The notes under the pieces: model-generated
What the model saw: the letters and a program-made list of their open reading frames with translations, nothing else
What the model was told of the DNA's origin: nothing
Database searches by the model: none
Shown here: piece after piece, positions 1 to 64,000 of the stretch
Layout: every line of letters begins with the position of its first letter
Position numbering within the stretch: the stretch's first letter is position 1
Assembly: GCA_024275075.1 (NCBI GenBank)
Contig: JAJRZU010000054.1
Span: forward strand, 6,546 to 70,545
Source: Deltaproteobacteria bacterium
GTDB taxonomy: Bacteria; Desulfobacterota; JAJRXV01
Reading direction: 5' to 3'
Length of the DNA: 64,000 nucleotides
Program-made: the position numbers and the translations under genes

Positions 1-105
1 CTTTTTTGTCTCATCCTTCGTTACATTAAAGGCTCTCTCTTTCTCCCAGATATCCTGCCACTTAGCCTCGATTTCGGCAGGGTTGTATTTATGATCTTCA
101 GCCAC
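1..105 (-). CDS. leuS: Leucyl-tRNA synthetase, N-terminal 35 codons (partial; continues beyond window start)
   Basis: Minus-strand translation of 105..1 gives MAEDHKYNPAEIEAKWQDIWEKERAFNVTKDETKK, the canonical LeuRS N-terminus (YNPxEIExKWQ..W). GTG start preceded by GGAGGG. Not in ORF track because it runs off the edge. Confidence 0.55.
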   Translation of the reverse strand, partial: MAEDHKYNPAEIEAKWQDIWEKERAFNVTKDETKK

Positions 106-114
106 ATTCCCTCC

Positions 115-205
115 AATGAATTACCCCGTAGCAAGCTGTTGGGATAGCAATTTTAAAATTACGCATCAAGCTGCGGGTAATAAAGCCCGCAGGAAAACCA
201 TGCGC
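115..205 (+). repeat. Intergenic hairpin-repeat element, copy A (AATGAAyTACyCCGyAGCA..GCTGCGGG family)
   Basis: Shares AATGAATTACCCCGTAGCAAGCTG plus a CTGCGGG..CCCGCAG hairpin with copies at about 9261, 47064 and 56617. Lies in the leuS 5' region, downstream of cheB. Confidence 0.5.
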
Positions 206-210
206 GTCTG

Positions 211-1302
211 TTAATTTTTTGATTCGCTACATATACTTATAATCGTATCAGAAATCTTGTCCAGCGGAACTATTTTATGTACCCTGCCGGTCTTGATCGC
301 CTCGTTCGGCATACCAAAGACAACAGAGGTCTCCTTGGATTCGGCAATGATTTTCCCACCGGTAAGGGACATGCTTACAACGCCGTCCCTGCCGTCGGCG
401 CCCATGCCGGTCAGTATGACGCCTAATGCTTTCGCTCTAAATATTTTCGCGATAGATTTGAACATATTATTGACCGAAGGGACATTCTTGTCATTATCGT
501 TCTCTTTTTCAAGTTTTGTGACGATGGTATCACCAGAGCGTTTAAATGCAAGGTGCTTTCCGCCCGGGGCTACCAGCACCTTCCCTTTCTCCAACGGTTC
601 GCCATCGCTCGCCTCTTTGATGAGGTACTCCGAGCTCTCGTTGAGCCTTTGAGAGAAAGACGCGGTGAACCCGGCGGGCATGTGTTGGGAAACAACGACA
701 GCGACATCAAGGTTGACCGGCAGTACGCTGAACAGGTTCTTCAGGGCGGATGGCCCGCCGGTGGAAGAACCGATCGCGACGACTTCGATTAGTTTTTTTG
801 AGTTGAAATTAAAGATATCAGAACAGACTTTATCAGAATCATCCATCTTCTTTTCAAAGATATCAGACTCTTTAAACTTCTGTATCCGGTTTTGCACGCT
901 GCTTAATTTAGTCAAGGACGCATTGATGACTTTGTCGATCAGGTCGCTTTTGATATTGTACAGTTTAGTTGAGATCGCCGCAGTCGGTTTAGGGATAAAG
1001 TCTACGGCTCCAAGGTCAAGCGCCTTAAAGACATTCACGTCGTCTTTTTTTGATGATACAACGACAATCGGTACCGGCATGGTCGCCATGGACATCCTGA
1101 TGAAAGAGAACCCGTCCATGACAGGCATCTCAAGATCAATAGTTATTACATCAGGTTTGAGCTTGCTAAGTTTCTTTATGCCATCTTCCCCGTCAACAGC
1201 GGTACCGACCACCTCTATGTCAGGGCTCGAAGTCAGCATATCTACTATTGTCCTTCTGTTAAACGCGGAATCATCTATTACTAATACTTTTATTCCACCC
1301 AA
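211..1302 (-). CDS. cheB: Chemotaxis response regulator protein-glutamate methylesterase CheB (REC + methylesterase)
   Basis: N-terminal receiver (VLVIDDSAFNRR..D..K) and C-terminal CheB esterase block (AIGSSTGGPSAL..VVVSQHMPAGFT). Confidence 0.9.
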   Translation of the reverse strand: MGGIKVLVIDDSAFNRRTIVDMLTSSPDIEVVGTAVDGEDGIKKLSKLKPDVITIDLEMPVMDGFSFIRMSMATMPVPIVVVSSKKDDVNVFKALDLGAVDFIPKPTAAISTKLYNIKSDLIDKVINASLTKLSSVQNRIQKFKESDIFEKKMDDSDKVCSDIFNFNSKKLIEVVAIGSSTGGPSALKNLFSVLPVNLDVAVVVSQHMPAGFTASFSQRLNESSEYLIKEASDGEPLEKGKVLVAPGGKHLAFKRSGDTIVTKLEKENDNDKNVPSVNNMFKSIAKIFRAKALGVILTGMGADGRDGVVSMSLTGGKIIAESKETSVVFGMPNEAIKTGRVHKIVPLDKISDTIISICSESKN

Positions 1303-1314
1303 GTTACTTACTCC

Positions 1315-2169
1315 TCATAATGTTAATGCAGGTTTCTGATATACCATATCGTTCGTATAATGCCTAAGGATAAATTTATTTGAGATATTTATCAGTGTCT
1401 CAGAATGCCCTAAAAACAAGAACCCCTTCTCCTTAAGTTTTTCATAAAAAGACTCGGTTACCAGCTTTTTTGTGTCATTGTTGAAATAGATGATAACGTT
1501 TCTGCAAAAGATGATATCCATCTTCTCAATAGTGGATATCTTGTTGTTATCTATCAGGTTTAGCTGCCCGAATGTCACAATGTTCTTTATATTATCATTG
1601 ATTTTGAACTTATCCCCAATTATTTCAAAATATTTAGCGATATATTCTTCTTTCGTAAGTCTGAAAGATGAACTGGAATATATCCCGCTTCTGGCTGTTT
1701 GCAGTACCCTTAAGCTGATGTCGCTACCAAATATCTCGACGTTCCATCCTTCAAACAGCCCGCTCTGTTTGATAAGTATAGCTAAAGTATAAGGTTCCTC
1801 ACCGGTGGAGCAGCCAGCCGACCAGATCCTCAGCTCTTTCTTGCCCTCTTTTTCAAACTCGGATTTTATTTCAGGTAAGACCTCTTTGGCGAACGCGTTT
1901 AGCTGCGGCTCTTCTCTAAAGAAGTAGGTCTCGTTCGTAGTCAACACCTCAGCGATCGCATTGATCTCCTCATCTTTTCCCTTATCATATTTCAAGTAGA
2001 AATAATAATCCTCGAAATTATTAAATTGATGCAACTTTAGCCTGTTGTGCAGTCGTTTCTCCAGGAAGTACCTGGTGCCGTCATCAAAGTATAAGCCGCT
2101 GAATTCATTTATAAAGTCCCGAAGCTTAGAAAACTCATACTCGGACATCTCAATCGGTTCGTTACTCAT
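1315..2169 (-). CDS. cheR: Chemotaxis protein methyltransferase CheR
   Basis: CheR N-terminal helical domain plus SAM-binding motif (RIWSAGCSTGEEPYTLAI). Adjacent to cheB. Confidence 0.9.
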   Translation of the reverse strand: MSNEPIEMSEYEFSKLRDFINEFSGLYFDDGTRYFLEKRLHNRLKLHQFNNFEDYYFYLKYDKGKDEEINAIAEVLTTNETYFFREEPQLNAFAKEVLPEIKSEFEKEGKKELRIWSAGCSTGEEPYTLAILIKQSGLFEGWNVEIFGSDISLRVLQTARSGIYSSSSFRLTKEEYIAKYFEIIGDKFKINDNIKNIVTFGQLNLIDNNKISTIEKMDIIFCRNVIIYFNNDTKKLVTESFYEKLKEKGFLFLGHSETLINISNKFILRHYTNDMVYQKPALTL

Positions 2170-2187
2170 ATAGTAAAAAAGTACTCC

Positions 2188-4200
2188 TTAAGAAATAATG
2201 CCCAGAACTCTTTTCGCCATACGCTGAATCATCTCATCTTCCTCTTTTTCAATGAAAGGGGTCAGCTTTTGAACGATATTGTCATCCTTAATACCCTCAA
2301 ATGACTTGTAAATCAGAATTCTAATATCCGCTTTTGCGGAACTTAGCAGCTCTAAAATATTCTTTAAAATATTGTCATCCATGGACTCTTTCAATATACC
2401 CAGAGAGGCTTTGACGACCTCATAATCCTTGTGGCGCAACAGTTCTAACAAGTAGATTTTAAGCTCTGGCGCGTTAAGCTCTTTGAGCGACTCTATCGCG
2501 TTGATGACAAGTATCGGGTCATCGTGTTGCAAAAACTTCCTTAGCCGCCTGACGGCATCAGCGGCCTGCAACTTAGCAAGGCTTCTCATCGCGTTGATCT
2601 TCACCCATACATTCGGGTCATTAAGCGCCAGTATCAGGGAATTGAAGGATTCCTCGGAATATAAGAGCCCTAATGTTTTCGCGACGGCTATCCTGACTTT
2701 GTCGCTTTCGTCAGTGAGCGTCAGGACAAGGTGTTTGCTCTCAGCTAAGACGTTTATAGCGCCGATAGCATATACCGCAGCGGTTCTGACCTCTGGGTTG
2801 CTGTCTTTGAGCGCCATGTCAAGGTGTTTTATGTCCTCATCGATGCCGATCCTGCCGATAAGGGATATGACATTTATTTTAAGCTGTTCATCCTGAGCGC
2901 TTAAATGCGATTCTATCTCCCGCCTTATCTCCTTGGGATAAAGGTTCCCCAGGGCAGTAAGAGCATCTAACGCCGCCATCTGCACATCTTTATACTGGTC
3001 GTTCAGCACGGGGAAAATATGCTTGATCGCAGTACCCTTAGCTAATTGAGCCAGAGAGATTGCCGCGGAACTCCGAAGGTGCCAGAACCCGGATTTTAAT
3101 GATTCTACGAGTAGCGGCTCATACCGCTCATCCTTTAATGCCCCCATTACCTGTGCCAGGAAATCTTTTGTTGAGTCATCCGCCGTTAAAAACACTTCCT
3201 TGATCGTTTCAAAAGATTCCTTACCCATGAAGACGATGGAGTCAAATATGCACGCTTTTATGCTCTCGTCTCCTTGAACCTCAAGCAGCTTTGGTATAGT
3301 CTTAACAGCTTTCAGGTAGCCGAGCAGGGAGATGACCGCCTTTTGCACCTCTTCGTGTGCCGAGCTGAGCGAAGCCGGTATCCTGTCGAGAAGCTCCTTA
3401 GTCACGGCTTCGTTTAAGCGCTGTATAATCTTTTGTTTGCTGTTTTCATCGCTTATGCTGTTGTATATATTGACGACAGCTTTGATCGCGGCTTCCCTGC
3501 TGGCTTTAGATGTATCGCTGATGCCGTTGACAAGGTACTTGACAACCTCATCATCCTTGCTTTTGCCCATTACCTCAAACGCCGCCTTACGCAGTATCTT
3601 TGAGTCCAACAAAGGTATGAGCGCCCCTATGTCGATAGGTTCGCCAATGCTTTCAAGAGCCTCTAACGCACAGAACTGCAACTGTAGATCATCCCTTTTC
3701 AATGTACTTACAAGATGTTTGACGCTTGACGGATCCTTTATCTTTCCTAACGTCTCCGCCGCGGAAGACCGTACATTTTCGTCATCGTCGTCTAACAATT
3801 TCGCGACTACTTCTGATGAGTTGACATCCTTTATGTCACCTAACGCGTCAATCAGGAACTTCTTCACCTCAAAATTCGCGTTAAACAGATACTCAGTGAT
3901 GTGCGCTACGGCTTTTGCGCCCAATTTCGTGACTATTTCAACCGCCGCGTTCCTCTTGCCTGCATTGTCCCCTGCCTCTAACGCCGCGAACACCCGCTTG
4001 TAAAAACCTTTGAAATCAGAGTAGCGCAAGAGAGAATCGACAGCCGTTTTTCTTACCCGCCAGTACTGGTCACCGATAGCGTCGAACAAGAGAGTAAGCG
4101 CGTCCTCCGTTTGCAGGGCGGCGATCTTCTCGACACCGACCCGCCTGACCTCCGCATTCGGGTTTTTCAGCTGCTCTTTTATGTGATAGTTCTCTTCCAT
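2188..4200 (-). CDS. HEAT/PBS-lyase-repeat protein embedded in the chemotaxis operon
   Basis: Dozens of E(V/I)R..A(A/V)..LG repeats typical of HEAT/PBS-lyase repeats. ORF track starts at 4257, but the internal Met at 4200 (MEENYHIK) avoids a 47-nt overlap with the upstream cheW. Confidence 0.7.
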   Translation of the reverse strand: MEENYHIKEQLKNPNAEVRRVGVEKIAALQTEDALTLLFDAIGDQYWRVRKTAVDSLLRYSDFKGFYKRVFAALEAGDNAGKRNAAVEIVTKLGAKAVAHITEYLFNANFEVKKFLIDALGDIKDVNSSEVVAKLLDDDDENVRSSAAETLGKIKDPSSVKHLVSTLKRDDLQLQFCALEALESIGEPIDIGALIPLLDSKILRKAAFEVMGKSKDDEVVKYLVNGISDTSKASREAAIKAVVNIYNSISDENSKQKIIQRLNEAVTKELLDRIPASLSSAHEEVQKAVISLLGYLKAVKTIPKLLEVQGDESIKACIFDSIVFMGKESFETIKEVFLTADDSTKDFLAQVMGALKDERYEPLLVESLKSGFWHLRSSAAISLAQLAKGTAIKHIFPVLNDQYKDVQMAALDALTALGNLYPKEIRREIESHLSAQDEQLKINVISLIGRIGIDEDIKHLDMALKDSNPEVRTAAVYAIGAINVLAESKHLVLTLTDESDKVRIAVAKTLGLLYSEESFNSLILALNDPNVWVKINAMRSLAKLQAADAVRRLRKFLQHDDPILVINAIESLKELNAPELKIYLLELLRHKDYEVVKASLGILKESMDDNILKNILELLSSAKADIRILIYKSFEGIKDDNIVQKLTPFIEKEEDEMIQRMAKRVLGIIS

Positions 4201-4210
4201 ATACAGGCCT

Positions 4211-4693
4211 TTACTCTTTTTTCTTAAGTGTGTCCTTCTCTTGGGTCGATAAAACATTGTTGAGTTTCAATATCATCAAAAGATCATCGCCATACTTATA
4301 TACACCGAAAATATAATCAGTGTTGACCCCTTCAAGCATTCTTGGCGGCGGTTTTATGTTCTTAACATTGATTTTTATCACTTCTCTTACCTCATCGACG
4401 ATGAGCCCGACGATCTTCTTCTCGATAGAAACGATTATTATCCTCGTCTTTTGACTCGCCTCTTTCTGTTCAAGCTCAAATTTTTTCCTCATGTCTATTA
4501 TCGGTATAACAACGCCTCTTAGATTTATAACGCCTTCGATGAAAGCGGGCGCTTTGGGGACAATAGTCAGTTTGAGCGGTTTTATGATCTCCTTTATCTT
4601 CATAATGTCGATTACATAAAGTCCGTCATCGACTTTGATCACCACAGCCTGACGTTCTAACGTTTCTTCTGAAGATACAAAATCCTTATCCAT
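4211..4693 (-). CDS. cheW: Chemotaxis coupling protein CheW
   Basis: Single CheW domain (VIDIMKIKEI..NLRGVVIPIIDMRKKF). Confidence 0.85.
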   Translation of the reverse strand: MDKDFVSSEETLERQAVVIKVDDGLYVIDIMKIKEIIKPLKLTIVPKAPAFIEGVINLRGVVIPIIDMRKKFELEQKEASQKTRIIIVSIEKKIVGLIVDEVREVIKINVKNIKPPPRMLEGVNTDYIFGVYKYGDDLLMILKLNNVLSTQEKDTLKKKE

Positions 4694-4703
4694 TTATCCC
4701 CCG

Positions 4704-5267
4704 CTATATGTCGATATCCAAAACGTTCTTAAGGTTCATAATGATCGCGAAAGTGTTCTCATATTTACCGATACCAGAGATAAACTCGGCGCTTACTCCG
4801 CTGATTATCGGTGGGGGCGGCTCGATGTTATCCTTTGCTATCCGTATAACGTGAGTGACTTTATCAACTATCATACCCCAGCTCCTGTTTTCGTCCCGCG
4901 CGATGATTATCCTTGTGTCCCTGTCGTAGTCTTTTACGTCAAGCCCCAATCGCTTCCTCAGGTCAAACACCGGTACTATCACGCCTCTTAAAGAGATGAT
5001 ACCGGTAATGAAATCCGGTGAGCCGGGCACTTCGGTGAATTCCCTTAGCTTTACTATCTCCTTGATACTCATTATGTCGATCGCGTATTCTTCTGACGCC
5101 AGCTTGAAACAAAGGATGTTTAAGAGATTCTCGGACACTTCCGCCGAAGTCTCGAACCCGTCCGCATAAAACTCCTCATCAATAAAGAGTTTCGGGTCAA
5201 AGTTCTCTAACCCTTGCTCCTCAAATACGTCATCATTGTTATTTGTGTTTTCGTCCACTTTCCCCAT
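4704..5267 (-). CDS. cheW: Chemotaxis coupling protein CheW (second copy, acidic N-terminal extension)
   Basis: CheW domain (YAIDIMSIKEIVKL..ISLRGVIVPVFDLRKRLG). Confidence 0.85.
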   Translation of the reverse strand: MGKVDENTNNNDDVFEEQGLENFDPKLFIDEEFYADGFETSAEVSENLLNILCFKLASEEYAIDIMSIKEIVKLREFTEVPGSPDFITGIISLRGVIVPVFDLRKRLGLDVKDYDRDTRIIIARDENRSWGMIVDKVTHVIRIAKDNIEPPPPIISGVSAEFISGIGKYENTFAIIMNLKNVLDIDI

Positions 5268-5273
5268 CCTGCC

Positions 5274-7349
5274 CTAATGAAGCGCTTCCTCTATCAATGC
5301 GCCGACATCTATCACCAGAACGGTTTTCTGGTTGCCAAGATCAGTCGCGCCCGCTATCCCCTTGATGTTCTTAAATGTATCGCCTATCGACTTTATTACG
5401 ATATCCTGCTGACCCCTTAGCGCGTCGACGATCACTCCGATCCTCTTCAGCCCGAAACCGATCACCACAACGAAGATCTTCTCCCTGTCACTTTGAGTCT
5501 CTTGCAACTCAAACATATTTTTCAGCCGCAAAAGTGGGAGTGTCTCATCCCTTAGCTGCATGACCTCCTTCTTTTCTATCGTCAATATCTGCTCAGGGCG
5601 TATTCTTAGTATCTCGCTTACGGAATTCAATGGTATCGCGTACAGCCTGCCTGACAGCTCGATAATAAGCGCCTGTATTATCGCAAGCGTTATCGGGAGT
5701 GTCAATATCACCTTGGCGCCGGCGCCCTCTTCGGATTCTATATCGACCATCCCTGAGAGTTTTGAGATGTTAGACTTCACAACGTCCATGCCTACTCCCC
5801 TGCCCGAGGTCTCGCTGACTTCGTCTTTTGTGCTGAACCCGGGTATCAATAAAAGGTTATATATATCTTTATCATTGAGCTCCTCATCCGGGTCGATGAG
5901 CTTGTTCTCGATCGCTCTTTCGCGTACTTTTGCTTTATCGATACCTTTCCCGTCATCTGCTACCTCTATGACGACATAATTCCCTTTTTGAGAAGCCCGT
6001 AACGTTATTAAGCCCTTCTCGGGCTTGCCGGCCGCCTTCCTCTCCCCGGGTGACTCTATGCCATGGTCGACGGCGTTCCTTATCGTGTGCATTATCGGGT
6101 CGCCCAGCTCCTCGATGATCAGCTTGTCCAGCTCGGTATCCGCGCCGTACATCTTCAGCTCTATCTCCTTACCGGTTTTCCTGGACAATTTCCGTATGAT
6201 CCGCGCCATCTTCTCAAATATCTGGCTGAGCGGGATCATCCTTATACCCATGACACTGTTCTGGAGCTCGTCAAGCTTACGGCTGAAGACCCGGTTAGCT
6301 TTGTAAAGCTCTATCGCGACACCGGTGAAGCCCTCCTTAGCCCGGAGCTTGTCAGATATCCCACCGATTATCGCCTTGCTTAGCACCAGCTCGCCTACGA
6401 TGTTCATCAGGCTGTCAAGGCGGCTTATATCCACTCTTACCGTCGAGCTGATACTCTTGACCGCTTTGTCCGCACCGCTATTTGCGCTCAGCGGCGTTGA
6501 CCTTTGCGGCTCTGCCCCCGCCGGCTTCGTTATAGGTGCCGCTTCATCCTTGTCCGGCGCCTCCTCTGGTTCTGTCTCAGGCTTCTTAGAGAGGTCATGC
6601 ACAGTTATCGTAACTGTTGACGCCGCTAATATATCATTAGCATCCTTGTTGGTGCCGACTAATATGTCAAATTCGATCGTCCCTTCCTTCGCTTCCCCTG
6701 AAGAGGGTAAAATGCTGATACCCTCCCCTAATGGCTTCAGGTCTGTGGTTATCTTTGAAAGCTCTTCATCGAATATCTCTAAGGAGAAGATCGAGTGGAC
6801 TAAAAAAATGTTCTTTTTACTCTTCTCGTTCTCGCTTAAGCGATGCTCCTCATATTCGGTCAGGACGCTTAATATCTTCTTGTCAATGTAGAATTTCTTT
6901 GTTTCAGGAGCCGCGCCCACCTTACCGGTAGTCGCCCCTTGCAACTTGGCGTTCAGCTCCAGGATGAAGCCGTCTACCTCCTCTTTCCTCGCGACGTGCC
7001 CCTTTATCCCGACCTCTTTGACCAGCTCTGTCAGAAACTCGATCCCCTCAAAAAGGATATCTAAAACGTTTCGACTTAATTTTATTTTACCTAACCGGAT
7101 CGAGTCTAAGATATTCTCAAGCTCGTGGCTTAAGTGACCGATATCCTTGAAGCCAAGCATACCGGCAATGCCCTTTAAAGAGTGAGCGTTCCTGAAGATG
7201 TTGTTTAACAGGTCAGGGTCAACATCCTCGATATTCTGCGAAGAACTTATCGACATCAGATCAGAATTAATACTCTCAACGATCTCATCTGCCTCCGCCA
7301 AGAACTCCTTGATTGTCTCTTTGGTTACGCCTTCTACCTTTTCTGACAT
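5274..7349 (-). CDS. cheA: Chemotaxis histidine kinase CheA
   Basis: Hpt P1 (HSLKGIAGMLGF), dimerisation, HATPase (GRGVGMDVV) and C-terminal CheW-like P5 domain. Confidence 0.9.
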   Translation of the reverse strand: MSEKVEGVTKETIKEFLAEADEIVESINSDLMSISSSQNIEDVDPDLLNNIFRNAHSLKGIAGMLGFKDIGHLSHELENILDSIRLGKIKLSRNVLDILFEGIEFLTELVKEVGIKGHVARKEEVDGFILELNAKLQGATTGKVGAAPETKKFYIDKKILSVLTEYEEHRLSENEKSKKNIFLVHSIFSLEIFDEELSKITTDLKPLGEGISILPSSGEAKEGTIEFDILVGTNKDANDILAASTVTITVHDLSKKPETEPEEAPDKDEAAPITKPAGAEPQRSTPLSANSGADKAVKSISSTVRVDISRLDSLMNIVGELVLSKAIIGGISDKLRAKEGFTGVAIELYKANRVFSRKLDELQNSVMGIRMIPLSQIFEKMARIIRKLSRKTGKEIELKMYGADTELDKLIIEELGDPIMHTIRNAVDHGIESPGERKAAGKPEKGLITLRASQKGNYVVIEVADDGKGIDKAKVRERAIENKLIDPDEELNDKDIYNLLLIPGFSTKDEVSETSGRGVGMDVVKSNISKLSGMVDIESEEGAGAKVILTLPITLAIIQALIIELSGRLYAIPLNSVSEILRIRPEQILTIEKKEVMQLRDETLPLLRLKNMFELQETQSDREKIFVVVIGFGLKRIGVIVDALRGQQDIVIKSIGDTFKNIKGIAGATDLGNQKTVLVIDVGALIEEALH

Positions 7350-7351
7350 CG

Positions 7352-7732
7352 TTATGTTTTACTCTTTTTCAGGATTTCTTTTACTTTCCGCTGCATATAC
7401 TCCGGGTCAAACGGCTTTACGATATATTCCTCCGCGCCTAACTTCAAGCCCTTCTCCCTGTCCTTCAAACTGCCCTCTGTAGATACTATTATCATCGGTA
7501 TGGATTTATAGTTGTCATTGTTCTTCACAAAATTTACAAGCTCGAGACCGTTTATGTTGGGCATGTTTATGTCAGTGATAATAAGGTCGAATTTCAGGCG
7601 GGGCAGCTCCCGCAGAGCATCGAAACCAGAAGACGCTTCGACAATCTCATAATCATCTGAATCCTCTAACGTTGTCGCGATCATAGAACGCATCGTCGGG
7701 GAATCTTCCACTACCAGTATCTTATAAGACAT
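7352..7732 (-). CDS. cheY: Chemotaxis response regulator CheY
   Basis: 126-aa single REC domain (ILVVEDS..DLIITDINMP..KPF). First gene of the che operon. Confidence 0.9.
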   Translation of the reverse strand: MSYKILVVEDSPTMRSMIATTLEDSDDYEIVEASSGFDALRELPRLKFDLIITDINMPNINGLELVNFVKNNDNYKSIPMIIVSTEGSLKDREKGLKLGAEEYIVKPFDPEYMQRKVKEILKKSKT

Positions 7733-8118
7733 TTCTCACCTTTTGTTAAAAATTGATGAATCAAGAGAAGTAACTAACTATTATCCACTAAGCTTAACAT
7801 ATTTTAAAAATAATTCAATACTATTTTATTTGATTGCAAGACATGGCTGCACAACAGATAATAAGCAGGGGGAAGCAGACACTGCTGCGCTCTTACGGGA
7901 ATAACGGGTCGCGCAAGGTCTTATAAATATCATACTTTTCAACGTATTACCGCCTTTTTTGGCTACGGAAAAAAAATCAAAACTATGAAAAAATTTCATA
8001 GTAATTAAGCGATTATTTGTTAGAATAAGGTAACAAGGGGCGGCCGCGAGAATTAATGCACGCATAACATGGTGTAATCATGGGAGATCTGTGGGCGGCG
8101 AGCGATACGTGGTGGAGG

Positions 8119-8134
8119 TGGTACGGTAATTGCT
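8119..8134 (+). promoter_or_regulatory. Candidate sigma-54 (-24/-12) promoter TGGTAC-N5-TTGCT upstream of the minor-pilin operon
   Basis: tgGTACggtaaTTGCt has correct GG/GC spacing and one mismatch to TGGCAC-N5-TTGCW. It sits about 47 nt upstream of the 8181 ATG. A sigma-54 activator gene is also in the window (53511). Confidence 0.45.
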
Positions 8135-8180
8135 CATTAGGACAGCATGTTGTTTAGTATTAAAAGAGGAGGATAAGAGG

Positions 8181-9248
8181 ATGGGATCTTTCCGCACAGA
8201 AAAAGACGCAGGCTTCATTTTAGTAACGGTTCTTTTAATGATAGTGATATTATCGTTAATTGGTATAACCAATATGATAACCTCTTCTAATGAAGTGCTT
8301 ATCGCCGGTTATGTCAACAAGAGCAAAGAGGCCTTTTATGTATCTGAGGCGGCGCTTGAGGAAGTGAAGTATTTCGTCTTGAACGATCCTATGAAGAGCA
8401 CATCGACCGCGGTCGGCCCGGGCACTTTGCAGGATGACACTCAGAACTGGGCGACTGATGAATACGCCGGTATGTATTTAGTCGATAACGCCGCGAGTGA
8501 AATGCTAATATCAGGGAATAGTTTTGACACGTTAAATGTTTCTGGCACCCCTTTGGCCGGCTCTTACCATATAGTGTTCAAAGTATATGATTCAGGCACC
8601 TCTGGTATCAATGGCGCAGGCAGCGCGAACACCTTTAATGTTCCTGGCATGGCATGGGCGACTGACGAATGGTTCAACCACATTCTCGTTGACTCCGCAG
8701 GCTCTGAGTTTACCATTGTCAGCAACACCGCGGACACCCTTACCGTAGCCGGTACCCCTGTGAGTGGTGACTGGTCGATATTCGGCAACATAGGCGGCTC
8801 TGATGTTATGACCGTTGTGAACGGCTACTCACCGCTACCGAGCTACATCAACAGCTACCAGGTGGGGTGGGTACTGATCGATTCTAACAATAACAAGTTT
8901 AACGTAGATGACGTGAGTGGTTTTATCGGTAATGATATCAACTTAGAAGCAGGGGCCGGTACACCGGCGCATGGTTCGTTTACTTTGGCGATGCCGGGCT
9001 GGATGTATAATTCGAACTCACCATTATACGCGGGCGGCGGTACCTCGACATACAACACAAGCTATACTATCGGTAGCGCTGTGGCAACTGCCACCGTTAC
9101 GATAACACCGGTTGGCGGTTCAAAGAGTTCATTTATCATGAAATCGGTAGGGACTTTGGCGAAGAACAGGAAAGCGATTACAATGTCATTAAACGATTCA
9201 GGTAACGGGGACGTACTGTTCAGGGATTGGCGGGAAGTATCGCCGTAG
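8181..9248 (+). CDS. PilX-N-domain minor pilin-like protein
   Basis: Strong RBS AAGAGGAGGATAAGAGG then ATG at 8181 (ORF track starts earlier at 8130). The hydrophobic N-terminal helix GFILVTVLLMIVILSLIGI..EAFYVSEAALEE matches the PilX_N domain. Contains two roughly 45-aa internal repeats. Confidence 0.6.
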   Translation: MGSFRTEKDAGFILVTVLLMIVILSLIGITNMITSSNEVLIAGYVNKSKEAFYVSEAALEEVKYFVLNDPMKSTSTAVGPGTLQDDTQNWATDEYAGMYLVDNAASEMLISGNSFDTLNVSGTPLAGSYHIVFKVYDSGTSGINGAGSANTFNVPGMAWATDEWFNHILVDSAGSEFTIVSNTADTLTVAGTPVSGDWSIFGNIGGSDVMTVVNGYSPLPSYINSYQVGWVLIDSNNNKFNVDDVSGFIGNDINLEAGAGTPAHGSFTLAMPGWMYNSNSPLYAGGGTSTYNTSYTIGSAVATATVTITPVGGSKSSFIMKSVGTLAKNRKAITMSLNDSGNGDVLFRDWREVSP

Positions 9249-9260
9249 ATAATGTAAAAT

Positions 9261-9325
9261 AATGAACTACTCCGTAGCAAGTTGCGGGGGAATCAACCCC
9301 GCTGAAAAAAAACAGGCGAGCCTGT
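9261..9325 (+). repeat. Intergenic hairpin-repeat element, copy B
   Basis: aatgaactactccgtagcaagttGCGGGGGaatcaaCCCCGCtg aaaaaaaACAGGCgaGCCTGT, immediately followed by the RBS and GTG start of the 9341 gene. Confidence 0.5.
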
Positions 9326-9340
9326 AAAAAGGAGTCATAC

Positions 9341-9934
9341 GTGAGCTCATTGAATAAAAAAGGTTTTACGCTTATAGAGATGATGGTGGTGATCGCCTTG
9401 ATCGGGATACTGTTATCAATAGCGATCCCCTCGATCTTAGGGCAGAGACCCTTATGGAAGGTAAACGGCGCCGCACGGGGCATTTTGACTGATATGAGAT
9501 TGACTCAGAGCAAAGCGATACGCTCTGGTGATATGCACGCCATAGTATTTTACGCCTCACTAAGAAAATATGAGATATTTGAAGATAATGGAGCCGGCGG
9601 CGGCACAATAGGGGACGGTATAAGAAACGGCGGGGAAGCGATCATTAAAACCGTAAATCTTGACGATAATTACAAGGACCTCCTCTTTGGCACTATCGGA
9701 GCGCCTCATGTAAGTGGAGGGACGATACCTGCCGACGGCATAGACTTCCCGACAAGAGGGCCGGGTAAATCAGTACGGTTTCGGCCTGACGGTTCTTCAG
9801 AGGACGGTTCACTTTACCTCTACCCGATAACCACTACTCCCCAGGCAAGCTGGCAGCGCGCGGTAGAGGTCATCGGTAATACCGGCAGAGTCAGGGCATT
9901 CTCCTGGCAGACAAGCAGCGCGTCATGGAAATAA
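9341..9934 (+). CDS. Type IV minor pilin / pseudopilin, FimT/GspH-like
   Basis: Prepilin N-terminus KGFTLIEMMVVIALIGIL (G|F cleavage/methylation motif) followed by a GspH/FimT-like domain. GTG start. Confidence 0.7.
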   Translation: MSSLNKKGFTLIEMMVVIALIGILLSIAIPSILGQRPLWKVNGAARGILTDMRLTQSKAIRSGDMHAIVFYASLRKYEIFEDNGAGGGTIGDGIRNGGEAIIKTVNLDDNYKDLLFGTIGAPHVSGGTIPADGIDFPTRGPGKSVRFRPDGSSEDGSLYLYPITTTPQASWQRAVEVIGNTGRVRAFSWQTSSASWK

Positions 9935-9956
9935 ATTTCACCATAGGAGCTAAGTA

Positions 9957-10355
9957 ATGAGGAAAATGAGGAAAAAGCTTGGTTTTACTTTAGTGGAGGT
10001 ATTGGTCGCTTTGACGATCCTTGCTATTGCAATGCTTGGGTTTGTACCGATGGTAATAACGACGATCAGGGCGCATTCCTTTGGCAACAAGATGACAAGA
10101 GCGGCGGAACTCGCGCAGGATAAGTTAGAGGATATAAGGCGGATGGAGTTTACCGACCCTGATATCAGCCCGATGGCGTACCCGTGGTCATCTACCCCTG
10201 AAACTTTTGATAATATCTACGAGAGAGTTTATTCCGTTGATTTAATAGCTGCTAATACAAGTATAAAGAGAATAACAGTTAGTGTCGACTGGCGTGCGAC
10301 AGGTGTATCGACAGTGCAGAACACAACTTATGTAACTACTAAAGTACGATATTAA
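9957..10355 (+). CDS. pilV: Type IV pilus minor pilin PilV-like
   Basis: LGFTLVEVLVALTILAIAMLG prepilin motif plus a PilV-like body (RAAELAQDKLEDIR). Confidence 0.7.
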   Translation: MRKMRKKLGFTLVEVLVALTILAIAMLGFVPMVITTIRAHSFGNKMTRAAELAQDKLEDIRRMEFTDPDISPMAYPWSSTPETFDNIYERVYSVDLIAANTSIKRITVSVDWRATGVSTVQNTTYVTTKVRY

Positions 10356-10403
10356 CAGGGGCGCGACACAAGGTTCATGCGCCCGGGATACAGGAGGCAG
10401 GAG

Positions 10404-13400
10404 ATGATACCCATGAATAAAGAGAGAGCGAATAAATATATGCGCCTGGCGTGTAAGAAAAAGGGTTTTTCAATTGTCGAGCTCATAATAGCCCTTGCAA
10501 TCACGTCTATTGCGATAGTCGCTATCTATAATCTTTTTATTACTCAGCAAAAAGGTTTCGCGATACAAGAAGAAGTCGCGAATATGCAGCAAAATAACAG
10601 GGTTGCAATGGAAGAGCTCGCGCGGGTAGTAAAAATGGCGGGGGTCGGTGTTTTGCCTCCCCAGCAAAAGATATTATATTGCGGGCCTTACGACTTTGTA
10701 TTCAGCGGCAACGTAAACGGTACGGCCGGCGACGTAATGGCCATGAACGCCACTGTCGGTACATCGCTGTATACCGCGCCAGACCCCACGCCCTTCGTCA
10801 ACCAGGATTCAGAGACTTACCGCTGGACACTGGATAAAAACGGCGATGGCAGCGTAGATGCCGCCGATTATACAAACACTAATTCCGGTGCGACCCAGTA
10901 CTCTTTGTGGCGGGAAGTCTATACCGGTACAACCTCGATAATCGATGAGTTGGCCCCGGGAATAGCCGTGGCGGACACTCAGGGTAATCAGGTTGTCGTG
11001 TTCCAGTATTGGGGTAATTTTGACGCTGACCCTGCTCTGGATCTGTGGGGTGACGCGAACCAGGACGGCGAGCTTCAGACAGCGGAGATCCTCACAAATG
11101 GCTTATCCGGTGCGTTGGACCCGGTCACAGACCTTACCGGTAATGCCAGGGCTCTTGACGATATGTTGCAAAAAGTGGATCTTACAGTCATCACCGAGAC
11201 AGGAAAGAACGATCCAAACTACCCGACAAACTCAGGTTTCAGGCAAACAAGACACGCTTCTATGGTAACCCCGCGTAACCTGTGGACATGCGCCAATCTG
11301 GATATCGTACCGGGCTATAAATCGACCCTTAAAATCTCAACGGGCATCCCTGGCGGCCCACCGGCCGGAGACAACACGACAATACAGTTCATAGTGCTTG
11401 AATCTGGTATCCCTAAGAAGGATAAGGTTGTAACATTCAGCGCGACGATCGGTGGAGTGGACATCACCACATTAGGCGGCTCGTTATCCACCACCACAAC
11501 GACATCAGATGTCAACGGATTTGTAAGCCTTACAGTCAGCACACCTTCGTGTACTTATGTTCCGCCTGGAACTTTCCCTATAGGCGGTACAGTAGTCGTC
11601 ACCGCTGTGCTGCCCTCAGAGATTACACCGTTTGGCCCATGCTCCGCGGATTCTGAAAACGTTAACCTGACGATGGTTGTCGGTGACCAGAGTATTCTTA
11701 ATGTAACAAATACACCGAGCTCATCAGTCGTGTTCAGCTGTGGAGACACTACCATCGCCACATTGTTTGACCTACAGGTAGAGGACGCGTGTGGTAACCC
11801 TGTAACACCGAACGCACCGATCAACCTGACAGCTTTCGGCGTTAGCGGCGGTGCATGTTTCGCAGGGTTTGGGACTCTTACACCAAATGTCATACCGATT
11901 ACGACAAGCAGTGTCACGGTATCTTACACATCCGAGGCGAGCGGCCCTTATGCCGCTGACAGGACAGCGGGTAACATAGAGCAGTTCATTGTGAATATAG
12001 ATCATGACTTTTATGGCGCGCCAAACTGCTTAGCGCCTTTGACGTCTCTTTATGTAGAAACGTTCCCTGATCATATAACCAATTTTGACCCGCTTACCAA
12101 TCCGATTACCGCTACAAACCATACGGATTGCAACATGGCCGGGTTCAAGTCTACTGACGCTATATTCAATGTAGAGGATTCATGCGGCAACGCGGTCTAT
12201 GATATGACCCAGTTTACCCAGACAGTTGGCGCTAACGTTGAGGTCACATTTACGCCAGACCCGGCGGGGATCTTAAATACTCCATCAGACCAGGGGACTA
12301 TATCGCCCGCGTTACCCGCGAATATACAAACATCGGTCGCCGGTGATTACTATCTCACATATCTTGAGCCGTCATGTACTCTGCCGCCGCTTTATACAAG
12401 GATAATTCAACCGACTATCACTCTTACCCCAAACAATTTTACAAACCAGGGGCCTGTTAATTTCGGGCTGAACCTGCAAAGCTGCCTTGACTGTGAGATC
12501 GTCACAAGCACGCCGGTAATGAGCAATTGCATCTCTGACACTACCGCAAGCGTTATCGATGTCCCAGGAGTTACCGTTGTGTTCTGCGGGATAGCAGACG
12601 GAACGCCGGTAGAGCTTGAGCTGTCATCATCGGCGGGGCCGGCTCTGAATGCGAGTTTTGACCAAAGCAACCCTTCAGTTTCAACGATTATGGGGACTTT
12701 TACATTAAATTCCTTCTCAGCTTCCATTTATGGCGGTAACGCACCAAGTGGAGCGACTATATCGATAACCGCGTACTCACCGGACAAGGCGACTTACGCC
12801 ACCGATCCGGCGGGCTTTACATGTTCAGGTATCGATATAATAACGATTGAATCGTATTGTACATATATCGGTGTATTTAATGAGATAATCCAGTTAGGCT
12901 ATACGGAGATAACCGATATCTCAGCGAATGACAAACTTTACATACAAGTAGAGGACTGTGACGAGAACAAGGACTCTACCGTAGTGGAAACGCTGACGGT
13001 TACGGTGACCAGCCCGCAGGGTTATTCACCGCCGGCCCCGGACATAGAGATCGCTATCCTTACCGAGACAGGTCCTGATACCGGTATATTCAACAGTAAT
13101 ACATACGTACCGCCTACCAGCAATACGCCAGGACCGTTGCCGGTTATTTACTGCGGTTTAGGGCCTGGCGGCGATACGGCTTATAATGGCAGGTTGTTCC
13201 TGAGACCCGGCTATGATGTGACAGTGGAGTATGTTGATCCTGATGACCCGACAGACACCGGATGCGTAAAAACATTAGGCGTAAACACGTTCAGCTGTCC
13301 GGCATTCGTTTACTCATACTATGGAAGCTCATACATTCACCTTGACAGACACGGTATAACCGCGAACCTGTCATTAGGCGGCAATATCTTTACAAATGGC

Positions 13401-16400
13401 GAATTTGAATTGTCAGGCGATATGTCTGTCGATAACAGAGGCCCTGATGGCGTAATCCATACCCCTGATGATTTCCAGACCGTTTCTCTTGGTCACATGT
13501 CATTAGCCGGTAACGTTATCGGTGACTGTTACGCGCCTTCTGTAGACCTGTACGGCCCTGACGGAGCCGGTCAGAACACGCAGGTATTCCCACCAAATGA
13601 AGGTGTTGTCCTGGGTGATTTATACCTCATGGACGGGTTCTATTATGATGATGTCGTAAGTACATATTACCCTGAAATAATAGGTTCGAGGGGGAACCCG
13701 CCAAGCTATGGCAATTATACGTCATTAGCCGCTTCTAATATCGCGCAGCCGCCCCCGGGCAGCAGCGTGCAGGTACATGCCGTTACAGGCGGCATGTTAC
13801 ATACCGGCGCCGTATTCGCGACCCCGAACGAACCGGGCTATCCGTATGACCCGAATGTCGATCCAAACTATGCTCTGCCGGTACCAGATGGAGAGGTGCT
13901 TGTCGCGAGTGATTTGCCAACGTTTGATTTCTCCCAGTCTGTCGCCTGGTCACAGGACTTGACTACAAAGTATCATATGTTTGTCGGTGAGGACACATAC
14001 TTCAACAGTATGGCGGAATTCGAGACATTCCTGACAACAGCGAGACCGACGTATACCGCGATAGACGGAACGTCTTACACTACGCCGCATATAAATCCGC
14101 AGGGGAAAACTATCTACATAATCGGTGACCCGTACGAAGGTACTGTATTCCACTTCCCGAATGGTTTCGACACCACGCAGTTAAGCGCGCCGTACCAGTT
14201 TATTGTTCTTGGTATGATAGTATCTGAGACAAGGTTGAGCATTAAAGGTAATCATGATGGTATAGCAGTCTACGGATGCGGCAAACGCCCGATTGACTGG
14301 ATAGACGGCTGGACAGGGGTGACTTACTCTAATTATGATGACTGGGTAGCTGTACGCGGCGGCGAAGAAAATATCCCTTATGATATGATCGCGTTAGTCG
14401 CCAGAACAAAATTAGAGGTAAAAGACGGAACCGCCCATACACTGTTAAAAGGTATCGTCTATAGTGAAAACGAGAGCCATTTCCACAATAAAACCCCACA
14501 GGGCAAGGCGTTCTTGCACGGCGCGGAGATCGCCAACGTTATACACAACTGCCTGTACATGGACTTTCGGTACAATGACTGCGTAAGGCGGGCAGCCGCC
14601 TACTGGTACGGATGTTATTGCGACTCCGGCGGCGCGGCAATCGCCTGTTCGCTTGCAATAACGCCTTCTTCGGCTACTGTTACAAGGGGCGGGAACACTG
14701 TCACTCTGACAGGGTTAAATTCATTGAGCGGTATATATAACTTTACGGTGACCGGTACGAGTGGTGGAACTGTCTCTGTTGTCGGTGACACCGCCACATA
14801 CACTTCAGGGCCGAATGTTGGCACTGATATTGTTTCTGTCTCGTCGTCCGGGTGTATCGGGGCGTCAGCCACAATAAATGTCATCGATTATTGCAATGTT
14901 GTCGTCAATCCGGCCACTCTCACTATTCCGCTTGGACAGGATTGGATACTGTCGGCTTCATCGCTCCAGGGCGGTCCGTTTAACTGGTCGATAGTACAGA
15001 ACCAAAGCGGTAGCTCCCTTGATATGAACGTTGGTGACGCCGTAACATATACGGCTGGCGCTACCGGTGGTATAGATATCATCAAGGTCACTGATTCCGG
15101 CGGCTGTGCCGAAGCGTTCATTACAATAACCGTTGACCCGTGTTACGTGCTCGTTGAGCTCTATGAGTTTGACGGCATTAACTGTACATCGATCCAGACT
15201 AACACTGTAACCGTCAACGGGGAGGTCTGCGTATCCGCGGTGCTGGGTGACCCGACCGCTCCAGGATTCATCTGGTATTCTGATGATCCTGCCGGTCTCT
15301 TCTTCGATGCAGTATCAGGCCTGTGGGTAGGTTCCGGCACATTAAGCACGCTCTTAGGGCAGGCGGTCAGATACCAGGCTGGCGGTGTCTTGGGCACCTA
15401 CACCATATCTGCGATGGATGATGAGAGCTGTACGGGTACTCAACTGTTAAGCACATGTGATATTACGCTGCTTGATTCGTTCGGCGCCATCAACACGACT
15501 ATTTATGAAACGCAAACCGTCGATTATGTGGGTTACGTCGGTATCGCGGTACCGGCGCGTACTATCGATACATGGGATACCACCGACCCGGCAGGCCCGG
15601 CGGCGCTTACAGTGACCAGCCCGACTACCGGTACATATACACCATCGATGCCGGGTAACTTTGAAGTGACTATATATGATAATGTCGGGTGTTCGTCAAC
15701 CGCTTTCGTCACGGTTCTGCCATGCGCGACGATAACGATAAATCCGACGGACGCGACTGTCAGCTTAGTTGCGGGCAATACGGAATTGTATACAGCTGTC
15801 GGTGGTACGCCGCCATATACATGGTCTACCTCTGACACCAATATCGGGGTAATCGATCCGGTAACCGGCGTGTTTACACCGATTGCCGCATGGCCGGTTC
15901 CAATAAACGTCTACGTGGTGGACAGCGCCGGCTGTACCGGTCAGACTACGGTACTGGTGCAGTGCCCTGCAATAAGTGTAGAGCCGGCAAACGCTACAAT
16001 TGTCTATGCAGATCCTTTGACACCGGTATCATACAGCGCAAGCTTCGGGTCAGCGCCTTATTCATGGTCGATTGACGACCCCACAGTCGGGTCTATTGAT
16101 TCATTAAGCGGGATGATGACAATAACCGGTGAAGGAACCGCGACTATTACCGCTGTTGACGCATACGGATGTATAGGCACGACGACGGTTACCGTGGCGT
16201 GTCCCACGCTTACCATATCGCCGGATAACGCGACATTTAACATCGGTGATACCGCCAATTACTCCGTAGCCGGGGGAAGCGCGCCATATAGCTGGTGGAT
16301 AGACAACCCCGCGGTCGGTACGATAGCCCCGGTGACCGGCGTGTTCAATGCGCTCGCCGGCGGTACGACAACGATAAATGTCAGCGACAAGTACGGGTGC

Positions 16401-17435
16401 GTGGATACTACCGCGGTTAGTGTCGCCTGCCCGGTCGTCACGATCGCTCCGGTCACACCGTCATACCTCGTCGGCGCAACCGACACGTTCTCGGCAGCCG
16501 GTGGTATGGCGCCATACACATGGACGAGCTCGGCTCCATTAGTTGCTACGATCGACTCTTTGACCGGCGCGCTCACCGCCGTCGGTGAGGGCAGTGCGAT
16601 AATCACCGGTACTGATACAAACGGATGCTTCGCAGATACTACGATTACGGCGACATGTCCGACGCTCACTATCACGTCGGCCAGCTCGACTTATACAACA
16701 GGCGACACCGATACCTTCACGGTAACTGGCGGAACGGCGCCATACACATGGGTGAGCTCAGACACGACGGTTGGAACGATAGACGCGACTGGCGCGTTTG
16801 CCGCCGTTGGCACGGGTAGCACAGTGATAACTGTCACCGGCAAGTATGGTTGTACGACAAATAAGGCGGTTACTGTCGTTTGTCCAACAATAACCATAGC
16901 GCCGAACAACCCGACGTACACCGAAGGCGATACAGACACGTTCGCCGCGGCGGGTGGTGCAACGCCGTATACATGGTCAAGTTCAGATTCGCTGCTTGGT
17001 ACGGTTGACTCGCTGACAGGCGCATTCTCGGCTATCGCCGCCGGCAACATAACTATAACGGTTACAGATACTTACGGTTGTGTCGCCACGACACCGGTCA
17101 CCATCAACTCGGCATGTTCTGAGACTATTACAGTCACCAAGTTCAAGATCGATTGTAATAAAGAGAAGGTGGAAGTTACTGCTGACTCCACCAAGCTTAA
17201 TACATCGCTGGATTTACAGTTTGTTGTGTACGATGGCGCCGGTGTCGCGCAGTGGGGACCTCAGGTTATATCATGGGATGCCGGTAAGGGCGAGTATCGA
17301 TACAAACAAGAAGGGTTAGGTAACTTTATGGATGCCTGGGATGACAATTACTACGTAATAGTGTCTGACTTAATTGAATGCCCGGGGACTGACAGCGCTC
17401 CATACACGATAGAGCAGAGGAAGAACTGTCCATAA
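10404..17435 (+). CDS. Giant (2344 aa) PilW-like minor pilin fused to a Ca-loop and Ig-like-repeat adhesin region
   Basis: AGGAGG RBS then ATG at 10404. N-terminus KKGFSIVELIIALAITSIAIVAIYNLF..QQNNRVAMEELARVVKMAG is PilW-like. Two DxNxDGxxD Ca-loop motifs follow. About 10 Cys-bracketed roughly 78-aa Ig-like (BIG_2-like) repeats span 14646..17112, with a Cys-rich C-terminal domain. Rho-independent terminator follows. Confidence 0.7.
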   Translation: MIPMNKERANKYMRLACKKKGFSIVELIIALAITSIAIVAIYNLFITQQKGFAIQEEVANMQQNNRVAMEELARVVKMAGVGVLPPQQKILYCGPYDFVFSGNVNGTAGDVMAMNATVGTSLYTAPDPTPFVNQDSETYRWTLDKNGDGSVDAADYTNTNSGATQYSLWREVYTGTTSIIDELAPGIAVADTQGNQVVVFQYWGNFDADPALDLWGDANQDGELQTAEILTNGLSGALDPVTDLTGNARALDDMLQKVDLTVITETGKNDPNYPTNSGFRQTRHASMVTPRNLWTCANLDIVPGYKSTLKISTGIPGGPPAGDNTTIQFIVLESGIPKKDKVVTFSATIGGVDITTLGGSLSTTTTTSDVNGFVSLTVSTPSCTYVPPGTFPIGGTVVVTAVLPSEITPFGPCSADSENVNLTMVVGDQSILNVTNTPSSSVVFSCGDTTIATLFDLQVEDACGNPVTPNAPINLTAFGVSGGACFAGFGTLTPNVIPITTSSVTVSYTSEASGPYAADRTAGNIEQFIVNIDHDFYGAPNCLAPLTSLYVETFPDHITNFDPLTNPITATNHTDCNMAGFKSTDAIFNVEDSCGNAVYDMTQFTQTVGANVEVTFTPDPAGILNTPSDQGTISPALPANIQTSVAGDYYLTYLEPSCTLPPLYTRIIQPTITLTPNNFTNQGPVNFGLNLQSCLDCEIVTSTPVMSNCISDTTASVIDVPGVTVVFCGIADGTPVELELSSSAGPALNASFDQSNPSVSTIMGTFTLNSFSASIYGGNAPSGATISITAYSPDKATYATDPAGFTCSGIDIITIESYCTYIGVFNEIIQLGYTEITDISANDKLYIQVEDCDENKDSTVVETLTVTVTSPQGYSPPAPDIEIAILTETGPDTGIFNSNTYVPPTSNTPGPLPVIYCGLGPGGDTAYNGRLFLRPGYDVTVEYVDPDDPTDTGCVKTLGVNTFSCPAFVYSYYGSSYIHLDRHGITANLSLGGNIFTNGEFELSGDMSVDNRGPDGVIHTPDDFQTVSLGHMSLAGNVIGDCYAPSVDLYGPDGAGQNTQVFPPNEGVVLGDLYLMDGFYYDDVVSTYYPEIIGSRGNPPSYGNYTSLAASNIAQPPPGSSVQVHAVTGGMLHTGAVFATPNEPGYPYDPNVDPNYALPVPDGEVLVASDLPTFDFSQSVAWSQDLTTKYHMFVGEDTYFNSMAEFETFLTTARPTYTAIDGTSYTTPHINPQGKTIYIIGDPYEGTVFHFPNGFDTTQLSAPYQFIVLGMIVSETRLSIKGNHDGIAVYGCGKRPIDWIDGWTGVTYSNYDDWVAVRGGEENIPYDMIALVARTKLEVKDGTAHTLLKGIVYSENESHFHNKTPQGKAFLHGAEIANVIHNCLYMDFRYNDCVRRAAAYWYGCYCDSGGAAIACSLAITPSSATVTRGGNTVTLTGLNSLSGIYNFTVTGTSGGTVSVVGDTATYTSGPNVGTDIVSVSSSGCIGASATINVIDYCNVVVNPATLTIPLGQDWILSASSLQGGPFNWSIVQNQSGSSLDMNVGDAVTYTAGATGGIDIIKVTDSGGCAEAFITITVDPCYVLVELYEFDGINCTSIQTNTVTVNGEVCVSAVLGDPTAPGFIWYSDDPAGLFFDAVSGLWVGSGTLSTLLGQAVRYQAGGVLGTYTISAMDDESCTGTQLLSTCDITLLDSFGAINTTIYETQTVDYVGYVGIAVPARTIDTWDTTDPAGPAALTVTSPTTGTYTPSMPGNFEVTIYDNVGCSSTAFVTVLPCATITINPTDATVSLVAGNTELYTAVGGTPPYTWSTSDTNIGVIDPVTGVFTPIAAWPVPINVYVVDSAGCTGQTTVLVQCPAISVEPANATIVYADPLTPVSYSASFGSAPYSWSIDDPTVGSIDSLSGMMTITGEGTATITAVDAYGCIGTTTVTVACPTLTISPDNATFNIGDTANYSVAGGSAPYSWWIDNPAVGTIAPVTGVFNALAGGTTTINVSDKYGCVDTTAVSVACPVVTIAPVTPSYLVGATDTFSAAGGMAPYTWTSSAPLVATIDSLTGALTAVGEGSAIITGTDTNGCFADTTITATCPTLTITSASSTYTTGDTDTFTVTGGTAPYTWVSSDTTVGTIDATGAFAAVGTGSTVITVTGKYGCTTNKAVTVVCPTITIAPNNPTYTEGDTDTFAAAGGATPYTWSSSDSLLGTVDSLTGAFSAIAAGNITITVTDTYGCVATTPVTINSACSETITVTKFKIDCNKEKVEVTADSTKLNTSLDLQFVVYDGAGVAQWGPQVISWDAGKGEYRYKQEGLGNFMDAWDDNYYVIVSDLIECPGTDSAPYTIEQRKNCP
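15723..17112 (+). repeat. Six near-identical tandem 231-nt (77-aa) Ig-like coding repeats inside the giant pilin gene
   Basis: Each repeat reads CP(T/A)(L/I)TI(S/A)P..(G/A)GxAPYxW..GT(I/V)D..TG.(F/L)..A.G..TI(T/N)V(T/S)D.YGC...(V/I)TV, repeated six times in frame. Confidence 0.7.
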
Positions 17436-17457
17436 CCACTCCAGCCTAAGCTGAGTT

Positions 17458-17490
17458 AAAAGACGGGGGAATTATCCCCCGTCTTTTTGT
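17458..17490 (+). terminator. Rho-independent terminator after the giant pilin gene
   Basis: AAAAGACGGGGGA-atta-TCCCCCGTCTTTTTGTTTG, a 10-bp GC-rich stem plus T-tract. Confidence 0.65.
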
Positions 17491-17723
17491 TTGATAGTAT
17501 GACGTCAAGAACTCTGCGCAACCCATAAACTGTTCCCCTCCCTTGATGGGGCATCCAGATGCACGGGGACAAAGGGGTGGGTGAATAATTTGTAATATCC
17601 AGGGCATCAAAAGGGTATGATGCCCAATCGAATACAAGGCGCTCCTTAAAAACCATCGAGATGGTTTATTTCCCTTGAATAGCATAGATTTATGCGCTAT
17701 ATTTAGACATTGACAGGTGAGGT

Positions 17724-18857
17724 TTGTTGCAAATGGCGCCAGACAACATTTCAACGGAAACAAATAAAATGGATGATAATAAATCAAACGGTACTGTTTT
17801 GATTGTTGATGATGAATACACTACCATTGACCTTTTGATGGCTATCCTTAAACCATACGACTATAACCTGATAGGGGCCCAGTCCGGCAAAGAAGCTCTT
17901 GATATCATTCAAAAAGAGAAAGTAGACCTTGTCCTTTTGGATTTAATGATGCCTGAGATGAACGGCTATGATGTCTGCAAGGCGATAAAAGGTGATAAAA
18001 ATACAAGAGCGATACCAGTGCTGGTAATAAGCGCGCTAAGTGAGGTGCAGGACAATATAAAAGCGATGGAAGTCGGCGCGGAAGGCTTTCTGGCGAAACC
18101 TTTCAATAATAAACTGGTTGTCGTATATGTCCAAACCCTTATCAAGGTGAAAAAACTCACCGATGAGCTGATCAAACTCTACCAGCTAAAGGATGATCTG
18201 ACAAGGATGATCGTCCACGACCTGAAGAACCCTTTAATCTCGGCAGTAGGTTTTATAAACCTGTCGATAAAGGAAAAAAATCTGGACAAAATAAAGTGGT
18301 ACCTGAGCATTATTAAGAACAGTGTCGCGGATGCTCTTAATTTCATTGAGGACTTACACGACATCACCCGTCTGGAAAATAATAAGTTTACGCTGAATAA
18401 AAGTGATGAAAATATCTATTTGATGATCGCTGATATTATTGACGCTATGACGCCTTTATTTAAAAAAAGAGGGCTGACAACAAAATTCGTAAGTGACTGT
18501 AACCTGCGGCATTATATCGATCCGCAGGTATTCAAAAGGGTCATGCAGAATATCTTCACAAACGCCGCGAAATATGCGAACAAAAACTCTACAATAATGA
18601 TCTATGCGTCGATAAAAAATAATCTGCTAAGGGTGCAGGTATCAAACGAGGGCGATGTCATTCCTGAGGAATACAGGTTAAAGATATTCGAGAAATTCGG
18701 GCAGGTAGAGATAATGCAAATGGGCGGCAACGTCGGCAGCGGCTTAGGGCTCGCGTTTTGCAAAATGGCGGTCAAAGCGCATAACGGTAACATCTGGGTA
18801 GAATCACCGGCGGTTGAATTTGATGACGGCACGACTATCATCTTTGAGATATTATAA
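17724..18857 (+). CDS. Hybrid response-regulator/histidine kinase (REC-HisKA-HATPase)
   Basis: REC domain (VLIVDDE..LLDLMMPEMNGY..KPF), H-box (MIVHDLKNPL) and HATPase G-boxes (GSGLGLAFCK). Track start is TTG; the in-frame ATG 9 nt downstream is an alternative. Confidence 0.8.
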   Translation: MLQMAPDNISTETNKMDDNKSNGTVLIVDDEYTTIDLLMAILKPYDYNLIGAQSGKEALDIIQKEKVDLVLLDLMMPEMNGYDVCKAIKGDKNTRAIPVLVISALSEVQDNIKAMEVGAEGFLAKPFNNKLVVVYVQTLIKVKKLTDELIKLYQLKDDLTRMIVHDLKNPLISAVGFINLSIKEKNLDKIKWYLSIIKNSVADALNFIEDLHDITRLENNKFTLNKSDENIYLMIADIIDAMTPLFKKRGLTTKFVSDCNLRHYIDPQVFKRVMQNIFTNAAKYANKNSTIMIYASIKNNLLRVQVSNEGDVIPEEYRLKIFEKFGQVEIMQMGGNVGSGLGLAFCKMAVKAHNGNIWVESPAVEFDDGTTIIFEIL

Positions 18858-18937
18858 GCAAACCGAGCGTTTGACGGACAAACCAAACGTTTGACGTATA
18901 AGGAGAAGGAGTGACCGAAACAACCAGTGCGCGCATC

Positions 18938-19219
18938 TTAACTTAACAACGCTTTTACTATTTTTTTCACATTAACGTCAGCAACATAGTAACGCCTCTT
19001 CGTACCGTCTCTTTCTGACTTTACGACGCCTTTGCTCTTTAGTAGCGAAAGGTGCTGCGAAATCGTCGCCTGCGGCATCTCAAGGCACGTGTAAATGTCT
19101 GTAACGCAACTCTGTTTTGATATCAGTCCGCATACGATCTTAAGGCGCACCGGGTGCCCAAGCACTTTTATAACTTCTGCCAAATCTTCGAAATCTATGT
19201 TATTTTTAATTTTCATCAT
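18938..19219 (-). CDS. ArsR/SmtB-family transcriptional regulator
   Basis: 93 aa with HTH (LGHPVRLKIVCGLISK..CVTDI..ATISQHLSLLKSKGVV). Confidence 0.75.
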   Translation of the reverse strand: MMKIKNNIDFEDLAEVIKVLGHPVRLKIVCGLISKQSCVTDIYTCLEMPQATISQHLSLLKSKGVVKSERDGTKRRYYVADVNVKKIVKALLS

Positions 19220-19548
19220 TTTTTAATATGTAAATATATTAATATATCCCAATGCAGATGTCAAGGACTTTAAACGCTTTTTTATCTTTTTACCTTACCT
19301 CTTATGGGACTGTTACCAAATAGAAGATTTTAAAGAATTTTTAAAAAGCTGTCGTTGTAAGTTATTGAAAAAATGGGGGAGCGACCAACGGACGCGAAGG
19401 GGGGAATTCCCCCCTTTATTGTATTGGGCAACATGCCCATGTAAAAACGTGTGGTATGTGGCAAAAAACGTACGCGGGAACCACCGGATTTTATTATTCT
19501 TGAAAAATAAAGTAAAATAAGATATGTTATAGGTGTAAGTTTTCATAG

Positions 19549-20370
19549 ATGACAAAAGTTTTTGCGAGGTTGGTAATGGGAAAGGAAAAGCCTGTAACAT
19601 ATTCACCAAAAAAACAATTTAGCTTCATCAATGTAATTGTGCTTGTCCAGCTGATTGTGCTCGCGGTTCTGGTATATTTCATACTCTCTCAGAGGCAAAA
19701 GACTGTAGTTGAGACAGTCGATACGAGTAGCCCTGCGCCGATGATAAGGATAACCAGCCAAAAGAGCCCTGCAAAGACCCAGGCCAGGCAAAAGAGCGAA
19801 GCCGCGGCGAGCACAAAGAAGAAGGCGAAGCGAAAGAAGAAAGTGAAAAAAACGAAGGTGGTCGAAGCAAAACTCCCACCGGTGCAAACCGCGCCTAAGG
19901 AGTCCGCGGTAAAGAAAAAAGGTTATTATTTACAGGTAGGCGCCTTTGCTGACAAAGCAAATCTTGAGGAATTAAAGCAGCAGATAGACGGATACGGCTA
20001 TCCCATTGATATCAGGACGGCAAAGAAGAAAATTGATGTCATAAAAGTCACGCTCGGCAGGTTCAGTGCGAAGGACGATGCGGATGAAGCCGCAGGGGAA
20101 ATCAGGGAGCTTGGTTATAAACCTGACATCACAGAGCTTGCTAAAGGTAAATATGAGGTCAGCATCGGCTCAATTTTATATCGATCAGTAGCGCAGGAGA
20201 TCAAGGAGAAGCTTGCCAAGAGTGGTATAAAAGTTAGGATAAAAGAAGAGAAGAAATATAACGACCTGTATATATTGCGGGTTGGTGCCTATGACTCGAA
20301 GCAGGAAGCCAGGGCAGTGCAAAGTGAGTTGACGGGAAAGGGCGTCAAGTCATATTTATTTAATAAATAG
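19549..20370 (+). CDS. Membrane-anchored SPOR-domain protein (two SPOR repeats, Lys-rich linker)
   Basis: N-terminal TM helix, KKAKRKKKVKK linker and two SPOR-like modules (YYLQVGAF..; YILRVGAYDSKQEARAVQSEL). Confidence 0.65.
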   Translation: MTKVFARLVMGKEKPVTYSPKKQFSFINVIVLVQLIVLAVLVYFILSQRQKTVVETVDTSSPAPMIRITSQKSPAKTQARQKSEAAASTKKKAKRKKKVKKTKVVEAKLPPVQTAPKESAVKKKGYYLQVGAFADKANLEELKQQIDGYGYPIDIRTAKKKIDVIKVTLGRFSAKDDADEAAGEIRELGYKPDITELAKGKYEVSIGSILYRSVAQEIKEKLAKSGIKVRIKEEKKYNDLYILRVGAYDSKQEARAVQSELTGKGVKSYLFNK

Positions 20371-20390
20371 GATAATAATCTCATAAATAT

Positions 20391-21521
20391 ATGCAAAAAG
20401 AGCAATTACTAAAATTAAAAGTCAAGAACATCGTCAAGTCATTTCTTGATGAAAAAATTACCCCTAAGGATATCAGGTTACAGGCCGCGAAGGGGCTGAT
20501 ACCCTTGCAGACGAATGAGCTGATCACAACGCTTTACTATTTAAGGTATGATAGTGAAGAGGATATTAAGAGCAGCGCAAAAGAATCTATCAAGCGCATT
20601 CCTGATAGTATGTTAAAAGGCTACCTGGCGTTAAGGCACCCTGCTGAGATATTAGACTATTTCGCGAAGCTGAAAGCCGGTGATGATCAGTTCCTCCAGG
20701 TGATAATCCTGAATAAAAGCACCTCTAACGATACGATCAAATCTTTGGCGGGCAACGTCACGGAAAGCCTTGCGACTATCATAGCCCAGAACCAGGAGCG
20801 GATCATTCAGGATCCCGAGATATTTGATTGCCTTGAAAAGAACGGTAACGTAAGCGCTTCTGTTATCGAGGGATTAAGGACTTTCTTAAAATCTTTCGGC
20901 GGTGAATCCAAGGAAACCGAAGAGTTCAAAGAATTTGATATGGATGAGCTGTTCCGCCTGAAGCCTGAAGAGCCGGAGCCCCCTATAGTAACAGAGCCCG
21001 TGGAAGCCGAGGAGGAGGAGCCCGAAGAGCCTGAGGATTATGAGCAGGAGCAGGTAAAGATGCCTTCTAAAGAGGAGCTTATCAATTACTCTGACCAGGA
21101 GGTCGAGGAGCTCAAGCTGAATCTGTACCAGCGTATCCAGTCTATGTCGGTCGCAGAGAAGATCCAGGAAGCGTTGAAGGGTTCCAGAGAGGCGCGCGGT
21201 ATTTTGATAAAGGAATCAAACAAGCTGGTATCGACCGCGGTAATAAAGAGCCCGAAAATAACAGAAGATGAGATTGTCAAGGTATCCGCCTCAAGAAGCG
21301 TTTCTGAAGAAGTGCTCAGGCTGATATGCAGGAAGAAGGAATGGACTAAGAATTATCAGGTCAAGGTAAATCTTGTTAATAATCCAAAGACACCGTTACC
21401 TGTATCGATGAGGTTCCTGCCATTTGTCCAGAAGCGGGATTTAGGCGCGATCGCGAGGAGTAAGATGATACCAAGCGTGTTGGTGATGGCGGCGAAAAAA
21501 ATGCTGCAAAAGAAAAGGTAA
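20391..21521 (+). CDS. Hypothetical protein with acidic EEPE-rich linker and HEAT-like C-terminal repeats
   Basis: Long ORF with no recognisable catalytic motif. C-terminus has NPKTPLPV.MRFLPFV repeat-like elements. Confidence 0.45.
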   Translation: MQKEQLLKLKVKNIVKSFLDEKITPKDIRLQAAKGLIPLQTNELITTLYYLRYDSEEDIKSSAKESIKRIPDSMLKGYLALRHPAEILDYFAKLKAGDDQFLQVIILNKSTSNDTIKSLAGNVTESLATIIAQNQERIIQDPEIFDCLEKNGNVSASVIEGLRTFLKSFGGESKETEEFKEFDMDELFRLKPEEPEPPIVTEPVEAEEEEPEEPEDYEQEQVKMPSKEELINYSDQEVEELKLNLYQRIQSMSVAEKIQEALKGSREARGILIKESNKLVSTAVIKSPKITEDEIVKVSASRSVSEEVLRLICRKKEWTKNYQVKVNLVNNPKTPLPVSMRFLPFVQKRDLGAIARSKMIPSVLVMAAKKMLQKKR

Positions 21522-21526
21522 TAATA

Positions 21527-21970
21527 ATGGTAGCTAAGGTTTACGCGATCAGCGTAAGTGAAAAGAAGGGGACAAGGAAAAGTAACGTGGAATCGGCCGA
21601 TCTGCAAGTCGATCTTGGTATTGTCGGTGACGCGCACGCGGGCAAGTGGCACCGTCAGGTCAGTCTCCTTGCGAAAGAGAGTATCTTAAAGATGCGTGAC
21701 AAAGGGCTGGACGTGACTTCCGGTGACTTTGCCGAGAACATCACCACCACCGGTATCGATCTTGTGAGCCTGCCGGTCGGCACCAGGCTACAAGTAGGGG
21801 GTGAGGTGATCCTTCGGATAACCCAGATCGGTAAGGTGTGTCACGATAAATGCGCCATTTACTATCAGGCGGGCGACTGCGTTATGCCCAGAGAGGGCGT
21901 CTTCGCCGAGGTAGTGGCAGGCGGCACAATAAAACCTGGCGACGACATAAAGGTGATAACCGATGATTAA
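21527..21970 (+). CDS. MOSC-domain protein
   Basis: 147 aa. GDxxxENITT..G and a conserved Cys (KVCHDKCAIYYQAGD) are typical of MOSC beta-barrel proteins. Confidence 0.7.
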   Translation: MVAKVYAISVSEKKGTRKSNVESADLQVDLGIVGDAHAGKWHRQVSLLAKESILKMRDKGLDVTSGDFAENITTTGIDLVSLPVGTRLQVGGEVILRITQIGKVCHDKCAIYYQAGDCVMPREGVFAEVVAGGTIKPGDDIKVITDD

Positions 21971-22454
21971 AGCCGCGATAGTGACCATGAGCGACAAAGG
22001 CTACAGGGGTGAGCGCGAGGACTTGAGCGCCGGCGAGATAAAGAAGCTTCTGAAGGATATCCCCGCCAAGTTAGCGAAATACATCATGATACCCGATGAA
22101 AAGAATATGATAATCGATACGCTTGTCAACCTTTGCGACAACGAGAAGGTTGACCTGATCGTCACAACCGGCGGCACCGGTGTCGGGCTGCGCGACGTGA
22201 CCCCCGAAGCGACAAAAGCGGTGATAGAGATTGAGGTGCCGGGCATGGCCGAGGCTATGCGGGCGAAGAGCCTTGAGAAGACGCCCCGCGCGATGATATC
22301 ACGAGCCGTCACCGGTATCAGAGGCGCGACGCTCATCATCAACCTGCCGGGCAGCCCGAAAGGCGTCCGCGAAAACTTCGCCGTGGTAGTCCCCGCCATA
22401 AAACACACCGTCGAGAAGATAAAGGGCGACAGCTCCGACTGCGCCGTTGAATAA
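21963..22454 (+). CDS. mogA: Molybdopterin adenylyltransferase MogA/MoaB family
   Basis: Overlaps the MOSC gene by 8 nt. Carries the TTGGTG motif (LIVTTGGTGVGLRDVTPEA) and GSP motif of the MoCF_biosynth fold. Confidence 0.85.
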   Translation: MIKAAIVTMSDKGYRGEREDLSAGEIKKLLKDIPAKLAKYIMIPDEKNMIIDTLVNLCDNEKVDLIVTTGGTGVGLRDVTPEATKAVIEIEVPGMAEAMRAKSLEKTPRAMISRAVTGIRGATLIINLPGSPKGVRENFAVVVPAIKHTVEKIKGDSSDCAVE

Positions 22455-22493
22455 ATGGTCGCTTGAGCTACTGGAAAATAATATTACGCACAA

Positions 22494-22530
22494 AAAAGAC
22501 CCCTAATTATCGGGGCCTTTTCGTTGAATA
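22494..22530. terminator. Bidirectional terminator between mogA (+) and the DUF39 gene (-)
   Basis: AAAAAAGACCCCtaattatcGGGGCCTTTT, a hairpin flanked by A- and T-tracts on both strands. Confidence 0.5.
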
Positions 22531-22543
22531 ATCTTATTGTTAG

Positions 22544-23722
22544 TTAGAAGTTAGTCGCCGTCGGTATGGGCTGGGTCGGCTCACCTAAGGTGAACTTACC
22601 GGCATCTATCCACTCTTTCAGCGTCTCGGCGATCTTTTTCGCCTTCGGGTAGCTTGAAAGCGGTGCGGTGCGCACTTCCTTGCCATCGATCGTTATCGAG
22701 CCGCTCTTGAGCTGCTTATAGTTCACTTCGCCGTAGCTCTTTGATATCATGTTCGGGTAGTCGTGACTATAATCGACTATCTGTGTGTAGATATCCTCGT
22801 CCTTGATCGCGGTGAACTTCGCCATCTCCTCGTTGAGTATCGGGATCGGTATACCAAGCCCGACGATGAGTGTGACGCCGTACCCTAAGAAGCTGGCGCC
22901 GACTAACCAGTCAGGGCTCATCTGCTTCAGATCACCGATAACAGAGATGGTGCCCGCCGGTGTCCTTGTAACGCCATTCTCGCCGCGCCGCGCGTTTGGT
23001 GCGTGCTGTGTGCCGTTCCAGAACACATACCCCTCGCCGCCGCCTAAGAATATCCTTGTACCGATACCGATAGTCCTGTAGAGCGGGTCGTTGAGCAGCG
23101 GACTGAGCTGACCGGCGCTGCAGTAGTTGGCGTTACCGACATTCGGCTTCAGTACACCCATATACGTGTATATCGCCTTGTCTGACATGTTGACCGCGCA
23201 GTTATAGTTCTGGTACGCGTTCCTTGGGTTACACAAAAACGCCTCATTCACGTCATTTAACGTGACCTCTTTCTCAATCCCCTTGTTCGGGTAGCAGTCA
23301 GTACCATAAGCTGTCGCTTTGAGTTTGACCTTTTTCCCTGCGACGAGGTCTTGTATCACATGGCCGCCGCCATATTTGAACTCACCGGGGAATACTTTGT
23401 TAAGCGGATCCTCTGAGGTGGGCTCCGTAGCGCCGATGTAAATGTCTACAGCGGCAAGCCCCGCATACGATGGTACGTCATTCAAAGACACGTTTGACGC
23501 CTTTATCCTCGGGTTCGCGTGCCCGAAGTTTATGAACGCGCCCGATGAGCACATAGGCCCGAACGTACCGGTCGTTACAACATCAACGTCCCTGGCTGCC
23601 TGCTCGGCGCCCTTCTCCTCAACGATACCGATCATCTCTTCTGCGGTAACCACAACAGCCTGTCTTTGCTTTATTTTCTCGTTTATCTCTTTGTACGTTT
23701 TGTTTACCTTAAAATCTCCCAT
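22544..23722 (-). CDS. DUF39/COG1900-family homocysteine-biosynthesis protein (L-aspartate-semialdehyde sulfurtransferase-like)
   Basis: 392 aa with conserved DUF39 blocks (VVTTGTFGPMCSSGAFINFGH..; GIGTRIFLGGGEGYV; LVGLGIPIPILNEE). Confidence 0.75.
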   Translation of the reverse strand: MGDFKVNKTYKEINEKIKQRQAVVVTAEEMIGIVEEKGAEQAARDVDVVTTGTFGPMCSSGAFINFGHANPRIKASNVSLNDVPSYAGLAAVDIYIGATEPTSEDPLNKVFPGEFKYGGGHVIQDLVAGKKVKLKATAYGTDCYPNKGIEKEVTLNDVNEAFLCNPRNAYQNYNCAVNMSDKAIYTYMGVLKPNVGNANYCSAGQLSPLLNDPLYRTIGIGTRIFLGGGEGYVFWNGTQHAPNARRGENGVTRTPAGTISVIGDLKQMSPDWLVGASFLGYGVTLIVGLGIPIPILNEEMAKFTAIKDEDIYTQIVDYSHDYPNMISKSYGEVNYKQLKSGSITIDGKEVRTAPLSSYPKAKKIAETLKEWIDAGKFTLGEPTQPIPTATNF

Positions 23723-23857
23723 AGTTACAATTTACCCCTTCCTGTAGTGTAGTTTGAAATCATATTTTCAGCTTGAAAAAACATACCACCGCACATATCA
23801 TCTTCCATAAACACCACCTCCTTAATGCGGACTGCGTGGCAGCCCTATACCACAAAG

Positions 23858-24325
23858 TTATATGAAGTACATGAACCGATAGTCAAATTCCCTTTTTATT
23901 CCCATCTCTTTTGCTCTGTCACAGATGTCCTGCAAAGAGATGGCGCTGAAGTAGTCGAAGAAATTCTCAGACGCTTCGTCCCAGAAGGTCCTCGTAGCGC
24001 AGATGTCATACTGTTCACATTTCTTATTACTCTTGCCCTTTCTCTTCGTACAGGGTACAAGCTGCGTGGTATTTTCGACCGCTTTTATGACATTACCGAT
24101 ACTTATATCTTTGGCGGGCTTAGCCAGGGAATATCCGCCGCTTGGCCCACGCTTACTCTTCAAGAGCCCGCCCTTTCTGAGTTTTTGAAATATCTGTTCT
24201 AAATACCTTTGTGAAATCTGCTGTCTTTTCGCGATATCCTTGATCTGGATAGGCAACCCGTTTGAGTGATAAGCTATATCAAACATCGCCCTGACCCCGT
24301 ACCGTACTTTAGTTGAAAGTCTCAT
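23858..24325 (-). CDS. Rrf2-family transcriptional regulator (Cys-containing, IscR/CymR-like)
   Basis: MRLSTKVRYGVRAMFDIA..QISQRYLEQIFQKLRKGGLL..RGPSGGYSLA with a C-terminal Cys cluster (C..C.....C). Confidence 0.8.
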   Translation of the reverse strand: MRLSTKVRYGVRAMFDIAYHSNGLPIQIKDIAKRQQISQRYLEQIFQKLRKGGLLKSKRGPSGGYSLAKPAKDISIGNVIKAVENTTQLVPCTKRKGKSNKKCEQYDICATRTFWDEASENFFDYFSAISLQDICDRAKEMGIKREFDYRFMYFI

Positions 24326-24642
24326 CTATACCTTACTATTTAAGCTGTAATTAAAAAGATTCCACAAGTTAGTATACTTTAGCGCCGGTGTCAAGAAAAA
24401 AGGCGTTTTACGCACATTTTTGTGGGGAATTATCGTGCAAAATATCCGTTTATTTATGAGAAAATACTTTAAATCACGTTGGGTTTAATGTATAATTTTA
24501 AATGAGATGCTATGAACCACTAAGAACACAGAGGATTTCTCAGAGTTCTCGGAGAAAAGCTTTTTAAACAAAAATCTCTGTGTCCTTAGTGTCTACTCTG
24601 CGTCTTGTGTGGTAAAAATAATTTCATTAAAGAGGAGATGCT

Positions 24643-25512
24643 ATGTTTAATAAAATCATGTTCCCAACCGATTTTTCGATGGCGACAAACAGAATATTTG
24701 ACTGTATCAATGACTTTAAGCGGGTTGGTATGACAGAGGCGGTATTCGTTCATATTGTGGATGAAAGGGATGAGAGCGACGTCTTGCAGCGAACGAAATG
24801 GGCAGAGGACGCGTTCAAAGAGTACGAGGAGCGGTATAAGGATGAGGATTTCAGTATCACGACTATCATACGGCATGGCGTACCGTTTATCGCGTTAAAT
24901 GATATTGCCAGCAAGGAGGCCGCCTCGCTGATCGTCATCACTTCACATGGTAAGAGCATGATAGAGAGGATGTTTTTGGGCAGTGTCGCCGAGAAACTGA
25001 TATATCACAGTGAAGTACCCGTTCTTATTGAAAAAGTAGCTATATTTGAGGCGTGTGAGCCCGAGCATTGCCATGAGATAGCGAAGAGGACGTTTAAGCA
25101 TATCCTGTTCCCGACTGACTGGTCAGAGTGCGCGCAGGATGTTTTGAATACGATAAAGCGGTTCAAGGATATCGGTATGGAGTCCGTAACGGTACTGCAT
25201 GTAATGGACGTGCGGAATTTGAAGTACCATACAAATAGTAAGATCAAGGAGTTTGAGGATATCGATTTAGAGAAGCTCAAAGTGGTGAAAGATGAATTAA
25301 CCGCGTACGGTCTAAATGTAGAGACCATGCTCGCCGCGGGCATACCGTATAATGAGATAAAGCGGGCGGCCAGGGAGACAGAGATCACATTAGTCGCTAT
25401 GGGCGTACACGGTAAAGGTTTCATAAAAGAGGCCTTGTTAGGGAGCACCGCCGAGAGGGTCGCGCGGCACGCTTTCAAACCGGTGCTGCTTTTGAGCCAC
25501 AAGAAAGTATAG
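24643..25512 (+). CDS. uspA: Tandem universal stress protein (2x UspA domain)
   Basis: Two UspA modules (KIMFPTDFS..SLIVITSHGKS; HILFPTDWSE..TLVAMGVHGKG). Confidence 0.85.
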   Translation: MFNKIMFPTDFSMATNRIFDCINDFKRVGMTEAVFVHIVDERDESDVLQRTKWAEDAFKEYEERYKDEDFSITTIIRHGVPFIALNDIASKEAASLIVITSHGKSMIERMFLGSVAEKLIYHSEVPVLIEKVAIFEACEPEHCHEIAKRTFKHILFPTDWSECAQDVLNTIKRFKDIGMESVTVLHVMDVRNLKYHTNSKIKEFEDIDLEKLKVVKDELTAYGLNVETMLAAGIPYNEIKRAARETEITLVAMGVHGKGFIKEALLGSTAERVARHAFKPVLLLSHKKV

Positions 25513-25605
25513 CGCGCGTGGTATCTGCGTAAAATCAAGACAAGGGGTCATATACTTATCTTTCAAAGCAAGAAAATCATCTTCTTAGCGCTCATCTTTA
25601 TCATA

Positions 25606-27273
25606 ATGATAAAAAGCTTCGTCTGGTCTGTCGCGACGCCTTTGTGGCACGCCCCTGATGAGCTTGCGCACTACCTCTACGCCGATATCCTCGAGCGGGA
25701 AAGCGCGTTAGTCCTTAACAAATCATATCTTCTTCCTTATAGTATCTATAAATCAATAGCGGCATCAAATTACTATTCCCATAATTTTGATAAGAAACGC
25801 TACTTGTATGATGGTAAATACGCGCCATTTGAGAAGAATATCGACGCTGTGACAGACCCCGCGGAGGCGAAAGACCTTTTTCTCAGCCTGCCGCCGGTAG
25901 ACCTTGAGGCGATTACAGCGCCGTGGGAGCCTGAAATCGTCAAAGAGCGTGATGACAGCGTTTCTTACGATATATCGTTTTTGTTTACAAAAGCCAAAGA
26001 GCCTGTTTTGATATATTGCCGGAAGTACAAGGGCGAGTTCCAGATGAACACTCCTATGGAGAAATCAACGGGCTTTCTGTTTATCGATAATAAGCTCGAT
26101 GAGACGCTGATCGTCGGTGATGGACAAGACGCCTCTATCAAGGGTATGATCGCGACCTTTGCAAAGCGTCCTGACGAGCGGCTCGCCGTGCGGGCGCTGC
26201 CGATAGGCTGGGAGAAAAGGGACTATTTTACGCACGTCAATATGTACCCCCCGCTATATTACATGATAGTCGCCGGTATTCAAAGAGCTGTGCGCTGTTT
26301 TGGCGCAAGTATAATCAACGATCACTTTTTCAGCAGATTATTCTCCGTATTCCTCAGCGTTATCGCGGTCTTCTTCGTCTACGGGTCATTTAAGGTCGTC
26401 TGGCCGGATGACGAGCGCTGCGCCATTGCCGGTACGCTGCTATTCTCGTTCTGGCCGCAAAACTCGTTCGTGTCCGGTACGATAAACCCCGAAGCGCTTC
26501 TGAACTTATTTTGTACCGTCTCCTTTTACTACATTGTCAGAATACTGTTTGCTAAGGACGAATCATCAGCGAAGGATTGGGCGCTTTTCGCACTCGCGGC
26601 ATCGCTCGCGGCGCTCTCAAAAGTAAGCGGCATTCTCTTAATATCCATCTGGGGCGCAATATTAGTGCTATGGGCGATATATAAAGAAGGTAAGCTGCGC
26701 GCTGTCTATTTCCTGCCGGGCATACTGATGTTCTTCGGGGCATACCTTCTCTGGTTCAAACAGCGCGGGTTCGGGGTATTGGCGCCGATGGCGCTCGTAG
26801 ACTTCTCTTTACCCCAATATATCGCGTATTACATACAAAACCCTATGCCGCTGTTCAAGACATTTGCCGGCTTTTTCGGCGCGCTAAAGAACCCTATGCC
26901 AACGCCGGCGTATTATATACTGATCCTCTTCATCATCATTATGCTGTTCTTCTTTATTTACGCTATGATAAACAATATACACAAAGAGAGAAGAAAAAGA
27001 TTCGCGATCCTTTTTGTATCCGTGACTCTCTCTTTTCTCTTCTTCTTCGTCATGGAGTTTTTAAGATTGAAAAGTACCGGCCTGGTATTACAGGGCAGAT
27101 ACTTCCTCTTCCTGGCGCTACCGCTCACCATAATAGCATTGGCTGGCATAGAGCAAAAGGATGGCCGGATGAGAAGATACGCAAATATCATGTTAGACCT
27201 GTTTGTCCTGACGGTTTTATCGATGAACGTTTACGCTCTGGTGAATTATGCCGCGCAGAACTACAATTTGTAG
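25606..27273 (+). CDS. GT-C-fold (PMT/ArnT-like) polytopic membrane glycosyltransferase-like protein
   Basis: N-terminal PDELAHY (the DE..H/Y motif of the first periplasmic loop of ArnT/PMT enzymes) and about 10 C-terminal TM helices. True start is probably upstream (see findings). Confidence 0.55.
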   Translation: MIKSFVWSVATPLWHAPDELAHYLYADILERESALVLNKSYLLPYSIYKSIAASNYYSHNFDKKRYLYDGKYAPFEKNIDAVTDPAEAKDLFLSLPPVDLEAITAPWEPEIVKERDDSVSYDISFLFTKAKEPVLIYCRKYKGEFQMNTPMEKSTGFLFIDNKLDETLIVGDGQDASIKGMIATFAKRPDERLAVRALPIGWEKRDYFTHVNMYPPLYYMIVAGIQRAVRCFGASIINDHFFSRLFSVFLSVIAVFFVYGSFKVVWPDDERCAIAGTLLFSFWPQNSFVSGTINPEALLNLFCTVSFYYIVRILFAKDESSAKDWALFALAASLAALSKVSGILLISIWGAILVLWAIYKEGKLRAVYFLPGILMFFGAYLLWFKQRGFGVLAPMALVDFSLPQYIAYYIQNPMPLFKTFAGFFGALKNPMPTPAYYILILFIIIMLFFFIYAMINNIHKERRKRFAILFVSVTLSFLFFFVMEFLRLKSTGLVLQGRYFLFLALPLTIIALAGIEQKDGRMRRYANIMLDLFVLTVLSMNVYALVNYAAQNYNL

Positions 27274-27326
27274 GCGGCGCCATGATGCTTGCGTTTAGAT
27301 GCAGTTAAAGTAAAAGAGAGACTCTC

Positions 27327-29483
27327 GTGAATAAGCACCTGAAAATATCGATATTCCTTATGCTGCCCGCGCTTATCGTTTTGTGTGTCTACTTCGCTTT
27401 CAAAGATATCGATACGTATGCGACCGCACCGGTAGACGTAGGCACAAAGCGATTATCCACGACAGGTGAACTGTCGCAGGGGGTGAACATAAAGCAGGCG
27501 TTCACCCCAAAATCTGACGATATCACCGCGATAGAGCTCTTTGTCGGTACGTATGCCCGCGATGATAACGAGGGAGAGTGGACGATATCTCTATTTGCCG
27601 CCGATACCGCCAAAAGGCTCATGACGAAATCTGTCAGCGTAAACGATTTTATGGATAACGGTTACGTAAAGATACCCGTGCCCGTGGTGACCGGTGTTGC
27701 GGGGAGACCGGTCACGATGATCTTCCAGTCGAACTCGCCACAGGGGAAAGGCGCCACGATCTACATCGACAAGGGCGATTCGCGTACCGGCGAGCTGACA
27801 GTGAACGGGCGGCAGGTAAAAGGGGCGCTCATCTTCAACCTGTACACGCGGCAGCTGAGCGCGCTTAGTAACCGCTCCCCATTCGCGCTCATTTCATACA
27901 TCTACATCCTGCTCGCTCTTTTGCTTTACACTTTTTACGCCATATTCAAAAGATTCCAGGGGAACCCCACACGCCTGTTAGCCGCGCTTCTCGCGCTATT
28001 CACTATGCTCAAGCTCTACTTCCTTGTATACCCTGACCTGAACATACTCTACCCGTTCATGTTCCCTGATTCCTATGAGCTGATAGCTGACGGCCTGCAC
28101 TACGCCGGTTATAACGTAAACTATTCGGTAAGGCCGCCTGCTCTGCCGCTCATCATCGCGGGCATGGAGCGGGGCGGGGTACTGTTCCTGCTGCCGCTCT
28201 TGAACCAGCTTGTCATGGTGTGGCTCGTCATCGCCATCTACAATTTCCTCAAAGAGCGGTTCGTGCCCTATGCGGCGCTCATCACCGGCGCGCTCATCTA
28301 TTTCAACTTCTTCTTGCAGGATATCACATACTACCCGCTTGCCGATATGTACGCTCTTTTGTTCATCGTGCTTAGCGTTATCAAATTCTGCCAGGCCGAA
28401 AAGGATGTGAAGAATTACATACCCGCGGCTATCTTTGCGGCAATAAGCTTCACCTTCCAGTACGCCGCGTTCCTGCTTCTGCCAGGCTACCTGATAATCA
28501 TACTGCTGTTTCGCAGGGAGCATCTGAAAAAGCGGGCGGCGCATATCGCATTCTTCACCGGTGCGGCTATCTCATCGGTATGGTTCCTCTACCGGTGGCG
28601 GGCGTTCGGTGACCCGTTTTATTCACCGAAACCATATTTCAGGCTCGTCGGCCTCCATGTGGACAGCGTATTCTTCTACCTGTTCAACCTGGTCGGCACG
28701 CTTAGCATACCCGTTACCATTTTGTTTATTACCGGTCTTTTGAAAAGCCCGTTTATGAAGGATAGCGGCGCGAAAAAGGTAAGCCTCACGATGCTGACCC
28801 TTCTGCTTTGCAATGTCGCGTTCTGGGTATTCATCTATGACTGGAATGACCGCCGGTTCATACTGTACTGGTCGCTGCCGGTATACTATTTCGTCACCTG
28901 CGCCATAGACCCGCTTGTCAGAGCGTACAGGAATGATAATCGAGCGATAAAAGCCGCCCTCATCATCATCCTCGCGATAGTGTTCATGTATAACCAGCTG
29001 GGTTACTCCGGTCATCCCCTTACGGCTGACAAGGTCGCACTCGCGCCATACAGGTTTGTCAAGGCGGCAATAGTCACCGATGGTCTGAAAATGAACTTAA
29101 GCCCTGATGACCTTGAGGTAGTGAGTGAGAAGGAGCGCCCGTTTCAGTTCATCAGCCTGACGAACCTTGTATATAATAAGTTCTTCAAGAGTAACGATGA
29201 AACAGAAGAGATCTACAGTGAACTTCTTGAGATAAAGGATTATCTGGTGAGTAATGGAGTAAGCGCCCTTCGCTACCTGCCGCACGACGAGAGCGAAGCT
29301 GTCTGGTACATCAACAAAAACCGGTTCGGTAATCCGTTGAAAGCCATCTTGAACAAAGAGCGTGACATTGGCGATATAAGCCGCGGGAGCGTTATCCTCG
29401 TCAAGAGGCCGTATCGCGCGCTTGACCTCGATGAGAGCTGGATCGTGTTTGAGATGAACCACTTCTACCTTTGCGTAAAATAA
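27327..29483 (+). CDS. Large polytopic membrane protein (N-terminal periplasmic domain, about 11 TM helices, C-terminal soluble domain)
   Basis: Signal-anchor followed by a roughly 170-aa soluble domain, then many hydrophobic helices and a roughly 150-aa C-terminal domain. Plausibly a glycosyltransferase or polymerase, but no diagnostic motif. Confidence 0.5.
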   Translation: MNKHLKISIFLMLPALIVLCVYFAFKDIDTYATAPVDVGTKRLSTTGELSQGVNIKQAFTPKSDDITAIELFVGTYARDDNEGEWTISLFAADTAKRLMTKSVSVNDFMDNGYVKIPVPVVTGVAGRPVTMIFQSNSPQGKGATIYIDKGDSRTGELTVNGRQVKGALIFNLYTRQLSALSNRSPFALISYIYILLALLLYTFYAIFKRFQGNPTRLLAALLALFTMLKLYFLVYPDLNILYPFMFPDSYELIADGLHYAGYNVNYSVRPPALPLIIAGMERGGVLFLLPLLNQLVMVWLVIAIYNFLKERFVPYAALITGALIYFNFFLQDITYYPLADMYALLFIVLSVIKFCQAEKDVKNYIPAAIFAAISFTFQYAAFLLLPGYLIIILLFRREHLKKRAAHIAFFTGAAISSVWFLYRWRAFGDPFYSPKPYFRLVGLHVDSVFFYLFNLVGTLSIPVTILFITGLLKSPFMKDSGAKKVSLTMLTLLLCNVAFWVFIYDWNDRRFILYWSLPVYYFVTCAIDPLVRAYRNDNRAIKAALIIILAIVFMYNQLGYSGHPLTADKVALAPYRFVKAAIVTDGLKMNLSPDDLEVVSEKERPFQFISLTNLVYNKFFKSNDETEEIYSELLEIKDYLVSNGVSALRYLPHDESEAVWYINKNRFGNPLKAILNKERDIGDISRGSVILVKRPYRALDLDESWIVFEMNHFYLCVK

Positions 29484-29511
29484 CCACCGCACGGCCTGAC
29501 AGATGTCCTTC

Positions 29512-29916
29512 TTATCGTTTTTCGCGGGGATGGAAAAATCCTTTGATACAGTTATGCTTGCGCACGCAGATCTGGATGTGGTTTTTCTCTTTAAAACCGG
29601 CATTTTCATATAGATCTTTACCTTCCCAGAAGACACCACGCACAGAGTCAAACGGCGCTTTCCCCTCATCCCTGTAAAATTTATGAGTAGTTTCAATAAC
29701 AGCACAGTCCAGTCTACGCTTTAGCAGGGCTCTCTCTTGCCCTAATGGTTTATTCTCTGGTAAAATAAGTCCACGTTCTTTATATAGCATTGCAAGACGG
29801 TCATAATCATTTTCACTTGGTTCTAAGTACTTATTATTAGAATTGATAATATTATCAACAACTTCCTTGTCGCAACCGTGGAAACCAAGAACAAAAGATG
29901 GAAGGGCTTTATACAT
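29512..29916 (-). CDS. Hypothetical 134-aa protein with LGFHGC motif, in a low-GC islet
   Basis: ORF in AT-rich DNA, overlapping the upstream small gene by 8 nt. FHGC plus later Y/E residues faintly suggest an H-Y-E ADP-ribosyltransferase-like fold (speculative). Confidence 0.45.
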   Translation of the reverse strand: MYKALPSFVLGFHGCDKEVVDNIINSNNKYLEPSENDYDRLAMLYKERGLILPENKPLGQERALLKRRLDCAVIETTHKFYRDEGKAPFDSVRGVFWEGKDLYENAGFKEKNHIQICVRKHNCIKGFFHPREKR

Positions 29917-30160
29917 TCTTATTAGCTTGCCTGTAAGGTTTTCTCACATTACCCTTAGGGGTACAGATACCTATATCAATCAACTGCTTTAAGGCGAGTT
30001 TCTTAGCTTCTTCTTTGGGTAATTTAGCAAACTGTTCAGCAAGTTGCTTGTTAGACTCTCTTATTTCTCTGGCTACTTGTTTGGCTACTTGTTTTGCTAC
30101 TTGTTTGGCTACTTGTTTGGCTACTTGTTTTGCTTCTTGTTTTGCTTCTTGAGTGGTCAT
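29909..30160 (-). CDS. Small (83 aa) protein with (KQVA)n tetrapeptide tandem repeat
   Basis: EAKQEAKQVAKQVAKQVAKQVAKQVAREI is encoded by 6-7 tandem 12-nt units. Translationally coupled to the 134-aa ORF. Confidence 0.45.
   Translation of the reverse strand: MTTQEAKQEAKQVAKQVAKQVAKQVAKQVAREIRESNKQLAEQFAKLPKEEAKKLALKQLIDIGICTPKGNVRKPYRQANKNV
30071..30148. repeat. Tandem 12-bp repeat (GGCTACTTGTTT)n within the small ORF
   Basis: About 6.5 perfect or near-perfect 12-nt units. In-frame, so a candidate for length variation. Confidence 0.8.
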
Positions 30161-30245
30161 AACTCTTATCCCCTTTATTGATGATAAAAATATAGCGCTT
30201 TATTAAGGTATTGTCAACTCATCTTTGTTTCTAAATAAAAATAGC

Positions 30246-30274
30246 TTGACATTAAAAGCTTGAAAAACATAATA
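30246..30274 (+). promoter_or_regulatory. Sigma-70-type promoter for hom (TTGACA-17-ATAATA)
   Basis: Perfect -35, 17-nt spacer and good -10, about 110 nt upstream of the hom ATG. Confidence 0.5.
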
Positions 30275-30382
30275 TTAGCAGAATGTAGGGTGGGCTGTGT
30301 CCACCAATAAAATATTAAAACAAAAAAATCTGTGCACTCTGTGTTGTACTCTGTGCACTCTGTGGTAAAAAAAGGAGTCCTT

Positions 30383-31693
30383 ATGAAACGTATAAATATC
30401 GGGTTGATCGGGTTCGGTACTATCGGCGCCGGAGTCGTCAAGCTGTTGAAAAAGAACAGCGCTTTGATATCGCACAAAACCGGTGTCAAGCTTGTACTCA
30501 AGAAGATAGCCGATCTGGACATCACCACCGACCGCGGCGTAAAGGTGGACAAAGGGGTGCTTACGACCAATGTAGATGATATTTTGCGCGACCGGGAAAT
30601 CGATATCGTGATCGAGCTCATCGGTGGTTATAAGCCGGCGAAGGAGTTCATCCTGCGGGCGATAAAGAGCGGTAAGCACCTTGTCACCGCGAACAAGGCT
30701 ATGTTGGCTGTGCACGGCGACTCGATATTCGCCGCCGCCGCAAAAAACAGCGTCCATCTGGGCTTCGAGGCGGCCGTATGCGGCGGGATACCGATCATCC
30801 GCTCGATAAAAGAGGGTCTTTGCGCGACGAAGATATCCTCGTTCTACTGGATATTCAATGGAACGTGCAACTATATCCTGACAAAGATGACGAAGGAGGG
30901 CGAGAAATTCGACGATGTCCTGAAAGAGGCGCAAAGACTCGGTTATGCCGAAGCCGACCCGACATTTGATATCCAGGGCATTGATACGGCGCATAAGCTC
31001 GCGATATTGATAATGTTATCTTTTGGTACAAAGGTGCGGTTCAAGGATATTTACACAGAAGGGATATCAAACATCGCCCCGATAGATATTGAGTTTGCGA
31101 GCAATCTTGGTTATAAGATAAAGCTGATCGCGATCGCACGCAATGACGGTAAGAGCGTTCAGGCGCGCGTGCACCCGACGATGCTGAAGTCAGACCACCC
31201 GCTCGCGACAGTCGGTGACGTCTATAACGCCGTGTATGTCAACACCGACGCGACAGGCCCGACGATGTTCTACGGTAAGGGCGCGGGTATGATGCCGACC
31301 GCGAGCGCTGTGCTAAGCGACGTGATAGAGGCCGCGCGGGGCATTGCCCAGGGGTTCTCAGGCAGGGTACCGCTTTTGTCGTTAAAGGATGAGTTCATGA
31401 AGGAGATACCGATAAAACCGATAGGGGAGACTGCCAGCAAGTATTACATGAGGATAACCGTGAAGGATAAACCCGGCGTACTGTCAAAGATCGCCGGTAT
31501 ACTTGGTGATAACGGTATCAGCCTCGAATCTGTTATCCAGAAGGGTAAGCCGTCTTCAAAGAACGTGCCGATAGTCCTGCAGACGCACCACGCGCCCGAT
31601 TCTGGGTTCAAAAACGCTATCAGGAGGATCGATAAGCTGAGCTTTGTCACAAAGAAGACCGTATACATTCGGATCGAAGACCAGCTCGAATAA
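30383..31693 (+). CDS. hom: Homoserine dehydrogenase (with C-terminal ACT domain)
   Basis: RBS AAAGGAG then ATG at 30383 (the track ORF starts upstream at 30332). Motifs INIGLIGFGTIGAGV, NAD-binding and catalytic domains, and a C-terminal ACT domain (YYMRITVKDKPGVLSKIAGILGDNGISL). Confidence 0.9.
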   Translation: MKRINIGLIGFGTIGAGVVKLLKKNSALISHKTGVKLVLKKIADLDITTDRGVKVDKGVLTTNVDDILRDREIDIVIELIGGYKPAKEFILRAIKSGKHLVTANKAMLAVHGDSIFAAAAKNSVHLGFEAAVCGGIPIIRSIKEGLCATKISSFYWIFNGTCNYILTKMTKEGEKFDDVLKEAQRLGYAEADPTFDIQGIDTAHKLAILIMLSFGTKVRFKDIYTEGISNIAPIDIEFASNLGYKIKLIAIARNDGKSVQARVHPTMLKSDHPLATVGDVYNAVYVNTDATGPTMFYGKGAGMMPTASAVLSDVIEAARGIAQGFSGRVPLLSLKDEFMKEIPIKPIGETASKYYMRITVKDKPGVLSKIAGILGDNGISLESVIQKGKPSSKNVPIVLQTHHAPDSGFKNAIRRIDKLSFVTKKTVYIRIEDQLE

Positions 31694-31710
31694 TAAGGAG
31701 ACGCGCTGAC

Positions 31711-33621
31711 ATGAATAAAACGAAATGGCTCATAATTCTGTTTATACTCACTTTCGGGCTGACCGCCTGTTCATCATCCAGTGATAAGGGGGAAACGCCG
31801 GTGGAAGCGGTGGATTACCACGAGGTCGGCTGGGGGGAGATAGGGCACCAGTCGTCCGCTGTGAGTAGCCTTGACACGTGCAGGAGCTGCCATGGCGACG
31901 ACTTCTTCGGCGGCTCCTCGGGTGTCGATTGCTACAACTGCCACTTCGGCCCCACGGGCGGGTACGTGCCGTCAGAGATAGCCGTCATAAGGGGTATCGC
32001 ACCGGTGACAGACGAGTCCGACGGTTCGGGCAGTCCGGTGGTCACGTCCTCCTTACCGAACGCAGCGGTAAATTCATACATATATTTGCAGGTAAATGCA
32101 AGCGAGGTGGATGATACCGCCGCCGTAGCGTGGAGCCTGTCCGCCGCGCCGCCTGGCTCCGCCTCCGCGATAACACAGATAAACAGCGAAAACATAAAGT
32201 TCTTCGCTGACACGAAGGGCTTTTATACCGTTACGGTAACAGCGGCGCGAAACGGCGAAGCGGTATCCGAAGAGGTAGTTATCTACGCGAACGCGTACAC
32301 CGGCGCGGCTGCCTGCGCAACCTGCCACAGCGGCGAGTACGATGATTATATGACAACCGGTCACGCGACTGTCGGTGACGCCCTCATCGAAGGGTACTTT
32401 ACCGGTGCGGTCGGGAACCTCGCGGCTGAGTGCTTTTATTGCCACACAACCGGCTACGATCCCGCCGGTAACGCCGAGAATGGCGGCTTCGACGATGCCG
32501 CAGATGAGGCCGGTTTCACTATTGACAGCCTTGCGTCCTTAGACGATTTTGATGATTTTAAGGCCGCGTACCCGACAGTAAACGCGCTGTTGAACGTGCA
32601 GTGCGAGAACTGCCACGGACCCGGCGAAGAGCATAAAGGCGTCTCATCATTAAGCGAGAGCGTCTGCGGTCAGTGCCACGATTCCGGTGGCGGTGCCATA
32701 CACTCATACCAGATAAAAACGTACCAGTGGCGGCTTTCAGCCCATTCGGATTACGACTCCGCCGCGTTCACAACGCCTGTCGGTGACGAGCACGCCCAGT
32801 GCGCAGCCTGCCACAGCGGCGCGGGTTTCATCGACAACGCAAACGGCGTAGCGTCAGAGAGCCTGCGCACCGGTACACAACCGGTAACGTGCGCGGTCTG
32901 CCACGACCCGCACAAAGGCGGCGGCGGGCACCAGCTGCGCGCGGTTAGTGACATTACTCTCGCCGGCGGCGAGGTCATCAGCGGCGGCGGCGACGGCAGA
33001 TTGTGCATGAACTGCCACAGATCACCGGTGGATGCCGAGAGCTACGCGGCGCAGTATCACGAAAGCTACGGCGCTCACTACAGCCCGCAGGCGGAGATGC
33101 TATTTGGCGCAGGCGGCATCGAGTACGGCGAGGAGATCGCGTCGTCACCCCACATAAGCGCCGTCACCGACTCCTGCGTCGGGTGTCACATGGCGTCACC
33201 GAACGTTTCCGCGCTATTTGACGATGACGCGAAGGCTTACAAGGCGGGCGGGCATACTTTTAATATGAGCTACGACGCACTCGAGAACACGGCGGTGTGC
33301 CAGAGCTGCCACAGCGGGCTGACACAGTTTAACATCACAGCGCAGGCCGACTATGACGGTGACGGCGCGGTCGAGGGTGTGCAGGATGAAGTAAAGGGTC
33401 TGTTAGAGGTGCTCGCGATTAAACTGCCACCGCAAGATGATCCGGCGGTGACGGTCACCGCCGACTACACGGAAGCCGAGCTGAAAGCGGCGTATAACTA
33501 TACTTTCGTTGAACGTGACAAAAGCCTTGGTATCCACAACTTCGGGTATGCCGTAGATCTTTTGCAAACGACATACAGAAACTTAACCGGTGCGGATATC
33601 CCAGGCGGCGACATATATTAG
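31711..33621 (+). CDS. Multiheme c-type cytochrome lipoprotein (11 CxxCH motifs)
   Basis: Lipobox LTAC after signal peptide. Eleven CxxCH heme-binding sites (CRSCH, CYNCH, CATCH, CFYCH, CENCH, CGQCH, CAACH, CAVCH, CMNCH, CVGCH, CQSCH). Confidence 0.85.
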   Translation: MNKTKWLIILFILTFGLTACSSSSDKGETPVEAVDYHEVGWGEIGHQSSAVSSLDTCRSCHGDDFFGGSSGVDCYNCHFGPTGGYVPSEIAVIRGIAPVTDESDGSGSPVVTSSLPNAAVNSYIYLQVNASEVDDTAAVAWSLSAAPPGSASAITQINSENIKFFADTKGFYTVTVTAARNGEAVSEEVVIYANAYTGAAACATCHSGEYDDYMTTGHATVGDALIEGYFTGAVGNLAAECFYCHTTGYDPAGNAENGGFDDAADEAGFTIDSLASLDDFDDFKAAYPTVNALLNVQCENCHGPGEEHKGVSSLSESVCGQCHDSGGGAIHSYQIKTYQWRLSAHSDYDSAAFTTPVGDEHAQCAACHSGAGFIDNANGVASESLRTGTQPVTCAVCHDPHKGGGGHQLRAVSDITLAGGEVISGGGDGRLCMNCHRSPVDAESYAAQYHESYGAHYSPQAEMLFGAGGIEYGEEIASSPHISAVTDSCVGCHMASPNVSALFDDDAKAYKAGGHTFNMSYDALENTAVCQSCHSGLTQFNITAQADYDGDGAVEGVQDEVKGLLEVLAIKLPPQDDPAVTVTADYTEAELKAAYNYTFVERDKSLGIHNFGYAVDLLQTTYRNLTGADIPGGDIY

Positions 33622-33624
33622 AAA

Positions 33625-33700
33625 CACCCACCCCCATGCCCACTCTCATCAAGGCGGGGGGGGGAGGTTTTTTTCAACCCCTGAATATCCGGGATATTAC
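33625..33700. terminator. Convergent-gene terminator region (poly-C/poly-G hairpin plus AATATCCGGGATATT palindrome)
   Basis: cacccaccccc...ggggggggGAGGTTTTTTT and a 15-nt perfect palindrome between the convergent cytochrome and OMP genes. Confidence 0.45.
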
Positions 33701-33701
33701 A

Positions 33702-34430
33702 TCAGAAACTGACGCCTAATTTCAAAGTGGTCATATTATTATCCAGAACATCCGTCTGGATCGTAAGGTTTATCAAAAGGAGCGATACCTTGAGTCCGGC
33801 GTATATGCTCGGGTTCGCTTCTGATTCGCTGGCAAGCTCTTCGACATCCGCGTCGGCGCTGGTGACCTTACCGGTGGAGACGATGTAATCCGCACCGACA
33901 AAAGGCGTGATGAAGAGAATCTCCTTGCTCGTCTGTATACCTAACCCGTACGTAGTGATATCGATATTATCCACACCCAAAAGTGTGCTGTACATTGCTC
34001 TAAGCCCGACCGCGGGGGTCATCATACCATCTTCAAACACAGCCCATCTCACCTCACCGCCAACAGCCTGTATGTTGCTGCCAACAGCCTTCGTCAGCTC
34101 GACGCCCAGGTCGATGGAGTACGGCAGACCCTTTTGAACGTGCAACCTTGTCAGGTACAACTTATCGTCCGCGTCGCTATCCTCCCTGAAGATGTTGTCG
34201 ATCTCGTCGAGCTTGCAAACGCTCGCCTCAACACCGATATCGACGCCGAGCACGAGCCCCAGAGGGTCAGCCGGTGTCGTTGCTGGTATCGATATCGCGT
34301 ACCCGATCTCTTTTGTCATGCTCACCAGCTCTTCAGATGTCTCGATATTCGCCGCGTCGATGTCATTTTTTCCGGCGAAAGCAGTAGTCGCGAATAACAT
34401 AACCGCAAGTATTATCAGTATCTTTTTCAT
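33702..34430 (-). CDS. Outer-membrane beta-barrel protein (porin/OMP-like)
   Basis: Signal peptide (MKKILIILAVMLFATTAFA), alternating amphipathic beta-strand pattern and a C-terminal Phe. Confidence 0.6.
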   Translation of the reverse strand: MKKILIILAVMLFATTAFAGKNDIDAANIETSEELVSMTKEIGYAISIPATTPADPLGLVLGVDIGVEASVCKLDEIDNIFREDSDADDKLYLTRLHVQKGLPYSIDLGVELTKAVGSNIQAVGGEVRWAVFEDGMMTPAVGLRAMYSTLLGVDNIDITTYGLGIQTSKEILFITPFVGADYIVSTGKVTSADADVEELASESEANPSIYAGLKVSLLLINLTIQTDVLDNNMTTLKLGVSF

Positions 34431-34431
34431 G

Positions 34432-35376
34432 TTAGTCCCCCATTTTTTCTATTATCCCCGCCGAAAGCAGCGGTATCATTATCTCGTGATGACCGGTCAG
34501 CGTGTAACCCGTTCCGCCGCCCTTTGTCGGGCGCCTGACGACATTTGTCACCGGCCTGTAGTGCTGGATAAAATCCATGTTGACGGCGGTGAAATCCGTC
34601 AGGTCGTGCCCTAAGTTGCTGACAAGACTCACGGCTTTCAAGAAGACTTCGGGCAGGATCACCGCGCTCCCGATATTGAAATATACGCCGCCCGCGAGCT
34701 TCGCGATGACTGACGAGAATATCCGAAAGTCCCCTAATGACGCGGCGGCAAACAGCTTCGCCGGGAATTTTGGGTGGATGTGGATGATATCGGTACCGAT
34801 CGCTATATGGACGGTCAGCGGGATATCAGCCCTTCGCGCCGCGGCGATTACGCTTAATGATTTGTGCGGCATGTCGCTTGAGTTTATGGCGTCCCCGATG
34901 ATGCCGCCAAGGCCGGTGTCCGTGCTCGCGCAGTCATTGAGCGCCCCGTTCAGGAAATCCGCCGTCTCTCTCGCCATCCCGAAGTTACCGGTTTTCAAGG
35001 ATGCCGCGACGTCCTCGGAGGTCTGACCTGTCATCGCCAGCTCGGAATCGTGGATGATACCGGCGCCGTTCAACGCGATGGCGTCAACGATACCTCTTTC
35101 CACCAGATCGATTATTATTGGGTTGAGACCGGTTTTGATGGTGTGCGCGCCCATAGCGAAAACGACTATAGAGCCGTTTGACTTCGCTTCGACGACCTTG
35201 TCGATCACCTTGCGCAGGTTACCGGCGGCAAGGATATTCGGCAAGGAGTCCATGAACTGGCTAAAGGAGCCGCCGCTTATGTGCGGTTTGGCAAAATCCG
35301 CGGCGTTCACTTTACTCTTTCTATCTTTTATGGAATACGTTTTGACCTTATCGTAATCAATCTCATCGAATTTCAT
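34432..35376 (-). CDS. Deoxyhypusine-synthase-like protein
   Basis: Start at internal Met MKFDEIDY (35376). The upstream part of the track ORF is an artefact of translating through tRNA-Ala. Motifs GIVDAIALNGAGIIHD and GGVYFNIGSAVILPE resemble the DHS family. Confidence 0.5.
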   Translation of the reverse strand: MKFDEIDYDKVKTYSIKDRKSKVNAADFAKPHISGGSFSQFMDSLPNILAAGNLRKVIDKVVEAKSNGSIVVFAMGAHTIKTGLNPIIIDLVERGIVDAIALNGAGIIHDSELAMTGQTSEDVAASLKTGNFGMARETADFLNGALNDCASTDTGLGGIIGDAINSSDMPHKSLSVIAAARRADIPLTVHIAIGTDIIHIHPKFPAKLFAAASLGDFRIFSSVIAKLAGGVYFNIGSAVILPEVFLKAVSLVSNLGHDLTDFTAVNMDFIQHYRPVTNVVRRPTKGGGTGYTLTGHHEIMIPLLSAGIIEKMGD

Positions 35377-35414
35377 GCTGTTCTCATCAAAAAGATTTGC
35401 GTGCAAGAAAATTT

Positions 35415-35490
35415 TGGTGGAGCTGGACGGGATCGAACCGACGACCTCTTGACTGCCAGTCAAGCACTCTCCCAACTGAGCTACAGCCCC
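35415..35490 (-). tRNA. tRNA-Ala (anticodon GGC)
   Basis: GGGGCTGTAGCTCAGTTGGGAGAGTGCTTGACTGGCAGTCAAGAGGTCGTCGGTTCGATCCCGTCCAGCTCCACCA. Cloverleaf with G3:U70 Ala identity pair, anticodon loop CT-GGC-AG, T-loop GGTTCGATCC and encoded CCA. Confidence 0.9.
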
Positions 35491-35761
35491 ACCTGTCTGC
35501 TTTTCTAACATTTATTTTTATTGTTGTCAACTTTTTAGTTTCGCAAGGAGTTTTCCTGTTTTTTCAATCTAATTATATAAATATACAAAAGTATGCGCAA
35601 ATTCCCCTCATCTATTCTTTTCTTTTGCAAAAATACATTTTTTATTCTATTATGCCTGAGATATTTACTTATATCATGGGACTTAAGCCAAATAGAATAA
35701 AATACATATTTTCAAAAAATCCTATGTTATAAGTTATTAATATTACGGGGCGCCCTTTAAA

Positions 35762-37633
35762 TTGGGTTGGGATCATGCCCGTCATGGAGATAAATTGAAA
35801 AGATTTTATAAGATCATTATAATAATATTTGTTATTATCTGCTTCAAATGTTCATTGCTCTTTTCCGCCGGGCAGGGAAACGCCGGTGACCAGAACGCTA
35901 AAGTAGCCGATAGCGATACTCCAATCAAGGCTGATTCTCAGCAGCAGTATACCGACGTCAACAAGAAGATCCTGAACATCGGCGGCGCATACTACCATTC
36001 AGTAAAGAAGGGTGACACGATTTGGGGCATATTGATGAGAGAGAACCAGACCGACCCGAACTATTACAACTATTACATGAAGGAGCTTTTACGGTTAAAC
36101 CCGCAGATAAAGGATGCGAACAGGATAGAGGTGGGAGACAAGCTCCTTATACCCGATATCGTACATAAGAGGAAGTGGAAACCACCAAAGAAAGCGAAGA
36201 AAAGGAAGAAAGCGCCGAAGAAGCTGACGGTAAAAAAGGAGACGGCGCCTAAGGAGAAGGATGCCAGGAAAGAGCCTGAGACGGTAGTCAGTAAAAAGAT
36301 AACGGAGCCGCCGAAGGAGACGGAAAAACCCAAAGAAGATAAAAAGAAGATCTCAAAGCCCAAGGTCAAGCAACCGAAGCAGAAACCTAAGAAGAAAGAA
36401 GATGAAGCAAAAATAACGAAGAAGACGAAGAAGGAACCAAAGAAGGTTGAAGAGAAGATAAAAGTAAAAAGTAACACAGGTAGTGCGCCGAAAGTGGCTA
36501 TTTCTACTGAGTACGTCAGTAATCAAAGCGGCAGCGGTATTGGCGGCGGCAGTGCGATAATGGGTACTGATCTGAAAGACGCGCTGTCGGCGGCGGGCGG
36601 GAACGTATCGACGAAGGGGGTCACCTTCTTCCCGGTCACCGGCGGCAAATCGCTACGGCTGAACAACGCGAATACGCCTCTCGTGTACAGCGGCAACAAG
36701 AAGGTCGTCCTGGATTACGGTAACAAGATCAGCGACAAGGTCGAGGACTATATCAGGCAAAAGTTCAAGTACTATGATTTCGTCAATGTCGATGCGGGTG
36801 ACAGCGACAAGGTCATCATCGGTAAGGTGCTCAAAGCGTCGGGCTACTATTCCATCCGCGAGAACAAGGATATCAAGATCGGCGCTAATGTGAAGCTTGT
36901 GGTGTCTTATGACTGGCTGGTGGAGAGGGGGCCGGACAGCTTCCTTGGCGGTGACGTCAGGCTCCTTAAATTAAGAGGCCGCGATGACGCGAAGGTACCG
37001 GATTATATCAGGGATTACCTTGAGAAATACGGGTTTTTCATAAAAGAGCTAAGGGTACTGAAAAAAGGGGAGAAGCTTAAGTCGCGCAAACGCTCTGGCA
37101 GGATCATCAGCATCGGCAAATCAAAGAGCGTCAGGAAAGTGATACGGAGCCTGTTACAGGTATATGGCATAAAATTCAAAGAGGGTGTCTCGCTCAAGTT
37201 CCACGATACCGACGAGACGATGATGCCGGCAAACTTCTATTTCGAGATCGATTCGAAGGTCAATATCGTGAACCTGGAGCCGGTGACGCCAAAGGCGCTG
37301 GAGCTGTCACAAAGCTACAAGATAAACCTCATTCAGCTTAATACGAAGACAGACCGCAAAGAGGTGACAAAAAAAGTCTTAAAGATGTTGCAAAAGGACT
37401 GTGAGTATGGTACTTTTAGATTGATAGAGGTAGAGGGTGGCAAGCCGTTTATCGATGTTGAATTGAAGGGGTTCTTGTTAGGCGGCACTCAAGTAAATGG
37501 AGAGCGGAGTAAGGGAGTCCCATATTATACATTACCGGTGGACAAGGAGAACGTTTTCATAACTTATTACAAGTTCCCGTCCACTATCAAACGTTACCTG
37601 ACCTTGCATGGTTACGTAATCGAGCAAAAGTAA
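35762..37633 (+). CDS. Secreted LysM-domain protein with Lys-rich (KKAKKRKK) linker and unknown C-terminal domain
   Basis: Signal peptide, LysM (YHSVKKGDTIWGI..LNPQI..IEVGDKLLIP), then roughly 130 aa of K/E/P-rich low-complexity sequence and a roughly 350-aa C-terminal domain. Confidence 0.65.
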   Translation: MGWDHARHGDKLKRFYKIIIIIFVIICFKCSLLFSAGQGNAGDQNAKVADSDTPIKADSQQQYTDVNKKILNIGGAYYHSVKKGDTIWGILMRENQTDPNYYNYYMKELLRLNPQIKDANRIEVGDKLLIPDIVHKRKWKPPKKAKKRKKAPKKLTVKKETAPKEKDARKEPETVVSKKITEPPKETEKPKEDKKKISKPKVKQPKQKPKKKEDEAKITKKTKKEPKKVEEKIKVKSNTGSAPKVAISTEYVSNQSGSGIGGGSAIMGTDLKDALSAAGGNVSTKGVTFFPVTGGKSLRLNNANTPLVYSGNKKVVLDYGNKISDKVEDYIRQKFKYYDFVNVDAGDSDKVIIGKVLKASGYYSIRENKDIKIGANVKLVVSYDWLVERGPDSFLGGDVRLLKLRGRDDAKVPDYIRDYLEKYGFFIKELRVLKKGEKLKSRKRSGRIISIGKSKSVRKVIRSLLQVYGIKFKEGVSLKFHDTDETMMPANFYFEIDSKVNIVNLEPVTPKALELSQSYKINLIQLNTKTDRKEVTKKVLKMLQKDCEYGTFRLIEVEGGKPFIDVELKGFLLGGTQVNGERSKGVPYYTLPVDKENVFITYYKFPSTIKRYLTLHGYVIEQK

Positions 37634-37637
37634 GAAC

Positions 37638-37928
37638 ATGGGCAATGAAGCGAAAGATAAAAAAGTATACTTCACCCTGGTAATCGTCTTTTCTCTTTTC
37701 ATGCTGTTCCTGACAATTTTCGGTGACCGCGGACTATGGGAGCTTAACAAGCTCAATAACATGCACGAGAGCATCAAAAAGAACATCCAGTCGGTAAAGA
37801 GCGAGAACGAGCGGTTATACGCTATGATCGGCAGGCTCAAGACCGACAAGCATGTTATTGAGAATATCGCGCGCAAGGATTTCGGTATGGTAAAAGAAGG
37901 TGAAATAGTATTTATTTTCCAAGACTAA
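37638..37928 (+). CDS. ftsB: Septum formation initiator FtsB/DivIC family
   Basis: 96 aa with N-terminal TM and coiled coil (LWELNKLNNMHESIKKNIQSVKSENERLYAMIGRLKTD) plus the C-terminal ARKDFGMV motif. Confidence 0.7.
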   Translation: MGNEAKDKKVYFTLVIVFSLFMLFLTIFGDRGLWELNKLNNMHESIKKNIQSVKSENERLYAMIGRLKTDKHVIENIARKDFGMVKEGEIVFIFQD

Positions 37929-37929
37929 C

Positions 37930-40101
37930 ATGTATGACCACACACCCATAAAGACGGACAGGCCAGATATCACAAGTTATATCAAAGAGATGCTTCGCGG
38001 CGCACCCAAGCATATCTTATATTTAATACCCGTTTATTTCATCATATTCTATGCGCTTATCGTCACCGGTTACTTCCCTTACATCAAGGAATTCAAGAAC
38101 CTGCATTTCGCGCTGGTAGTAATACTGCTGGTGATACCAATAGCGCTCGTCTTTATGCGCTTCTTTATGACAGAGAAGCGCAAGCTCATCCTTTTTTATC
38201 TCTATACCGCTTTCTTTCTGATCATTCAGGTGATGGTGCAGTCTACCGGTGGGCTTAGCTCCCCGCTTTACGCTCTTTTATACCTGATGATAATGCTTTA
38301 TCTCGCGACAAGTTCGCTGAAGAACACTTTGTTCTTTCTGACGCTCGCGATCGCCGGCGAGTCGATCATGGTCTCAAGGATGCCTGCTCTAAGTGAGAAC
38401 CTATTCAAGTTTCACACGCACAATTTCTTTTACCTCGTCTTTTTCACTATATTCTACTTCACATTTTTGCATGAGAATAAGCAAAAAGACCGCTACCGGC
38501 TCCTTTTGAAGACCTATGAAGGGCTCGATGATGACACGCGTGATATAAATACAAAAGAGGAAGTCGATGTGACGGCTCTATCCGAACAGGGGCGAGCGCG
38601 CCATAAGATACATGTCACGCAGAAGTTAAACGATAAGATATATGAGATCCTGTATAAAATTAAGGACATTATCCATCCGTTCACCATAATGTACTTGGAG
38701 ATAGATATCGCCGAGGGCAAGTTCTTCATCAAGGAGGTCATCTCTGAGAGCGACTATATAAACTATAACCTCGATGTGAACACCAACTGGGGCTACCCTG
38801 GCTGGATCATGAAAAACAAGAGGGCGCTAAGCGTCAGCAACTTCGATAATGTCATCCCCGAGCTCTTCTACTACACCGCCGATGAGCTTATCAAGTCGCT
38901 TGTCATGGTGCCCGCTATGGAGGATGATAATGTGAAGGGCATTCTGCTTGCCGACAGCCGCGAGCTCCAGTACTTCACCAACAAGGAGGAGAGCCTTCTG
39001 TCTCTGGCGGCGTACCAGATAATGCAGGAGATCAGGAATTACAACATAGTGCGGGAGGTGGAATATAATGCGAAGGAATCGAGCGTACTTAACCAGCTCG
39101 GTAAGAGGCTGAACGCCTCGCTGGACTTAAGCGACACGATCCATGTGATGATATCGGCGATCGACGACCTCGTCAACTGCGAGCTGATCGCGGTGGTTTT
39201 TAATACCGATGATGATAAGCTGTGCAGGATCAACGCTGTCCGCGGCGAAAAGTTTGAAGGCCTGGTCGGTAAGGAGTTCAAGAAGGATGAGGGGATTTGC
39301 AGTTATGTCATCAGCAGGAAGAGGAAGATATTCTTTAAGGATTTATCTTTGGTGGCGGAGAAGAAGCGCGTATTTGACCGGTCTGTCAAGATAAAGGATA
39401 TGCAGACCGTTTTCATACTCCCGTTGATATCCAAGGATACCGCTTTCGGTGCCGTGTTAATAGCGTACAGGCAGCAGGCAGCCATGACATCCCACACGAT
39501 AAGCACGATTGAGACGCTGGTCAACCAGTCCGCGTCATCCATCGCCAACGCGAAGATGTACCTGAAGGTGGAGAGGATGGCGACCACGGACGGACTTACC
39601 GGCCTGTTTAACCACAGGTGCTTCCAGGAGAGGATCAACGAGGAGATGGAGCGCGTGGAGCGGTACCCTGAAAAGCTCTCCATACTGTTGATGGACATCG
39701 ACCATTTCAAGAAATTCAACGATACCTACGGGCACCCCGTCGGGGACAAGGTACTGAAAACCGCCGCAAGTATCTTCCAGAGCTCGCTTCGGAAAGTCGA
39801 CTTCGCGGCAAGGTACGGCGGCGAGGAGTTCGTCGCGATACTTATCAACACCGATAAAAAGGGCGCGATAAAAATGGGCGAACGTATCAGGAAGAACATC
39901 GCGCGTAAACAGGTAGAGATATCCAAAGAGAAAGTGAGCATCTCCGTCAGCATCGGTCTCGCCACATATCCTGATAACTCCAAAGATAAAAAGGGGATCA
40001 TCAACCTGGCGGACAAGGCGCTCTACTTCGCGAAGGAGACCGGCAGGAACAGGTGCGTGCACTACTCTGACATCACAGACGATGATACAAGCTCGGGTTA
40101 G
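37930..40101 (+). CDS. Membrane-anchored GAF-GGDEF diguanylate cyclase
   Basis: About 6 N-terminal TM helices, GAF-like regions and GGDEF (GLTGLFNHR..DIDHFKKFNDTYGH..RYGGEEF). Confidence 0.85.
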   Translation: MYDHTPIKTDRPDITSYIKEMLRGAPKHILYLIPVYFIIFYALIVTGYFPYIKEFKNLHFALVVILLVIPIALVFMRFFMTEKRKLILFYLYTAFFLIIQVMVQSTGGLSSPLYALLYLMIMLYLATSSLKNTLFFLTLAIAGESIMVSRMPALSENLFKFHTHNFFYLVFFTIFYFTFLHENKQKDRYRLLLKTYEGLDDDTRDINTKEEVDVTALSEQGRARHKIHVTQKLNDKIYEILYKIKDIIHPFTIMYLEIDIAEGKFFIKEVISESDYINYNLDVNTNWGYPGWIMKNKRALSVSNFDNVIPELFYYTADELIKSLVMVPAMEDDNVKGILLADSRELQYFTNKEESLLSLAAYQIMQEIRNYNIVREVEYNAKESSVLNQLGKRLNASLDLSDTIHVMISAIDDLVNCELIAVVFNTDDDKLCRINAVRGEKFEGLVGKEFKKDEGICSYVISRKRKIFFKDLSLVAEKKRVFDRSVKIKDMQTVFILPLISKDTAFGAVLIAYRQQAAMTSHTISTIETLVNQSASSIANAKMYLKVERMATTDGLTGLFNHRCFQERINEEMERVERYPEKLSILLMDIDHFKKFNDTYGHPVGDKVLKTAASIFQSSLRKVDFAARYGGEEFVAILINTDKKGAIKMGERIRKNIARKQVEISKEKVSISVSIGLATYPDNSKDKKGIINLADKALYFAKETGRNRCVHYSDITDDDTSSG

Positions 40102-40374
40102 GCGACAGTCATAACTCGATGATATAATTGTTTTTCTTCATATTATTGTTGCGTTGCGCTTCGCAACCTACACTGCTTGTAGCGCCTTTTGCTCAGCCTA
40201 AGATAAGTGAAATCGATCCTTCGCCCCATATTAACCTCCTTTTTTGGTTACATTTAATATGAGTCAATTCGTAAAAAAACACGCGAAAAAAACGGTTGCC
40301 TTTTTCTTAAATAATGTTTATATTACTGTAAGTAAAAGCTGTAAGTTAAAAAACAGATATGGCAGGAGAGTAAA

Positions 40375-40641
40375 TTGCCGATTTATGAGTATCGATGCAC
40401 AAGTTGTAACCACGAGTTTGAGGCCTTTCAGAAGATAACTGACGAGCCGGTCAAGACCTGTGAAAAGTGTAACGGGGCGGTTGAGAAACTTATCTCACAA
40501 TCTTCGTTCAGTTTAAAGGGTACTGGTTGGTATAAGACTGACTATGGGAATGGCGGCAGCGCGCCAAAAAGCAATTCATCTGAGAAAAAATGTGACGCGG
40601 CTGCAAGTGAATGTGCCGGCTGCCCATCAGCGCCAGAGTAA
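40375..40641 (+). CDS. FmdB-family zinc-ribbon protein
   Basis: [22 protein letters not shown] is the canonical FmdB CxxC..CxxC ribbon. Confidence 0.7.
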
Positions 40642-40670
40642 CTGACACCAGAAATAACAATTAGAATACT

Positions 40671-41597
40671 ATGCAAGTTATAAAACATGATGATACATTT
40701 GAGCTTGGTCAAACGCAAAGTGTTGTATCTATAGGTAACTATGACGGGGTTCACATTGGGCACCGGTATATTCTAAATGAGCTGGTGTCAAAGAGCCGCC
40801 AAGGCGGATGCAAATCGATCGTGGTGACTTTCAAGCCGCACCCGAAAAGGTTCTTTTCAAAAAACGCCCCCTCCTTTCTGCTCACAAGTTTTGATGAGAA
40901 AATCGACATTATAAGCACGTACCCGATAGATTACCTTGTATACTTTACGTTTGATGAGGCGTTCGCGTCGGTAAGCGCCGCTGATTTCGTCAACAATATC
41001 TTAGTCAATAAGCTCAAAGTACGTGAAGTTATAGTCGGTTATGATTTCTTTTTCGGTAAGGGGCGTAGCGGCAACACATCGCTTCTGAAGAGATCGGGCG
41101 AAAAAAACGATTTCGATGTCACGATCATCGATGCCCGCAAGATTGATGACGAGCCGGTCAGCAGTACGCGCATCCGTAAGATGCTGCTGGCGGGCAGCGT
41201 GAGGAAAGCGGCGGAGTTCTTAGGGCGGCGTTACAGCCTCACCGGGGCAGTTGTCAAGGGTAAGGATATCGGCAGGAAGATAGGCTACCCAACTGCGAAT
41301 GTAAGCGCCGGAGATAAGATAATCCCCGCTGACGGGGTATACTCGGTGCGGCTGACCATCCAGGGGAATGTGTATCAGGGCGTGGCGAACATCGGGTACC
41401 AACCGACCTTCGGGGAGAACAAGCGTAGCGTGGAGGCTCATATCCTCAATTTCAATATGGAGCTACACGGCAAGAGCCTCACGATGGAGTTTGTTGACCG
41501 GTTACGGGATGAGAGGAAGTTTCAAAGTGTGCGGGCTCTGACCGACCAGATAAAAAACGATATCGAATCAGCCCGCGCGTCATTGACAAGCATCTAA
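40671..41597 (+). CDS. ribF: Bifunctional riboflavin kinase / FAD synthetase
   Basis: IGNYDGVHIGHRYIL (nucleotidyltransferase) and the C-terminal riboflavin-kinase motif (GYPTAN..; HILNF). Confidence 0.9.
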   Translation: MQVIKHDDTFELGQTQSVVSIGNYDGVHIGHRYILNELVSKSRQGGCKSIVVTFKPHPKRFFSKNAPSFLLTSFDEKIDIISTYPIDYLVYFTFDEAFASVSAADFVNNILVNKLKVREVIVGYDFFFGKGRSGNTSLLKRSGEKNDFDVTIIDARKIDDEPVSSTRIRKMLLAGSVRKAAEFLGRRYSLTGAVVKGKDIGRKIGYPTANVSAGDKIIPADGVYSVRLTIQGNVYQGVANIGYQPTFGENKRSVEAHILNFNMELHGKSLTMEFVDRLRDERKFQSVRALTDQIKNDIESARASLTSI

Positions 41598-42604
41598 TGA
41601 AAAAGAAGACAGCGATAAGCATCATCATCAGCGCGGTATTCCTGTACATAGCGCTAAAAGGCGTTTCGCCGGGCGAACTTGCCGCCGCCCTGAAGAAGGG
41701 CAACTACTTGTACATGATACCCGCGATAGCTGTCATGTACCTGCTTTTCATCGTCCGCTCTCTTCGCTGGTACTACTTGGTCAAACCGATCAAGGAAGCG
41801 AGCTTTGCGAACCTGTTTAACGCGACGATAATCGGCTTTATGGCGAACAATATATTCCCCGCCCGCATCGGTGAGTTCGTGAGGGCGAACATCCTTGGCA
41901 ATGACGAAAAGGTGAGCAAGTCATCGGTCTTTGCAACGATAGTGATAGAGCGGCTATTCGACGGCATGACTATCCTTTTGATACTGCTGGTCACGTTTTT
42001 CACGGTAGATCTGACATCCAGGCTCTCTTATGACGTCGCGCAGAACCTGAAGAAAGTAGCGTATGGCGCGTTTTTACTTTATATTGGTGTGATCGCCTTC
42101 ATCTACCTTTTGCATTCAAAGTATGAGCTGGCGCAAAAGATAATATCAACTGTACTGAAACCCTTCCCTGAAACGTTTTTAAATTTCGTACAAAAGATAG
42201 TGGTATCGTTCAAAGCCGGCCTGAAAATCGAAAAAGACCCGAAAAATATCGCGATAATAGTATTTTATTCACTTTTACACTGGATTTTTTGCGCGTTTCC
42301 GATATATATTATATTAAAGGGGTTCGGGTATACGCTCCCGCTTGAAGCCGCTTATGTGATTCTCATAATGAAGGCGTTCGCGGTGATGGTGCCAGCGGCG
42401 CCGGGTTACATCGGCACTCTGAACGTAGCGGTCATATACGCTCTGACATTCTACGGCGTACCGAAGAATGAAGGGGTCAGCGTCTCGTTAATAATCTACC
42501 TGGTGGACTTTTTGCCACCGGTTATGTTAGGCTTCATATTGCTCTGGCGAAAGAATCTATCGATAAAGGGTATCGAGGATACTAACGAAATAGAACAGGA
42601 TTAA
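41597..42604 (+). CDS. Flippase-like / lysylphosphatidylglycerol-synthase TM-region family membrane protein (UPF0104)
   Basis: Eight TM helices with the IGFMANNIFPARIGEFVRANIL signature. Confidence 0.6.
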   Translation: MKKKTAISIIISAVFLYIALKGVSPGELAAALKKGNYLYMIPAIAVMYLLFIVRSLRWYYLVKPIKEASFANLFNATIIGFMANNIFPARIGEFVRANILGNDEKVSKSSVFATIVIERLFDGMTILLILLVTFFTVDLTSRLSYDVAQNLKKVAYGAFLLYIGVIAFIYLLHSKYELAQKIISTVLKPFPETFLNFVQKIVVSFKAGLKIEKDPKNIAIIVFYSLLHWIFCAFPIYIILKGFGYTLPLEAAYVILIMKAFAVMVPAAPGYIGTLNVAVIYALTFYGVPKNEGVSVSLIIYLVDFLPPVMLGFILLWRKNLSIKGIEDTNEIEQD

Positions 42605-42610
42605 ATAAAT

Positions 42611-43471
42611 ATGAGTAATAACTGTGAGTTAAGGGCAATAGCGATATACGGATTCCCGATCGCGCACTCATTATCACCTGTGATGCATAATGCCGGGTTT
42701 AAGGAGCTTGGCGTAAACTACACGTATTTACCATTCAGGGTGCATCCCGCCGACTTGAAGGACGCCATTACCGCAATAAAAGCTCTTGATTTCAAAGGGG
42801 CTAACATCACCGTTCCGCATAAAGAGGAGGCGCTTGACCTGCTGGATGAGGTGACCGAGGACGCGTTCATCATCGGTGCGGTGAACACGATCGATAACGT
42901 TGGCGGCAGGCTTGTCGGTTATAACACGGACTGCCGCGGTTTCGTGCTCGCGCTAAAAGAGGCGGGCGTCACCAGGCTCAACAAGCAAAAGGCGGTAATA
43001 CTTGGCGCCGGCGGCGCGTCGAAAGCCGCGTGTGTCGGGCTGCTGCGGGAGCAGGTGAAGCGGCTTGTCATAGCGAACAGGACACTGCGCAAGGCGGAGC
43101 TGATACGCGATAATTTCAAGAAGAGTTTCCCGCGGGCAAAAATAAGTGTCTGCCCGCTCAGACCAGAAGAGCTGGGGTCAGAGTTTGAGGACTGCGGCCT
43201 TTTAGTCAACACCACGTCAGTCGGTATGAATAACGACTGCCTGAACCTGCCGCTTGATTCGCTGAATAAAGACGCCTTGGTCTATGACATGGTGTATAAC
43301 CCACCGAAGACGAAGCTTTTGAAGAGGGCAGAGAAACTTGGCCTGAAAACACAAAACGGTCTGGACATGCTCCTTTATCAGGGTGTCTTGGGCTTCGAGA
43401 TATGGACGAAGCGCACCGCACCGGCGGCAGTCATGAAGGAAGCTCTTTATAAAGCCGCTTATACTAAATAA
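42611..43471 (+). CDS. aroE: Shikimate dehydrogenase
   Basis: YGFPIAHSLSPVMHNAGF..NITVPHKEEA..NTDCRGF..GAGGASKA motifs. Confidence 0.85.
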   Translation: MSNNCELRAIAIYGFPIAHSLSPVMHNAGFKELGVNYTYLPFRVHPADLKDAITAIKALDFKGANITVPHKEEALDLLDEVTEDAFIIGAVNTIDNVGGRLVGYNTDCRGFVLALKEAGVTRLNKQKAVILGAGGASKAACVGLLREQVKRLVIANRTLRKAELIRDNFKKSFPRAKISVCPLRPEELGSEFEDCGLLVNTTSVGMNNDCLNLPLDSLNKDALVYDMVYNPPKTKLLKRAEKLGLKTQNGLDMLLYQGVLGFEIWTKRTAPAAVMKEALYKAAYTK

Positions 43472-43480
43472 TTAACAAAC

Positions 43481-45355
43481 TCACACTTTAAACTTACTGG
43501 TGAACTCTGACAATCTGACCGACAGTTCCGAGAGCTCATTCGCACCGCTTGCGATCTGCTCAGTCGTCGCGGACAGCTCATCTGTCGAGGATGAGTTTTT
43601 CGCCGCTATCTCAGATAATGTAATAGAAAGATCATTTACCACTTTGATCTTATCATTCTGCTCATCAGTGGAGACTGCGATACCATTAATAATCGCCACA
43701 GCGGCATCTATGCTGGTCGTTATCTTCTCTAAAGCCTCTTCCGCACGCTTGGCCACCTTTACGCCTTGAGACACTTTTGCGTTGCTCTGGTCGATCAGAG
43801 ACACTATCTCCTTTGTAGAGAGCGCCGATTTTTCAGCGAGCTTGCGCACTTCGTCGGCGACGACAGCAAACCCCTTCCCCTGCTCACCGGCTTTTGCCGC
43901 CTCGATCGCGGCATTAAGCGCCAACAGGTTAGTCTGGCTGGAGATATCTGTAATTACATCTATAATCGTTTGAATCTTTTTAGAGCTCGACTCTATTTCA
44001 AGGATTCCCTTGATCGTGTTCTTCACCGCGACATTACCCTCATGCGCCGCGGTCTTCGTGCTTAGCGAAATTTCAGAAGCTTTATTTGTATTTGTCAATA
44101 TTGTACCGGCTAATTTACTAAGGTCTTCTAAAGCGCTATTCGATTTATTGACCTCGTTCGCCTGCATACCCGCGTCATTTGAGATATCCTGACAGGATGT
44201 AGATATCTCCTCGATGCTGGCCGACATCTCTTCCGCCGCCGCGGACACGTTGACCGATAACTCCTGCACCTCTGTCACAAAACTGCTTAAAGTACCTTTC
44301 ATCTTATTCAATGAAGTAGATAACGCCGCTATCTCATCTTCTGAATCAACCGTTATGTCAGCAATGGCAAGGTCATGATTGGCGATTGCGTCAGCCGCGC
44401 CGACAACATTATTCACAGCCTTGATGATCTCATTTGTCACTGAGTAGATCAGGATAAACAGTATCAGCGTGCAAAGGATACCCAATACGATATTGGTCAA
44501 CAATACAGACCTTTTTGCCGCTATGTTCGCGGATGTATCAAACCCGACACCTAAGTAAACCGCCTCCCCCAATAATGATTTATACGCGAATTTAATAGCA
44601 GCGTCACCGGCGTTAACACTATCATAATAAACGCCCTGCTCACTGTTATCATTGAATATTGATTGATTAAATGCCTGGTCGTTCAATGTAGAAGCGATCA
44701 CGCTATCCTTACTCACAAGCTGGAGCTCGTATTTATTCATACCGCTTTCCTTCAGGCCGTCCAGGAAGTGCTTGTCCAGCTTTTTCACAAACACTATCGC
44801 GCCGACAACGCTGTCCACGTCCAGGATAGGGCCTGCGGCAATAATAGAGACGCCATTATCGTCCTTGACAATGGCAGCCTTTATTATTTTCGACAGCTCC
44901 CCTCTGCGGTCAGAGATGGTGTCGGTTTTTACAATGGCGTCAAGGCTCCCATAAGGTAGCTTATCCCCTTTCTCCTTGGAGCCGCTACGAAGCGAGACAG
45001 TTTTATCCTTATTTACCAGCATTATTTCATTAACATCAGTAAGTGATATCAAATCCTGCATGAAACTAAGGATAAACTCCTCGTCACCCGCCATATAGCT
45101 GAAGTATCCATCATACAGGTCGGCCTGAATAGAGGTCAACTTTACGTTAGCTTTTAACGCCTCCTGCTTTTCTTTTATGCTGCTAAGAAAAATATCAGCT
45201 TTTGAACGGATAAATTCATCCTCATTCGCATTCAATGAAGACGTTATCTGAATGATCACAGCGACACCAAATATGACAAACGAGACAGCGATAAAGATCA
45301 CCGGCAATGTCAACAGCTTGGTCTTTAAGCTCGCTTTTTTAAGCAGATTCAGCAT
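43481..45355 (-). CDS. Methyl-accepting chemotaxis protein (periplasmic sensor domain, HAMP, MCP signalling domain)
   Basis: Two TM helices bracket a roughly 270-aa sensor domain, followed by the highly conserved MCP core ([36 protein letters not shown]). Confidence 0.9.
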
Positions 45356-45384
45356 ACAGTTAATACCCCTTGTTTAATCTTATT

Positions 45385-46170
45385 CTATTTAAAGTGTTTC
45401 TGGGTCTCTTCCTTGTTTAGAAAGTCAATCATCTTTTGCACTTTCTCTGAAGGGGCGCCGACTGTGATGAGCGCCAGCGGTCTTGAGATAGTATCAGTTT
45501 TTATTATTTTCACTTTCTTTGAGCTCAGCTTGACAAAACCTTCGGAAACCGCACCGATAGCCCCTTTAAATTTCACGACTTCATTGATCTCTTTCCTCGT
45601 ACTCTTTACGATCTTAGCATTCTCTATGTAAGGCTCCTTCTTCATAACGATATCCTGGTACACTTTCTTTGTCGAACTGCCCGCATGGCTCGTAACGACA
45701 ATGATCGGCAAGTCATCGCCGCCAACATCCTTCCAGTTGGTGATCTTACCGGTATTGATATCTTTTAACTGATCGAACGTCAGCTCAGTTACCGGATTCT
45801 TCACATTCACTATAGGGACTATAATGTCCTCGACGATCTTATGGAATTGCAGGTTATCCGGGATCTCCACTTCTGGCTTGCCGGCCTTTTTCCGCACTTT
45901 CTGCGCGGATTTTATGCTGCCCTCAAGGTTGTTCGATGTCAGGCTCGCCGGCGTCTTGCCGTCTAACAGCGCCAAAAGACCCTTACCGGTACCAACCCCC
46001 ATAACGGTCACTTTTATTCCCGTCTCCTTCTCAAACATATCCGCAGTCGGTTCTATCATCCTCTTTTGACACGTTGTACTCCCCCACAAGGTAAGCTCAC
46101 CCGCGAAACAGAAACTGATACTAAACGCAGTGATAATGAGACTCATAAACATCACACCGGCTCTTTTCAT
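45385..46170 (-). CDS. PstS-like periplasmic phosphate/anion-binding protein (PBP superfamily)
   Basis: Start at Met 46170 (AGGAGGG RBS), then signal peptide and the GSTT....GTGKG binding-site pattern of PstS-type proteins. Confidence 0.55.
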   Translation of the reverse strand: MKRAGVMFMSLIITAFSISFCFAGELTLWGSTTCQKRMIEPTADMFEKETGIKVTVMGVGTGKGLLALLDGKTPASLTSNNLEGSIKSAQKVRKKAGKPEVEIPDNLQFHKIVEDIIVPIVNVKNPVTELTFDQLKDINTGKITNWKDVGGDDLPIIVVTSHAGSSTKKVYQDIVMKKEPYIENAKIVKSTRKEINEVVKFKGAIGAVSEGFVKLSSKKVKIIKTDTISRPLALITVGAPSEKVQKMIDFLNKEETQKHFK

Positions 46171-46478
46171 GACACCCCTCCTATAATGGTTTTTAATCAA
46201 GCGACCATTTTGCATAAAGTATCCAGACACCTACAGGACTCTATGGTCACACGACTTTATTGATTGGCTTTTAAAAAATTTAACGTAAAAAAACGTTTTG
46301 TCAAGGAGGGCTGAAAAAAAGTTGTACTGGTCTTGAATGGTTAAAAAAAACAGCGGTAGTAGCTGGCAGTGACGGGATGCTGCGTTTAAAACGGTGTATT
46401 CCTTCGCCGGAATGCAGGTTTGAGAATTTAGAGCAAAGAATGAGTCTTTGCAGGTATCTCAGATAAAAATAAAACAAA

Positions 46479-46507
46479 AAAGGGAGAATATCGCATCTCC
46501 CTTTTTG
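46479..46507. terminator. Bidirectional rho-independent terminator (AAAAGGGAGA-loop-TCTCCCTTTTT)
   Basis: Perfect 6-bp GC-rich stem with flanking A/T tracts, just downstream of the minus-strand tetraheme cytochrome gene. Confidence 0.55.
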
Positions 46508-46513
46508 AATTTA

Positions 46514-47014
46514 TTACTTCTTCTTTTTCGGTGAGGCGGTTTTCTTAATTTCCGCGGCCCGCTTGTCAGAATGGCATACCTTACAGAACTTACCCATTTT
46601 TCTACCACCTTTTGTGGCGGCTATCAAATACTTGTAATTCGGGTTGGCTGGATGAGGGTCATGGCAGCTTCTACAAACCAAAGTACCATCCTTAGCCAAT
46701 CGGCCATCAGGGACTTTAACATTTTTAGGTTTCATGCCGACCGGGTGAGTCTTTTTAAGGTCGATAGGTATAATCCCTTCATCGTCATTGTGGCAACCTA
46801 AGCATAATGTAGAATTACCGGTAATATTCTTCCCCGTAGCAGGGTTCTTTAGGTTCGTCAATGGTTTGACCCCAATGATCTTATCCCCCTGCGCCTCATG
46901 GATACTGTGACACTCCGTACACTCATTATCATGAGGGCCAAACGCCAAAGCACCAGAAACGCTAAAAAGAACGGTAATTAAAACAAACAAGGATAGATGT
47001 AAATATCTTTTCAC
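46514..47014 (-). CDS. Tetraheme c-type cytochrome (periplasmic, signal peptide)
   Basis: Four CxxCH motifs (CTECH, CLGCH, CRSCH, CKVCH). GTG start after AAAGGAGGTGA. Confidence 0.8.
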   Translation of the reverse strand: MKRYLHLSLFVLITVLFSVSGALAFGPHDNECTECHSIHEAQGDKIIGVKPLTNLKNPATGKNITGNSTLCLGCHNDDEGIIPIDLKKTHPVGMKPKNVKVPDGRLAKDGTLVCRSCHDPHPANPNYKYLIAATKGGRKMGKFCKVCHSDKRAAEIKKTASPKKKK

Positions 47015-47063
47015 GTGGTTTCACCTCCTTTAATTAAATTTTTAATAAAATAACACTAACCTC

Positions 47064-47132
47064 AACAGGCGTGCCTGCCTTTATGCGCGCCTGTTTTATC
47101 TGTGGGCTTGTTTCCCCGCAGCTTGCTGCGAG
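47064..47132 (-). repeat. Intergenic hairpin-repeat element, copy D (minus orientation, 5' leader of the tetraheme cytochrome gene)
   Basis: The reverse complement tcGCAGCaaGCTGCgGGGaaacaagCCC..aaaACAGGCGcgcataaaggcaggcaCGCCTGTtg closely matches copy B (ccGTAGCaaGTTGCgGGGGaatcaaCCCC..aaaACAGGCgaGCCTGT). Confidence 0.5.
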
Positions 47133-47195
47133 ATTTTTTACCAGATGCCTCGTCAGCGTACCACGAGGAATTTCAATCAATGAAAAGCCACGTAA

Positions 47196-47579
47196 TTATT
47201 GCTCCTCAATAACATCCTTCTGATATACCTTCTCTAATTTCTCTTCATCCTCTTTGCAATCTATACAAAGCGTAGTAACAGGCCTCACTTTAAGTCTTTG
47301 AACGCTGATCTCCTCCTCACAGCGCTCACACATCCCAAATGACCCGTCCTCAAACTTATCTAACGCTTTCTCGACCTTCCTAAGCAAGTTCCTGTCCCTG
47401 TCCATGATCCTTATCGCGATTTTCTGGGATGCTTCCGTACATGCCTTATCGCTTTCATCGGGCATCTCAGAGCTCTCTAAGGATTCATCATCTATCGAGG
47501 ATGTCTTATCACCCATCACAATACTCTGCCTCATGTCTAAAAGTATCTGCTTAAGCTTTTTTAATTCGGACTTTCTCAA
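47196..47579 (-). CDS. dksA: DksA/TraR-family C4 zinc-finger protein
   Basis: C-terminal CERCEEEI..x17..CIDCK four-Cys finger preceded by a coiled-coil region. Confidence 0.7.
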   Translation of the reverse strand: MRKSELKKLKQILLDMRQSIVMGDKTSSIDDESLESSEMPDESDKACTEASQKIAIRIMDRDRNLLRKVEKALDKFEDGSFGMCERCEEEISVQRLKVRPVTTLCIDCKEDEEKLEKVYQKDVIEEQ

Positions 47580-48159
47580 AACAACTCCTCCAATTATTTG
47601 CTCTTATAAAACATCGTATATTATATAAAACCACACCGCTCAGACAACAACAACCAACCGCTAAAACCCTCATAACAATCACCAATCACATTCATTTGCC
47701 GACATCCTGCCGACAAGACCACATTCACATCGTATAAAAGAAGTGTAAAAATAATACTAAAACATCTTTTTGTCAACAACTTTTTTCCATCCAGATGGTT
47801 TTCTAGGAGTGGTGCAAGTCAGCGCCAATGATTTTGCGTTAACATTAACACAAAACTCCTGACATTGTTTTTTACTGTCACCACCAATTTTTTTAAGCGG
47901 TCTAAAACTTTAAGGTAATATGAATTATATTACAAGACCACTGCGCGACCGTCATTGCGAGTTTTTTTGTGACGAAGCAATCTCATAAGTTATCGATACC
48001 ACTAAAGACGAGATTGCCGCACCGCTTTCTGAAAAGCTCGAAAGCGCCTCGCAATGACAGAAATGGAAGCTTGTTCAGGTCGTGCCAAGGCCTTATTAAG
48101 GGCGCTCCAAGGGGGGGTACTTAAGTTCTGTGAATGAAAACCGGATACATGGGCACGGA

Positions 48160-49296
48160 TCAAATGATACCTTTCTCTTTCAGCCTGCCCTTCTCATCAT
48201 CTATATATTTTTTGTACTTGCCGCCCATCTCCTCAAGCCGGTCGAAATACTTCAGGGCATCACCATAATTCATCTTGTGAAGCGCGATCTTGCTGGCAAA
48301 GAGCACGTACTCCGCGACATCGGGGTACTTGTCCATCAATCCGCCAAAATGCGCCTCGGCCGCATCGGTATCATCCATCTTTAACAACACATTGCCAACA
48401 CTGATGTTCGCCGGAACATAAGAGGGCGACATGGCCAGAAGGTCTTTGAACAACTTCTGCGCCGCCTTGAGATCATTTTTCTTCATCAGGATATCACCGA
48501 CTTTGATGATCGCGCTCTTGTTCTGGGGCTGCCTGTCGACGATCGCCTTGTAGCACCTTTCAGCTTTATCAAAGTCCCCTGACTCCTCATGGATAGTACC
48601 AAGCATGGAGAACACATCCAGGTTATCTTCGCTTATCTCAAGACATTTAGCAAGCTCTTGCTTCGCATAATCATATTTGCGCTCCTTCATCAATATCCCT
48701 GCCAACTCAAAGTGCGCGACAAAAATACCCTTCTGTAAGCCTACTACCTTATAATACAGCTCCTTGGCCTTTGATAAGTCGTTCTCGCCAACTGATATTT
48801 TAGCTAACCCCAGATAAGGCGCGATATAATCCGCCTGTAACTTGACAGCGCTGTCAAACGCCTCCTTCGCTTTGTCTATATCCCCGATCTTATGGTACAT
48901 AGCGCCAAGGCAGAAATAAGCCTTATGCCTTAGATTAGTCGTATGGAAGGTTACCAAAGAACGTTTATTTACGCAGCTGCCATCATTTATCAGCTTAAAA
49001 TACTTATTGATAAGCTCGATCCCGCTCTTCGGGGCGGTATCTCTCTGGTACGCCATGAACGCGAGCTCAAAATACGCGTCAATATACTCATCATCCTCTT
49101 CTAACAGCGCCATGAGTATCTTCGCGGCTTCATTAAACTTACCGACCCTCGCGTAAGCGCTACCCAAAAGATACATCCGCTCGTGATTGAACCCGACATC
49201 ATCGCTGCTACTCCTCGCCTCACACGCCTTCGCATACTCAAACTGTACGATAGCATCCTTCCAGTCCTTTGCGAAGAAGAGCAGGCGGCCAAGCAT
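48160..49296 (-). CDS. TPR-repeat protein
   Basis: Multiple 34-aa TPR units (W..G..Y...g.y..A...y..al.l.P). Confidence 0.7.
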   Translation of the reverse strand: MLGRLLFFAKDWKDAIVQFEYAKACEARSSSDDVGFNHERMYLLGSAYARVGKFNEAAKILMALLEEDDEYIDAYFELAFMAYQRDTAPKSGIELINKYFKLINDGSCVNKRSLVTFHTTNLRHKAYFCLGAMYHKIGDIDKAKEAFDSAVKLQADYIAPYLGLAKISVGENDLSKAKELYYKVVGLQKGIFVAHFELAGILMKERKYDYAKQELAKCLEISEDNLDVFSMLGTIHEESGDFDKAERCYKAIVDRQPQNKSAIIKVGDILMKKNDLKAAQKLFKDLLAMSPSYVPANISVGNVLLKMDDTDAAEAHFGGLMDKYPDVAEYVLFASKIALHKMNYGDALKYFDRLEEMGGKYKKYIDDEKGRLKEKGII

Positions 49297-49332
49297 AAAA
49301 TGGACATAACAACTCTCTTTTGACCTCTTTAT

Positions 49333-51321
49333 CTAATCATTGAATATGATGATATTCTCTTTAATGGATGTCGCCGCCTCGGTGAACAGATTATCCTTAT
49401 GGACGCAGACATCGCTAATCTCACGCTTACCCGTGGCATTGACATCCTCAAATACGACTTCATCGAACGCGCTTAGCTCTTTCCTCCGAAACAGTCTTGG
49501 TTCATATCTGCACGAAGTGAATCTGCCGTCAGAGCCGCCGAGCTCAGAAACCACATTCAAGGAATAAAGGTCTACCTCTTTCCTTTTTGTCATCTTAATT
49601 ATCTTATCGATATCATCCGCGCCAATATTCTCACCTTCGTTTAAAAAGAGTACCCAATCAAAGTTTGAGTTCTTAATCAACGCGTTTTTCCGCTCGCTTA
49701 TGCTTAGATCATCATCTATGTTGACCAGAAGCACCCTCTTGCCTTTGATGCTCTTCTCTTGCATCTCCTCATCTTTTTTATGAGGTATCACAAATTCCTC
49801 GGCAATATTAATAGTACTTTGGATCGTATCCTTTATCCTTGAATTATCATGTGTATTTATACATACAGAGACTCGGCTCCGCTCTAATACCTTCTTCTTG
49901 CTGCTCTTATAACTCTCATATATTTCGCTTATCTTCTTATCACCCTTCGCTGTTTCATGAGCTGTCTCGATCAGCTCCATACCCCGTTCAGGGTCATCAT
50001 TGAAAACGAGCACACCTAATCCGCACGAAGCATGAGCAAGCTCCGGGTCTATCTCAAGCGCCTTCTCATAACTCTCTACCGCTCTCGCCACGTCACCTCT
50101 TTGCTGGTATACCATCCCCAAATCATAGTAGGCTTCCGCGAAGTCGGGTTTCATCTGGATCGCTTTCTCAAAATAACCCGCCGCCTCGTCACCCTTACCG
50201 ATCGCCACCGCTGTCTTACCGAGCATATAGTTGACATAATAGACAGAATCGAATATCAGGAATTCCTTCTTGACCTCTAAGTTCTCAAGCATCTCAAAGT
50301 ACTGGGCATAAGCGACGTAATGCTTGTAGGCGCTCTCATAATCCTCGCGCCTGTAGTATGTTTCAGCCAGTACATAGTTTATATTTACGTTATTCTCCTC
50401 GAGCTCATAACCCTTTAATGCGTATTCCAGCGCGGCATCGATTTTATCACTGTCCATGGCGACCTTTGAGAGCATGAAATAACACTCGACAAGCAGCTCC
50501 TTCAGCTGCGGAGCATCACCGATCTTAGCGCCCGCTATCTCGACAGCCTTTAACAAACAATCATTCGCGACGCCGAGGTCACCCACCAGTTCGCTCCCCT
50601 CCGCGGCGTAAAAATATATGTATGGATTGTCAGGTTCCCTTTGCGCCTGCTTCTTGAACAGCTCTAAGTTGTGAAGCACCTTCTTGCGCTGCGCCTCTAT
50701 TGGTAATGTGTACCCATAGTGATTAATGAATATCTGCGTATACCTTCGCTTATCATTGCAAACAAGCCTGGGTATAAACTCGCCCTCAAAGTAAAATTCC
50801 AGGTGGTTCTTGAATATTCGCGGCCGGTAATAAAACGATGTTATGTCGCCATTAGCGTCATAGTTGACGATCTTTGTGTAGAACACGTCATAGTGCTTCG
50901 CGTCTAAAAGCCGGATGACCTTGTCATGAGAACCGGCGTCCAGCTCCTCATCAGGGTCAAGCGCCATGATAAAATCGCCGCCGGCGCTCCTGACAGCGAT
51001 ATTCAGGACTTTCGACAGATCACCCTCAAACGCGCAGGAATGGTAATCAGCGTCATATTCCATCGCCAGCGACTCTAACGCGCTGGTGATGATGCTATTC
51101 CCGTCCGCCACCGATTCAGACTCAGCCCCGTGCTTCTTCGCCTCCACTATTATGATCTCTTGGGCAACGTTTTTAACACTCTCAAGCGAACGCTTAAGCC
51201 TGTCGATTATGCTGCCCGCGCCCTGAAAAGAGCTGTCTATACAGATACATACCGACAAAGTAGGCATACGTTTCTCTGTACTCTCTTCATCTTTGACTGT
51301 TTTGTTCTTAAGAAATGGCAT
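49333..51321 (-). CDS. TPR-repeat-containing family-2 glycosyltransferase-like protein
   Basis: N-terminal GT2-like (GT-A) region (LSVCICIDSS..IIIVEAKK..DPDEELD), central TPR repeats and a second GT-like C-terminal region (VSVCINTHDNS). Confidence 0.6.
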   Translation of the reverse strand: MPFLKNKTVKDEESTEKRMPTLSVCICIDSSFQGAGSIIDRLKRSLESVKNVAQEIIIVEAKKHGAESESVADGNSIITSALESLAMEYDADYHSCAFEGDLSKVLNIAVRSAGGDFIMALDPDEELDAGSHDKVIRLLDAKHYDVFYTKIVNYDANGDITSFYYRPRIFKNHLEFYFEGEFIPRLVCNDKRRYTQIFINHYGYTLPIEAQRKKVLHNLELFKKQAQREPDNPYIYFYAAEGSELVGDLGVANDCLLKAVEIAGAKIGDAPQLKELLVECYFMLSKVAMDSDKIDAALEYALKGYELEENNVNINYVLAETYYRREDYESAYKHYVAYAQYFEMLENLEVKKEFLIFDSVYYVNYMLGKTAVAIGKGDEAAGYFEKAIQMKPDFAEAYYDLGMVYQQRGDVARAVESYEKALEIDPELAHASCGLGVLVFNDDPERGMELIETAHETAKGDKKISEIYESYKSSKKKVLERSRVSVCINTHDNSRIKDTIQSTINIAEEFVIPHKKDEEMQEKSIKGKRVLLVNIDDDLSISERKNALIKNSNFDWVLFLNEGENIGADDIDKIIKMTKRKEVDLYSLNVVSELGGSDGRFTSCRYEPRLFRRKELSAFDEVVFEDVNATGKREISDVCVHKDNLFTEAATSIKENIIIFND

Positions 51322-51442
51322 ATATATTTCTTATGCTTTATTTTATTTTCATTGTCAAGATATAATTACCATTTATTCTTGTTGAATAATATCATCAGCT
51401 TTAGTATATTAGAAGATATTATTAAGCATCAAGGGGAATTTT

Positions 51443-52633
51443 ATGGGCAAAGCAGCTTATTTCGACATAACGTTCGGGGCCGCCGGTGACATGATACTCG
51501 CGGCATTCATCGACCTTGGCCTCCCTGAAGAGTACCTGATCGCCGAGCTGAAGAAGCTCTTACTGCCGGATTTTGGGTTGTCATCAAAAAAGGTGTCAAA
51601 AAACGGTATCGCGGCACTCAAGCTTGAGATAAACTGCCCTGATGAGCAAACAGCCCGAAATTTCGGGGCGATCCGGGAGATGATAAATAATAGCACGCTA
51701 AGTGACGATATCAAGGAGCTGAGTATCGGTATGTTCAGCCGGCTTGCGCGGGCGGAAGCGAAGATCCACGGCAAAGAGCCCGATGACGTCAGCTTCCACG
51801 AGGTCGGTGCGCTTGATTCCATCATAGATATCGTCGGTATCGCCGTGGCGCTCTGCTACTTTGACATCAAAAGGGTGCTTGTATCACCGATACCGCTTTG
51901 CGGCGGCACGGTCGATACGATGCACGGCAAGATACCCGCCATGTCACCAGCCGCGACGGCGCTTTTGAAAGGGCGCGACTTCTACCTGTCGAGTGTGCGT
52001 GGTGAGCTTATTACACCGACCGCGGCGGCTGTGATCGACTTTATGGCGGGGGAAGGTGTGCAAAATGGTGAACGGTTTTCATACGACAGTATCGGCATAG
52101 GCGCCGGGAGCAGGGATTTCGACACACACCCGAACATCATGCGGATATTCAAAGGGGATGACCGAAGTGGCATCGATGGCGCGGTGACAGTTATCCAGAC
52201 CAATATCGATGATATGAACCCCCAGCTTTATGACGCGCTGTTCAATGAGCTTTTCGGCTGCGACGGTGTGCTGGACGCGTTTATAGTACCGGTAATCATG
52301 AAGAAGACCAGACAGGGCTCTTTACTGAAAGTGATAATCAAAAAAGAGCGCCTTGATAAAGTGGCCGCTTTGATATTCAATAACACGACAACGATCGGCC
52401 TTCGCTACCATGACGCGGGCAGGATCGTCTTAGAGCGCGAGATAAAGAAGATATCGACAAAGTATGGCGACTTCAGCGTAAAGGTCGCCGCGTCCGGTGG
52501 CAAGCTCGTCAACGTATCCTGCGAATATGATGAATGCAAAGCGGCGGCAAAGGAGCGCGACCTAACAGTAAAAGAAGTAATGGATCACGTAAACGCGGCG
52601 ATCCAGAGAGAGTTTTTTGATGAGAAACAGTAG
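51443..52633 (+). CDS. larC: LarC-family nickel-insertion protein (nickel-pincer nucleotide cofactor biosynthesis; DUF111)
   Basis: N-terminus YFDITFGAAGDMILAAFIDLG and the HEVGALDSIIDIVG block are diagnostic of LarC/DUF111. Confidence 0.8.
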   Translation: MGKAAYFDITFGAAGDMILAAFIDLGLPEEYLIAELKKLLLPDFGLSSKKVSKNGIAALKLEINCPDEQTARNFGAIREMINNSTLSDDIKELSIGMFSRLARAEAKIHGKEPDDVSFHEVGALDSIIDIVGIAVALCYFDIKRVLVSPIPLCGGTVDTMHGKIPAMSPAATALLKGRDFYLSSVRGELITPTAAAVIDFMAGEGVQNGERFSYDSIGIGAGSRDFDTHPNIMRIFKGDDRSGIDGAVTVIQTNIDDMNPQLYDALFNELFGCDGVLDAFIVPVIMKKTRQGSLLKVIIKKERLDKVAALIFNNTTTIGLRYHDAGRIVLEREIKKISTKYGDFSVKVAASGGKLVNVSCEYDECKAAAKERDLTVKEVMDHVNAAIQREFFDEKQ

Positions 52634-53507
52634 CAAACAAGAGACCGGTACACTCTACCTCGTCGCAACACCTATCGGTAACCTGAAGGATATCACGTTC
52701 AGGGCGGTCGAAACGCTAAAGAGCGTTGACCTTATCGCCGCGGAGGATACGAGACATACGCGAAAGCTCCTGACGCACTATGAGATCAAAAACCGCCTTG
52801 TTAGCTACCATGACCACAACAAAGAAAAGAGCGCGGGTAATATCATTAAGAAGCTGTCAGCCGGCTGGGATGTCGCTCTTGTCAGCGATGCCGGTACACC
52901 GGGAATCTCGGACCCGGGGTTCTACATGGTCAGGCTCGCGCGCAAAAACGGAATCCAAGTGACCGCGTGCCCGGGCGCGTGCGCGGCAGTGACAGCCCTC
53001 TCAATTTCAGGTATCCCTTCAGATAAGTTCTCCTTTTTCGGGTTCCTGCCGGTAAAGAAGGGTAAGCGAAAAAATTTTCTAAAAAACCTTGCAAATGAAA
53101 ATAAAAGTATGGTATTTTACGAATCAAACATCAGAGTACAAAACTTTTTAGAAGAACTTTTTGAAGCGCTTGGCGACAGGTACACCGTTGTGGTGAGAGA
53201 GCTTACAAAACTCTTTGAGGAAACGGTTACCGGGCGGCTCAGCGGCCTTATCGGCGATGAACGTTTTACCGGCGGCAAAGGAGAGTTCACCATAATAGTT
53301 TCCGCCGAAGACAAGAGGGGCAAAAAGGCGGATACGGCGATGATGTCTGCTGAGCTGAAGGGCGAGATACTAAGCCTCTTAGAGAGTGGCACACCGCTCA
53401 AGGTAATATCCCTGCGGATATCGGAAGTGTACGATTTCTCGAAAAAAGAGAGCTATGCTCTTTGTCTGGAGCTTAAATCGCGCCAGGATCGTTCGAATAA
53501 ATCATAA
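52617..53507 (+). CDS. rsmI: 16S rRNA (cytidine1402-2'-O)-methyltransferase RsmI
   Basis: GTLYLVATPIGNLKDIT..LIAAEDTRHT..SDAGTPGISDPG tetrapyrrole-methylase-fold motifs. Overlaps larC by 17 nt. Confidence 0.85.
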   Translation: MMRNSSKQETGTLYLVATPIGNLKDITFRAVETLKSVDLIAAEDTRHTRKLLTHYEIKNRLVSYHDHNKEKSAGNIIKKLSAGWDVALVSDAGTPGISDPGFYMVRLARKNGIQVTACPGACAAVTALSISGIPSDKFSFFGFLPVKKGKRKNFLKNLANENKSMVFYESNIRVQNFLEELFEALGDRYTVVVRELTKLFEETVTGRLSGLIGDERFTGGKGEFTIIVSAEDKRGKKADTAMMSAELKGEILSLLESGTPLKVISLRISEVYDFSKKESYALCLELKSRQDRSNKS

Positions 53508-53510
53508 AAT

Positions 53511-55229
53511 GTGGAGTTTCGTATATTGGACGATAATTTAAAAAGAAAAATCAGCGATAATGCCATGTTAGGTCTCAAGAAAGTCTATGTGCTTTATGAG
53601 ATAAGCTCCGCGATGATAGTCTCTATCGATACTAACAAGAATTTTTTCGCGATAATGAATATTTTAAAATCAAGGCTTGAAACAAGTAAGGGCGCTCTCA
53701 TTACCTTCGACGCCGGTAACAGGAAAAAAGACGAGATCCTGTTCGGCTTCGATGAAGTTGACATAAAAAGCGGAAGTTACGATATCAGCGATGATGTGAT
53801 AAGAAACGTGTTCTATACAAAGGATATCGTATTTTTGGTGCACAGCGGCTCGGGTATCGAAGCCAAGGGCACCCAGATGATGAACTTCATTGCAAAGGAT
53901 ACTGTACATCTGATCTGCGTACCGATAATCGATGACAAGGAGCGGGTCTCGGCGATTCTGATCGTTGACCGGCTGTTTGATAATGATACTCAATTAGAGA
54001 AAGACGTATTTTTTCTGCGCAGTATAGCCGGAGCGATCGCGAAGAACCTGATATTAAAGACGCAGGTGGAATCTGAGCGCGAGGAGCTCTCTTCAGAGAA
54101 TGACCGGTTAAAGCAGGAGCTCCGGAGCAACTACAAATTTGGTAATATAATCACGACAAACGAGCGGGTATCCGAGGTTATCGAAACGGTGAAACAGGTA
54201 TCCGGCAGTAGCGCACCGGTGCTTATCTCAGGCGCGTACGGCACCGGTAAGGAGCTTATCGCGAAAGCGCTCCATTATAACAGCCCGCGTGTTGGTAACA
54301 CGTTCACGAAGGTACACTGCGGCGCGGTGCCAGAGCAGTTGCTGGCGATGGAACTGTTCGGGTACGAGCCAGAGGAGTTCAACATCTCGCATCCCCAACA
54401 GAAGCGTGGAAAGTTAAAAGCGGCTGACGGTGGTACGATCTATTTCGAGAACATCCATAGTATGCCAGTTACAGTTCAGGTAAAGCTCCTTAAGTACCTG
54501 ACTGACGGCGAGTTTGAAAAAGAGGGTATAGGTAAGGTCATCAAATCGAATACCCGTGTAATCGCGAGCAGTGTACGTGATTTTAAGCAATTGGTCGAGA
54601 CGGGAGAACTGTTAGAGGAGCTGTATAATGAGCTGAACATAATCCATATTACGCTGCCGGCGCTACAAGAGAGGAAAGAGGATATATCTCTTTTGTCAAA
54701 GTACTTCATCAAAAGGTACAGCAAAGAGAACAGGAAAAAGATAACCGACCTGTCGCCGCAGGCGCTGGATAAACTGCTCGACTACGACTGGCCGGGCAAT
54801 GTAAGGGAGCTTGAGAACTGCATCAAGCGGATGGTCATAATGTCAGGCGGCAGGATACTTGATGAATCATTACTGCCCTGTATCATAAAAGACAAGAAAG
54901 AAGAGAAGGAGAAGAGCTATGAAGGTGGTGTCGAGGAGGTCATTGACGCTATCTTGAAAGATAAGCTTGAAAAGATCGTCACCTTCTTTGGTATGCAAAA
55001 GAGGCGCAAGAAGAACTCGCTTTACAAAAAGATCTCTGATAATATCGACAGGATTCTGATTGAGCTGTCACTTAACAAATTCAATAATGTCCAGACGGAT
55101 GCCGCAGCCTTTTTAGGTATCAATAGAAATACCCTGCGCACGAAGATCGAGAAGCTCAAGGTGAACCACAACCAACCGAAACAAAAGAGAACAAAGGGCA
55201 AGCGCAATCTTGACCTGCCCTTTATATAA
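53511..55229 (+). CDS. Sigma-54-dependent transcriptional activator (GAF - AAA+ sigma-54 interaction - Fis-type HTH)
   Basis: Walker A GAYGTGKE, the GAFTGA-equivalent region, ESELFGYE-like (MELFGYE) block and a C-terminal HTH (NVQTDAAAFLGINRNTLRTKI). GTG start per the track. Confidence 0.85.
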   Translation: MEFRILDDNLKRKISDNAMLGLKKVYVLYEISSAMIVSIDTNKNFFAIMNILKSRLETSKGALITFDAGNRKKDEILFGFDEVDIKSGSYDISDDVIRNVFYTKDIVFLVHSGSGIEAKGTQMMNFIAKDTVHLICVPIIDDKERVSAILIVDRLFDNDTQLEKDVFFLRSIAGAIAKNLILKTQVESEREELSSENDRLKQELRSNYKFGNIITTNERVSEVIETVKQVSGSSAPVLISGAYGTGKELIAKALHYNSPRVGNTFTKVHCGAVPEQLLAMELFGYEPEEFNISHPQQKRGKLKAADGGTIYFENIHSMPVTVQVKLLKYLTDGEFEKEGIGKVIKSNTRVIASSVRDFKQLVETGELLEELYNELNIIHITLPALQERKEDISLLSKYFIKRYSKENRKKITDLSPQALDKLLDYDWPGNVRELENCIKRMVIMSGGRILDESLLPCIIKDKKEEKEKSYEGGVEEVIDAILKDKLEKIVTFFGMQKRRKKNSLYKKISDNIDRILIELSLNKFNNVQTDAAAFLGINRNTLRTKIEKLKVNHNQPKQKRTKGKRNLDLPFI

Positions 55230-55230
55230 T

Positions 55231-56103
55231 CTATATCAGCTTGTTTAACGGATACTCGACGATCCCTTCAGCGCCCGCTTCTATCAACTGTGGTATTAAT
55301 TCCCGCACGACATGCTCTGCAATGATCGTCTCGACGCTTAACCAGTCACTGTTATATAAATGTGAGATAGTAGGCGCTTTGATGCTTGGTAAGAGCGCCA
55401 CAATCTCTTCGATCTTATCCTTGGATACGTTCATCTTCAAACCAACCATGCCGCCCGCTTTCAAGGCAGCGTTCAAGAGTGTGGATATCTGCTTTATCTT
55501 CCGCTTCTTCCATGGATCCTTCATGGCTTCTTTGTTCGCGATAAGCTGGGTGTTTGACTGCATCATCTCATGGATTATCTTAAGGCCGTGCGCCTTGATC
55601 GTGCTGCCGGTCTCGGTCACCTCAACGACGGCGTCTACAAGACCCTCGACGACCTTCGCTTCCGTAGCGCCCCACGAGAACTCGACACCTACATCGATAC
55701 TCCTTGAGGCGAAGAACTCCTTCGTATAATTCATCATCTCCGTGGCGATACGCTTCCCGTTCAGATCCTCTATCTTTTGTATAGGTGAGTTTTCGGGTAC
55801 GACAACCACCCATCTTGTCGGGCGCGAGCTCACTTTGGAGTAGACCAAGTCACAGATGACCTCGACATCGGATTTGTTCTCCATGGTCCAGTCCTTACCG
55901 GTGAGGCCAAGGTCAAAAGTACCGGTCTCGACATACTTTGACATCTCCTGGGCACGGGCAAGCGCGCATGTTATCTCCACATCATCTATGTAAGGGAAAT
56001 AGTTGCGCGAACTCTTCTTTATCTTCCAACCGGATCTCTTGAATAGTTCGATCGTCGCGTTCTCAAGACTGCCCTTTGGTATACCTAATTTTATCTTACT
56101 CAC
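55231..56103 (-). CDS. hisG: ATP phosphoribosyltransferase (long form with C-terminal regulatory domain)
   Basis: Start reassigned to GTG at 56103 (RBS GAAGGAGGT), giving [13 protein letters not shown]. HisG catalytic and regulatory domains present. Overlaps hisI by 8 nt. Confidence 0.8.
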
Positions 56104-56485
56104 CGTAAACCTCCTTCGGGTCGAAAACGAGCTCCCCGACCTCCCTGACATTATCATTATCGATCACCTGCTTATAAAAACAGCTCCTGTGGCCGGTATG
56201 GCACGCAGCGCCGCCTACCTGCTCCACTTTTAACAATATTGTGTCATTGTCGCAGTCAAAATAGATATCCTTCACCTCCTGGAAATTACCCGACGTCTCA
56301 CCCTTTACCCAGAACTTCTGACGCGACCGGCTGTAAAAACACGCCTTCTTTAACTCCAGTGTCTCCTTCAAAGCGCCCTCGTTCATATAAGCCATCATAA
56401 GCACCTCATTTGTCTTGTGATCCTGCACGATTACAGGCACCAAACCGCCGCCCTTCGCAAAATCGACCTGCTCTAAAAAACTCAT
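56096..56485 (-). CDS. hisI: Phosphoribosyl-AMP cyclohydrolase
   Basis: [46 protein letters not shown] are canonical HisI motifs. Confidence 0.85.
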
Positions 56486-56616
56486 CTGACTCTCCTAATA
56501 AATATAATCCCACTATTTTCAAAAAACGGACTTTACACCAAAATAAAAATATTATCAAGATAAAAAGACGAAGGCCGTGTTTTTTCTTCGACAAATCCGG
56601 TAAAGCGCGTAATAAT

Positions 56617-56675
56617 AATGAACTACCCCGCAGCAGAGCTGCGAGGTATTAAACCCTATAAACAGGCAAGCCTGA
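56617..56675 (+). repeat. Intergenic hairpin-repeat element, copy C
   Basis: aatgaactaCCCCGCAGCagaGCTGCGaGG..aaACAGGCaaGCCTGa in the hisI-ubiX divergent intergenic region. Confidence 0.5.
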
Positions 56676-56723
56676 ATAAATATCCGCTTTCAACTGAACC
56701 ACAACCGCATGGAAGGCGCCTTC

Positions 56724-56752
56724 TTGACGAAACCTGTAATACGTGCTAAATT
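56724..56752 (+). promoter_or_regulatory. Sigma-70-type promoter (TTGACG-17-TAAATT) immediately upstream of ubiX
   Basis: -10 ends about 7 nt before the ubiX ATG, which would make the transcript leaderless or very short-leadered. Confidence 0.35.
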
Positions 56753-56758
56753 CACTTT

Positions 56759-57355
56759 ATGAACAGTAACGATTCAATTACAGTGGCGGTAACCGGTGCG
56801 AGCGGCTCGGTTTACGCAGACAGACTTATCTGTGTCCTTTCCGAGATGGGCTTCTGGATCGACCTCATCGTCTCAGATTCAGGGCGGAAGGTGATCGCTC
56901 ACGAGCTTGGTATCACCGATGTGGAAGAACACTTTGCCGGTAGCGCAAACATCACCTGCCATGATAACCGCGATATCGCCGCGTCGATAGCGAGCGGGAC
57001 GAGTACGGCGAAGAGGATGGTGGTGATACCCGCGTCCATGGGCACCACCGCCCGGATAGCCGCGGGCATTTCGTCATGCCTGGTCGAGCGCGCGGCGGAC
57101 GTTGTGATAAAAGAGCGCGGGAACCTTGTACTCGTACCCAGGGAGTCGCCGATGAGCCCGATACATCTGCAAAACCTTTTGACCCTGTCCAGGATCGGTG
57201 TCACGATAGTACCGGCGGCGCCGGGTTTCTACCACAAACCCCGCTCGATAGACGACCTCGTTGATTTCATCGTCACCAAAACGCTTGACGTGCTTGGCAT
57301 CAAGTCTGACCTTATAAAAAGGTGGCCTGCAAGCGTAACGCTTGACCAAATATAG
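56759..57355 (+). CDS. ubiX: UbiX-family flavin prenyltransferase
   Basis: ITVAVTGASGSVYA..flavoprotein fold and the conserved PASMGT..IAAG block. Confidence 0.85.
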   Translation: MNSNDSITVAVTGASGSVYADRLICVLSEMGFWIDLIVSDSGRKVIAHELGITDVEEHFAGSANITCHDNRDIAASIASGTSTAKRMVVIPASMGTTARIAAGISSCLVERAADVVIKERGNLVLVPRESPMSPIHLQNLLTLSRIGVTIVPAAPGFYHKPRSIDDLVDFIVTKTLDVLGIKSDLIKRWPASVTLDQI

Positions 57356-57496
57356 GCCTCCGTTGTCGGACTGCAAACGTAACGCTTGACCCTGAACCTG
57401 TAGAGCCTAATGGAAATAATAGATCCCGGATCAAGCCTGGGATGACGATCTTTCAGACCATGCAGATGTCTTTTAAATTCTAAGGGCATCATGCCC

Positions 57497-58594
57497 TTAG
57501 AACATGAACTTTCTCATGCTTATGCTGAGCATGAACCCGAAGCAGATGAACGCCATTATGACAGAAGATCCACCGTAGCTGAAGAGCGGGAGGGTGATCC
57601 CGACGACGGGGAGTATCCCGATGACCATCCCGATGTTGATGATGATCTGCCAGAAGAACATAGCGGTGATCCCGATTGCGGCGATCGCACCGAACTTCTC
57701 CTTCGAGTGGCTCGATATTTTGAAGCCCCATAGAAGTAGCGCCAGAAAGAGCGTCAGGACGAGCGTACACCCGACAAAGCCCCACTCCTCGGCGAGTACG
57801 GAGAATATGAAATCGGTATGGTGCTCTGGTAAGAACCTCAGGTGACTTTGGGTGCCCTGCCTGAACCCCTTACCGGCAAACGCGCCCGACCCGATCGCGA
57901 TCTTCGACTGCATGATGTGGTAGCCTTTGTTCAACGGGTCGTAATCCGGTGAGAAGAGTGTTATTATCCGCTGCCGCTGGTAGTCTTTCAGCATAAACCA
58001 TGCGAACGGCGAGAGTAGCATAGCGGATATCAGGATGATTATAAACGTCTTAATATTGATCTTGACGAACAGTATCATTGATATGGCGATTATGATCAGG
58101 ATGAGAGCGGAGCCCAGGTCCGGTTCCTTTAGTATCAGCAGCGCCGGCAGAGCGACCATGAGTATCGGTACTGTCAGGTCTTTCAGTCTGTACGATTATA
58201 TGACGCTGTCGTTGTGGAAGTACTTTGCGAGCGCGAGGATGACCGCGATCTTCATCGGTTCTGACGGCTGTACCCGAAAGACACCGAAGCTTAGCCACCG
58301 CTGTGAGCCGCCCGCTGTCTTGCCGACAAAGAGCACGAGGATGAGGAGCAGGATGCAGAATGCGTAAAAGAAGTACGCGTACTGTTCATATTTCCTGTAA
58401 TCGATGAGGAATGTCACAGTCATTATCAGTATCCCTAAGCCCATCCAGTACATCTGTTTTACGTATATCGGGGTACCGGCGCCGGTGAGAGTATATGACG
58501 CGCTGTACAGGTTGATGATACCGATAGTTCCCAGGATCATTATGAGCGCCAGGTATACCCAGTCGAAGTTGAGGATGAGCCGCCTGTCAAACAT
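57497..58594 (-). pseudogene. rodA: SEDS-family rod-shape protein RodA interrupted by an in-frame TAA (58196..58198)
   Basis: Track ORFs 58196..58594 (N-terminal 132 aa) and 57497..58159 (C-terminal 220 aa) are in the same frame. Together they give a full-length RodA/FtsW-like protein (..PSEPMKIAVILALAKYF..|TAA|..LKEPDLGSALI..). Only one stop codon separates them. Confidence 0.7.
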
Positions 58595-60422
58595 TATCGC
58601 CGTCTCCTTTTATTACCGTGAAGTAGAAATCGATTATCTTTTTCGCGATAGGCGCTGCGGCAGACCCGCCGTGCCCGCCATGCTCGACTAACACCGAGAT
58701 GGCGATCTGAGGGTTCTCCGCCGGCGCATAGGAGACGAACCACGCATGGTCGCGCAATTCATAAGGGATCTCCTCTCCCGCTGGAAGGGTCGTTGTCTTT
58801 CCACTGAATACCTGTACGGTACCGGTTTTGCCAGCCGCCGTCACCGACTCTGGTTTCGAGCCGCGCGCCGTACCGTGAGCTGAATACATCACCCCGAACA
58901 TACCCTCGCGAATTATATCGATAGTCTCCTTTTGGATAGGTAGTTTTCTCATCTTATGCAGTGGCTGATCCTCTCTGGTATCCTTGTCTGCCCGAAATTC
59001 CCTCACCAGATGCGGTGCGGGAATATATTCACCATTCGCGATCGTCGCGGTCAACAAAGCGACCTGCAACGGTGTTACCAGGACGTAGCTCTGACCGATC
59101 GCGACAGAGATAGTCTCCCCTTTGAACCAGGTTGATTTCAGCGCGCGCCGCTTCCAGAGCGTCGTCGGTATCAAGCCATGCTTTTCATACTCCAGGTCGA
59201 TGTTGGTCATCTCACCAAGCCCGAATTTATTCGCGTACTCGGCGATCGAATTTACGCCAAGCACCCCGCCTATATTATAAAAGTAGACATCACATGACTG
59301 TGCGATAGCGTCTATCAGGTTTATCTTACCATGCACGGCTTTCTTCCAGCACGAGAACCGCGAGCTGCCAAGCCTGAAGGAACCGTTGCAGAAAAAGGTG
59401 CTATCCTTAGTTATTATCCCTTCTTCCAAGGCAGCGGCGGCGGTGACAAGCTTAAAGACGGACCCCGGTGAATACTGCCCGGATATGACTTTGTTTTGCA
59501 GCGGCAGGAAAGGGTCTTCAGAGAGTATCTTCCAGTCCTTTGAGGAGATCCCTTTGACAAAGAGTGACGGGTCGAAATTCGGCTTGCTGAACTGCGCTAA
59601 TATTCCACCATTTTTTACATCCATGACAACAACGGCGCCCGCAGATCCCACAAAAGCGGCCTCAACGAACTGCTGTAGTTTAGCGTCCAGAGTCAGGTAT
59701 ATCGCGCTCCCGGGCTGCGCTTCCCTCATAGTGAGCGTTGTCAGCTCCCTGCCGAAAGCATCCACTTCGACCTCTTTAAAGCCGTCCTTACCTCTTAATA
59801 AACTCTCGTATACTTTCTCGATACCGAAATTACCGATTAGGTCACCCGCTTTATAGCCCTTGTACTTCTCTAACGCGAGCTTTTGGGAGTTGATCTCACT
59901 TAAGTACCCGATGATATGAGAAGCAGATTTTTTGAAAGGGTAGTGCCTGACGGACTCGACGATTATCTCGATACCGGGCATATTAAGTTTATGCGCCTCG
60001 ATTTTCGACAGGTCGGCGCGCGACAGGTTCTCTAACAAAACCACAGGCTTAAATGGCGGCTTAAACCTCGCCGCATGAATCTTCTCTTTAAGCTTCGCTT
60101 TATCGACACAGATAGTGTAGGCGAGGTTGTCTAAGAGCGCATCGATATCTTTGACATTTTCAGGTATCACGGCAAGGTTGAAGTACGGGTAGTTATCGAC
60201 CAGCGTCACACCATTACGGTCGTATATCTTACCGCGCATCGCTTTGATCGTTTTTAACCGTATCCGGTTGTTCTCAGCCAGGTCTTTATAATAGCCCGCT
60301 TTGACTACCTGCATGTACCAGAGCCGGATAGAGATAATCATAAAGATGACGATTATAACGCCGGCGAAGACTTTGTACCTTGTTTTATACGATTTATGGC
60401 TGAACCGGTTTGATACTGTCAA
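58587..60422 (-). CDS. mrdA: Penicillin-binding protein 2 (elongasome transpeptidase)
   Basis: PBP dimerisation domain plus transpeptidase motifs (SxxK in GSVFKLVTAAAALE, SxN, KTG in AGKTGT). Confidence 0.9.
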   Translation of the reverse strand: MTVSNRFSHKSYKTRYKVFAGVIIVIFMIISIRLWYMQVVKAGYYKDLAENNRIRLKTIKAMRGKIYDRNGVTLVDNYPYFNLAVIPENVKDIDALLDNLAYTICVDKAKLKEKIHAARFKPPFKPVVLLENLSRADLSKIEAHKLNMPGIEIIVESVRHYPFKKSASHIIGYLSEINSQKLALEKYKGYKAGDLIGNFGIEKVYESLLRGKDGFKEVEVDAFGRELTTLTMREAQPGSAIYLTLDAKLQQFVEAAFVGSAGAVVVMDVKNGGILAQFSKPNFDPSLFVKGISSKDWKILSEDPFLPLQNKVISGQYSPGSVFKLVTAAAALEEGIITKDSTFFCNGSFRLGSSRFSCWKKAVHGKINLIDAIAQSCDVYFYNIGGVLGVNSIAEYANKFGLGEMTNIDLEYEKHGLIPTTLWKRRALKSTWFKGETISVAIGQSYVLVTPLQVALLTATIANGEYIPAPHLVREFRADKDTREDQPLHKMRKLPIQKETIDIIREGMFGVMYSAHGTARGSKPESVTAAGKTGTVQVFSGKTTTLPAGEEIPYELRDHAWFVSYAPAENPQIAISVLVEHGGHGGSAAAPIAKKIIDFYFTVIKGDGDNV

Positions 60423-60423
60423 A

Positions 60424-60930
60424 TCAATACCTTCCTTGCTCTTCTTCTCTCACCTTTAAATATAACCGCTCTATCCTTTCAAGTAAAGGGTACATTATAA
60501 GCGCCGTTACTGAATTGATGAGTGATAAATAGATACAATCCCATATAATGCCAAAAAATCTGTAACCGCCGCCTAAGAAATGATAGCTTAAGTAGATAGA
60601 GTCAAGGATGCTGACGGCAAACGTTATCAACATAAAGAAATAAGCGTTCATCGAGAAGAATTTCATATTGAAGAAGCGTGTCATAAGATATGTGATGGTT
60701 CTTAGCATAGTAAAGAACCCGATAGTGCTGCCAGAGAAGATATCAAACAGGTAACCAAGGCTGAACGCGATGAAGATGTCGGTATCCTTGTCAGAAGTGA
60801 CTGCCACGTAGATGACCATTATCAGTATTATGTCAGGTTTTGTCTTTATAATACTAACATACTTCAGCAAAAGAGTATAGCTTATCAGGAAAATCAATGC
60901 CGATATTGTAAAAATAAAATATTTCTTCAT
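60424..60930 (-). CDS. mreD: Rod shape-determining protein MreD
   Basis: 168-aa, 5-TM protein in the conserved mreBCD-mrdA-rodA order. Confidence 0.7.
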   Translation of the reverse strand: MKKYFIFTISALIFLISYTLLLKYVSIIKTKPDIILIMVIYVAVTSDKDTDIFIAFSLGYLFDIFSGSTIGFFTMLRTITYLMTRFFNMKFFSMNAYFFMLITFAVSILDSIYLSYHFLGGGYRFFGIIWDCIYLSLINSVTALIMYPLLERIERLYLKVREEEQGRY

Positions 60931-61790
60931 TATTTGTTCTTCTGAGTTATCTTGTGCATCTCATCTAATAACTCTTCCTTCTTGATTATCACTAAAACTT
61001 CCTCGAGCTTGTCAAAATCGACAAACGGTTCTACTATTGTGTTCTGGAACAGCTCATAATCACTTTTCGTTACACTTATCACCTTACCGACCAGCAGGCC
61101 CTTGGGGTATATCCCGTCCATCCCTGAAGTGATAATCGTATCGTCTATCTTTACATCCTCCTTGTTCAACAGATAATCTATCTTACATAAGCTGTCTTTC
61201 AGACCCTTCGCGATCCCCTTCGCGCGGCTTCTGCGGTTAATAACATCAATGCCGCTGTTATTGTCGATGATCAGAAGCACCTGAGCGAAATTGTTCGTCG
61301 TGTAAATAGTATGACCGACAATCCCTTTCTCTGTGACGACGGCAAGCCCTGGCAAGATCCCGTGTTTCTTACCCTTATCGATTATTATCGTATTAAGCCA
61401 TGATGACGCGCCTTTCGCCACTACCTCTGCTGATACGGCCTCGTTTTGTAATGTCTTCTTAAACTCAAGCAGGTTCCTTAGCCGTTCATTGGCGATCTTT
61501 ATCTCTTTGAGTTCCTCTACCTTCGCGCTTAATTTAGTCAACTTCTGTTTTAATGCAACATTCTCCTTCTTGACGTCAAACAAGAAGATATAATTGTCAA
61601 TCGCGCTGTAAAAGGATGATGAGATATTGCCGATCAGCTTTTGTACCGGTAACGTCGCGTCTAAGATGAGCCTTTGGAACCCGTTAAGATCCTTTTTTGA
61701 CTTAATGTTTGAGGAATATATATTTATTGAGAGAAAGAAAAGAGTGATGAAGAGTATAGATAGTTTGTGCCTTTTTATGAAATCAATCAT
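60930..61790 (-). CDS. mreC: Rod shape-determining protein MreC
   Basis: N-terminal TM, coiled coil (ENVALKQKLTKLSAKVEELKE) and beta domains (VVTEKGIVGHTI..; IITSGMDGIYPKGLLVGKV). Confidence 0.8.
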   Translation of the reverse strand: MIDFIKRHKLSILFITLFFLSINIYSSNIKSKKDLNGFQRLILDATLPVQKLIGNISSSFYSAIDNYIFLFDVKKENVALKQKLTKLSAKVEELKEIKIANERLRNLLEFKKTLQNEAVSAEVVAKGASSWLNTIIIDKGKKHGILPGLAVVTEKGIVGHTIYTTNNFAQVLLIIDNNSGIDVINRRSRAKGIAKGLKDSLCKIDYLLNKEDVKIDDTIITSGMDGIYPKGLLVGKVISVTKSDYELFQNTIVEPFVDFDKLEEVLVIIKKEELLDEMHKITQKNK

Positions 61791-61833
61791 ATCTTTTTTT
61801 CATTATATTAGATAGAAACAGGTGAATGATAAA

Positions 61834-62898
<1,065 letters not shown>

Positions 62899-63078
62899 TC
62901 AGGTTGGTTGATAAAAGAACACCCGTAAGTTTACACGCCTATTTTAACAGCAAAATCAATATAACAAAGACGCTTGAATATATCAAGAAAAAATATAAAA
63001 AAATGTTGCATTTTACTACTTAATACTTTAATATACCCCACGCTTTTACTTCACAAAAAACAAAGGGGAGGACATTTA

Positions 63079-64000
63079 ATGTTAAACTTATTAAGTAAAA
63101 ATGTCCAGAACATAATAATCAAGATCATCTTGGGGTTGATCGTACTGGTGTTCATGTTCTGGGGTTTCAGCGGCGGTTACAATACAAGAACGAGCGTAGT
63201 GATCGCTTCTGTCAACGGCAGGGAGATATCAAGAGTTGAACATGAGCAGGCTTATGATCGGATGTTAAGTAATTTTAAGAACCAGATGAAACAGTTTCAG
63301 GGGGACATGTCAAATGAGCTACTCGAGAAGCTGAACATCAGGCAACGCGCGCTGGATGAGCTGATAAAAAAGATTCTGTTGCAGCAGGAAGCTAAGAACC
63401 TGAACTTTGTCGTGAATAACAAGGAGATCAAGGACGCGATCAAGAACTACCCTGAATTCCAGGAGAACGGCAGATTCAGTTTAGAAAGGTATATGTTCAC
63501 TTTAAAGCAAAACCGCATACGACCGGTAGAATTTGAGAACAGCCGGCGGGATATGCTGTTGTTGGCTAAAGTGGAAAATATAATTACTGATTCCGTCCAG
63601 GTGAGTGATATAGAGGCATTGAACGAATATAAGAGAAGGAATGAGAAAGTATCCATCAATTATTTAAAGTTCAACCCGGTAGACTTCAAGGATAAGGTGG
63701 AAGTGACAGACGACGAGCTGAAAGCGTATTTTAATGAGAACGCGGCTTCGTTTAATATTCAACCGAAAGTGAAGACAGAGATATTGGCGTTTGAAAACGA
63801 CGCTTTTGCGAGAAAAGCTGAAGTTACTGACGATGAGATAAAAGATTACTATATAAAAAACAAAGATGATTTCATTCAGGATGAAGAGGTCAAAGTAAGC
63901 CACATTCTGATCAAATCGACTCTTGGGGAGGATCCCCAAAAGAGGGCTGACGCAAAGAAAGAGGCCGAGGAGGTCTTGCACAAGTATAATAACGGTGAGG
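63079..64000 (+). CDS. ppiD: Periplasmic chaperone PpiD/SurA-like (N-terminal part; runs off the window end)
   Basis: GGAGG RBS then ATG at about 63079. N-terminal TM anchor (IIKIILGLIVLVFMFWGF), then a PpiD-like chaperone region (ASVNGREISRVEHEQAY...) and SurA-N-like repeats. No stop before 64000. Confidence 0.6.
   Translation, partial: MLNLLSKNVQNIIIKIILGLIVLVFMFWGFSGGYNTRTSVVIASVNGREISRVEHEQAYDRMLSNFKNQMKQFQGDMSNELLEKLNIRQRALDELIKKILLQQEAKNLNFVVNNKEIKDAIKNYPEFQENGRFSLERYMFTLKQNRIRPVEFENSRRDMLLLAKVENIITDSVQVSDIEALNEYKRRNEKVSINYLKFNPVDFKDKVEVTDDELKAYFNENAASFNIQPKVKTEILAFENDAFARKAEVTDDEIKDYYIKNKDDFIQDEEVKVSHILIKSTLGEDPQKRADAKKEAEEVLHKYNNGE

Follow-up and report, generated by a model that had tools for sequence, protein, structure and literature searches.

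Insertion sequences of the IS200/IS605 family always insert their left end 3' to a tetra- or pentanucleotide target, and in IS608 and ISDra2 the left cut lies 3' of such a target, which is retained at the donor site (PMC5027513). Gene-less derivatives that keep only the ends of these elements, the PATEs of Haloquadratum and Geobacillus stearothermophilus, are presumed to be mobilised in trans (PMC10055086). REP sequences are evolutionarily related to IS200/IS605 ends, according to PMC3333891. Four short repeats in a 64-kb stretch of DNA (the window) were compared with these systems, and their ends indicate that they are very probably non-autonomous miniature (MITE/PATE-like) derivatives of an IS200-type member of the IS200/IS605 family. 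Elements of this kind are well known. For the lineage, the one-hairpin miniatures, and the third hairpin found locally and described below, the searchable literature gave no record: exact 14-16-mers of hairpin and leader retrieved no described element, and the only two matches were unrelated papers.

The first-pass annotation of the window had claimed four hairpin repeats, here named A to D, and all of them were read directly at the coordinates claimed for them (Table 1). They are 59-97 nt long and carry no gene. The core pattern YCGYAGCARRYTGCGRGG, with at most two mismatches, had three matches in the window versus 0.11 expected, and a 26-nt extended core had three versus 0.00 expected; the core of copy D differs from YCGYAGCARRYTGCGRGG by a 1-nt loop insertion (GCAGAGC). 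The leader AATGAAYTAC, which had been noted in three copies, was exact in A, B, and D, with the hairpin directly adjoining each time. The palindrome of a third hairpin, ACAGGCNNGCCTGT, had three matches versus 0.10 expected, all within B, C, and D; the claim that a downstream GCCTGT hairpin is common to all copies stands for these three, while copy A has a decayed version (ACCATGCGCGTCTGT). In single-strand folding, B (z = -2.5), C (z = -2.7/-3.9), and D (z = -3.8/-5.0) were more stable than their shuffles, and copy A was no better than shuffles (z about -0.4 to -0.6). From the match counts against chance, the leader, the third hairpin, and the folds of B, C, and D, the repeat family is real, and the four repeats lie far beyond chance.

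Table 1. Copies of the repeat in the window, their parts, and flanking genes with coordinates.
Feature	Position	Strand	Sequence or remark
leuS, flanking copy A	start about 108	-
Copy A	115..211	+	two-hairpin form, decayed
Copy A, end-1 leader	115-124	+	AATGAATTAC
Copy A, hairpin 1	125-143	+	GCTGTTGGG, 3' arm broken
Copy A, hairpin 2	161-177	+	ACGCATCAAGCTGCGGG
Copy A, tail	178-193	+	TAATAAAGCCCGCAGG
Copy A, AAAAC and degenerate third hairpin	194-211	+
cheB, flanking copy A	211-1302	-	stop at 211
Copy B	9261..9325	+	one-hairpin form
Copy B, leader	9261-9270	+
Copy B, core hairpin	9271-9290	+	TCCGTAGCAAGTTGCGGGG
Copy B, overlapping alternative hairpin	9284-9302	+	GCGGGGG/CCCCGC
Copy B, canonical element end	about 9305
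Copy B, third hairpin	9312-9325	+	ACAGGCGAGCCTGT; then T8 on the minus strand
Cytochrome gene, flanking copy C	46514-47014	-	small multihaem cytochrome
Copy C	47065..47137	-	hairpin 2 and tail
Copy C, core hairpin	47132-47114	-	CTCGCAGCAAGCTGCGGGG
Copy C, tail	to about 47099	-	AAACAAGCCCACAGA
Copy C, third hairpin, enlarged loop	47094-47065	-	ACAGGCG...CGCCTGT
Candidate diverged hairpin 1 of copy C	47141..47170	-	CCTCGTGGTACGCTGACGAGG, then CATC
dksA, flanking copy C	47196-47579	-
hisI, flanking copy D	56096-56485	-
Copy D	56617..56675	+	one-hairpin form, best preserved
Copy D, leader	56617-56626	+
Copy D, hairpin	56627-56646	+	CCCGCAGCAGAGCTGCGAGG
Copy D, tail	56647-56658	+	TATTAAACCCTA
Copy D, TAAAC	56659-56663	+
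Copy D, third hairpin	56664-56675	+	AGGCAAGCCTGA
ubiX, flanking copy D	56759-57355	+

The genes around the copies were assigned by Pfam searches of the flanking ORFs. Copy A lies between cheB and leuS, and its end 1 adjoins the Shine-Dalgarno sequence of leuS (GGAGGG). Copy B lies between genes for PilX-like and GspH/FimT-like pilins, both on the plus strand, 12 nt past the pilX-like stop and 15 nt ahead of the GTG start of the fimT/gspH-like gene. Copy C separates dksA from the gene for a small multihaem cytochrome, and copy D occupies the divergent spacer between hisI and ubiX, 84 nt upstream of the ubiX ATG. In the first-pass annotation, the contexts of C and D had been exchanged.

The GTDB species-representative genomes were scanned with ATGAAYTACYCCGYAGCA-N3-4-TGCG, for which about one chance match was expected, and the motif was found in at least 117 contigs. 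Judging from record titles, the matches listed represent about 18 phylum-level groups, including Desulfobacterota, Nitrospirota, Bacteroidota, Lachnospiraceae, CPR phyla, Binatia, Acidobacteriota, Omnitrophota, Gammaproteobacteria, an archaeon, and others, and many of them sit at contig ends. Alignment of the matches listed identified the motif as one end (end 1) of bounded gene-less elements of 45-380 nt. End 1 consists of (A)ATGAACTAC, the hairpin CCCCGCAGCA(G)AGCTGCGRGG, and TATC; its leader has the consensus AATGAACTAC in gene-less and tnpA-bearing elements. Between the two ends lies a variable interior, from nothing to about 250 nt. A second, related hairpin makes up end 2 together with GGAATTCTTTTGA or GGGGAATTAGACCCGTAGAGA beside TTAAA/TTGAA; its consensus is hairpin plus GGAATT(CTTTT/AGACCCGTAGAG)A adjoining TTAAA. 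Most of the 66 elements listed have ATTAAA/ATTGAA next to end 2. In minimal one-hairpin forms of 45-53 nt (L021, L033, L042, L069, L084, and L087), the end-1 leader is joined straight to the end-2 tail. Within single genomes, identical copies sit at unlike sites (L024/L065/L079; L021/L042), and those of L037 and L064 are one base apart.

The first-pass annotation had proposed a covariance model as a check for compensatory changes, and such changes keep the pairing of hairpin 2 across the other genomes: the pairs were AU16/CG14/GC2 at one position and AU26/UA8 at the next, and the covariation score was 0.296 versus 0.144 for shuffles and at most 0.072 for slid registers. This covariation is expected for a structure that TnpA reads on single-stranded DNA and alone is no argument for RNA.

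In L020, L043, L089, L099, and L036/L083, about 550-650 bp lie between the two ends and hold one ORF, which reads from end 2 towards end 1. Its product matched the Pfam family Y1_Tnp (E from 1e-33 to 1e-37) and the NCBIfam equivalog transpos_IS200 with 132 bits (cutoff 55), while the NCBIfam model REP_Tyr_transpos gave 23 bits, below its cutoff of 80. Relatives annotated as 'tnpA: IS200/IS605 family transposase' and bounded by recognisably related ends were present on plasmids of cultured Piscirickettsia salmonis and of cyanobacteria. No related element was found in the phage collection.

A filled and an empty site could be compared in Piscirickettsia salmonis, where the element interrupts an IS30 transposase gene (filled, L126; empty, L129). 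The inserted segment of L126 is ATGATAC...CAGAGA, with one base ambiguous; nothing is duplicated, and the flanking ATTGA is retained in L129. Thus, in transposase orientation, the element sits 3' of TCAAT. The equivalent target elsewhere is TTTAAT, TTCAAT, or TTAAAT. From the left end it is about 15-20 nt to the first hairpin, and 9 nt separate the second from the right end (...GGGG-TAGTTCATT). Such an arrangement follows the IS200/IS605 rule cited above (PMC5027513).

Among described systems, the full-length elements resemble the tnpA-only IS200 group, for example Salmonella IS200, in their size (about 0.55-0.65 kb), their single Y1/HUH TnpA gene, their subterminal hairpins, the lack of terminal inverted repeats and of target duplication, and the fixed short target at the left end. 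The window copies differ from this group in being gene-less and 59-97 nt long, and this lineage has end sequences of its own. The layout also agrees with that of IS608 and ISDra2, in which one hairpin is about 9-10 nt away from the cut at the right end and another about 15-20 nt away from the cut at the left end, 3' of the retained target (PMC5027513). However, IS608 and ISDra2 also carry tnpB, whereas this lineage has tnpA only, and its target is YAAT-like (TTTAAT, TTCAAT, ATCAAT) instead of TTAC or TTGAT. PATEs bear the left- and right-end hairpins of a resident IS200/IS605 element (PMC10055086), and this pattern fits exactly copy A and the 87-380-nt elements of other genomes. Many PATEs have omega-RNA scaffolds for TnpB, which the present elements lack; in addition, the one-hairpin forms of 45-65 nt (B, D, L021, L033, L069, and L084) are smaller than typical PATEs, and the local copies add a third hairpin.

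The assignment of the window copies used models built from other genomes only. An end-1 HMM recovered D (E = 5.1e-12), B (4.1e-8), A (6.3e-7), and the hairpin of C (8e-4), and in D all 33 of the 33 aligned bases equal the consensus of other phyla. A covariance model of 32 end-2 sequences, run unfiltered over the whole window, ranked C best (1.8e-6), followed by D (6.6e-6), B (0.0034), and A (0.53), with nothing else convincing in the window; copy A was thus recovered weakly at its right end. The window ends correspond to those of an autonomous Y1/HUH TnpA element with its subterminal hairpins, and the copies have no coding capacity of their own. No tnpA was found in the 64-kb window, where tblastn with TnpA gave nothing better than E = 0.98. 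The canonical target-side motif ATTAAA/ATTGAA is missing from the window copies, which are flanked by (T/A)AAAC and then the shared hairpin.

The copies differ in their state. Copy A aligns over its full length with the two-hairpin form of other genomes, including ATTACG before hairpin 2, and this alignment ruled out a one-hairpin copy with an insert. In copy B, the 3' arm of the core hairpin is predicted to pair with the downstream CCCCGC instead. A is clearly decayed, with broken stems, B is diverged, and D is close to the consensus; A and B are probably immobile fossils, and D may still be mobilisable. Copy C lacks the AATGAAYTAC leader. A candidate diverged hairpin 1 of copy C folds with the stem CCTCGT/ACGAGG in the centroid structure and resembles by eye end 1 of the Piscirickettsia element (CTCCTCGCAGCAAGCTACGAGGTATC); the end-1 HMM was not significant on it (E = 23), and the same stretch is missing from relatives. 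Copy C would be a two-hairpin element if this hairpin is real, which is uncertain.

The spacers were also compared with those of relatives. The nearest available relatives were uncultured, and their syntenic contigs, found via homologues of the flanking proteins, have 61-75% protein identity, which allows no clean excision-site comparison. The only named close matches among these homologues were 'Thermodesulfobacteriota bacterium'. The gene order arginase-dksA-cytochrome-nrfH-like is conserved in the relatives, and all of them have a TTGACT...TATAAAT promoter-like motif in the dksA-cytochrome spacer (79, 62, and 181 nt; L122, L123, L124, and L125), from which the element and the third hairpin are absent. 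The similarity of the window spacer to these stops after ...TTGAAAT, and about 106 nt intervene, including copy C and its third hairpin. The element and the third hairpin are likewise absent from the pilX-fimT spacers of two relatives (71 and 67 nt); the lengths here misfit a simple insertion, as the spacer has 92 nt with the 65-nt element versus 67-71 nt without it. Four further contigs of relatives (53.5 kb) contained no copy, and the ubiX neighbourhood, the site of copy D, is not conserved in relatives. The alignments therefore point to presence in the window and absence at orthologous sites, as seen against relatives of 61-75% protein identity. The insertions show remodelling of both the dksA-cytochrome and the pilX-fimT spacer in this lineage, and transcription of the cytochrome gene may have changed as a result.

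Each of the four window copies extends past the canonical end (...CAGAGA) into (T/A)AAAC-AGGCnnGCCTGT; in A this segment has degenerated, and in C its loop is enlarged. The four share a ACAGGCnnGCCTGT hairpin that, read on the transposase-sense strand, leads into a T-run and is terminator-like. In B and C, this form is confined to the antisense strand of the host genes, and in A, where the third hairpin lies in sense orientation after cheB, the stem is decayed; these copies do not fit an intrinsic (Rho-independent) terminator, with its GC-rich hairpin and U-run on the sense strand behind a gene. The AAAAC-AGGCnnGCCTGT segment was absent from all 117 loci among the matches listed. A search of JGI metagenomes for the local sub-family (hairpin ... 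AAACAGGCNNGCCTG) gave zero matches, its source lineage being evidently absent there. An independent repeat targeted by the MITE was considered as the origin of the third hairpin and was not supported, as no solo third hairpins occurred in the window or in the 117 loci listed. We lean towards a local addition, in which the ACAGGCnnGCCTGT hairpin and T-run travel with the left end in this lineage. The most economical reading of these sequences would be a lineage sub-family whose left end has been extended by a terminator-like hairpin; sequential insertion beside another repeat would be a less economical alternative. A terminator hairpin has reportedly been seen at the left end of Salmonella IS200, and the outer-left terminator-like hairpin of the window copies resembles it.

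The same hairpin could have a larger role. In the sub-family, a single TnpA-type hairpin, the terminator-like hairpin, and the T-run might constitute a mobile module of 60-65 nt, acting as a portable insulator against antisense transcription and as a promoter-displacing element, as at the cytochrome gene; we consider this unlikely. Under such a reading, the module, owing to its built-in unidirectional terminator, would survive only antisense inside operons, and it would be among the smallest mobile units derived from IS200/IS605 elements, one hairpin serving as left and right end. One-hairpin forms are not known to be mobilised by TnpA.

Because the copies are intergenic and near start codons, as in the short distance from B to fimT and the contact of A with the leuS Shine-Dalgarno sequence, they could be a shared cis-regulatory 5' leader or a small-RNA family acting on pilin, cytochrome, leuS, or ubiX expression, two options that the first-pass annotation had raised. 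The stable folds of B, C, and D would suit such a role, as would the covariation of hairpin 2, by which RNA and single-stranded DNA are not separable. However, the description of the copies as lying mostly in 5' leaders holds by position only: A is inverted relative to its downstream gene compared with B and C, and D stands in a divergent spacer. The downstream genes have no functional relation, the orthologous cytochrome and fimT leaders of relatives are without the structure, and a transposase gene is framed by this very sequence, which recurs in unrelated contexts of many phyla. At gathering score, Rfam identified one tRNA only in the window; no family was found on the window copies at gathering score or E <= 5, or on the canonical copies L020, L024, L037, L043, L013, and L021 (E <= 1). 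Neither the small-RNA option nor the leader option is supported, given the lack of Rfam matches, the inconsistent orientation, the empty dksA-cytochrome and pilX-fimT spacers of relatives, and the unrelated contexts across phyla; together we regard them as highly improbable. The further suggestion of a REP/MITE-like element named the correct kind of thing, here a non-autonomous IS200-type derivative. REP/REPIN elements kept by a domesticated RAYT (TnpA-REP) would likewise be short GC-rich intergenic palindromes in multiple copies, related to IS200/IS605 ends and able to affect mRNA stability or termination, and GTAG occurs in the stems of copies A and B. The transposase between the ends is nevertheless the IS200 equivalog described above and no RAYT, and its gene lies inside the element between both ends, as in an insertion sequence. 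Both hairpins of a long form point the same way, each with its G-rich arm 3', so that there are no inverted doublets, and the sequence is common to many phyla, unlike species-specific REPs. Since the associated transposase is of IS200 type, the repeats are not taken as a REP/RAYT system, the chance of which we consider remote.

An origin as MITEs followed by exaptation would be compatible with the preferred IS200-type assignment. The repeats might now serve as antisense terminators or insulators, as stabilisers of upstream mRNA, or as suppliers or displacers of promoters, for example at the cytochrome gene. The third hairpin is present in all four local copies and absent from the wider family, is terminator-like in B and C only antisense to the host operon, and is decayed in A, the sole sense-oriented copy; moreover, the insertion of C splits the TTGACT-N-TATAAAT promoter-like motif that is conserved in relatives. 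Against this, orientation statistics are meaningless with only four copies, the decayed state of A and B suggests that the core is not under purifying selection, and the purging of polar insertions explains the surviving orientations equally well. We therefore judge exaptation unlikely. A further reading was a small protein (MNYP...) translated from the ATG within AATGAAYTAC, as ORFs of 21, 43, and 32 codons begin at that ATG in B, D, and A, respectively. The 1-nt loop difference (GCAAGC versus GCAGAGC) shifts the frame, and the peptides diverge after residue 6 or so; there is no Shine-Dalgarno sequence before the ATG in A, B, and D, the ATG is missing from C, and other genomes vary freely in what follows the hairpin. 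As the frame is not conserved, this reading was rejected, and we give it practically no weight.

For the IS200-type derivatives, the following course of events is proposed. The autonomous parent is about 550-650 bp long, with a Y1/HUH TnpA as its only gene and two subterminal hairpins that are nearly alike in sequence. In transposase orientation, its right end is hairpin-TAGTTCATT, the reverse complement of AATGAAYTAC plus hairpin, and its left end is (target YAAT)/TCTCT..AATTCC-hairpin. The short forms keep the ends only, either as two-hairpin forms (A and perhaps C) or as minimal one-hairpin forms of 45-65 nt (B and D). With IS608 and ISDra2 as models, TnpA acting in trans would bind the hairpins on single-stranded DNA, such as the lagging-strand template, with the cut sites set by base pairing with bases beside the hairpin foot. 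A single-stranded circle would then be excised and re-inserted 3' of a short AT-rich target without duplication; for this lineage, we infer such single-stranded 'peel and paste' from its membership of the family. The window copies would represent lineage-specific insertions into intergenic spacers, and any effects on neighbouring genes would be incidental and not the cause of the repeats' existence. Candidates are RNA hairpins within the transcripts of pilX-fimT and dksA-cytochrome, an ancestral cytochrome promoter pushed out of place, and an antisense-facing terminator-like hairpin.

For annotation, hairpins of this type are better recorded as IS200-family MITE remnants than as riboswitch-like leaders or small RNAs, and the 'MNYP...' mini-ORFs that start in the repeats warrant no gene calls. 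The end consensus AATGAACTAC-hairpin ... hairpin-GGAATT..AGAGA beside TTAAA picks out one IS200 lineage, miniatures included, across many phyla. It is useful for repeat masking and, because many matches lie at contig ends, for explaining contig breaks in MAGs.

The 33-nt end of the element is nearly invariant and is common to one IS200 lineage and its miniatures (loci L001-L117, on at least 117 contigs). Among the matches listed, the carriers fall into about 18 phylum-level groups, including gut Lachnospiraceae, Bacteroidota, CPR bacteria, and one archaeal MAG. Many of the listed matches lie at contig ends, a frequent position that suggests that assemblies are broken by the element. The phylum breadth of the lineage could be inflated by contamination of MAGs; however, there are cultured bacteria that also carry the element, namely Endozoicomonas (exact pattern match) and Piscirickettsia and Kovacikia (relatives found by blastn).

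In many of the two-hairpin miniatures at these loci, the variable interior was made up of other recurrent palindromic repeats, for example, TGTCATTCCGnnnnnCGGAATCCAG...GGAATGACA, TCACCCCCGAATGTTTTTATCGGGGGTCCAG, and CCCTCACCCTGCCCTCTCCCGCG..GGGGAGAGGG, which suggests that nested or passenger repeats ride between IS200-type ends. The ATG within the AATGAAYTAC leader opens spurious reading frames in three of the window copies (MNYPVASC..., MNYSVASC..., and MNYPAAEL...), and 'MNYP' mini-proteins of this kind will probably be called as genes by annotation software wherever the element is present. The covariance model of the second end, built from other genomes, gave a weak match (E=0.15) at 24469-24494 (-) of the window, covering only the tail, with no hairpin (ATTAAACCCAACGTGATTTAA); the match could be an isolated leftover of a further copy, or it could be due to chance.

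At the site of copy C, the spacer between dksA and a small multihaem cytochrome gene was compared with the element-free spacers of three relatives (L122, L123, and L125), which share a sigma-70-like TTGACT-N15-17-TATAAAT motif directly 5' of the cytochrome gene. The corresponding -35 in the window reads GTGGCT, and the similarity to the relatives stops past TTGAAAT; as this is where the repeat-containing block starts, the -10 is displaced in the window. A promoter scan of window positions 46900-47300 found no sigma-70-like site, and the cytochrome gene may now rely on read-through from dksA.

Features of the repeat in the window and at other loci
Feature	Location	Strand	Remark
ORF from ATG in AATGAAYTAC	window 116-214	+	spurious
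ORF from ATG in AATGAAYTAC	window 9262-9327	+	spurious
ORF from ATG in AATGAAYTAC	window 56618-56749	+	spurious
Interior repeats	L002, L016, L031, L035, L045, L070, L080, L092, L100, L113		
Interior repeats	L004, L012, L091, L094, L109		
Interior repeats	L005, L010, L067		
Cytochrome promoter region	window 47141-47206	-	vs L122:2063-2161, L125:1992-2073, L123:2246-2446

Other repeats were observed in the window. A 12-nt unit, GGCTACTTGTTT, forms a tandem array at 30050-30156, within or overlapping minus-strand ORFs (29909-30160), and would encode a KQVA-type tetrapeptide repeat if read on that strand. Three copies at 16473-17009, spaced by 225-228 nt and sharing approximately 70% identity across the 84-nt stretch that was compared, are tandem domains of a giant protein (2352-aa ORF, 10377-17435, +) encoded downstream of the minor pilin genes. 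The orthologue of this protein on contig L131 has Big_2/Ig-like matches. The Bacteroidota contig L037, which also carries the element, contains an unrelated Rfam DUF805b RNA motif at 3483-3515 (+), scoring 39 bits, above the gathering score.

Follow-up and report, generated by a model that had tools for sequence, protein, structure and literature searches.

A 2343-residue PilW-type modular minor pilin as a candidate tip-displayed adhesin

The versatility of type IV pili stems from the contents of their tips, and the pili of anaerobic, Thermodesulfobacteriota-like bacteria have been implicated in attachment both to minerals and to partner cells. In diderm models a separate PilC/PilY1 protein sits at the tip, where it is held by beta-strand addition to PilX (PMC13533445), and in the monoderm model small modular pilins occupy the tip (PMC8179133). 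In the diderm-type H-I-J-K set of minor pilins encoded by the locus described here, 213 kDa of adhesin-like domains belong to the J subunit itself, and no pilY1 is linked to the locus. This raises the question of whether a minor pilin and a large tip adhesin have been merged into one polypeptide. All coordinates refer to the 64-kb stretch of DNA that was analysed (the window).

The giant pilin gene (Table 1) is the fourth and last of an operon with the order pilX-like, gspH(fimT)-like, pilV-like and giant pilin. Its longest frame covers 10377-17435, and translation from 10404 yields 2343 residues and a stop codon with no internal stops; this start is preferred because AGGAGG/CAGGAG lies directly 5′ of it and because the homologues start with MLPxNK. 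The mature form has a computed mass of 243 kDa, a pI of 4.05 and 54 cysteines. Four full-length homologues, drawn from JGI, ENA and NCBI assemblies, are colinear with the protein from residue 1 to the last residue in a five-member alignment (49-60% identity over the full length, 46-59% by BLASTP). Chance is of no concern for a 7-kb ORF with four colinear homologues, indicating that the gene is real. No sign was found that a frameshift, a chimeric join in the assembly or read-through across two or more genes had produced the ORF, although regions of repeats are in principle prone to mis-assembly and the homologues have about three fewer Ig repeats than the window copy. Against such an artefact, the frame is unbroken, a ribosome binding site precedes the gene, a terminator follows it, and no tandem repeat was detected in the gene at the DNA level, which also rejects a recent tandem duplication at that level. 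Since the four homologues come from different projects and independent metagenomes, are colinear end to end and share the same cassette, a frameshift or assembly join within the ORF can be excluded, leaving the artefact explanation extremely improbable. The proposal of a single uninterrupted gene that closes a minor-pilin operon is thus borne out.

Table 1. Features of the giant pilin locus, with coordinates in the window.
Feature	Coordinates	Strand	Details and basis
Conserved upstream element ATAACATGGTGTAAT	8064..8078	+	~40 nt 5′ of the -24 box; candidate activator/IHF site
Sigma-54-type promoter candidate TGGTACGGTAATTGCT	8119..8134	+	-24 GG / -12 GC
PilX-like minor pilin, K subunit	8181..9248	+	355 aa; Pfam PilX_N 30.3 bits (cutoff 25.5)
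GspH/FimT-like minor pilin, H subunit	9341..9934	+	197 aa; GFTLIE; N_methyl 37.1 bits
PilV/GspI-like minor pilin, I subunit	9957..10355	+	132 aa; GFTLVE; N_methyl 35.2 bits
Giant PilW-type (J subunit) modular minor pilin	10404..17435	+	2343 aa
Class III signal-peptide leader, aa 1-21	10404..10466	+	Motif KKKG/FSIVE; N_methyl and TIGR02532 above cutoffs
Complete PilW-type pilin module, aa 1-295	10404..11288	+	Ends ...VTPRNLW; profile and hhalign
EF-hand-type 12-residue loop 1, D144-D155, DKNGDGSVDAAD	10833..10868	+	Inside pilin module
EF-hand-type loop 2, D217-E228, DANQDGELQTAE	11052..11087	+	Inside pilin module
Cys-bracketed beta-rich domains, aa 296-964	11289..13295	+	Cys positions; no Pfam match at E<1
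Clade-specific highly conserved domain, aa 965-1414	13296..14645	+	Probably beta-helix/solenoid
Ten Cys-bracketed Ig-like (Big_2-type) repeats, aa 1415-2237	14646..17114	+	75-105 aa each
C-terminal domain, aa 2238-2343	17115..17432	+	4 Cys; conserved end KNCP; no Pfam match
Intrinsic terminator closing the operon	17458..17487	+	13-bp stem, 7 GC pairs, then T run
REC-HisKA-HATPase hybrid kinase, possible regulator	17724..18857	+	Pfam domains

The N-terminus carries a prepilin signal, with an M1-G21 leader, a predicted cleavage site between G21 and F22 and Glu at +5 (KKKG/FSIVELIIALAI). It scores above the cutoffs of both Pfam N_methyl PF07963 (25.8 bits, cutoff 21.2) and TIGR02532 (19.8, cutoff 16.3), and the sole hydrophobic segment of the protein spans roughly aa 20-47, as judged from 19-residue windows that begin at aa 20-29. 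By these sequence criteria the giant pilin is a type IV pilin, which would be processed by a prepilin peptidase. A profile of aa 1-312 found 5821 proteins at E<1e-3, and hhalign aligned the pilin module with its short pilin relatives at 100% probability, colinear over aa 17-299. One PilW protein, P0105 (PF16074 51.1 bits, cutoff 26), aligned to aa 19-104 at 99.3% probability and 42% identity, and the two also have in common the C-terminal motif ..T.D..DP...R....V..RN(M/L). The stand-alone relatives P0063 and P0070 stop at RNLGY and RNLP, at the place where the giant pilin runs on. The best apparent stand-alone match, P0057 (319 aa), was found to be a contig-end fragment of a 1476-aa protein and was discarded as evidence of that kind.

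Pfam PilW matches 12 of the 76 short relatives and every other minor-pilin family at most one; the PilW-positive relatives are 270-330 aa long, and none of ten ~200-aa relatives scanned matched PilW. The homologue P0005 (GCA_042574985.1, 'Thermodesulfobacteriota bacterium') is named 'PilW family protein' by NCBI. PF16074 gave no match to the giant pilin with either the full protein (E<=0.1) or aa 1-295 (E<=5), and NCBIfam PRK10557 reached 18.8 bits (cutoff 120) over aa 14-80 only. The PF16074 miss is a failed detection by a proteobacteria-centred model and not a structural absence. An AF2 model of aa 1-312, made from a shallow five-sequence alignment, had a pLDDT of 35.8, too low to be used for judging a GspJ-like fold, and sequence and profile searches of the PDB matched pilin N-terminal helices only. 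Judged by alignment, the whole module is homologous to curated PilW proteins, and its assignment to the J position is supported by the separate encoding of H, I and K and by the presence of Glu5 in H, I and J and its absence from K. The sequence-only reading had assigned the protein a PilW-type N-terminus on inspection; the pilin signal and the homology uphold this, and the similarity to PilW withstands profile comparison by way of P0105 and the short relatives, while PF16074 stays silent on the protein itself.

Two canonical 12-residue loops of the EF-hand type lie within the pilin module. Positions 1, 3, 5, 6 and 12 of loop 1 are D, N/D, D/N, G and D in all five homologues, and this loop was found in other large relatives as well; in loop 2 D217, G222, L224 and E228 are invariant, and two homologues have a one-residue insertion. 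Pfam EF-hand was not significant on the loops (E 0.58). Their residue pattern suggests that they may bind Ca. They had been described as EF-hand/PilY1-like, and of this the conserved EF-hand-type loops stand while the tie to PilY1 does not, there being no PF05567 match.

The extension adds 2048 residues (213 kDa), joined exactly at the normal pilin C-terminus, so that a complete PilW-type pilin is genuinely fused to a very large multi-domain module, as had been proposed. The first part of the extension, described earlier as ~900 aa of beta-rich sequence rich in Gly, Thr and Pro, resolves into two parts, a series of Cys-bracketed beta domains (aa 296-964) and a distinct conserved domain (aa 965-1414). 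A local hmmsearch found aa 300-815 in common with other giant PilW-type pilins (P0059, P0061, P0064, P0068, P0071 and P0072). Pfam searches with aa 296-815, 815-965, 965-1415, 2236-2343 and five mid-domains returned nothing credible, the matches to DUF7305 (E 0.13) and Dockerin_1 (E 0.039) being regarded as noise. The anticipated run of about ten Ig-like domains is present, with matches to Pfam Big_2 (76.3 bits, E 1.9e-21) and BiPBP_C (59.5 bits), and is followed by the expected Cys-containing C-terminal domain, which is conserved in the five clade members only.

The domain at aa 965-1414 contains many invariant His, Asp and Cys residues. An AF2 model of aa 812-1420, again from a shallow alignment, had a pLDDT of 46.5; the confident part, only about 175 residues, is beta-helical with no propeller, and Foldseek returned no significant match in the PDB. 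On this model the domain is probably beta-helical. Its clusters of invariant His, Asp and Glu could form an active module, in which case the effector would be mainly enzymatic, a polysaccharide lyase- or hydrolase-like domain degrading matrix or substrate polymers at the tip. We consider this improbable: the beta-helix model is of low confidence, its top matches are non-enzymatic beta-helices and adhesins, neither Pfam nor the PDB sequence search identified a catalytic family, and the protein has at least 16 Ig-like/beta domains, which are typical of adhesin stalks.

The three genes upstream encode the remaining subunits of an H-I-J-K set. The K subunit has a class III-type N-terminus without Glu5 (GFILVT), a ribosome binding site (AGAGGAGG) 5′ of its ATG at 8181, and five homologues, all of the same clade, with a conserved C-terminal tail (F.DW.E). 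The H subunit matches Pfam GspH (23.5 bits, cutoff 21) and TIGR01708 in part, and the best NCBIfam match of the I subunit is TIGR02523 type_IV_pilV (E 3.6e-10, below cutoff). The statement that the operon lacks a separate pilY1 or pilE agrees with the scans, in which no PilY1 family was detected in window ORFs >500 aa and no further GFxxxE pilin in the entire 64 kb. The window ORFs also include no major pilin, secretin or PilMNOP genes, and type II secretion uses the same HIJK logic without PilY1 (PMC13533445). Both observations would fit a system in which the class III signal serves for export or anchoring only and HIJK forms a short pseudopilus like that of type II secretion systems, with the extension either pushed through a secretin to the surface or kept in the periplasm and no long retractile pilus being made. 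However, the K subunit matches PilX_N rather than the GspK family of the T2SS, type IV PilV is the family that the I subunit matches best, the cassettes stand isolated outside gsp operons, and one relative's cassette adjoins a PilB/MshE-type ATPase gene. A pseudopilus therefore appears unlikely.

A candidate sigma-54-type promoter precedes the operon. It differs from TGGCAC-N5-TTGCW by one mismatch, which alone is not significant as 1.5 such matches are expected per window, but the same 16-mer (TGGTACGRTWATTGCT) occurs 49-72 nt 5′ of the pilX-like start in three related loci (L001, L002 and L008), where its flanks are not conserved. Further upstream, 8064..8078 forms an island of invariant columns in an alignment of four otherwise diverged upstream regions. 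The operon is closed by a terminator 23 nt 3′ of the giant pilin stop codon. Beyond it lies the hybrid kinase; kinases of the same architecture and size (376-378 aa) are found 3′ of the giant pilin in L001, L007 and L008, and from this recurrence a functional tie between kinase and giant pilin is possible.

The conserved promoter and the conserved neighbouring kinase suggest conditional expression. This would suit an accessory or alternative tip subunit, with PilY1 and perhaps other minor-pilin sets encoded elsewhere in the genome, the operon then being one of several interchangeable priming sets with a different binding specificity, deployed under conditions sensed by a sigma-54 activator or kinase. 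Myxococcus xanthus has three minor-pilin/PilY1 sets and unlinked pilY1 genes occur in many Myxococcota (PMC13190605), and the inspected sequence amounts to 64 kb of the genome. On the other side, ten independent loci with such pilins contain no linked pilY1, though linkage is the usual arrangement. Moreover, the large K subunit (355 aa) with its conserved C-terminal tail fits a self-complementing K that works independently of PilY1 (PMC13533445). We estimate that an accessory role is a serious but less probable alternative.

The fusion recurs in relatives, which had been called for as a check. Five clade members, including the window copy, share it, and the X-H-V-W cassette is common to all of their readable loci. 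Pattern searches for related loci with two patterns found none in genome contigs, so that the clade is unseen among GTDB representatives by those patterns, and one of the two patterns found none in metagenome contigs either. Beyond the clade, 54 of the 148 best cluster representatives are proteins of 800 aa or more that begin with the pilin module. These range from 800 to 2200 aa, and their readable contexts are H-I-J-K cassettes; one relative, P0058, is encoded directly 3′ of a PilB-type ATPase (MshEN+T2SSE), which links the module to the type IV pilus machinery. The content downstream of the module varies and includes Big_2, SdrD_B and FG-GAP propeller domains, a pattern of one carrier with changing effectors. 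A sister subfamily of ~1000 aa with the same module occupies the J slot of the canonical H-I-J-K order; it has an integrin-type FG-GAP propeller, and a PDB sequence search detected no similarity to PilY1. In the ten loci read, the PilY1 Pfam family PF05567 was listed for no called gene.

The arrangement had been thought unlike any described in type IV pili, but its principle has precedent. Modular pilins, in which effector modules displayed at the tip are grafted onto a pilin carrier, have been defined experimentally and surveyed; Streptococcus sanguinis supplies two, PilB, whose module is a vWA domain, and PilC, whose module is a lectin, and of the multi-domain examples that the survey of >1200 proteins names, the most extreme has 860 aa (PMC8179133, PMC9934059). 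With N_methyl followed by Big_2/BiPBP_C and the graft placed at the pilin C-terminus, the giant pilin falls within the definition of a modular pilin (Raynaud et al. 2021). Like the others it combines a class III signal and pilin carrier with C-terminally grafted effectors that are not pilus-specific, and, as for them, the prediction is that it occurs only in a tip complex, alongside other minor pilins, and serves in adhesion. Whereas the experimentally studied modular pilins are monoderm proteins of ~50 kDa with one extra module and belong to a PilABC tip, the giant pilin is the J subunit of a diderm H-I-J-K set, with a mass of 243 kDa and ~18 extra domains. The principle itself having been published, the novelty lies in the scale (2343 aa, against 860 aa in the survey), in the domain content and in the use of J as carrier within a HIJK set of the diderm kind.

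Ordinary PilW/PilJ/GspJ subunits of T4aP and T2SS share with the giant pilin the alpha-1 motif QEEVxxMQQNxRxAMxxLxxxxxMAG, Glu5, a C-terminal strand region (...T.D..DP...R....V..RN(L/M)) and encoding alongside H, I and K. They are ~200-330 aa long and end 1-2 residues past RN(L/M)G, whereas the giant pilin continues for 2048 residues, contains the two EF-hand-type loop insertions and has no direct Pfam PilW score. Like PilC/PilY1 and MshQ, the giant pilin is a large, multi-domain, probably Ca-binding protein whose gene closes a minor-pilin operon and which is expected to sit at the tip and serve in adhesion; the N-terminal effector parts of PilY1 vary too. PilY1 is however a non-pilin that docks non-covalently, donating its last beta-strand to PilX/PilK (PMC13533445). 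It ends in a PF05567 beta-propeller, and the giant pilin, itself a pilin with no propeller match, would be attached covalently through J instead of by beta-strand addition to K. Homology to PilY1 was rejected in the absence of any PF05567/IPR008707 match in the protein or the scanned window ORFs, and membership of the PilC/PilY1 family is in any case precluded by inspection, as these are defined as non-pilins.

Enlarged pilin-like tip subunits that function without PilY1 are also found among K-type proteins (Caulobacter CpaL/TadG, Thermus ComZ, T2SS GspK; ETEC CofB); the extra domain of ComZ is a beta-solenoid, and CofB has domains of the beta-repeat and beta-sandwich types. There it is the apical K-type (or T4b homotrimeric) pilin, of ~350-600 aa, that is enlarged, whereas here K is a separate protein of 355 aa and the enlarged subunit is J. 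Adhesins of the intimin/invasin type similarly present tandem Big_2 Ig-like domains as an extended stalk, but the giant pilin has no beta-barrel anchor, is anchored by its pilin helix and has Cys residues bracketing each repeat. Intimin membership was rejected, since NF033627 matched the Ig repeats only and scored 62.3 bits where its cutoff is 1400.

Taken together, these results lead us to interpret the giant pilin, with a probability of roughly 0.6, as a modular minor pilin in which a tip-displayed adhesin is carried covalently by the J subunit. The operon would be transcribed from the sigma-54-type promoter and the H, I, J and K products targeted to the inner membrane via their class III signal sequences, where prepilin peptidase would remove the leaders of H, I and J by a cut C-terminal to the conserved Gly, leaving a J carrier of aa 22-295. 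The HIJK initiation complex would then prime polymerization of a major pilin whose gene lies elsewhere, and would remain at the tip of the filament. The extension, being covalently part of the J subunit, would exit through the secretin together with the tip. On display it would form a long stalk, stapled by disulfides and stabilised by Ca, with ~6 beta domains bracketed by Cys, a head-like beta-helical domain, the ten Ig-like domains and a C-terminal knob. On attachment of the stalk to a surface, polymer or partner cell, retraction force would pass directly via the pilin helix, and the giant pilin would do the adhesive job of the separate non-pilin PilY1/PilC of model diderm bacteria. Published tip models place PilW below PilV and PilX (PMC13190605), a position in which a C-terminal graft of 213 kDa may be sterically awkward.

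If pilins of this kind are displayed at the tip, they widen the modular-pilin concept to proteins nearly three times as large and to a carrier subunit new to it, and they point to an unexplored class of long, disulfide-stapled tip stalks in anaerobic, Thermodesulfobacteriota-like bacteria. They would also put the licensing model to a natural test, since it predicts that K complements itself and that PilY1 is dispensable.

Within the view afforded by the 64-kb window, it is plausible that the giant pilin takes the place of PilY1 as separate tip adhesin. Type IV filaments without PilY1 obtain the licensing beta-strand in cis from their K subunit (PMC13533445). More tentatively, and with rather less than even odds, the locus may encode a PilY1-independent type IVa tip, with the adhesin covalent in J (PilW) and the licensing strand provided in cis by the enlarged PilX-like K. 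Retraction force would in that case be transmitted via the pilin helix and not via the PilY1-PilX beta-strand joint. The tips of type IV filaments would then be armed in a third way, the other two being PilY1/MshQ docked in trans and K subunits that are enlarged. Dozens of other large metagenome proteins begin with the carrier module, and its occurrence in 54 of the 148 best representatives, the sister group with an integrin-type propeller among them, suggests that such PilY1-independent tips would be widespread in uncultured diderm lineages.

The giant pilin is encoded by a single open frame (10377-17435, forward strand, in the six-frame ORF list of the window), and its translation contains no internal stops. 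Because the sequence AGGAGG-CAGGAG directly precedes the ATG at 10404 and the homologs begin with MLPxNK (MIPMNK in the window protein; alignment of five), this start was accepted, yielding 2343 residues (computed precursor 245.5 kDa, mature protein 243 kDa, pI 4.05, 54 cysteines). A whole-protein search of ENA, JGI and NCBI assemblies identified four full-length relatives (P0002-P0005, 2131-2192 aa; BLASTP identity 46-59%, query coverage 86-89%). Full-length alignment (49-60% identity) showed them to be colinear with the window protein throughout, leader to terminal ...KNCP, the number of Ig-like repeats being the sole length difference among the five. Gene context was legible for all four relatives (loci L001, L002, L007 and L008), each of which carries genes for a GspH/FimT-like (H), a PilV-like (I) and a giant pilin, preceded by a PilX-like (K) gene wherever the contig reaches (the L007 contig breaks off within its H gene); the DNA 5′ of the cassette differs among these loci. 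A frameshift or assembly join inside the ORF, raised in the sequence-only reading, is excluded since homologs from separate assemblies are colinear end to end, share the same cassette and match an uninterrupted frame. The proposed fusion of a pilin to a putative adhesin within one gene starting at 10404 is thus retained among relatives.

The N-terminus carries a class III signal peptide (KKKG/FSIVELIIALAITSIAIVAIYNLF; Gly -1, Phe +1, Glu +5), and this segment is the only hydrophobic stretch of the protein. Both Pfam N_methyl (25.8 bits, cutoff 21.2) and TIGR02532 (19.8, cutoff 16.3) scored above threshold, confirming the type IV prepilin N-terminus. Profile A2 (aa 1-312 of the five homologs), searched against 1.84 billion cluster representatives, matched 5821 proteins at E<1e-3 and 18 at E<1e-30. 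Several ‘short’ representatives are contig-end fragments of far longer proteins, which calls for caution with length distributions; the top-scoring one, P0057 (319 aa), is a fragment on a 1.4-kb contig with a 1476-aa member in its cluster and was excluded as evidence. Comparison of the module with 76 short relatives using hhalign gave 100% probability and colinearity from aa 17 to aa 299, spanning the extended alpha-1 helix (QEEVANMQQNNRVAMEELARVVKMAG) through the C-terminal strand region (VDLTVITETGKNDPNYPTNSGFRQTRHASMVTPRNLW). Stand-alone relatives end in ...TPRNLGY (P0063, 302 aa) or ...TPRNLP (P0070, 276 aa), and proteins matching Pfam PilW (P0105, 51.1 bits, cutoff 26; P0134 and P0121 more weakly) end in ...V(K/N)VRNMG(L/S). 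The giant pilin runs on past the RNL end (RNLW-T-C296), and because it continues where its stand-alone relatives stop, the extension is a clean C-terminal graft on a complete pilin rather than an insertion.

The PilW identity suggested for this module stands through its relatives, although Pfam PilW did not match the giant protein directly. P0105 aligned with aa 19-104 at 99.3% hhalign probability (42% identity), 12 of the 76 short relatives matched PilW and at most one matched any other minor-pilin family, and the NCBI pipeline labels P0005 a ‘PilW family protein’. Moreover, H, I and K are each encoded by their own operon gene, supporting assignment of the giant pilin to the J position. Against the assignment, PDB profile searches with the module gave matches limited to the N-terminal helices, and its predicted structure was of low confidence (pLDDT 35.8). 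From these sequence comparisons we conclude that the N-terminal module is a PilW-type, J-position pilin module with a putative GspJ-like fold.

Two EF-hand-type loops are present within the pilin module (see table), in inserted stretches that the short PilW-like consensus lacks. In loop 1, positions 1, 3, 5, 6 and 12 are kept in all five homologs; in loop 2 the D, G, L and E are kept in the same alignment, and both loops are also seen in further large relatives. Neither EF-hand nor Dockerin of Pfam scored significantly for these regions; calcium binding is a reasonable inference from pattern and conservation. The likeness to PilY1 that had also been proposed did not hold, as the loops sit inside the pilin module and nothing was found to link them to the PilY1 propeller site. 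Calcium sites within pilin folds are known from T2SS pseudopilins, and the simplest reading is that the loops would stabilize the carrier module.

The anatomy of the extension (aa 296-2343, 213 kDa) was worked out with Pfam and with local HMM searches in which segments of the alignment were compared with every protein retrieved. Residues 300-815 are common to other giant PilW-type pilins (P0059, P0061, P0064, P0068, P0071 and P0072). The most conserved region contains the motifs YIHLDRHG, LGGNIFTNGEFELSGDM, GSRGNPPSYG, IYIIGDPYEGTVFHF, ESHFH and HNC...NDCVRRAA.WYGCYCD and had neither a Pfam match nor a PDB sequence match; an enzymatic rather than adhesive head is improbable. The anticipated series of about ten Cys-bracketed Ig-like domains was recovered, each repeat opening with a cysteine and having a second approximately 10 residues from its end. 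The window copy exceeds the four homologs by about three Big_2-type repeats (window 15900-17114, aa ~1934-2166) and P0002 has one extra, indicating that stalk length differs among lineages. No DNA-level tandem repeat was detected in this region, so the expansion is old, with diverged repeats, rather than an assembly stutter. A long extracellular stalk able to withstand mechanical load would be expected to have serial Ig-like modules, a cysteine pair in each domain and an acidic pI, as this protein does. Several giant-pilin loci have redoxin/thioredoxin-like genes ~2-8 kb away, some of them fused to multihaem cytochrome motifs, and a tie between the many paired cysteines of the giant pilin and disulfide handling in the periplasm of these anaerobes is conceivable.

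Features of the giant pilin, its operon and related loci
Feature	Location	Position	Strand	Remark
Chemosensory cluster	window	211-7732	-	CheB, CheR, 689-aa HEAT-repeat protein, two CheW, CheA, CheY
Conserved island	window	8064-8078		ATAACATnnTGTAAT
Sigma-54-type -24/-12 candidate	window	8119-8134		TGGTACGGTAATTGCT
Sigma-54-type element	L001; L002; L008	7783; 7731; 537		
PilX_N protein	window	8181-9248	+	GFILVT, without Glu5
GspH/FimT-like pilin	window	9341-9934	+	GFTLIE
PilV/GspI-like pilin	window	9957-10355	+	GFTLVE
EF-hand-type loop 1	giant pilin	D144-D155		DKNGDGSVDAAD; fits canonical 12-residue loop
EF-hand-type loop 2	giant pilin	D217-E228		DANQDGELQTAE; fits canonical 12-residue loop
Beta-rich domains bracketed by conserved Cys	giant pilin	aa 296-964		no Pfam family
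Most conserved part	giant pilin	aa 965-1414		five-member clade only
Ten repeats, 75-105 aa each	giant pilin	aa 1415-2237		Pfam Big_2, E 1.9e-21
Four-Cys domain	giant pilin	aa 2238-2343		clade-specific
REC-HisKA-HATPase hybrid kinase (~377 aa)	window; L001; L007; L008	17724-18857; 16595-17731; 7592-8728; 9527-10657		
Multihaem MtrC/OmcA-like cytochrome	window	31711-33621		
623-aa LysM protein	window	35762-37633		
GAF-GGDEF cyclase	window	37930-40101		
Tandem giant pilins	L004	997-6345; 6559-12315		1782 aa (N_methyl/Big_1/Big_2); 1918 aa; ahead of PilX_N, GspH, PilV
Redoxin/thioredoxin-like genes	L001; L003; L006	18300-19313; 1-1956; 1509-3652		

Three pilin genes lie upstream of the giant gene and a terminator (13-bp stem) lies 23 nt 3′ of its stop codon, indicating that an H/I/J/K minor-pilin operon ends with this gene, as first proposed. 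The missing Glu5 of the PilX_N protein is a hallmark of the apical K subunit. This protein contains three internal ~55-aa repeats (W..DEW.G..LVD....EF.I.SNTA..L.V.G.P..G) and a conserved C-terminal tail (KKAIS.SL.DSGNGD..F.DW.E), and its homologs came solely from the same small clade (6 proteins). A six-frame motif scan detected no further GFxxxE pilins in the window, and Pfam scans of its large ORFs gave no match to PilY1, secretin or pilus ATPase. The PilY1 Pfam family was likewise absent among neighbouring genes in the ten loci read, upholding the view that the operon has no separate pilY1. A PilY1 encoded elsewhere in the genome, with this cassette as one among several alternative sets, is possible but on the unlikely side; the large K subunit (355 aa) with its conserved tail fits a PilY1-independent tip, without proving it.

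Large proteins are common among carriers of the module: among the 148 best cluster representatives, 54 have at least 800 aa and 19 at least 1400 aa. Six large representatives (1097-1918 aa) were scanned; all contained N_methyl and four matched Big_2, three of them strongly. The P0058 gene (1808 aa) lies directly 3′ of a PilB/MshE-type ATPase gene, with PilX_N, GspH and PilV genes after it; surface display through a pseudopilus, with no long pili, is quite unlikely. P0064 has the same W-X-H-V arrangement with a second giant pilin before it (locus L004), which suggests paralogous, possibly interchangeable tip adhesins. A sister subfamily of ~985-1085 aa (alignment A8: P0098, P0099, P0104, P0108, P0119, P0138, P0162, P0170, P0178, P0180, P0182 and P0190) has the same pilin module, including the EF-hand-like loops, and fills the J slot in canonical H-I-J-K gene order (L009, L010). 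Its extension contains three SdrD-B-like domains (PDB SdrD, E 1.8e-19), integrin-alpha-type FG-GAP propeller repeats (integrin alpha-4, E 6e-8) and a conserved terminal G.LVIYF strand. This pairing of propeller and strand recalls the architecture of PilY1, but no similarity at the sequence level was found. The overall pattern across the family is one conserved carrier with variable effector modules, as described for modular pilins and for variable PilY1 N-termini (PMC8179133).

In the published tip order PilA, FimU, PilW, PilV, PilX, PilY1, PilW lies beneath PilV and PilX (PMC13190605). PilY1/PilC docks via its last beta-strand, donated to PilX/PilK, and in PilY1-less systems the licensing strand is provided in cis by an enlarged K subunit (PMC13533445). 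Our functional proposals for the giant pilin derive entirely from sequence: the four subunits H, I, J and K would come together at the inner membrane as an initiation complex that primes the pilus and then stays at its tip, where the extension, as a covalent part of J, would serve as adhesin. Such a system would interest pilus specialists as a naturally occurring case without PilY1 on which the tip-licensing model could be tested. The giant pilin belongs to the type IV pilin superfamily and agrees with the published definition of modular pilins. Membership of the PilY1/PilC family was rejected, as the protein lacks a propeller and is a pilin in its own right, and an intimin identity was also rejected. 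A full-text literature search turned up no account of PilW-type pilins extended by Ig repeats, nor of any pilin this large; the nearest mentions are the 860-aa extreme of a modular-pilin survey (PMC8179133) and, for the Pelobacter Pih pilus, ‘large minor pilins’ that are given no names (PMC3543383).

A sigma-54-type candidate with one mismatch to the consensus lies 47 nt 5′ of the pilX-like ATG. A single match in the window is not significant alone, but the element (TGGTACGRTWATTGCT) recurs 5′ of the pilX-like gene at each of the four loci for which this region is available, amid diverged surroundings, and the same four share a second conserved island ~40 nt further 5′. The hybrid kinase gene is the downstream neighbour of the giant pilin in four of the five clade loci (the fifth contig stops short of the position) and its product may regulate the cassette; in L007 a stand-alone receiver gene comes next. 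Given the conserved element and the adjoining kinase gene, the cassette is probably RpoN-dependent and conditionally expressed. The cassette of sister locus L010 has a PAS-sigma54 activator gene immediately 5′ of it. The chemosensory cluster in the window is complete and is transcribed divergently from the pilin operon; homologous loci carry haem biosynthesis genes or PolA in its place, so that a functional tie to the pilins is doubtful. Finally, cytochrome, LysM and GAF-GGDEF genes lie 14-23 kb 3′ of the giant pilin, and the distantly related loci L003 and L006 are flanked by SLT-LysM, redoxin-cytochrome and GAF-GGDEF genes, which may reflect loose synteny.

Follow-up and report, generated by a model that had tools for sequence, protein, structure and literature searches.

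A short AT-rich islet beside the homoserine dehydrogenase gene hom, in the 64-kb stretch of DNA analysed here (the window), is a mobile cassette of two overlapping genes, the second of which has lost its central part to an in-frame deletion. We consider it probable that this is a horizontally acquired, toxin-antitoxin (TA)-like cassette encoding an ADP-ribosyltransferase (ART), and that the ART copy present here is a decayed relic, most likely dead. The islet would then be a self-contained acquired unit of promoter, small gene and ART gene, drawn from a widespread and uncharacterised two-gene family whose intact members would couple a mostly helical protein of 47-60 aa translationally to an ART of about 205 aa belonging to the H-Y-E group. 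Intact modules may act like a type II TA or abortive-infection pair, in which NAD+ would serve the ART as substrate for modifying some macromolecule of the cell (RNA most plausibly, as with CmdT) and the small protein would bind and neutralise the ART, possibly also aiding its folding. In the present copy a deletion of 66 codons, a third of the gene's length and including the codon of the putative catalytic Tyr, would have killed the ART, and the small gene, intact and enlarged by five extra 12-bp units, appears to have stayed under purifying selection.

The two minus-strand ORFs of 83 and 134 aa described in the initial annotation were confirmed (coordinates in Table 1). Their 8-nt overlap consists of ATGTATAA, with the second ATG lying within the final codons of the 83-aa ORF. 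The contrast in composition with the flanks that had been described was likewise borne out: the GC content of positions 29484-30240 is 0.387 versus 0.475 for the window, which places the islet at the 2.3rd percentile among equal-sized stretches, and of all 757-bp stretches in the 64 kb the one that starts at 29641 has the lowest GC. Third-position GC (GC3) is 0.35 and 0.29 in the two ORFs versus 0.67-0.68 in the flanking membrane-protein gene and hom. Since about twenty further patches of the window fall below 0.42 GC, low GC on its own is weak evidence and is not unique to the islet.

On one side the islet is flanked by a convergent gene for a 718-aa membrane protein with a PMT_2 glycosyltransferase domain, which ends 28 bp away, and on the other by the divergent hom, the true start of which is the ATG at 30383. 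A scan of the spacer at 29484-29511 found no terminator-like site, and Rfam gave no family match across 29300-30500. Upstream of the 83-aa ORF, a consensus scan and direct reading placed a ribosome-binding site, AAGGGGA, between the ORF and a near-consensus promoter-like site of the sigma-70 type, the probable promoter of the cassette itself. No direct or inverted repeats that would point to an insertion mechanism were found flanking the islet, and the window holds no second copy of the ART, small or Frg-domain gene. The sole tRNA gene in the window, for tRNA-Ala, lies about 5 kb off at 35415-35490. The genome closest by Hom (78% identity) has only hom itself in common with the window and none of the genes neighbouring it, so the comparison of synteny is uninformative; a search of GTDB species representatives found no relative of the 718-aa membrane protein.

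Table 1. Features of the islet, with positions counted from the first base of the window.
Feature	Position	Strand	Description
83-aa ORF	29909-30160	minus	Putative small partner gene (antitoxin or co-factor)
134-aa ORF	29512-29916	minus	In-frame deletion remnant of a predicted CmdT-like ART gene of ~205 aa (diphtheria-toxin/PARP group)
Spacer, 28 bp	29484-29511		Between the stop codons of the ART remnant and the 718-aa glycosyltransferase-like gene; right edge of the islet (ORF coordinates)
Left (upstream) cassette edge	30218-30240	minus	Homology to sister cassettes stops (alignment A8)
Sigma-70-type promoter-like site, TTGACA-17-TATATT	30189-30217	minus	11 of 12 consensus matches; same position and sequence conserved in L228 and L227
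12-bp tandem repeat, 6.8 copies	30070-30151	minus	Encodes AKQV/AKQE repeats (Tandem Repeats Finder, repeat family D1)
Deletion junction	29799-29800	minus	Between codon 39 (GAC, Asp) and codon 40 (CGT, Arg); alignments A1/A2 and sequence reading

The borders and the history of the cassette are best seen in comparison with two sister cassettes, which encode the closest small proteins: L228, from a metagenomic run (83% identical), and L227, from a Thermodesulfobacteriota metagenome-assembled genome (77% identical). In a DNA alignment the promoter, the ribosome-binding site and the small gene are conserved in all three. Homology extends past the -35 box by just 10-20 bp on its upstream side, the sequences being unrelated beyond about 30226 in the comparison with L227 and beyond about 30237-30240 in that with L228 (alignment A8); the right-hand figure of 30240 in the initial annotation agrees with this end of sister-cassette homology at about 30226-30240. 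The neighbouring genes differ too. The window has hom and the membrane-protein gene, L227 has genes for a DUF1015 protein, a methyltransferase and P-II/Amt, and L228 has yet another set. In each case the cassette is poor in GC, at 0.39, 0.39 and 0.34 versus 0.46-0.52 for the hosts.

None of the three carries a complete ART gene. In the window, the in-frame deletion follows directly after Tyr-Asp39. In L228 the same Trp codon, Trp40, has changed from TGG to TGA, and homology is lost past about residue 78. In L227 a gene for a 294-aa Frg-domain protein, which matches the PADLOC phage-defence candidate PDC-S15 (E 5e-35), takes the place of the ART gene, with the changeover precisely at the ATGTATAA junction. 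Frg is a clade of the ART superfamily predicted to be an antiviral NADase (PMC9503650); a profile comparison of the Frg protein with the family described here gave no significant similarity. The dN/dS ratio of the small gene among the three cassettes is 0.13-0.27, and that of ART codons 1-39, compared between the window copy and L228, is 0.16 (small samples in both cases), which suggests that the ART genes were inactivated late compared with the split between the cassettes, and that purifying selection continues to act on the small gene. The three sisters, one deleted, one nonsense-mutated and one with its effector swapped, thus illustrate decay of the module with the small gene persisting.

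The 134-aa ORF had been described as having no obvious family. This holds for Pfam, NCBIfam and PADLOC, which gave no usable match, but the ORF has homologues in 2,612 clusters at 90% identity (E<=0.01) and in 1,143 clusters at 50% identity, nearly always 196-207 aa in length and typically about 205. A sequence-profile search of the Protein Data Bank returned chance matches only. PHROG family phrog_14664 matches the ORF in two stretches (E 5.5e-10) and matches full-length members at E 5e-25; it is the sole direct family membership and, having no assigned function, adds no mechanism. Two other readings of the gene pair were rejected. Chance ORFs in an AT-rich spacer do not fit with the strong homology or with the recurrence of gene order, overlap and partner motif across related loci, and a polymorphic secreted toxin with its immunity protein does not fit with a pair that has no trafficking or secretion domain and whose small gene precedes the larger one instead of following it.

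The match in two stretches reflects an internal deletion. The 134-aa protein aligns with its relatives over their first 39 and last ~95 residues, at 57-70% identity, and the middle is absent, amounting to 66 codons or W40-E105 in the numbering of P0002, the closest full-length homologue. At the junction, homology in L228 runs on into TGACTCGGTCATGGGATTTATTTTTGGGAG, and the window sequence jumps (DNA alignment A6). The deleted segment contains 20 invariant or near-invariant positions in full-length members, including the motif WLGxGxYFWE with its invariant Y46. All invariant residues outside the deletion are kept in the window ORF. These include H13 in the motif GFHGC, present in every aligned member, as well as E98 (in FWEG) and Q115 (in HIQ), either of which is a candidate for the third catalytic residue.

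The nature of the family is indicated by structural models and weak profile matches that all point to the same superfamily. An AlphaFold2 model of P0002 built from a 48-sequence alignment reached a pLDDT of 87.5 and a pTM of 0.84. Foldseek comparison with solved structures gave weak matches, and those with any support are without exception ART-superfamily proteins, namely a cyanophage pre-ejectosome (ejection) protein domain (E 6.7e-4), AcrIF11, diphtheria toxin, Tpt1/KptA and tankyrase. In a library of predicted viral structures the best named matches are ART-PolyVal-like proteins, at E 7e-6 to 5e-5. At the sequence level, the Pfam PARP model matches full-length members at E 0.0016, under its curated cut-off, and the PADLOC model PD-T4-9_A matches all four members tested over residues 9-64, which span the His and Tyr motifs, at E 8e-5 to 2.6e-3, so that the similarity to CmdT consists of weak hidden-Markov-model matches over the N-terminal ~55 residues; PD-T4-9_A does not match the window ORF. 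PD-T4-9 is the system later renamed CmdTAC, in which the toxin, CmdT, is an mRNA-ADP-ribosylating ART of the diphtheria-toxin type; it has an H-Y-[E/D/Q] triad and is inactive as the Y41A mutant (PMC11618068; bioRxiv 10.1101/2024.02.24.581848). The family is accordingly modelled as a distant relative of CmdT with an ART fold of the H-Y-E (diphtheria toxin/PARP) group, and GFHGC (H13) and GxGxYFW (Y46) would, by position, be the His and Tyr motifs of the ART triad.

One family member is labelled as DUF3990 domain-containing in UniRef, and DUF3990 belongs to the ART clan in Pfam and occurs as a toxin tip of type VI secretion Rhs proteins (PMC7955679, PMC4524185). The link to the ART clan through DUF3990 is by this UniRef label; the Pfam model (PF13151) does not match the window ORF or five full-length members even at E<=1, and a profile comparison of the family with a true DUF3990 protein, encoded next to the module in locus L139, gave no significant similarity. 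As the profile comparisons were not significant, direct homology to either Frg or DUF3990 proteins is not claimed.

On the secondary structure of the P0002 model, the elements lost are the Tyr-bearing strand 45-49, helix 52-64, strands 76-83 and 88-90, and the start of helix 94-114. The split beta-sheet core that defines an ART fold is therefore incomplete in the window protein, three core strands having been deleted. Modelled with essentially the same alignment as P0002, the window protein reached a pLDDT of only 50.9 and a pTM of 0.36, versus 87.5 for the pLDDT of the full-length protein, with the proviso that AlphaFold2 confidence is no measure of stability. Because of this low model confidence and the precedent of CmdT Y41A, we infer that the 134-aa product is most likely catalytically dead and poorly folded, probably to the point of misfolding. 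In a growth test this copy would most likely prove non-toxic, an outcome that would leave the idea of a toxin at the level of the family unaffected. The remnant could still be under selection, or the deletion could be recent, since the invariant residues outside it are kept and the first 39 codons evolve with a low dN/dS.

The 83-aa ORF belongs to a recurrent class of small genes. A typical partner is an ORF of 47-60 aa on the same strand, upstream of the ART gene, often overlapping its start by 1, 4 or 8 nt, and with the C-terminal motif FLxxAGIxxxxGxLxxxY. Among the 142 loci with enough upstream sequence, 73 have an upstream ORF that fits the strict pattern of this motif and many more have looser versions; about 24 are without such an ORF. 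The 83-aa protein aligns with these partners, its own C-terminal motif being LxxxGIxTPxGxxxKPYR. The initial annotation had called it a repeat peptide, and the 12-bp repeat is indeed present; the protein is, however, not merely a repeat, but a conserved small partner that carries an expansion. The repeat is an in-frame expansion of 60 bp in 5 units, found in the window copy alone, opposite a 60-nt gap in L228 and L227 (alignment A6), and amounts to a 20-residue N-terminal insertion relative to other partners.

A profile built from 24 small proteins retrieved 64 called homologues, all of them unnamed, the closest being 77-83% identical to the window protein. The small proteins have no match to any Pfam, NCBIfam, PHROG or PADLOC family, and neither a DNA-binding domain (helix-turn-helix, ribbon-helix-helix or AbrB) nor any other domain was detected in six of them at E<=10 or in the window ORF. 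Matches of the 83-aa ORF to SseC and ParE_toxin (E>0.001) were dismissed as low-complexity noise.

Members of the family occur on 70 plasmids, 35 of them conjugative, including plasmids of Pseudomonas syringae and Rhizobium, and on 61 contigs in IMG/VR. The family was also found in gut and sediment metagenomes. Because the collection of isolated phages yielded just one partial match, in Synechococcus phage S-B28, we do not call this a phage gene family. The 149 proteins that neighbour the pair in 38 non-redundant loci include no recurrent third gene. They are a mixture of phage tail, portal and capsid proteins, integrases, nucleases, helix-turn-helix proteins and housekeeping proteins, in which known defence genes are sporadic and helix-turn-helix proteins rare (2 of 149, with such genes adjoining the pair at one locus). 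On plasmid pPSR1 of P. syringae, the pair, annotated as two hypothetical proteins, lies between a gene with an Frg domain and one for a tyrosine recombinase, near a Phd/RelE pair; Frg genes also occur near the module in three other loci. That the cassette was horizontally acquired, as had been proposed, is upheld by its foreign composition, and the near-identical cassettes in three unrelated flanking contexts, low in GC in all three hosts, together with the 70 plasmids and the prophage-like contigs, show that it is mobile.

Shortened ART genes recur in the family. At least eight other members, 118-146 aa long, keep both termini and are missing central parts, with boundaries that differ. Each is 48-65% identical to full-length proteins versus 31-52% to any other short form, and because each is closer to full-length proteins than to other short forms, the short forms arose independently, at least nine times with the window copy included. 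One of them, P0121, shares its left deletion boundary with the window copy and has kept its small partner, and its otherwise invariant GFHGC is mutated to GFHAC. Such recurrence fits repeated inactivation of a harmful gene, with the reservation that out-of-frame events are invisible as single ORFs, so that the bias towards in-frame deletions is partly an effect of ascertainment.

The initial annotation had suggested a TA pair or a small defence module. As far as architecture and superfamily are concerned this stands: as in type II TA systems, there are two small, co-directional and coupled genes with what is probably a promoter of their own and a patchy, mobile distribution, and the enzyme belongs to a superfamily of toxin type. 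The DNA-binding domain that is usual, if not universal, in TA antitoxins was not detected here. What does not stand is a working pair at this locus, where the strand with the predicted catalytic Tyr and two other core strands have been deleted.

A different view of the short forms is that they are selected variants without catalysis, serving as decoys, regulators or anti-addiction devices against intact cassettes and kept together with the partner. Independent in-frame loss of the same central region at least nine times would fit such selection, as would a deletion in P0121 that begins at the same residue with the partner kept, invariant residues retained outside the deletion with a dN/dS of 0.16 for the 5' part, and an intact promoter and small gene. 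We nevertheless hold it to be distinctly unlikely: the recurrence is in part ascertainment, only in-frame deletions being visible as single ORFs, the boundaries differ between forms, and P0121 has a change from GFHGC to GFHAC. The ART gene of L228, moreover, was inactivated by a plain nonsense codon and truncation, and the window protein has no confident fold. Very doubtful, too, is a family of counter-defence ARTs of mobile elements that modify a host immune protein in the manner of AcrIF11, with the small protein as accessory or regulator and the window copy as a dead remnant. AcrIF11 is itself an ART found on phages and plasmids (PMC12421852), and the resemblance of the fold to AcrIF11 (PDB 6kyf) and to the phage ART-PolyVal and ejection-protein domains argues for this view, as do members on plasmids and on viral or prophage contigs amid tail, portal and capsid genes and the helix-turn-helix genes that adjoin the pair at one locus. 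Yet AcrIF11 is matched only weakly (E 0.06, TM-score 0.32-0.41), no more than one isolated phage genome has even a partial match, and helix-turn-helix neighbours are as rare as stated above; the match at sequence level is to a defence toxin model (PD-T4-9_A), and tight coupling to a small upstream gene together with repeated inactivation of the enzyme fits a self-toxic enzyme better.

The exchange of effectors in L227 raises the question of which gene is primary. If the small protein were the main unit, a regulator or adaptor for interchangeable effectors of the ART superfamily, the window cassette could be functional through its small gene alone. The same small gene, with the same promoter and a 77% identical product, is indeed coupled in L227 to a gene of the Frg clade, itself placed in the ART superfamily (PMC9503650) and matched by PDC-S15; Frg genes adjoin the module in pPSR1 and lie near it in three other loci; and the small gene is under purifying selection even beside a dead ART gene. 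Only a single swap was observed, however, and it may have arisen by chance recombination, leaving the small gene orphaned; the small protein shows no recognisable domain, DNA-binding or otherwise, and the Frg protein has no profile similarity to the family. We regard this as the most improbable of the readings considered here. A broader proposal, that the 47-60-aa protein is a new class of partner for two ART clades (CmdT-like and Frg), that the "cored" remnants are functional decoys, or both, seems to us unlikely; were it true, what the window holds at this locus would not be debris but an active device for anti-addiction or regulation, and the intact family would be a widespread, chaperone-free and undescribed relative of CmdTAC.

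Under the preferred explanation of an acquired TA-like cassette with a decayed ART gene, the consequences for the genome itself are minor, namely a dead mobile cassette beside hom with no expected effect on the cell. The main value of the locus lies in the very large family to which it leads, one that has no Pfam or NCBIfam model and that combines a CmdT-like ART with a tiny partner and no chaperone. The unnamed family and the behaviour of its small partner are more interesting leads than the locus itself.

Several known systems invite comparison. AcrIF11 and the phage ART-PolyVal domains show how common the ART fold is on mobile elements, but their likeness to the family is at the level of the fold only, at 10-14% identity, and they are counter-defence or virion-packaged enzymes for which no small coupled partner has been described. 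DarT-DarG, ParT-ParS and RES-Xre are closer in organisation, being likewise two-gene, mobile and patchily distributed systems with a toxin of the ART superfamily; Pfam, NCBIfam and PADLOC searches gave no sequence match to the DarT, ParT or RES toxin families. The antitoxin DarG is a macrodomain hydrolase, and ParS and Xre are helix-turn-helix proteins (in part after PMC9503650). The partner in the present family differs from all three in being 47-60 aa long and having no recognised domain.

The closest parallel is CmdTAC. Both CmdT and the family described here are small stand-alone ARTs of the diphtheria-toxin type (~190-205 aa) in which an N-terminal His motif is followed, some 30 residues on, by a Tyr, and both systems are found on prophages and plasmids with a small helical partner protein. 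They differ in that cmdT comes first in its operon, in the order toxin, antitoxin, chaperone, whereas here the small gene comes first and there are two genes. CmdTAC also has a SecB-like chaperone, which is absent here, and the partner is much shorter and without the long disordered tail of chaperone addiction. The Tyr that is essential in CmdT (Y41) would have its counterpart in the strand that the window copy lacks. Should the intact modules prove to be TA or abortive-infection systems, the restraint of an ART enzyme could be studied in them in minimal form, and defence by ADP-ribosylation of RNA or other macromolecules would extend well past the three-gene CmdTAC.

The genome is patchy in composition. 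The window has a mean GC content of 47.5% and, besides the AT-rich islet that carries the cassette, contains many other patches of at least 757 bp below 42% GC, one of which includes a tRNA-Ala gene (35415-35490); these further low-GC islets are possibly worth the same analysis. The larger of the two membrane proteins ahead of the islet contains a PMT_2 glycosyltransferase domain, and a pattern-based scan of GTDB species representatives detected no relative of it. Hom, the homoserine dehydrogenase encoded divergently from the cassette, has its nearest match (78% identity) in a "Deltaproteobacteria" metagenome-assembled genome, and the ORF downstream of hom, with its numerous CxxCH motifs, looks by eye like a multihaem cytochrome. 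The cytochrome-like ORF and the relatives of Hom are consistent with an organism of Desulfobacterota type. Shortly before the hom ATG (30383), the 15-nt direct repeat TCTGTGCACTCTGTG occurs in 2 copies 21 nt apart; it may act on hom as an operator or leader element. A promoter-like plus-strand site (TTGACA-16-CATAAT, 11/12 positions) is directed at hom and diverges from the cassette promoter.

Features of the window and of related loci
Feature	Sequence	Position	Remark
Sub-42% GC patches, examples	window	691-2738, 7021-8548, 17521-19988, 23621-25158	
Sub-42% GC patches, further examples	window	35041-36388, 59961-61658, 62521-63998	
Two large multi-pass membrane proteins	window	25606-29483	555 and 718 aa; ahead of islet
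15-nt direct repeat and plus-strand promoter-like site	window	30329-30364 (and 30246-30275)	upstream of hom
636-aa ORF	window	31711-33621	downstream of hom
Frg-domain gene	L231	1869-2588	P. syringae plasmid pPSR1
Frg-domain gene	L092	2193-2960	
Frg-domain gene	L215/L216	7860-8786	
Frg-domain gene	L227	2283-3167	in place of ART gene
True DUF3990 protein	L139	3058-3543	Pfam E 3.9e-42
110-aa ORF	L229	2448-2780	directly after P0121, 4-nt overlap

In several unrelated loci (L231, L092, and L215/L216), genes for Frg, an ADP-ribosyltransferase (ART)-superfamily domain, adjoin the small-gene/ART module or lie close to it. This proximity, combined with the replacement in the sister cassette L227, suggests that the 2 ART clades share hotspots or are functionally linked. 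In one metagenomic locus, L139, a DUF3990 protein is encoded directly upstream of the module; its profile similarity to the module's ART family is not significant. The ORF behind P0121, an independent short ART form, looks PIN-like by eye, and this region may contain several small modules stacked together.

The N-terminal part of the ART family, with its His and Tyr motifs, resembles one domain of a cyanophage A4 pre-ejectosome protein (PDB 9k3a_B) and likewise a domain of a protein of Synechococcus phage S-B28 (MK016662.1, 24452-24661; L226). This likeness to both cyanophage proteins hints at an ART domain that is injected along with cyanopodovirus DNA.
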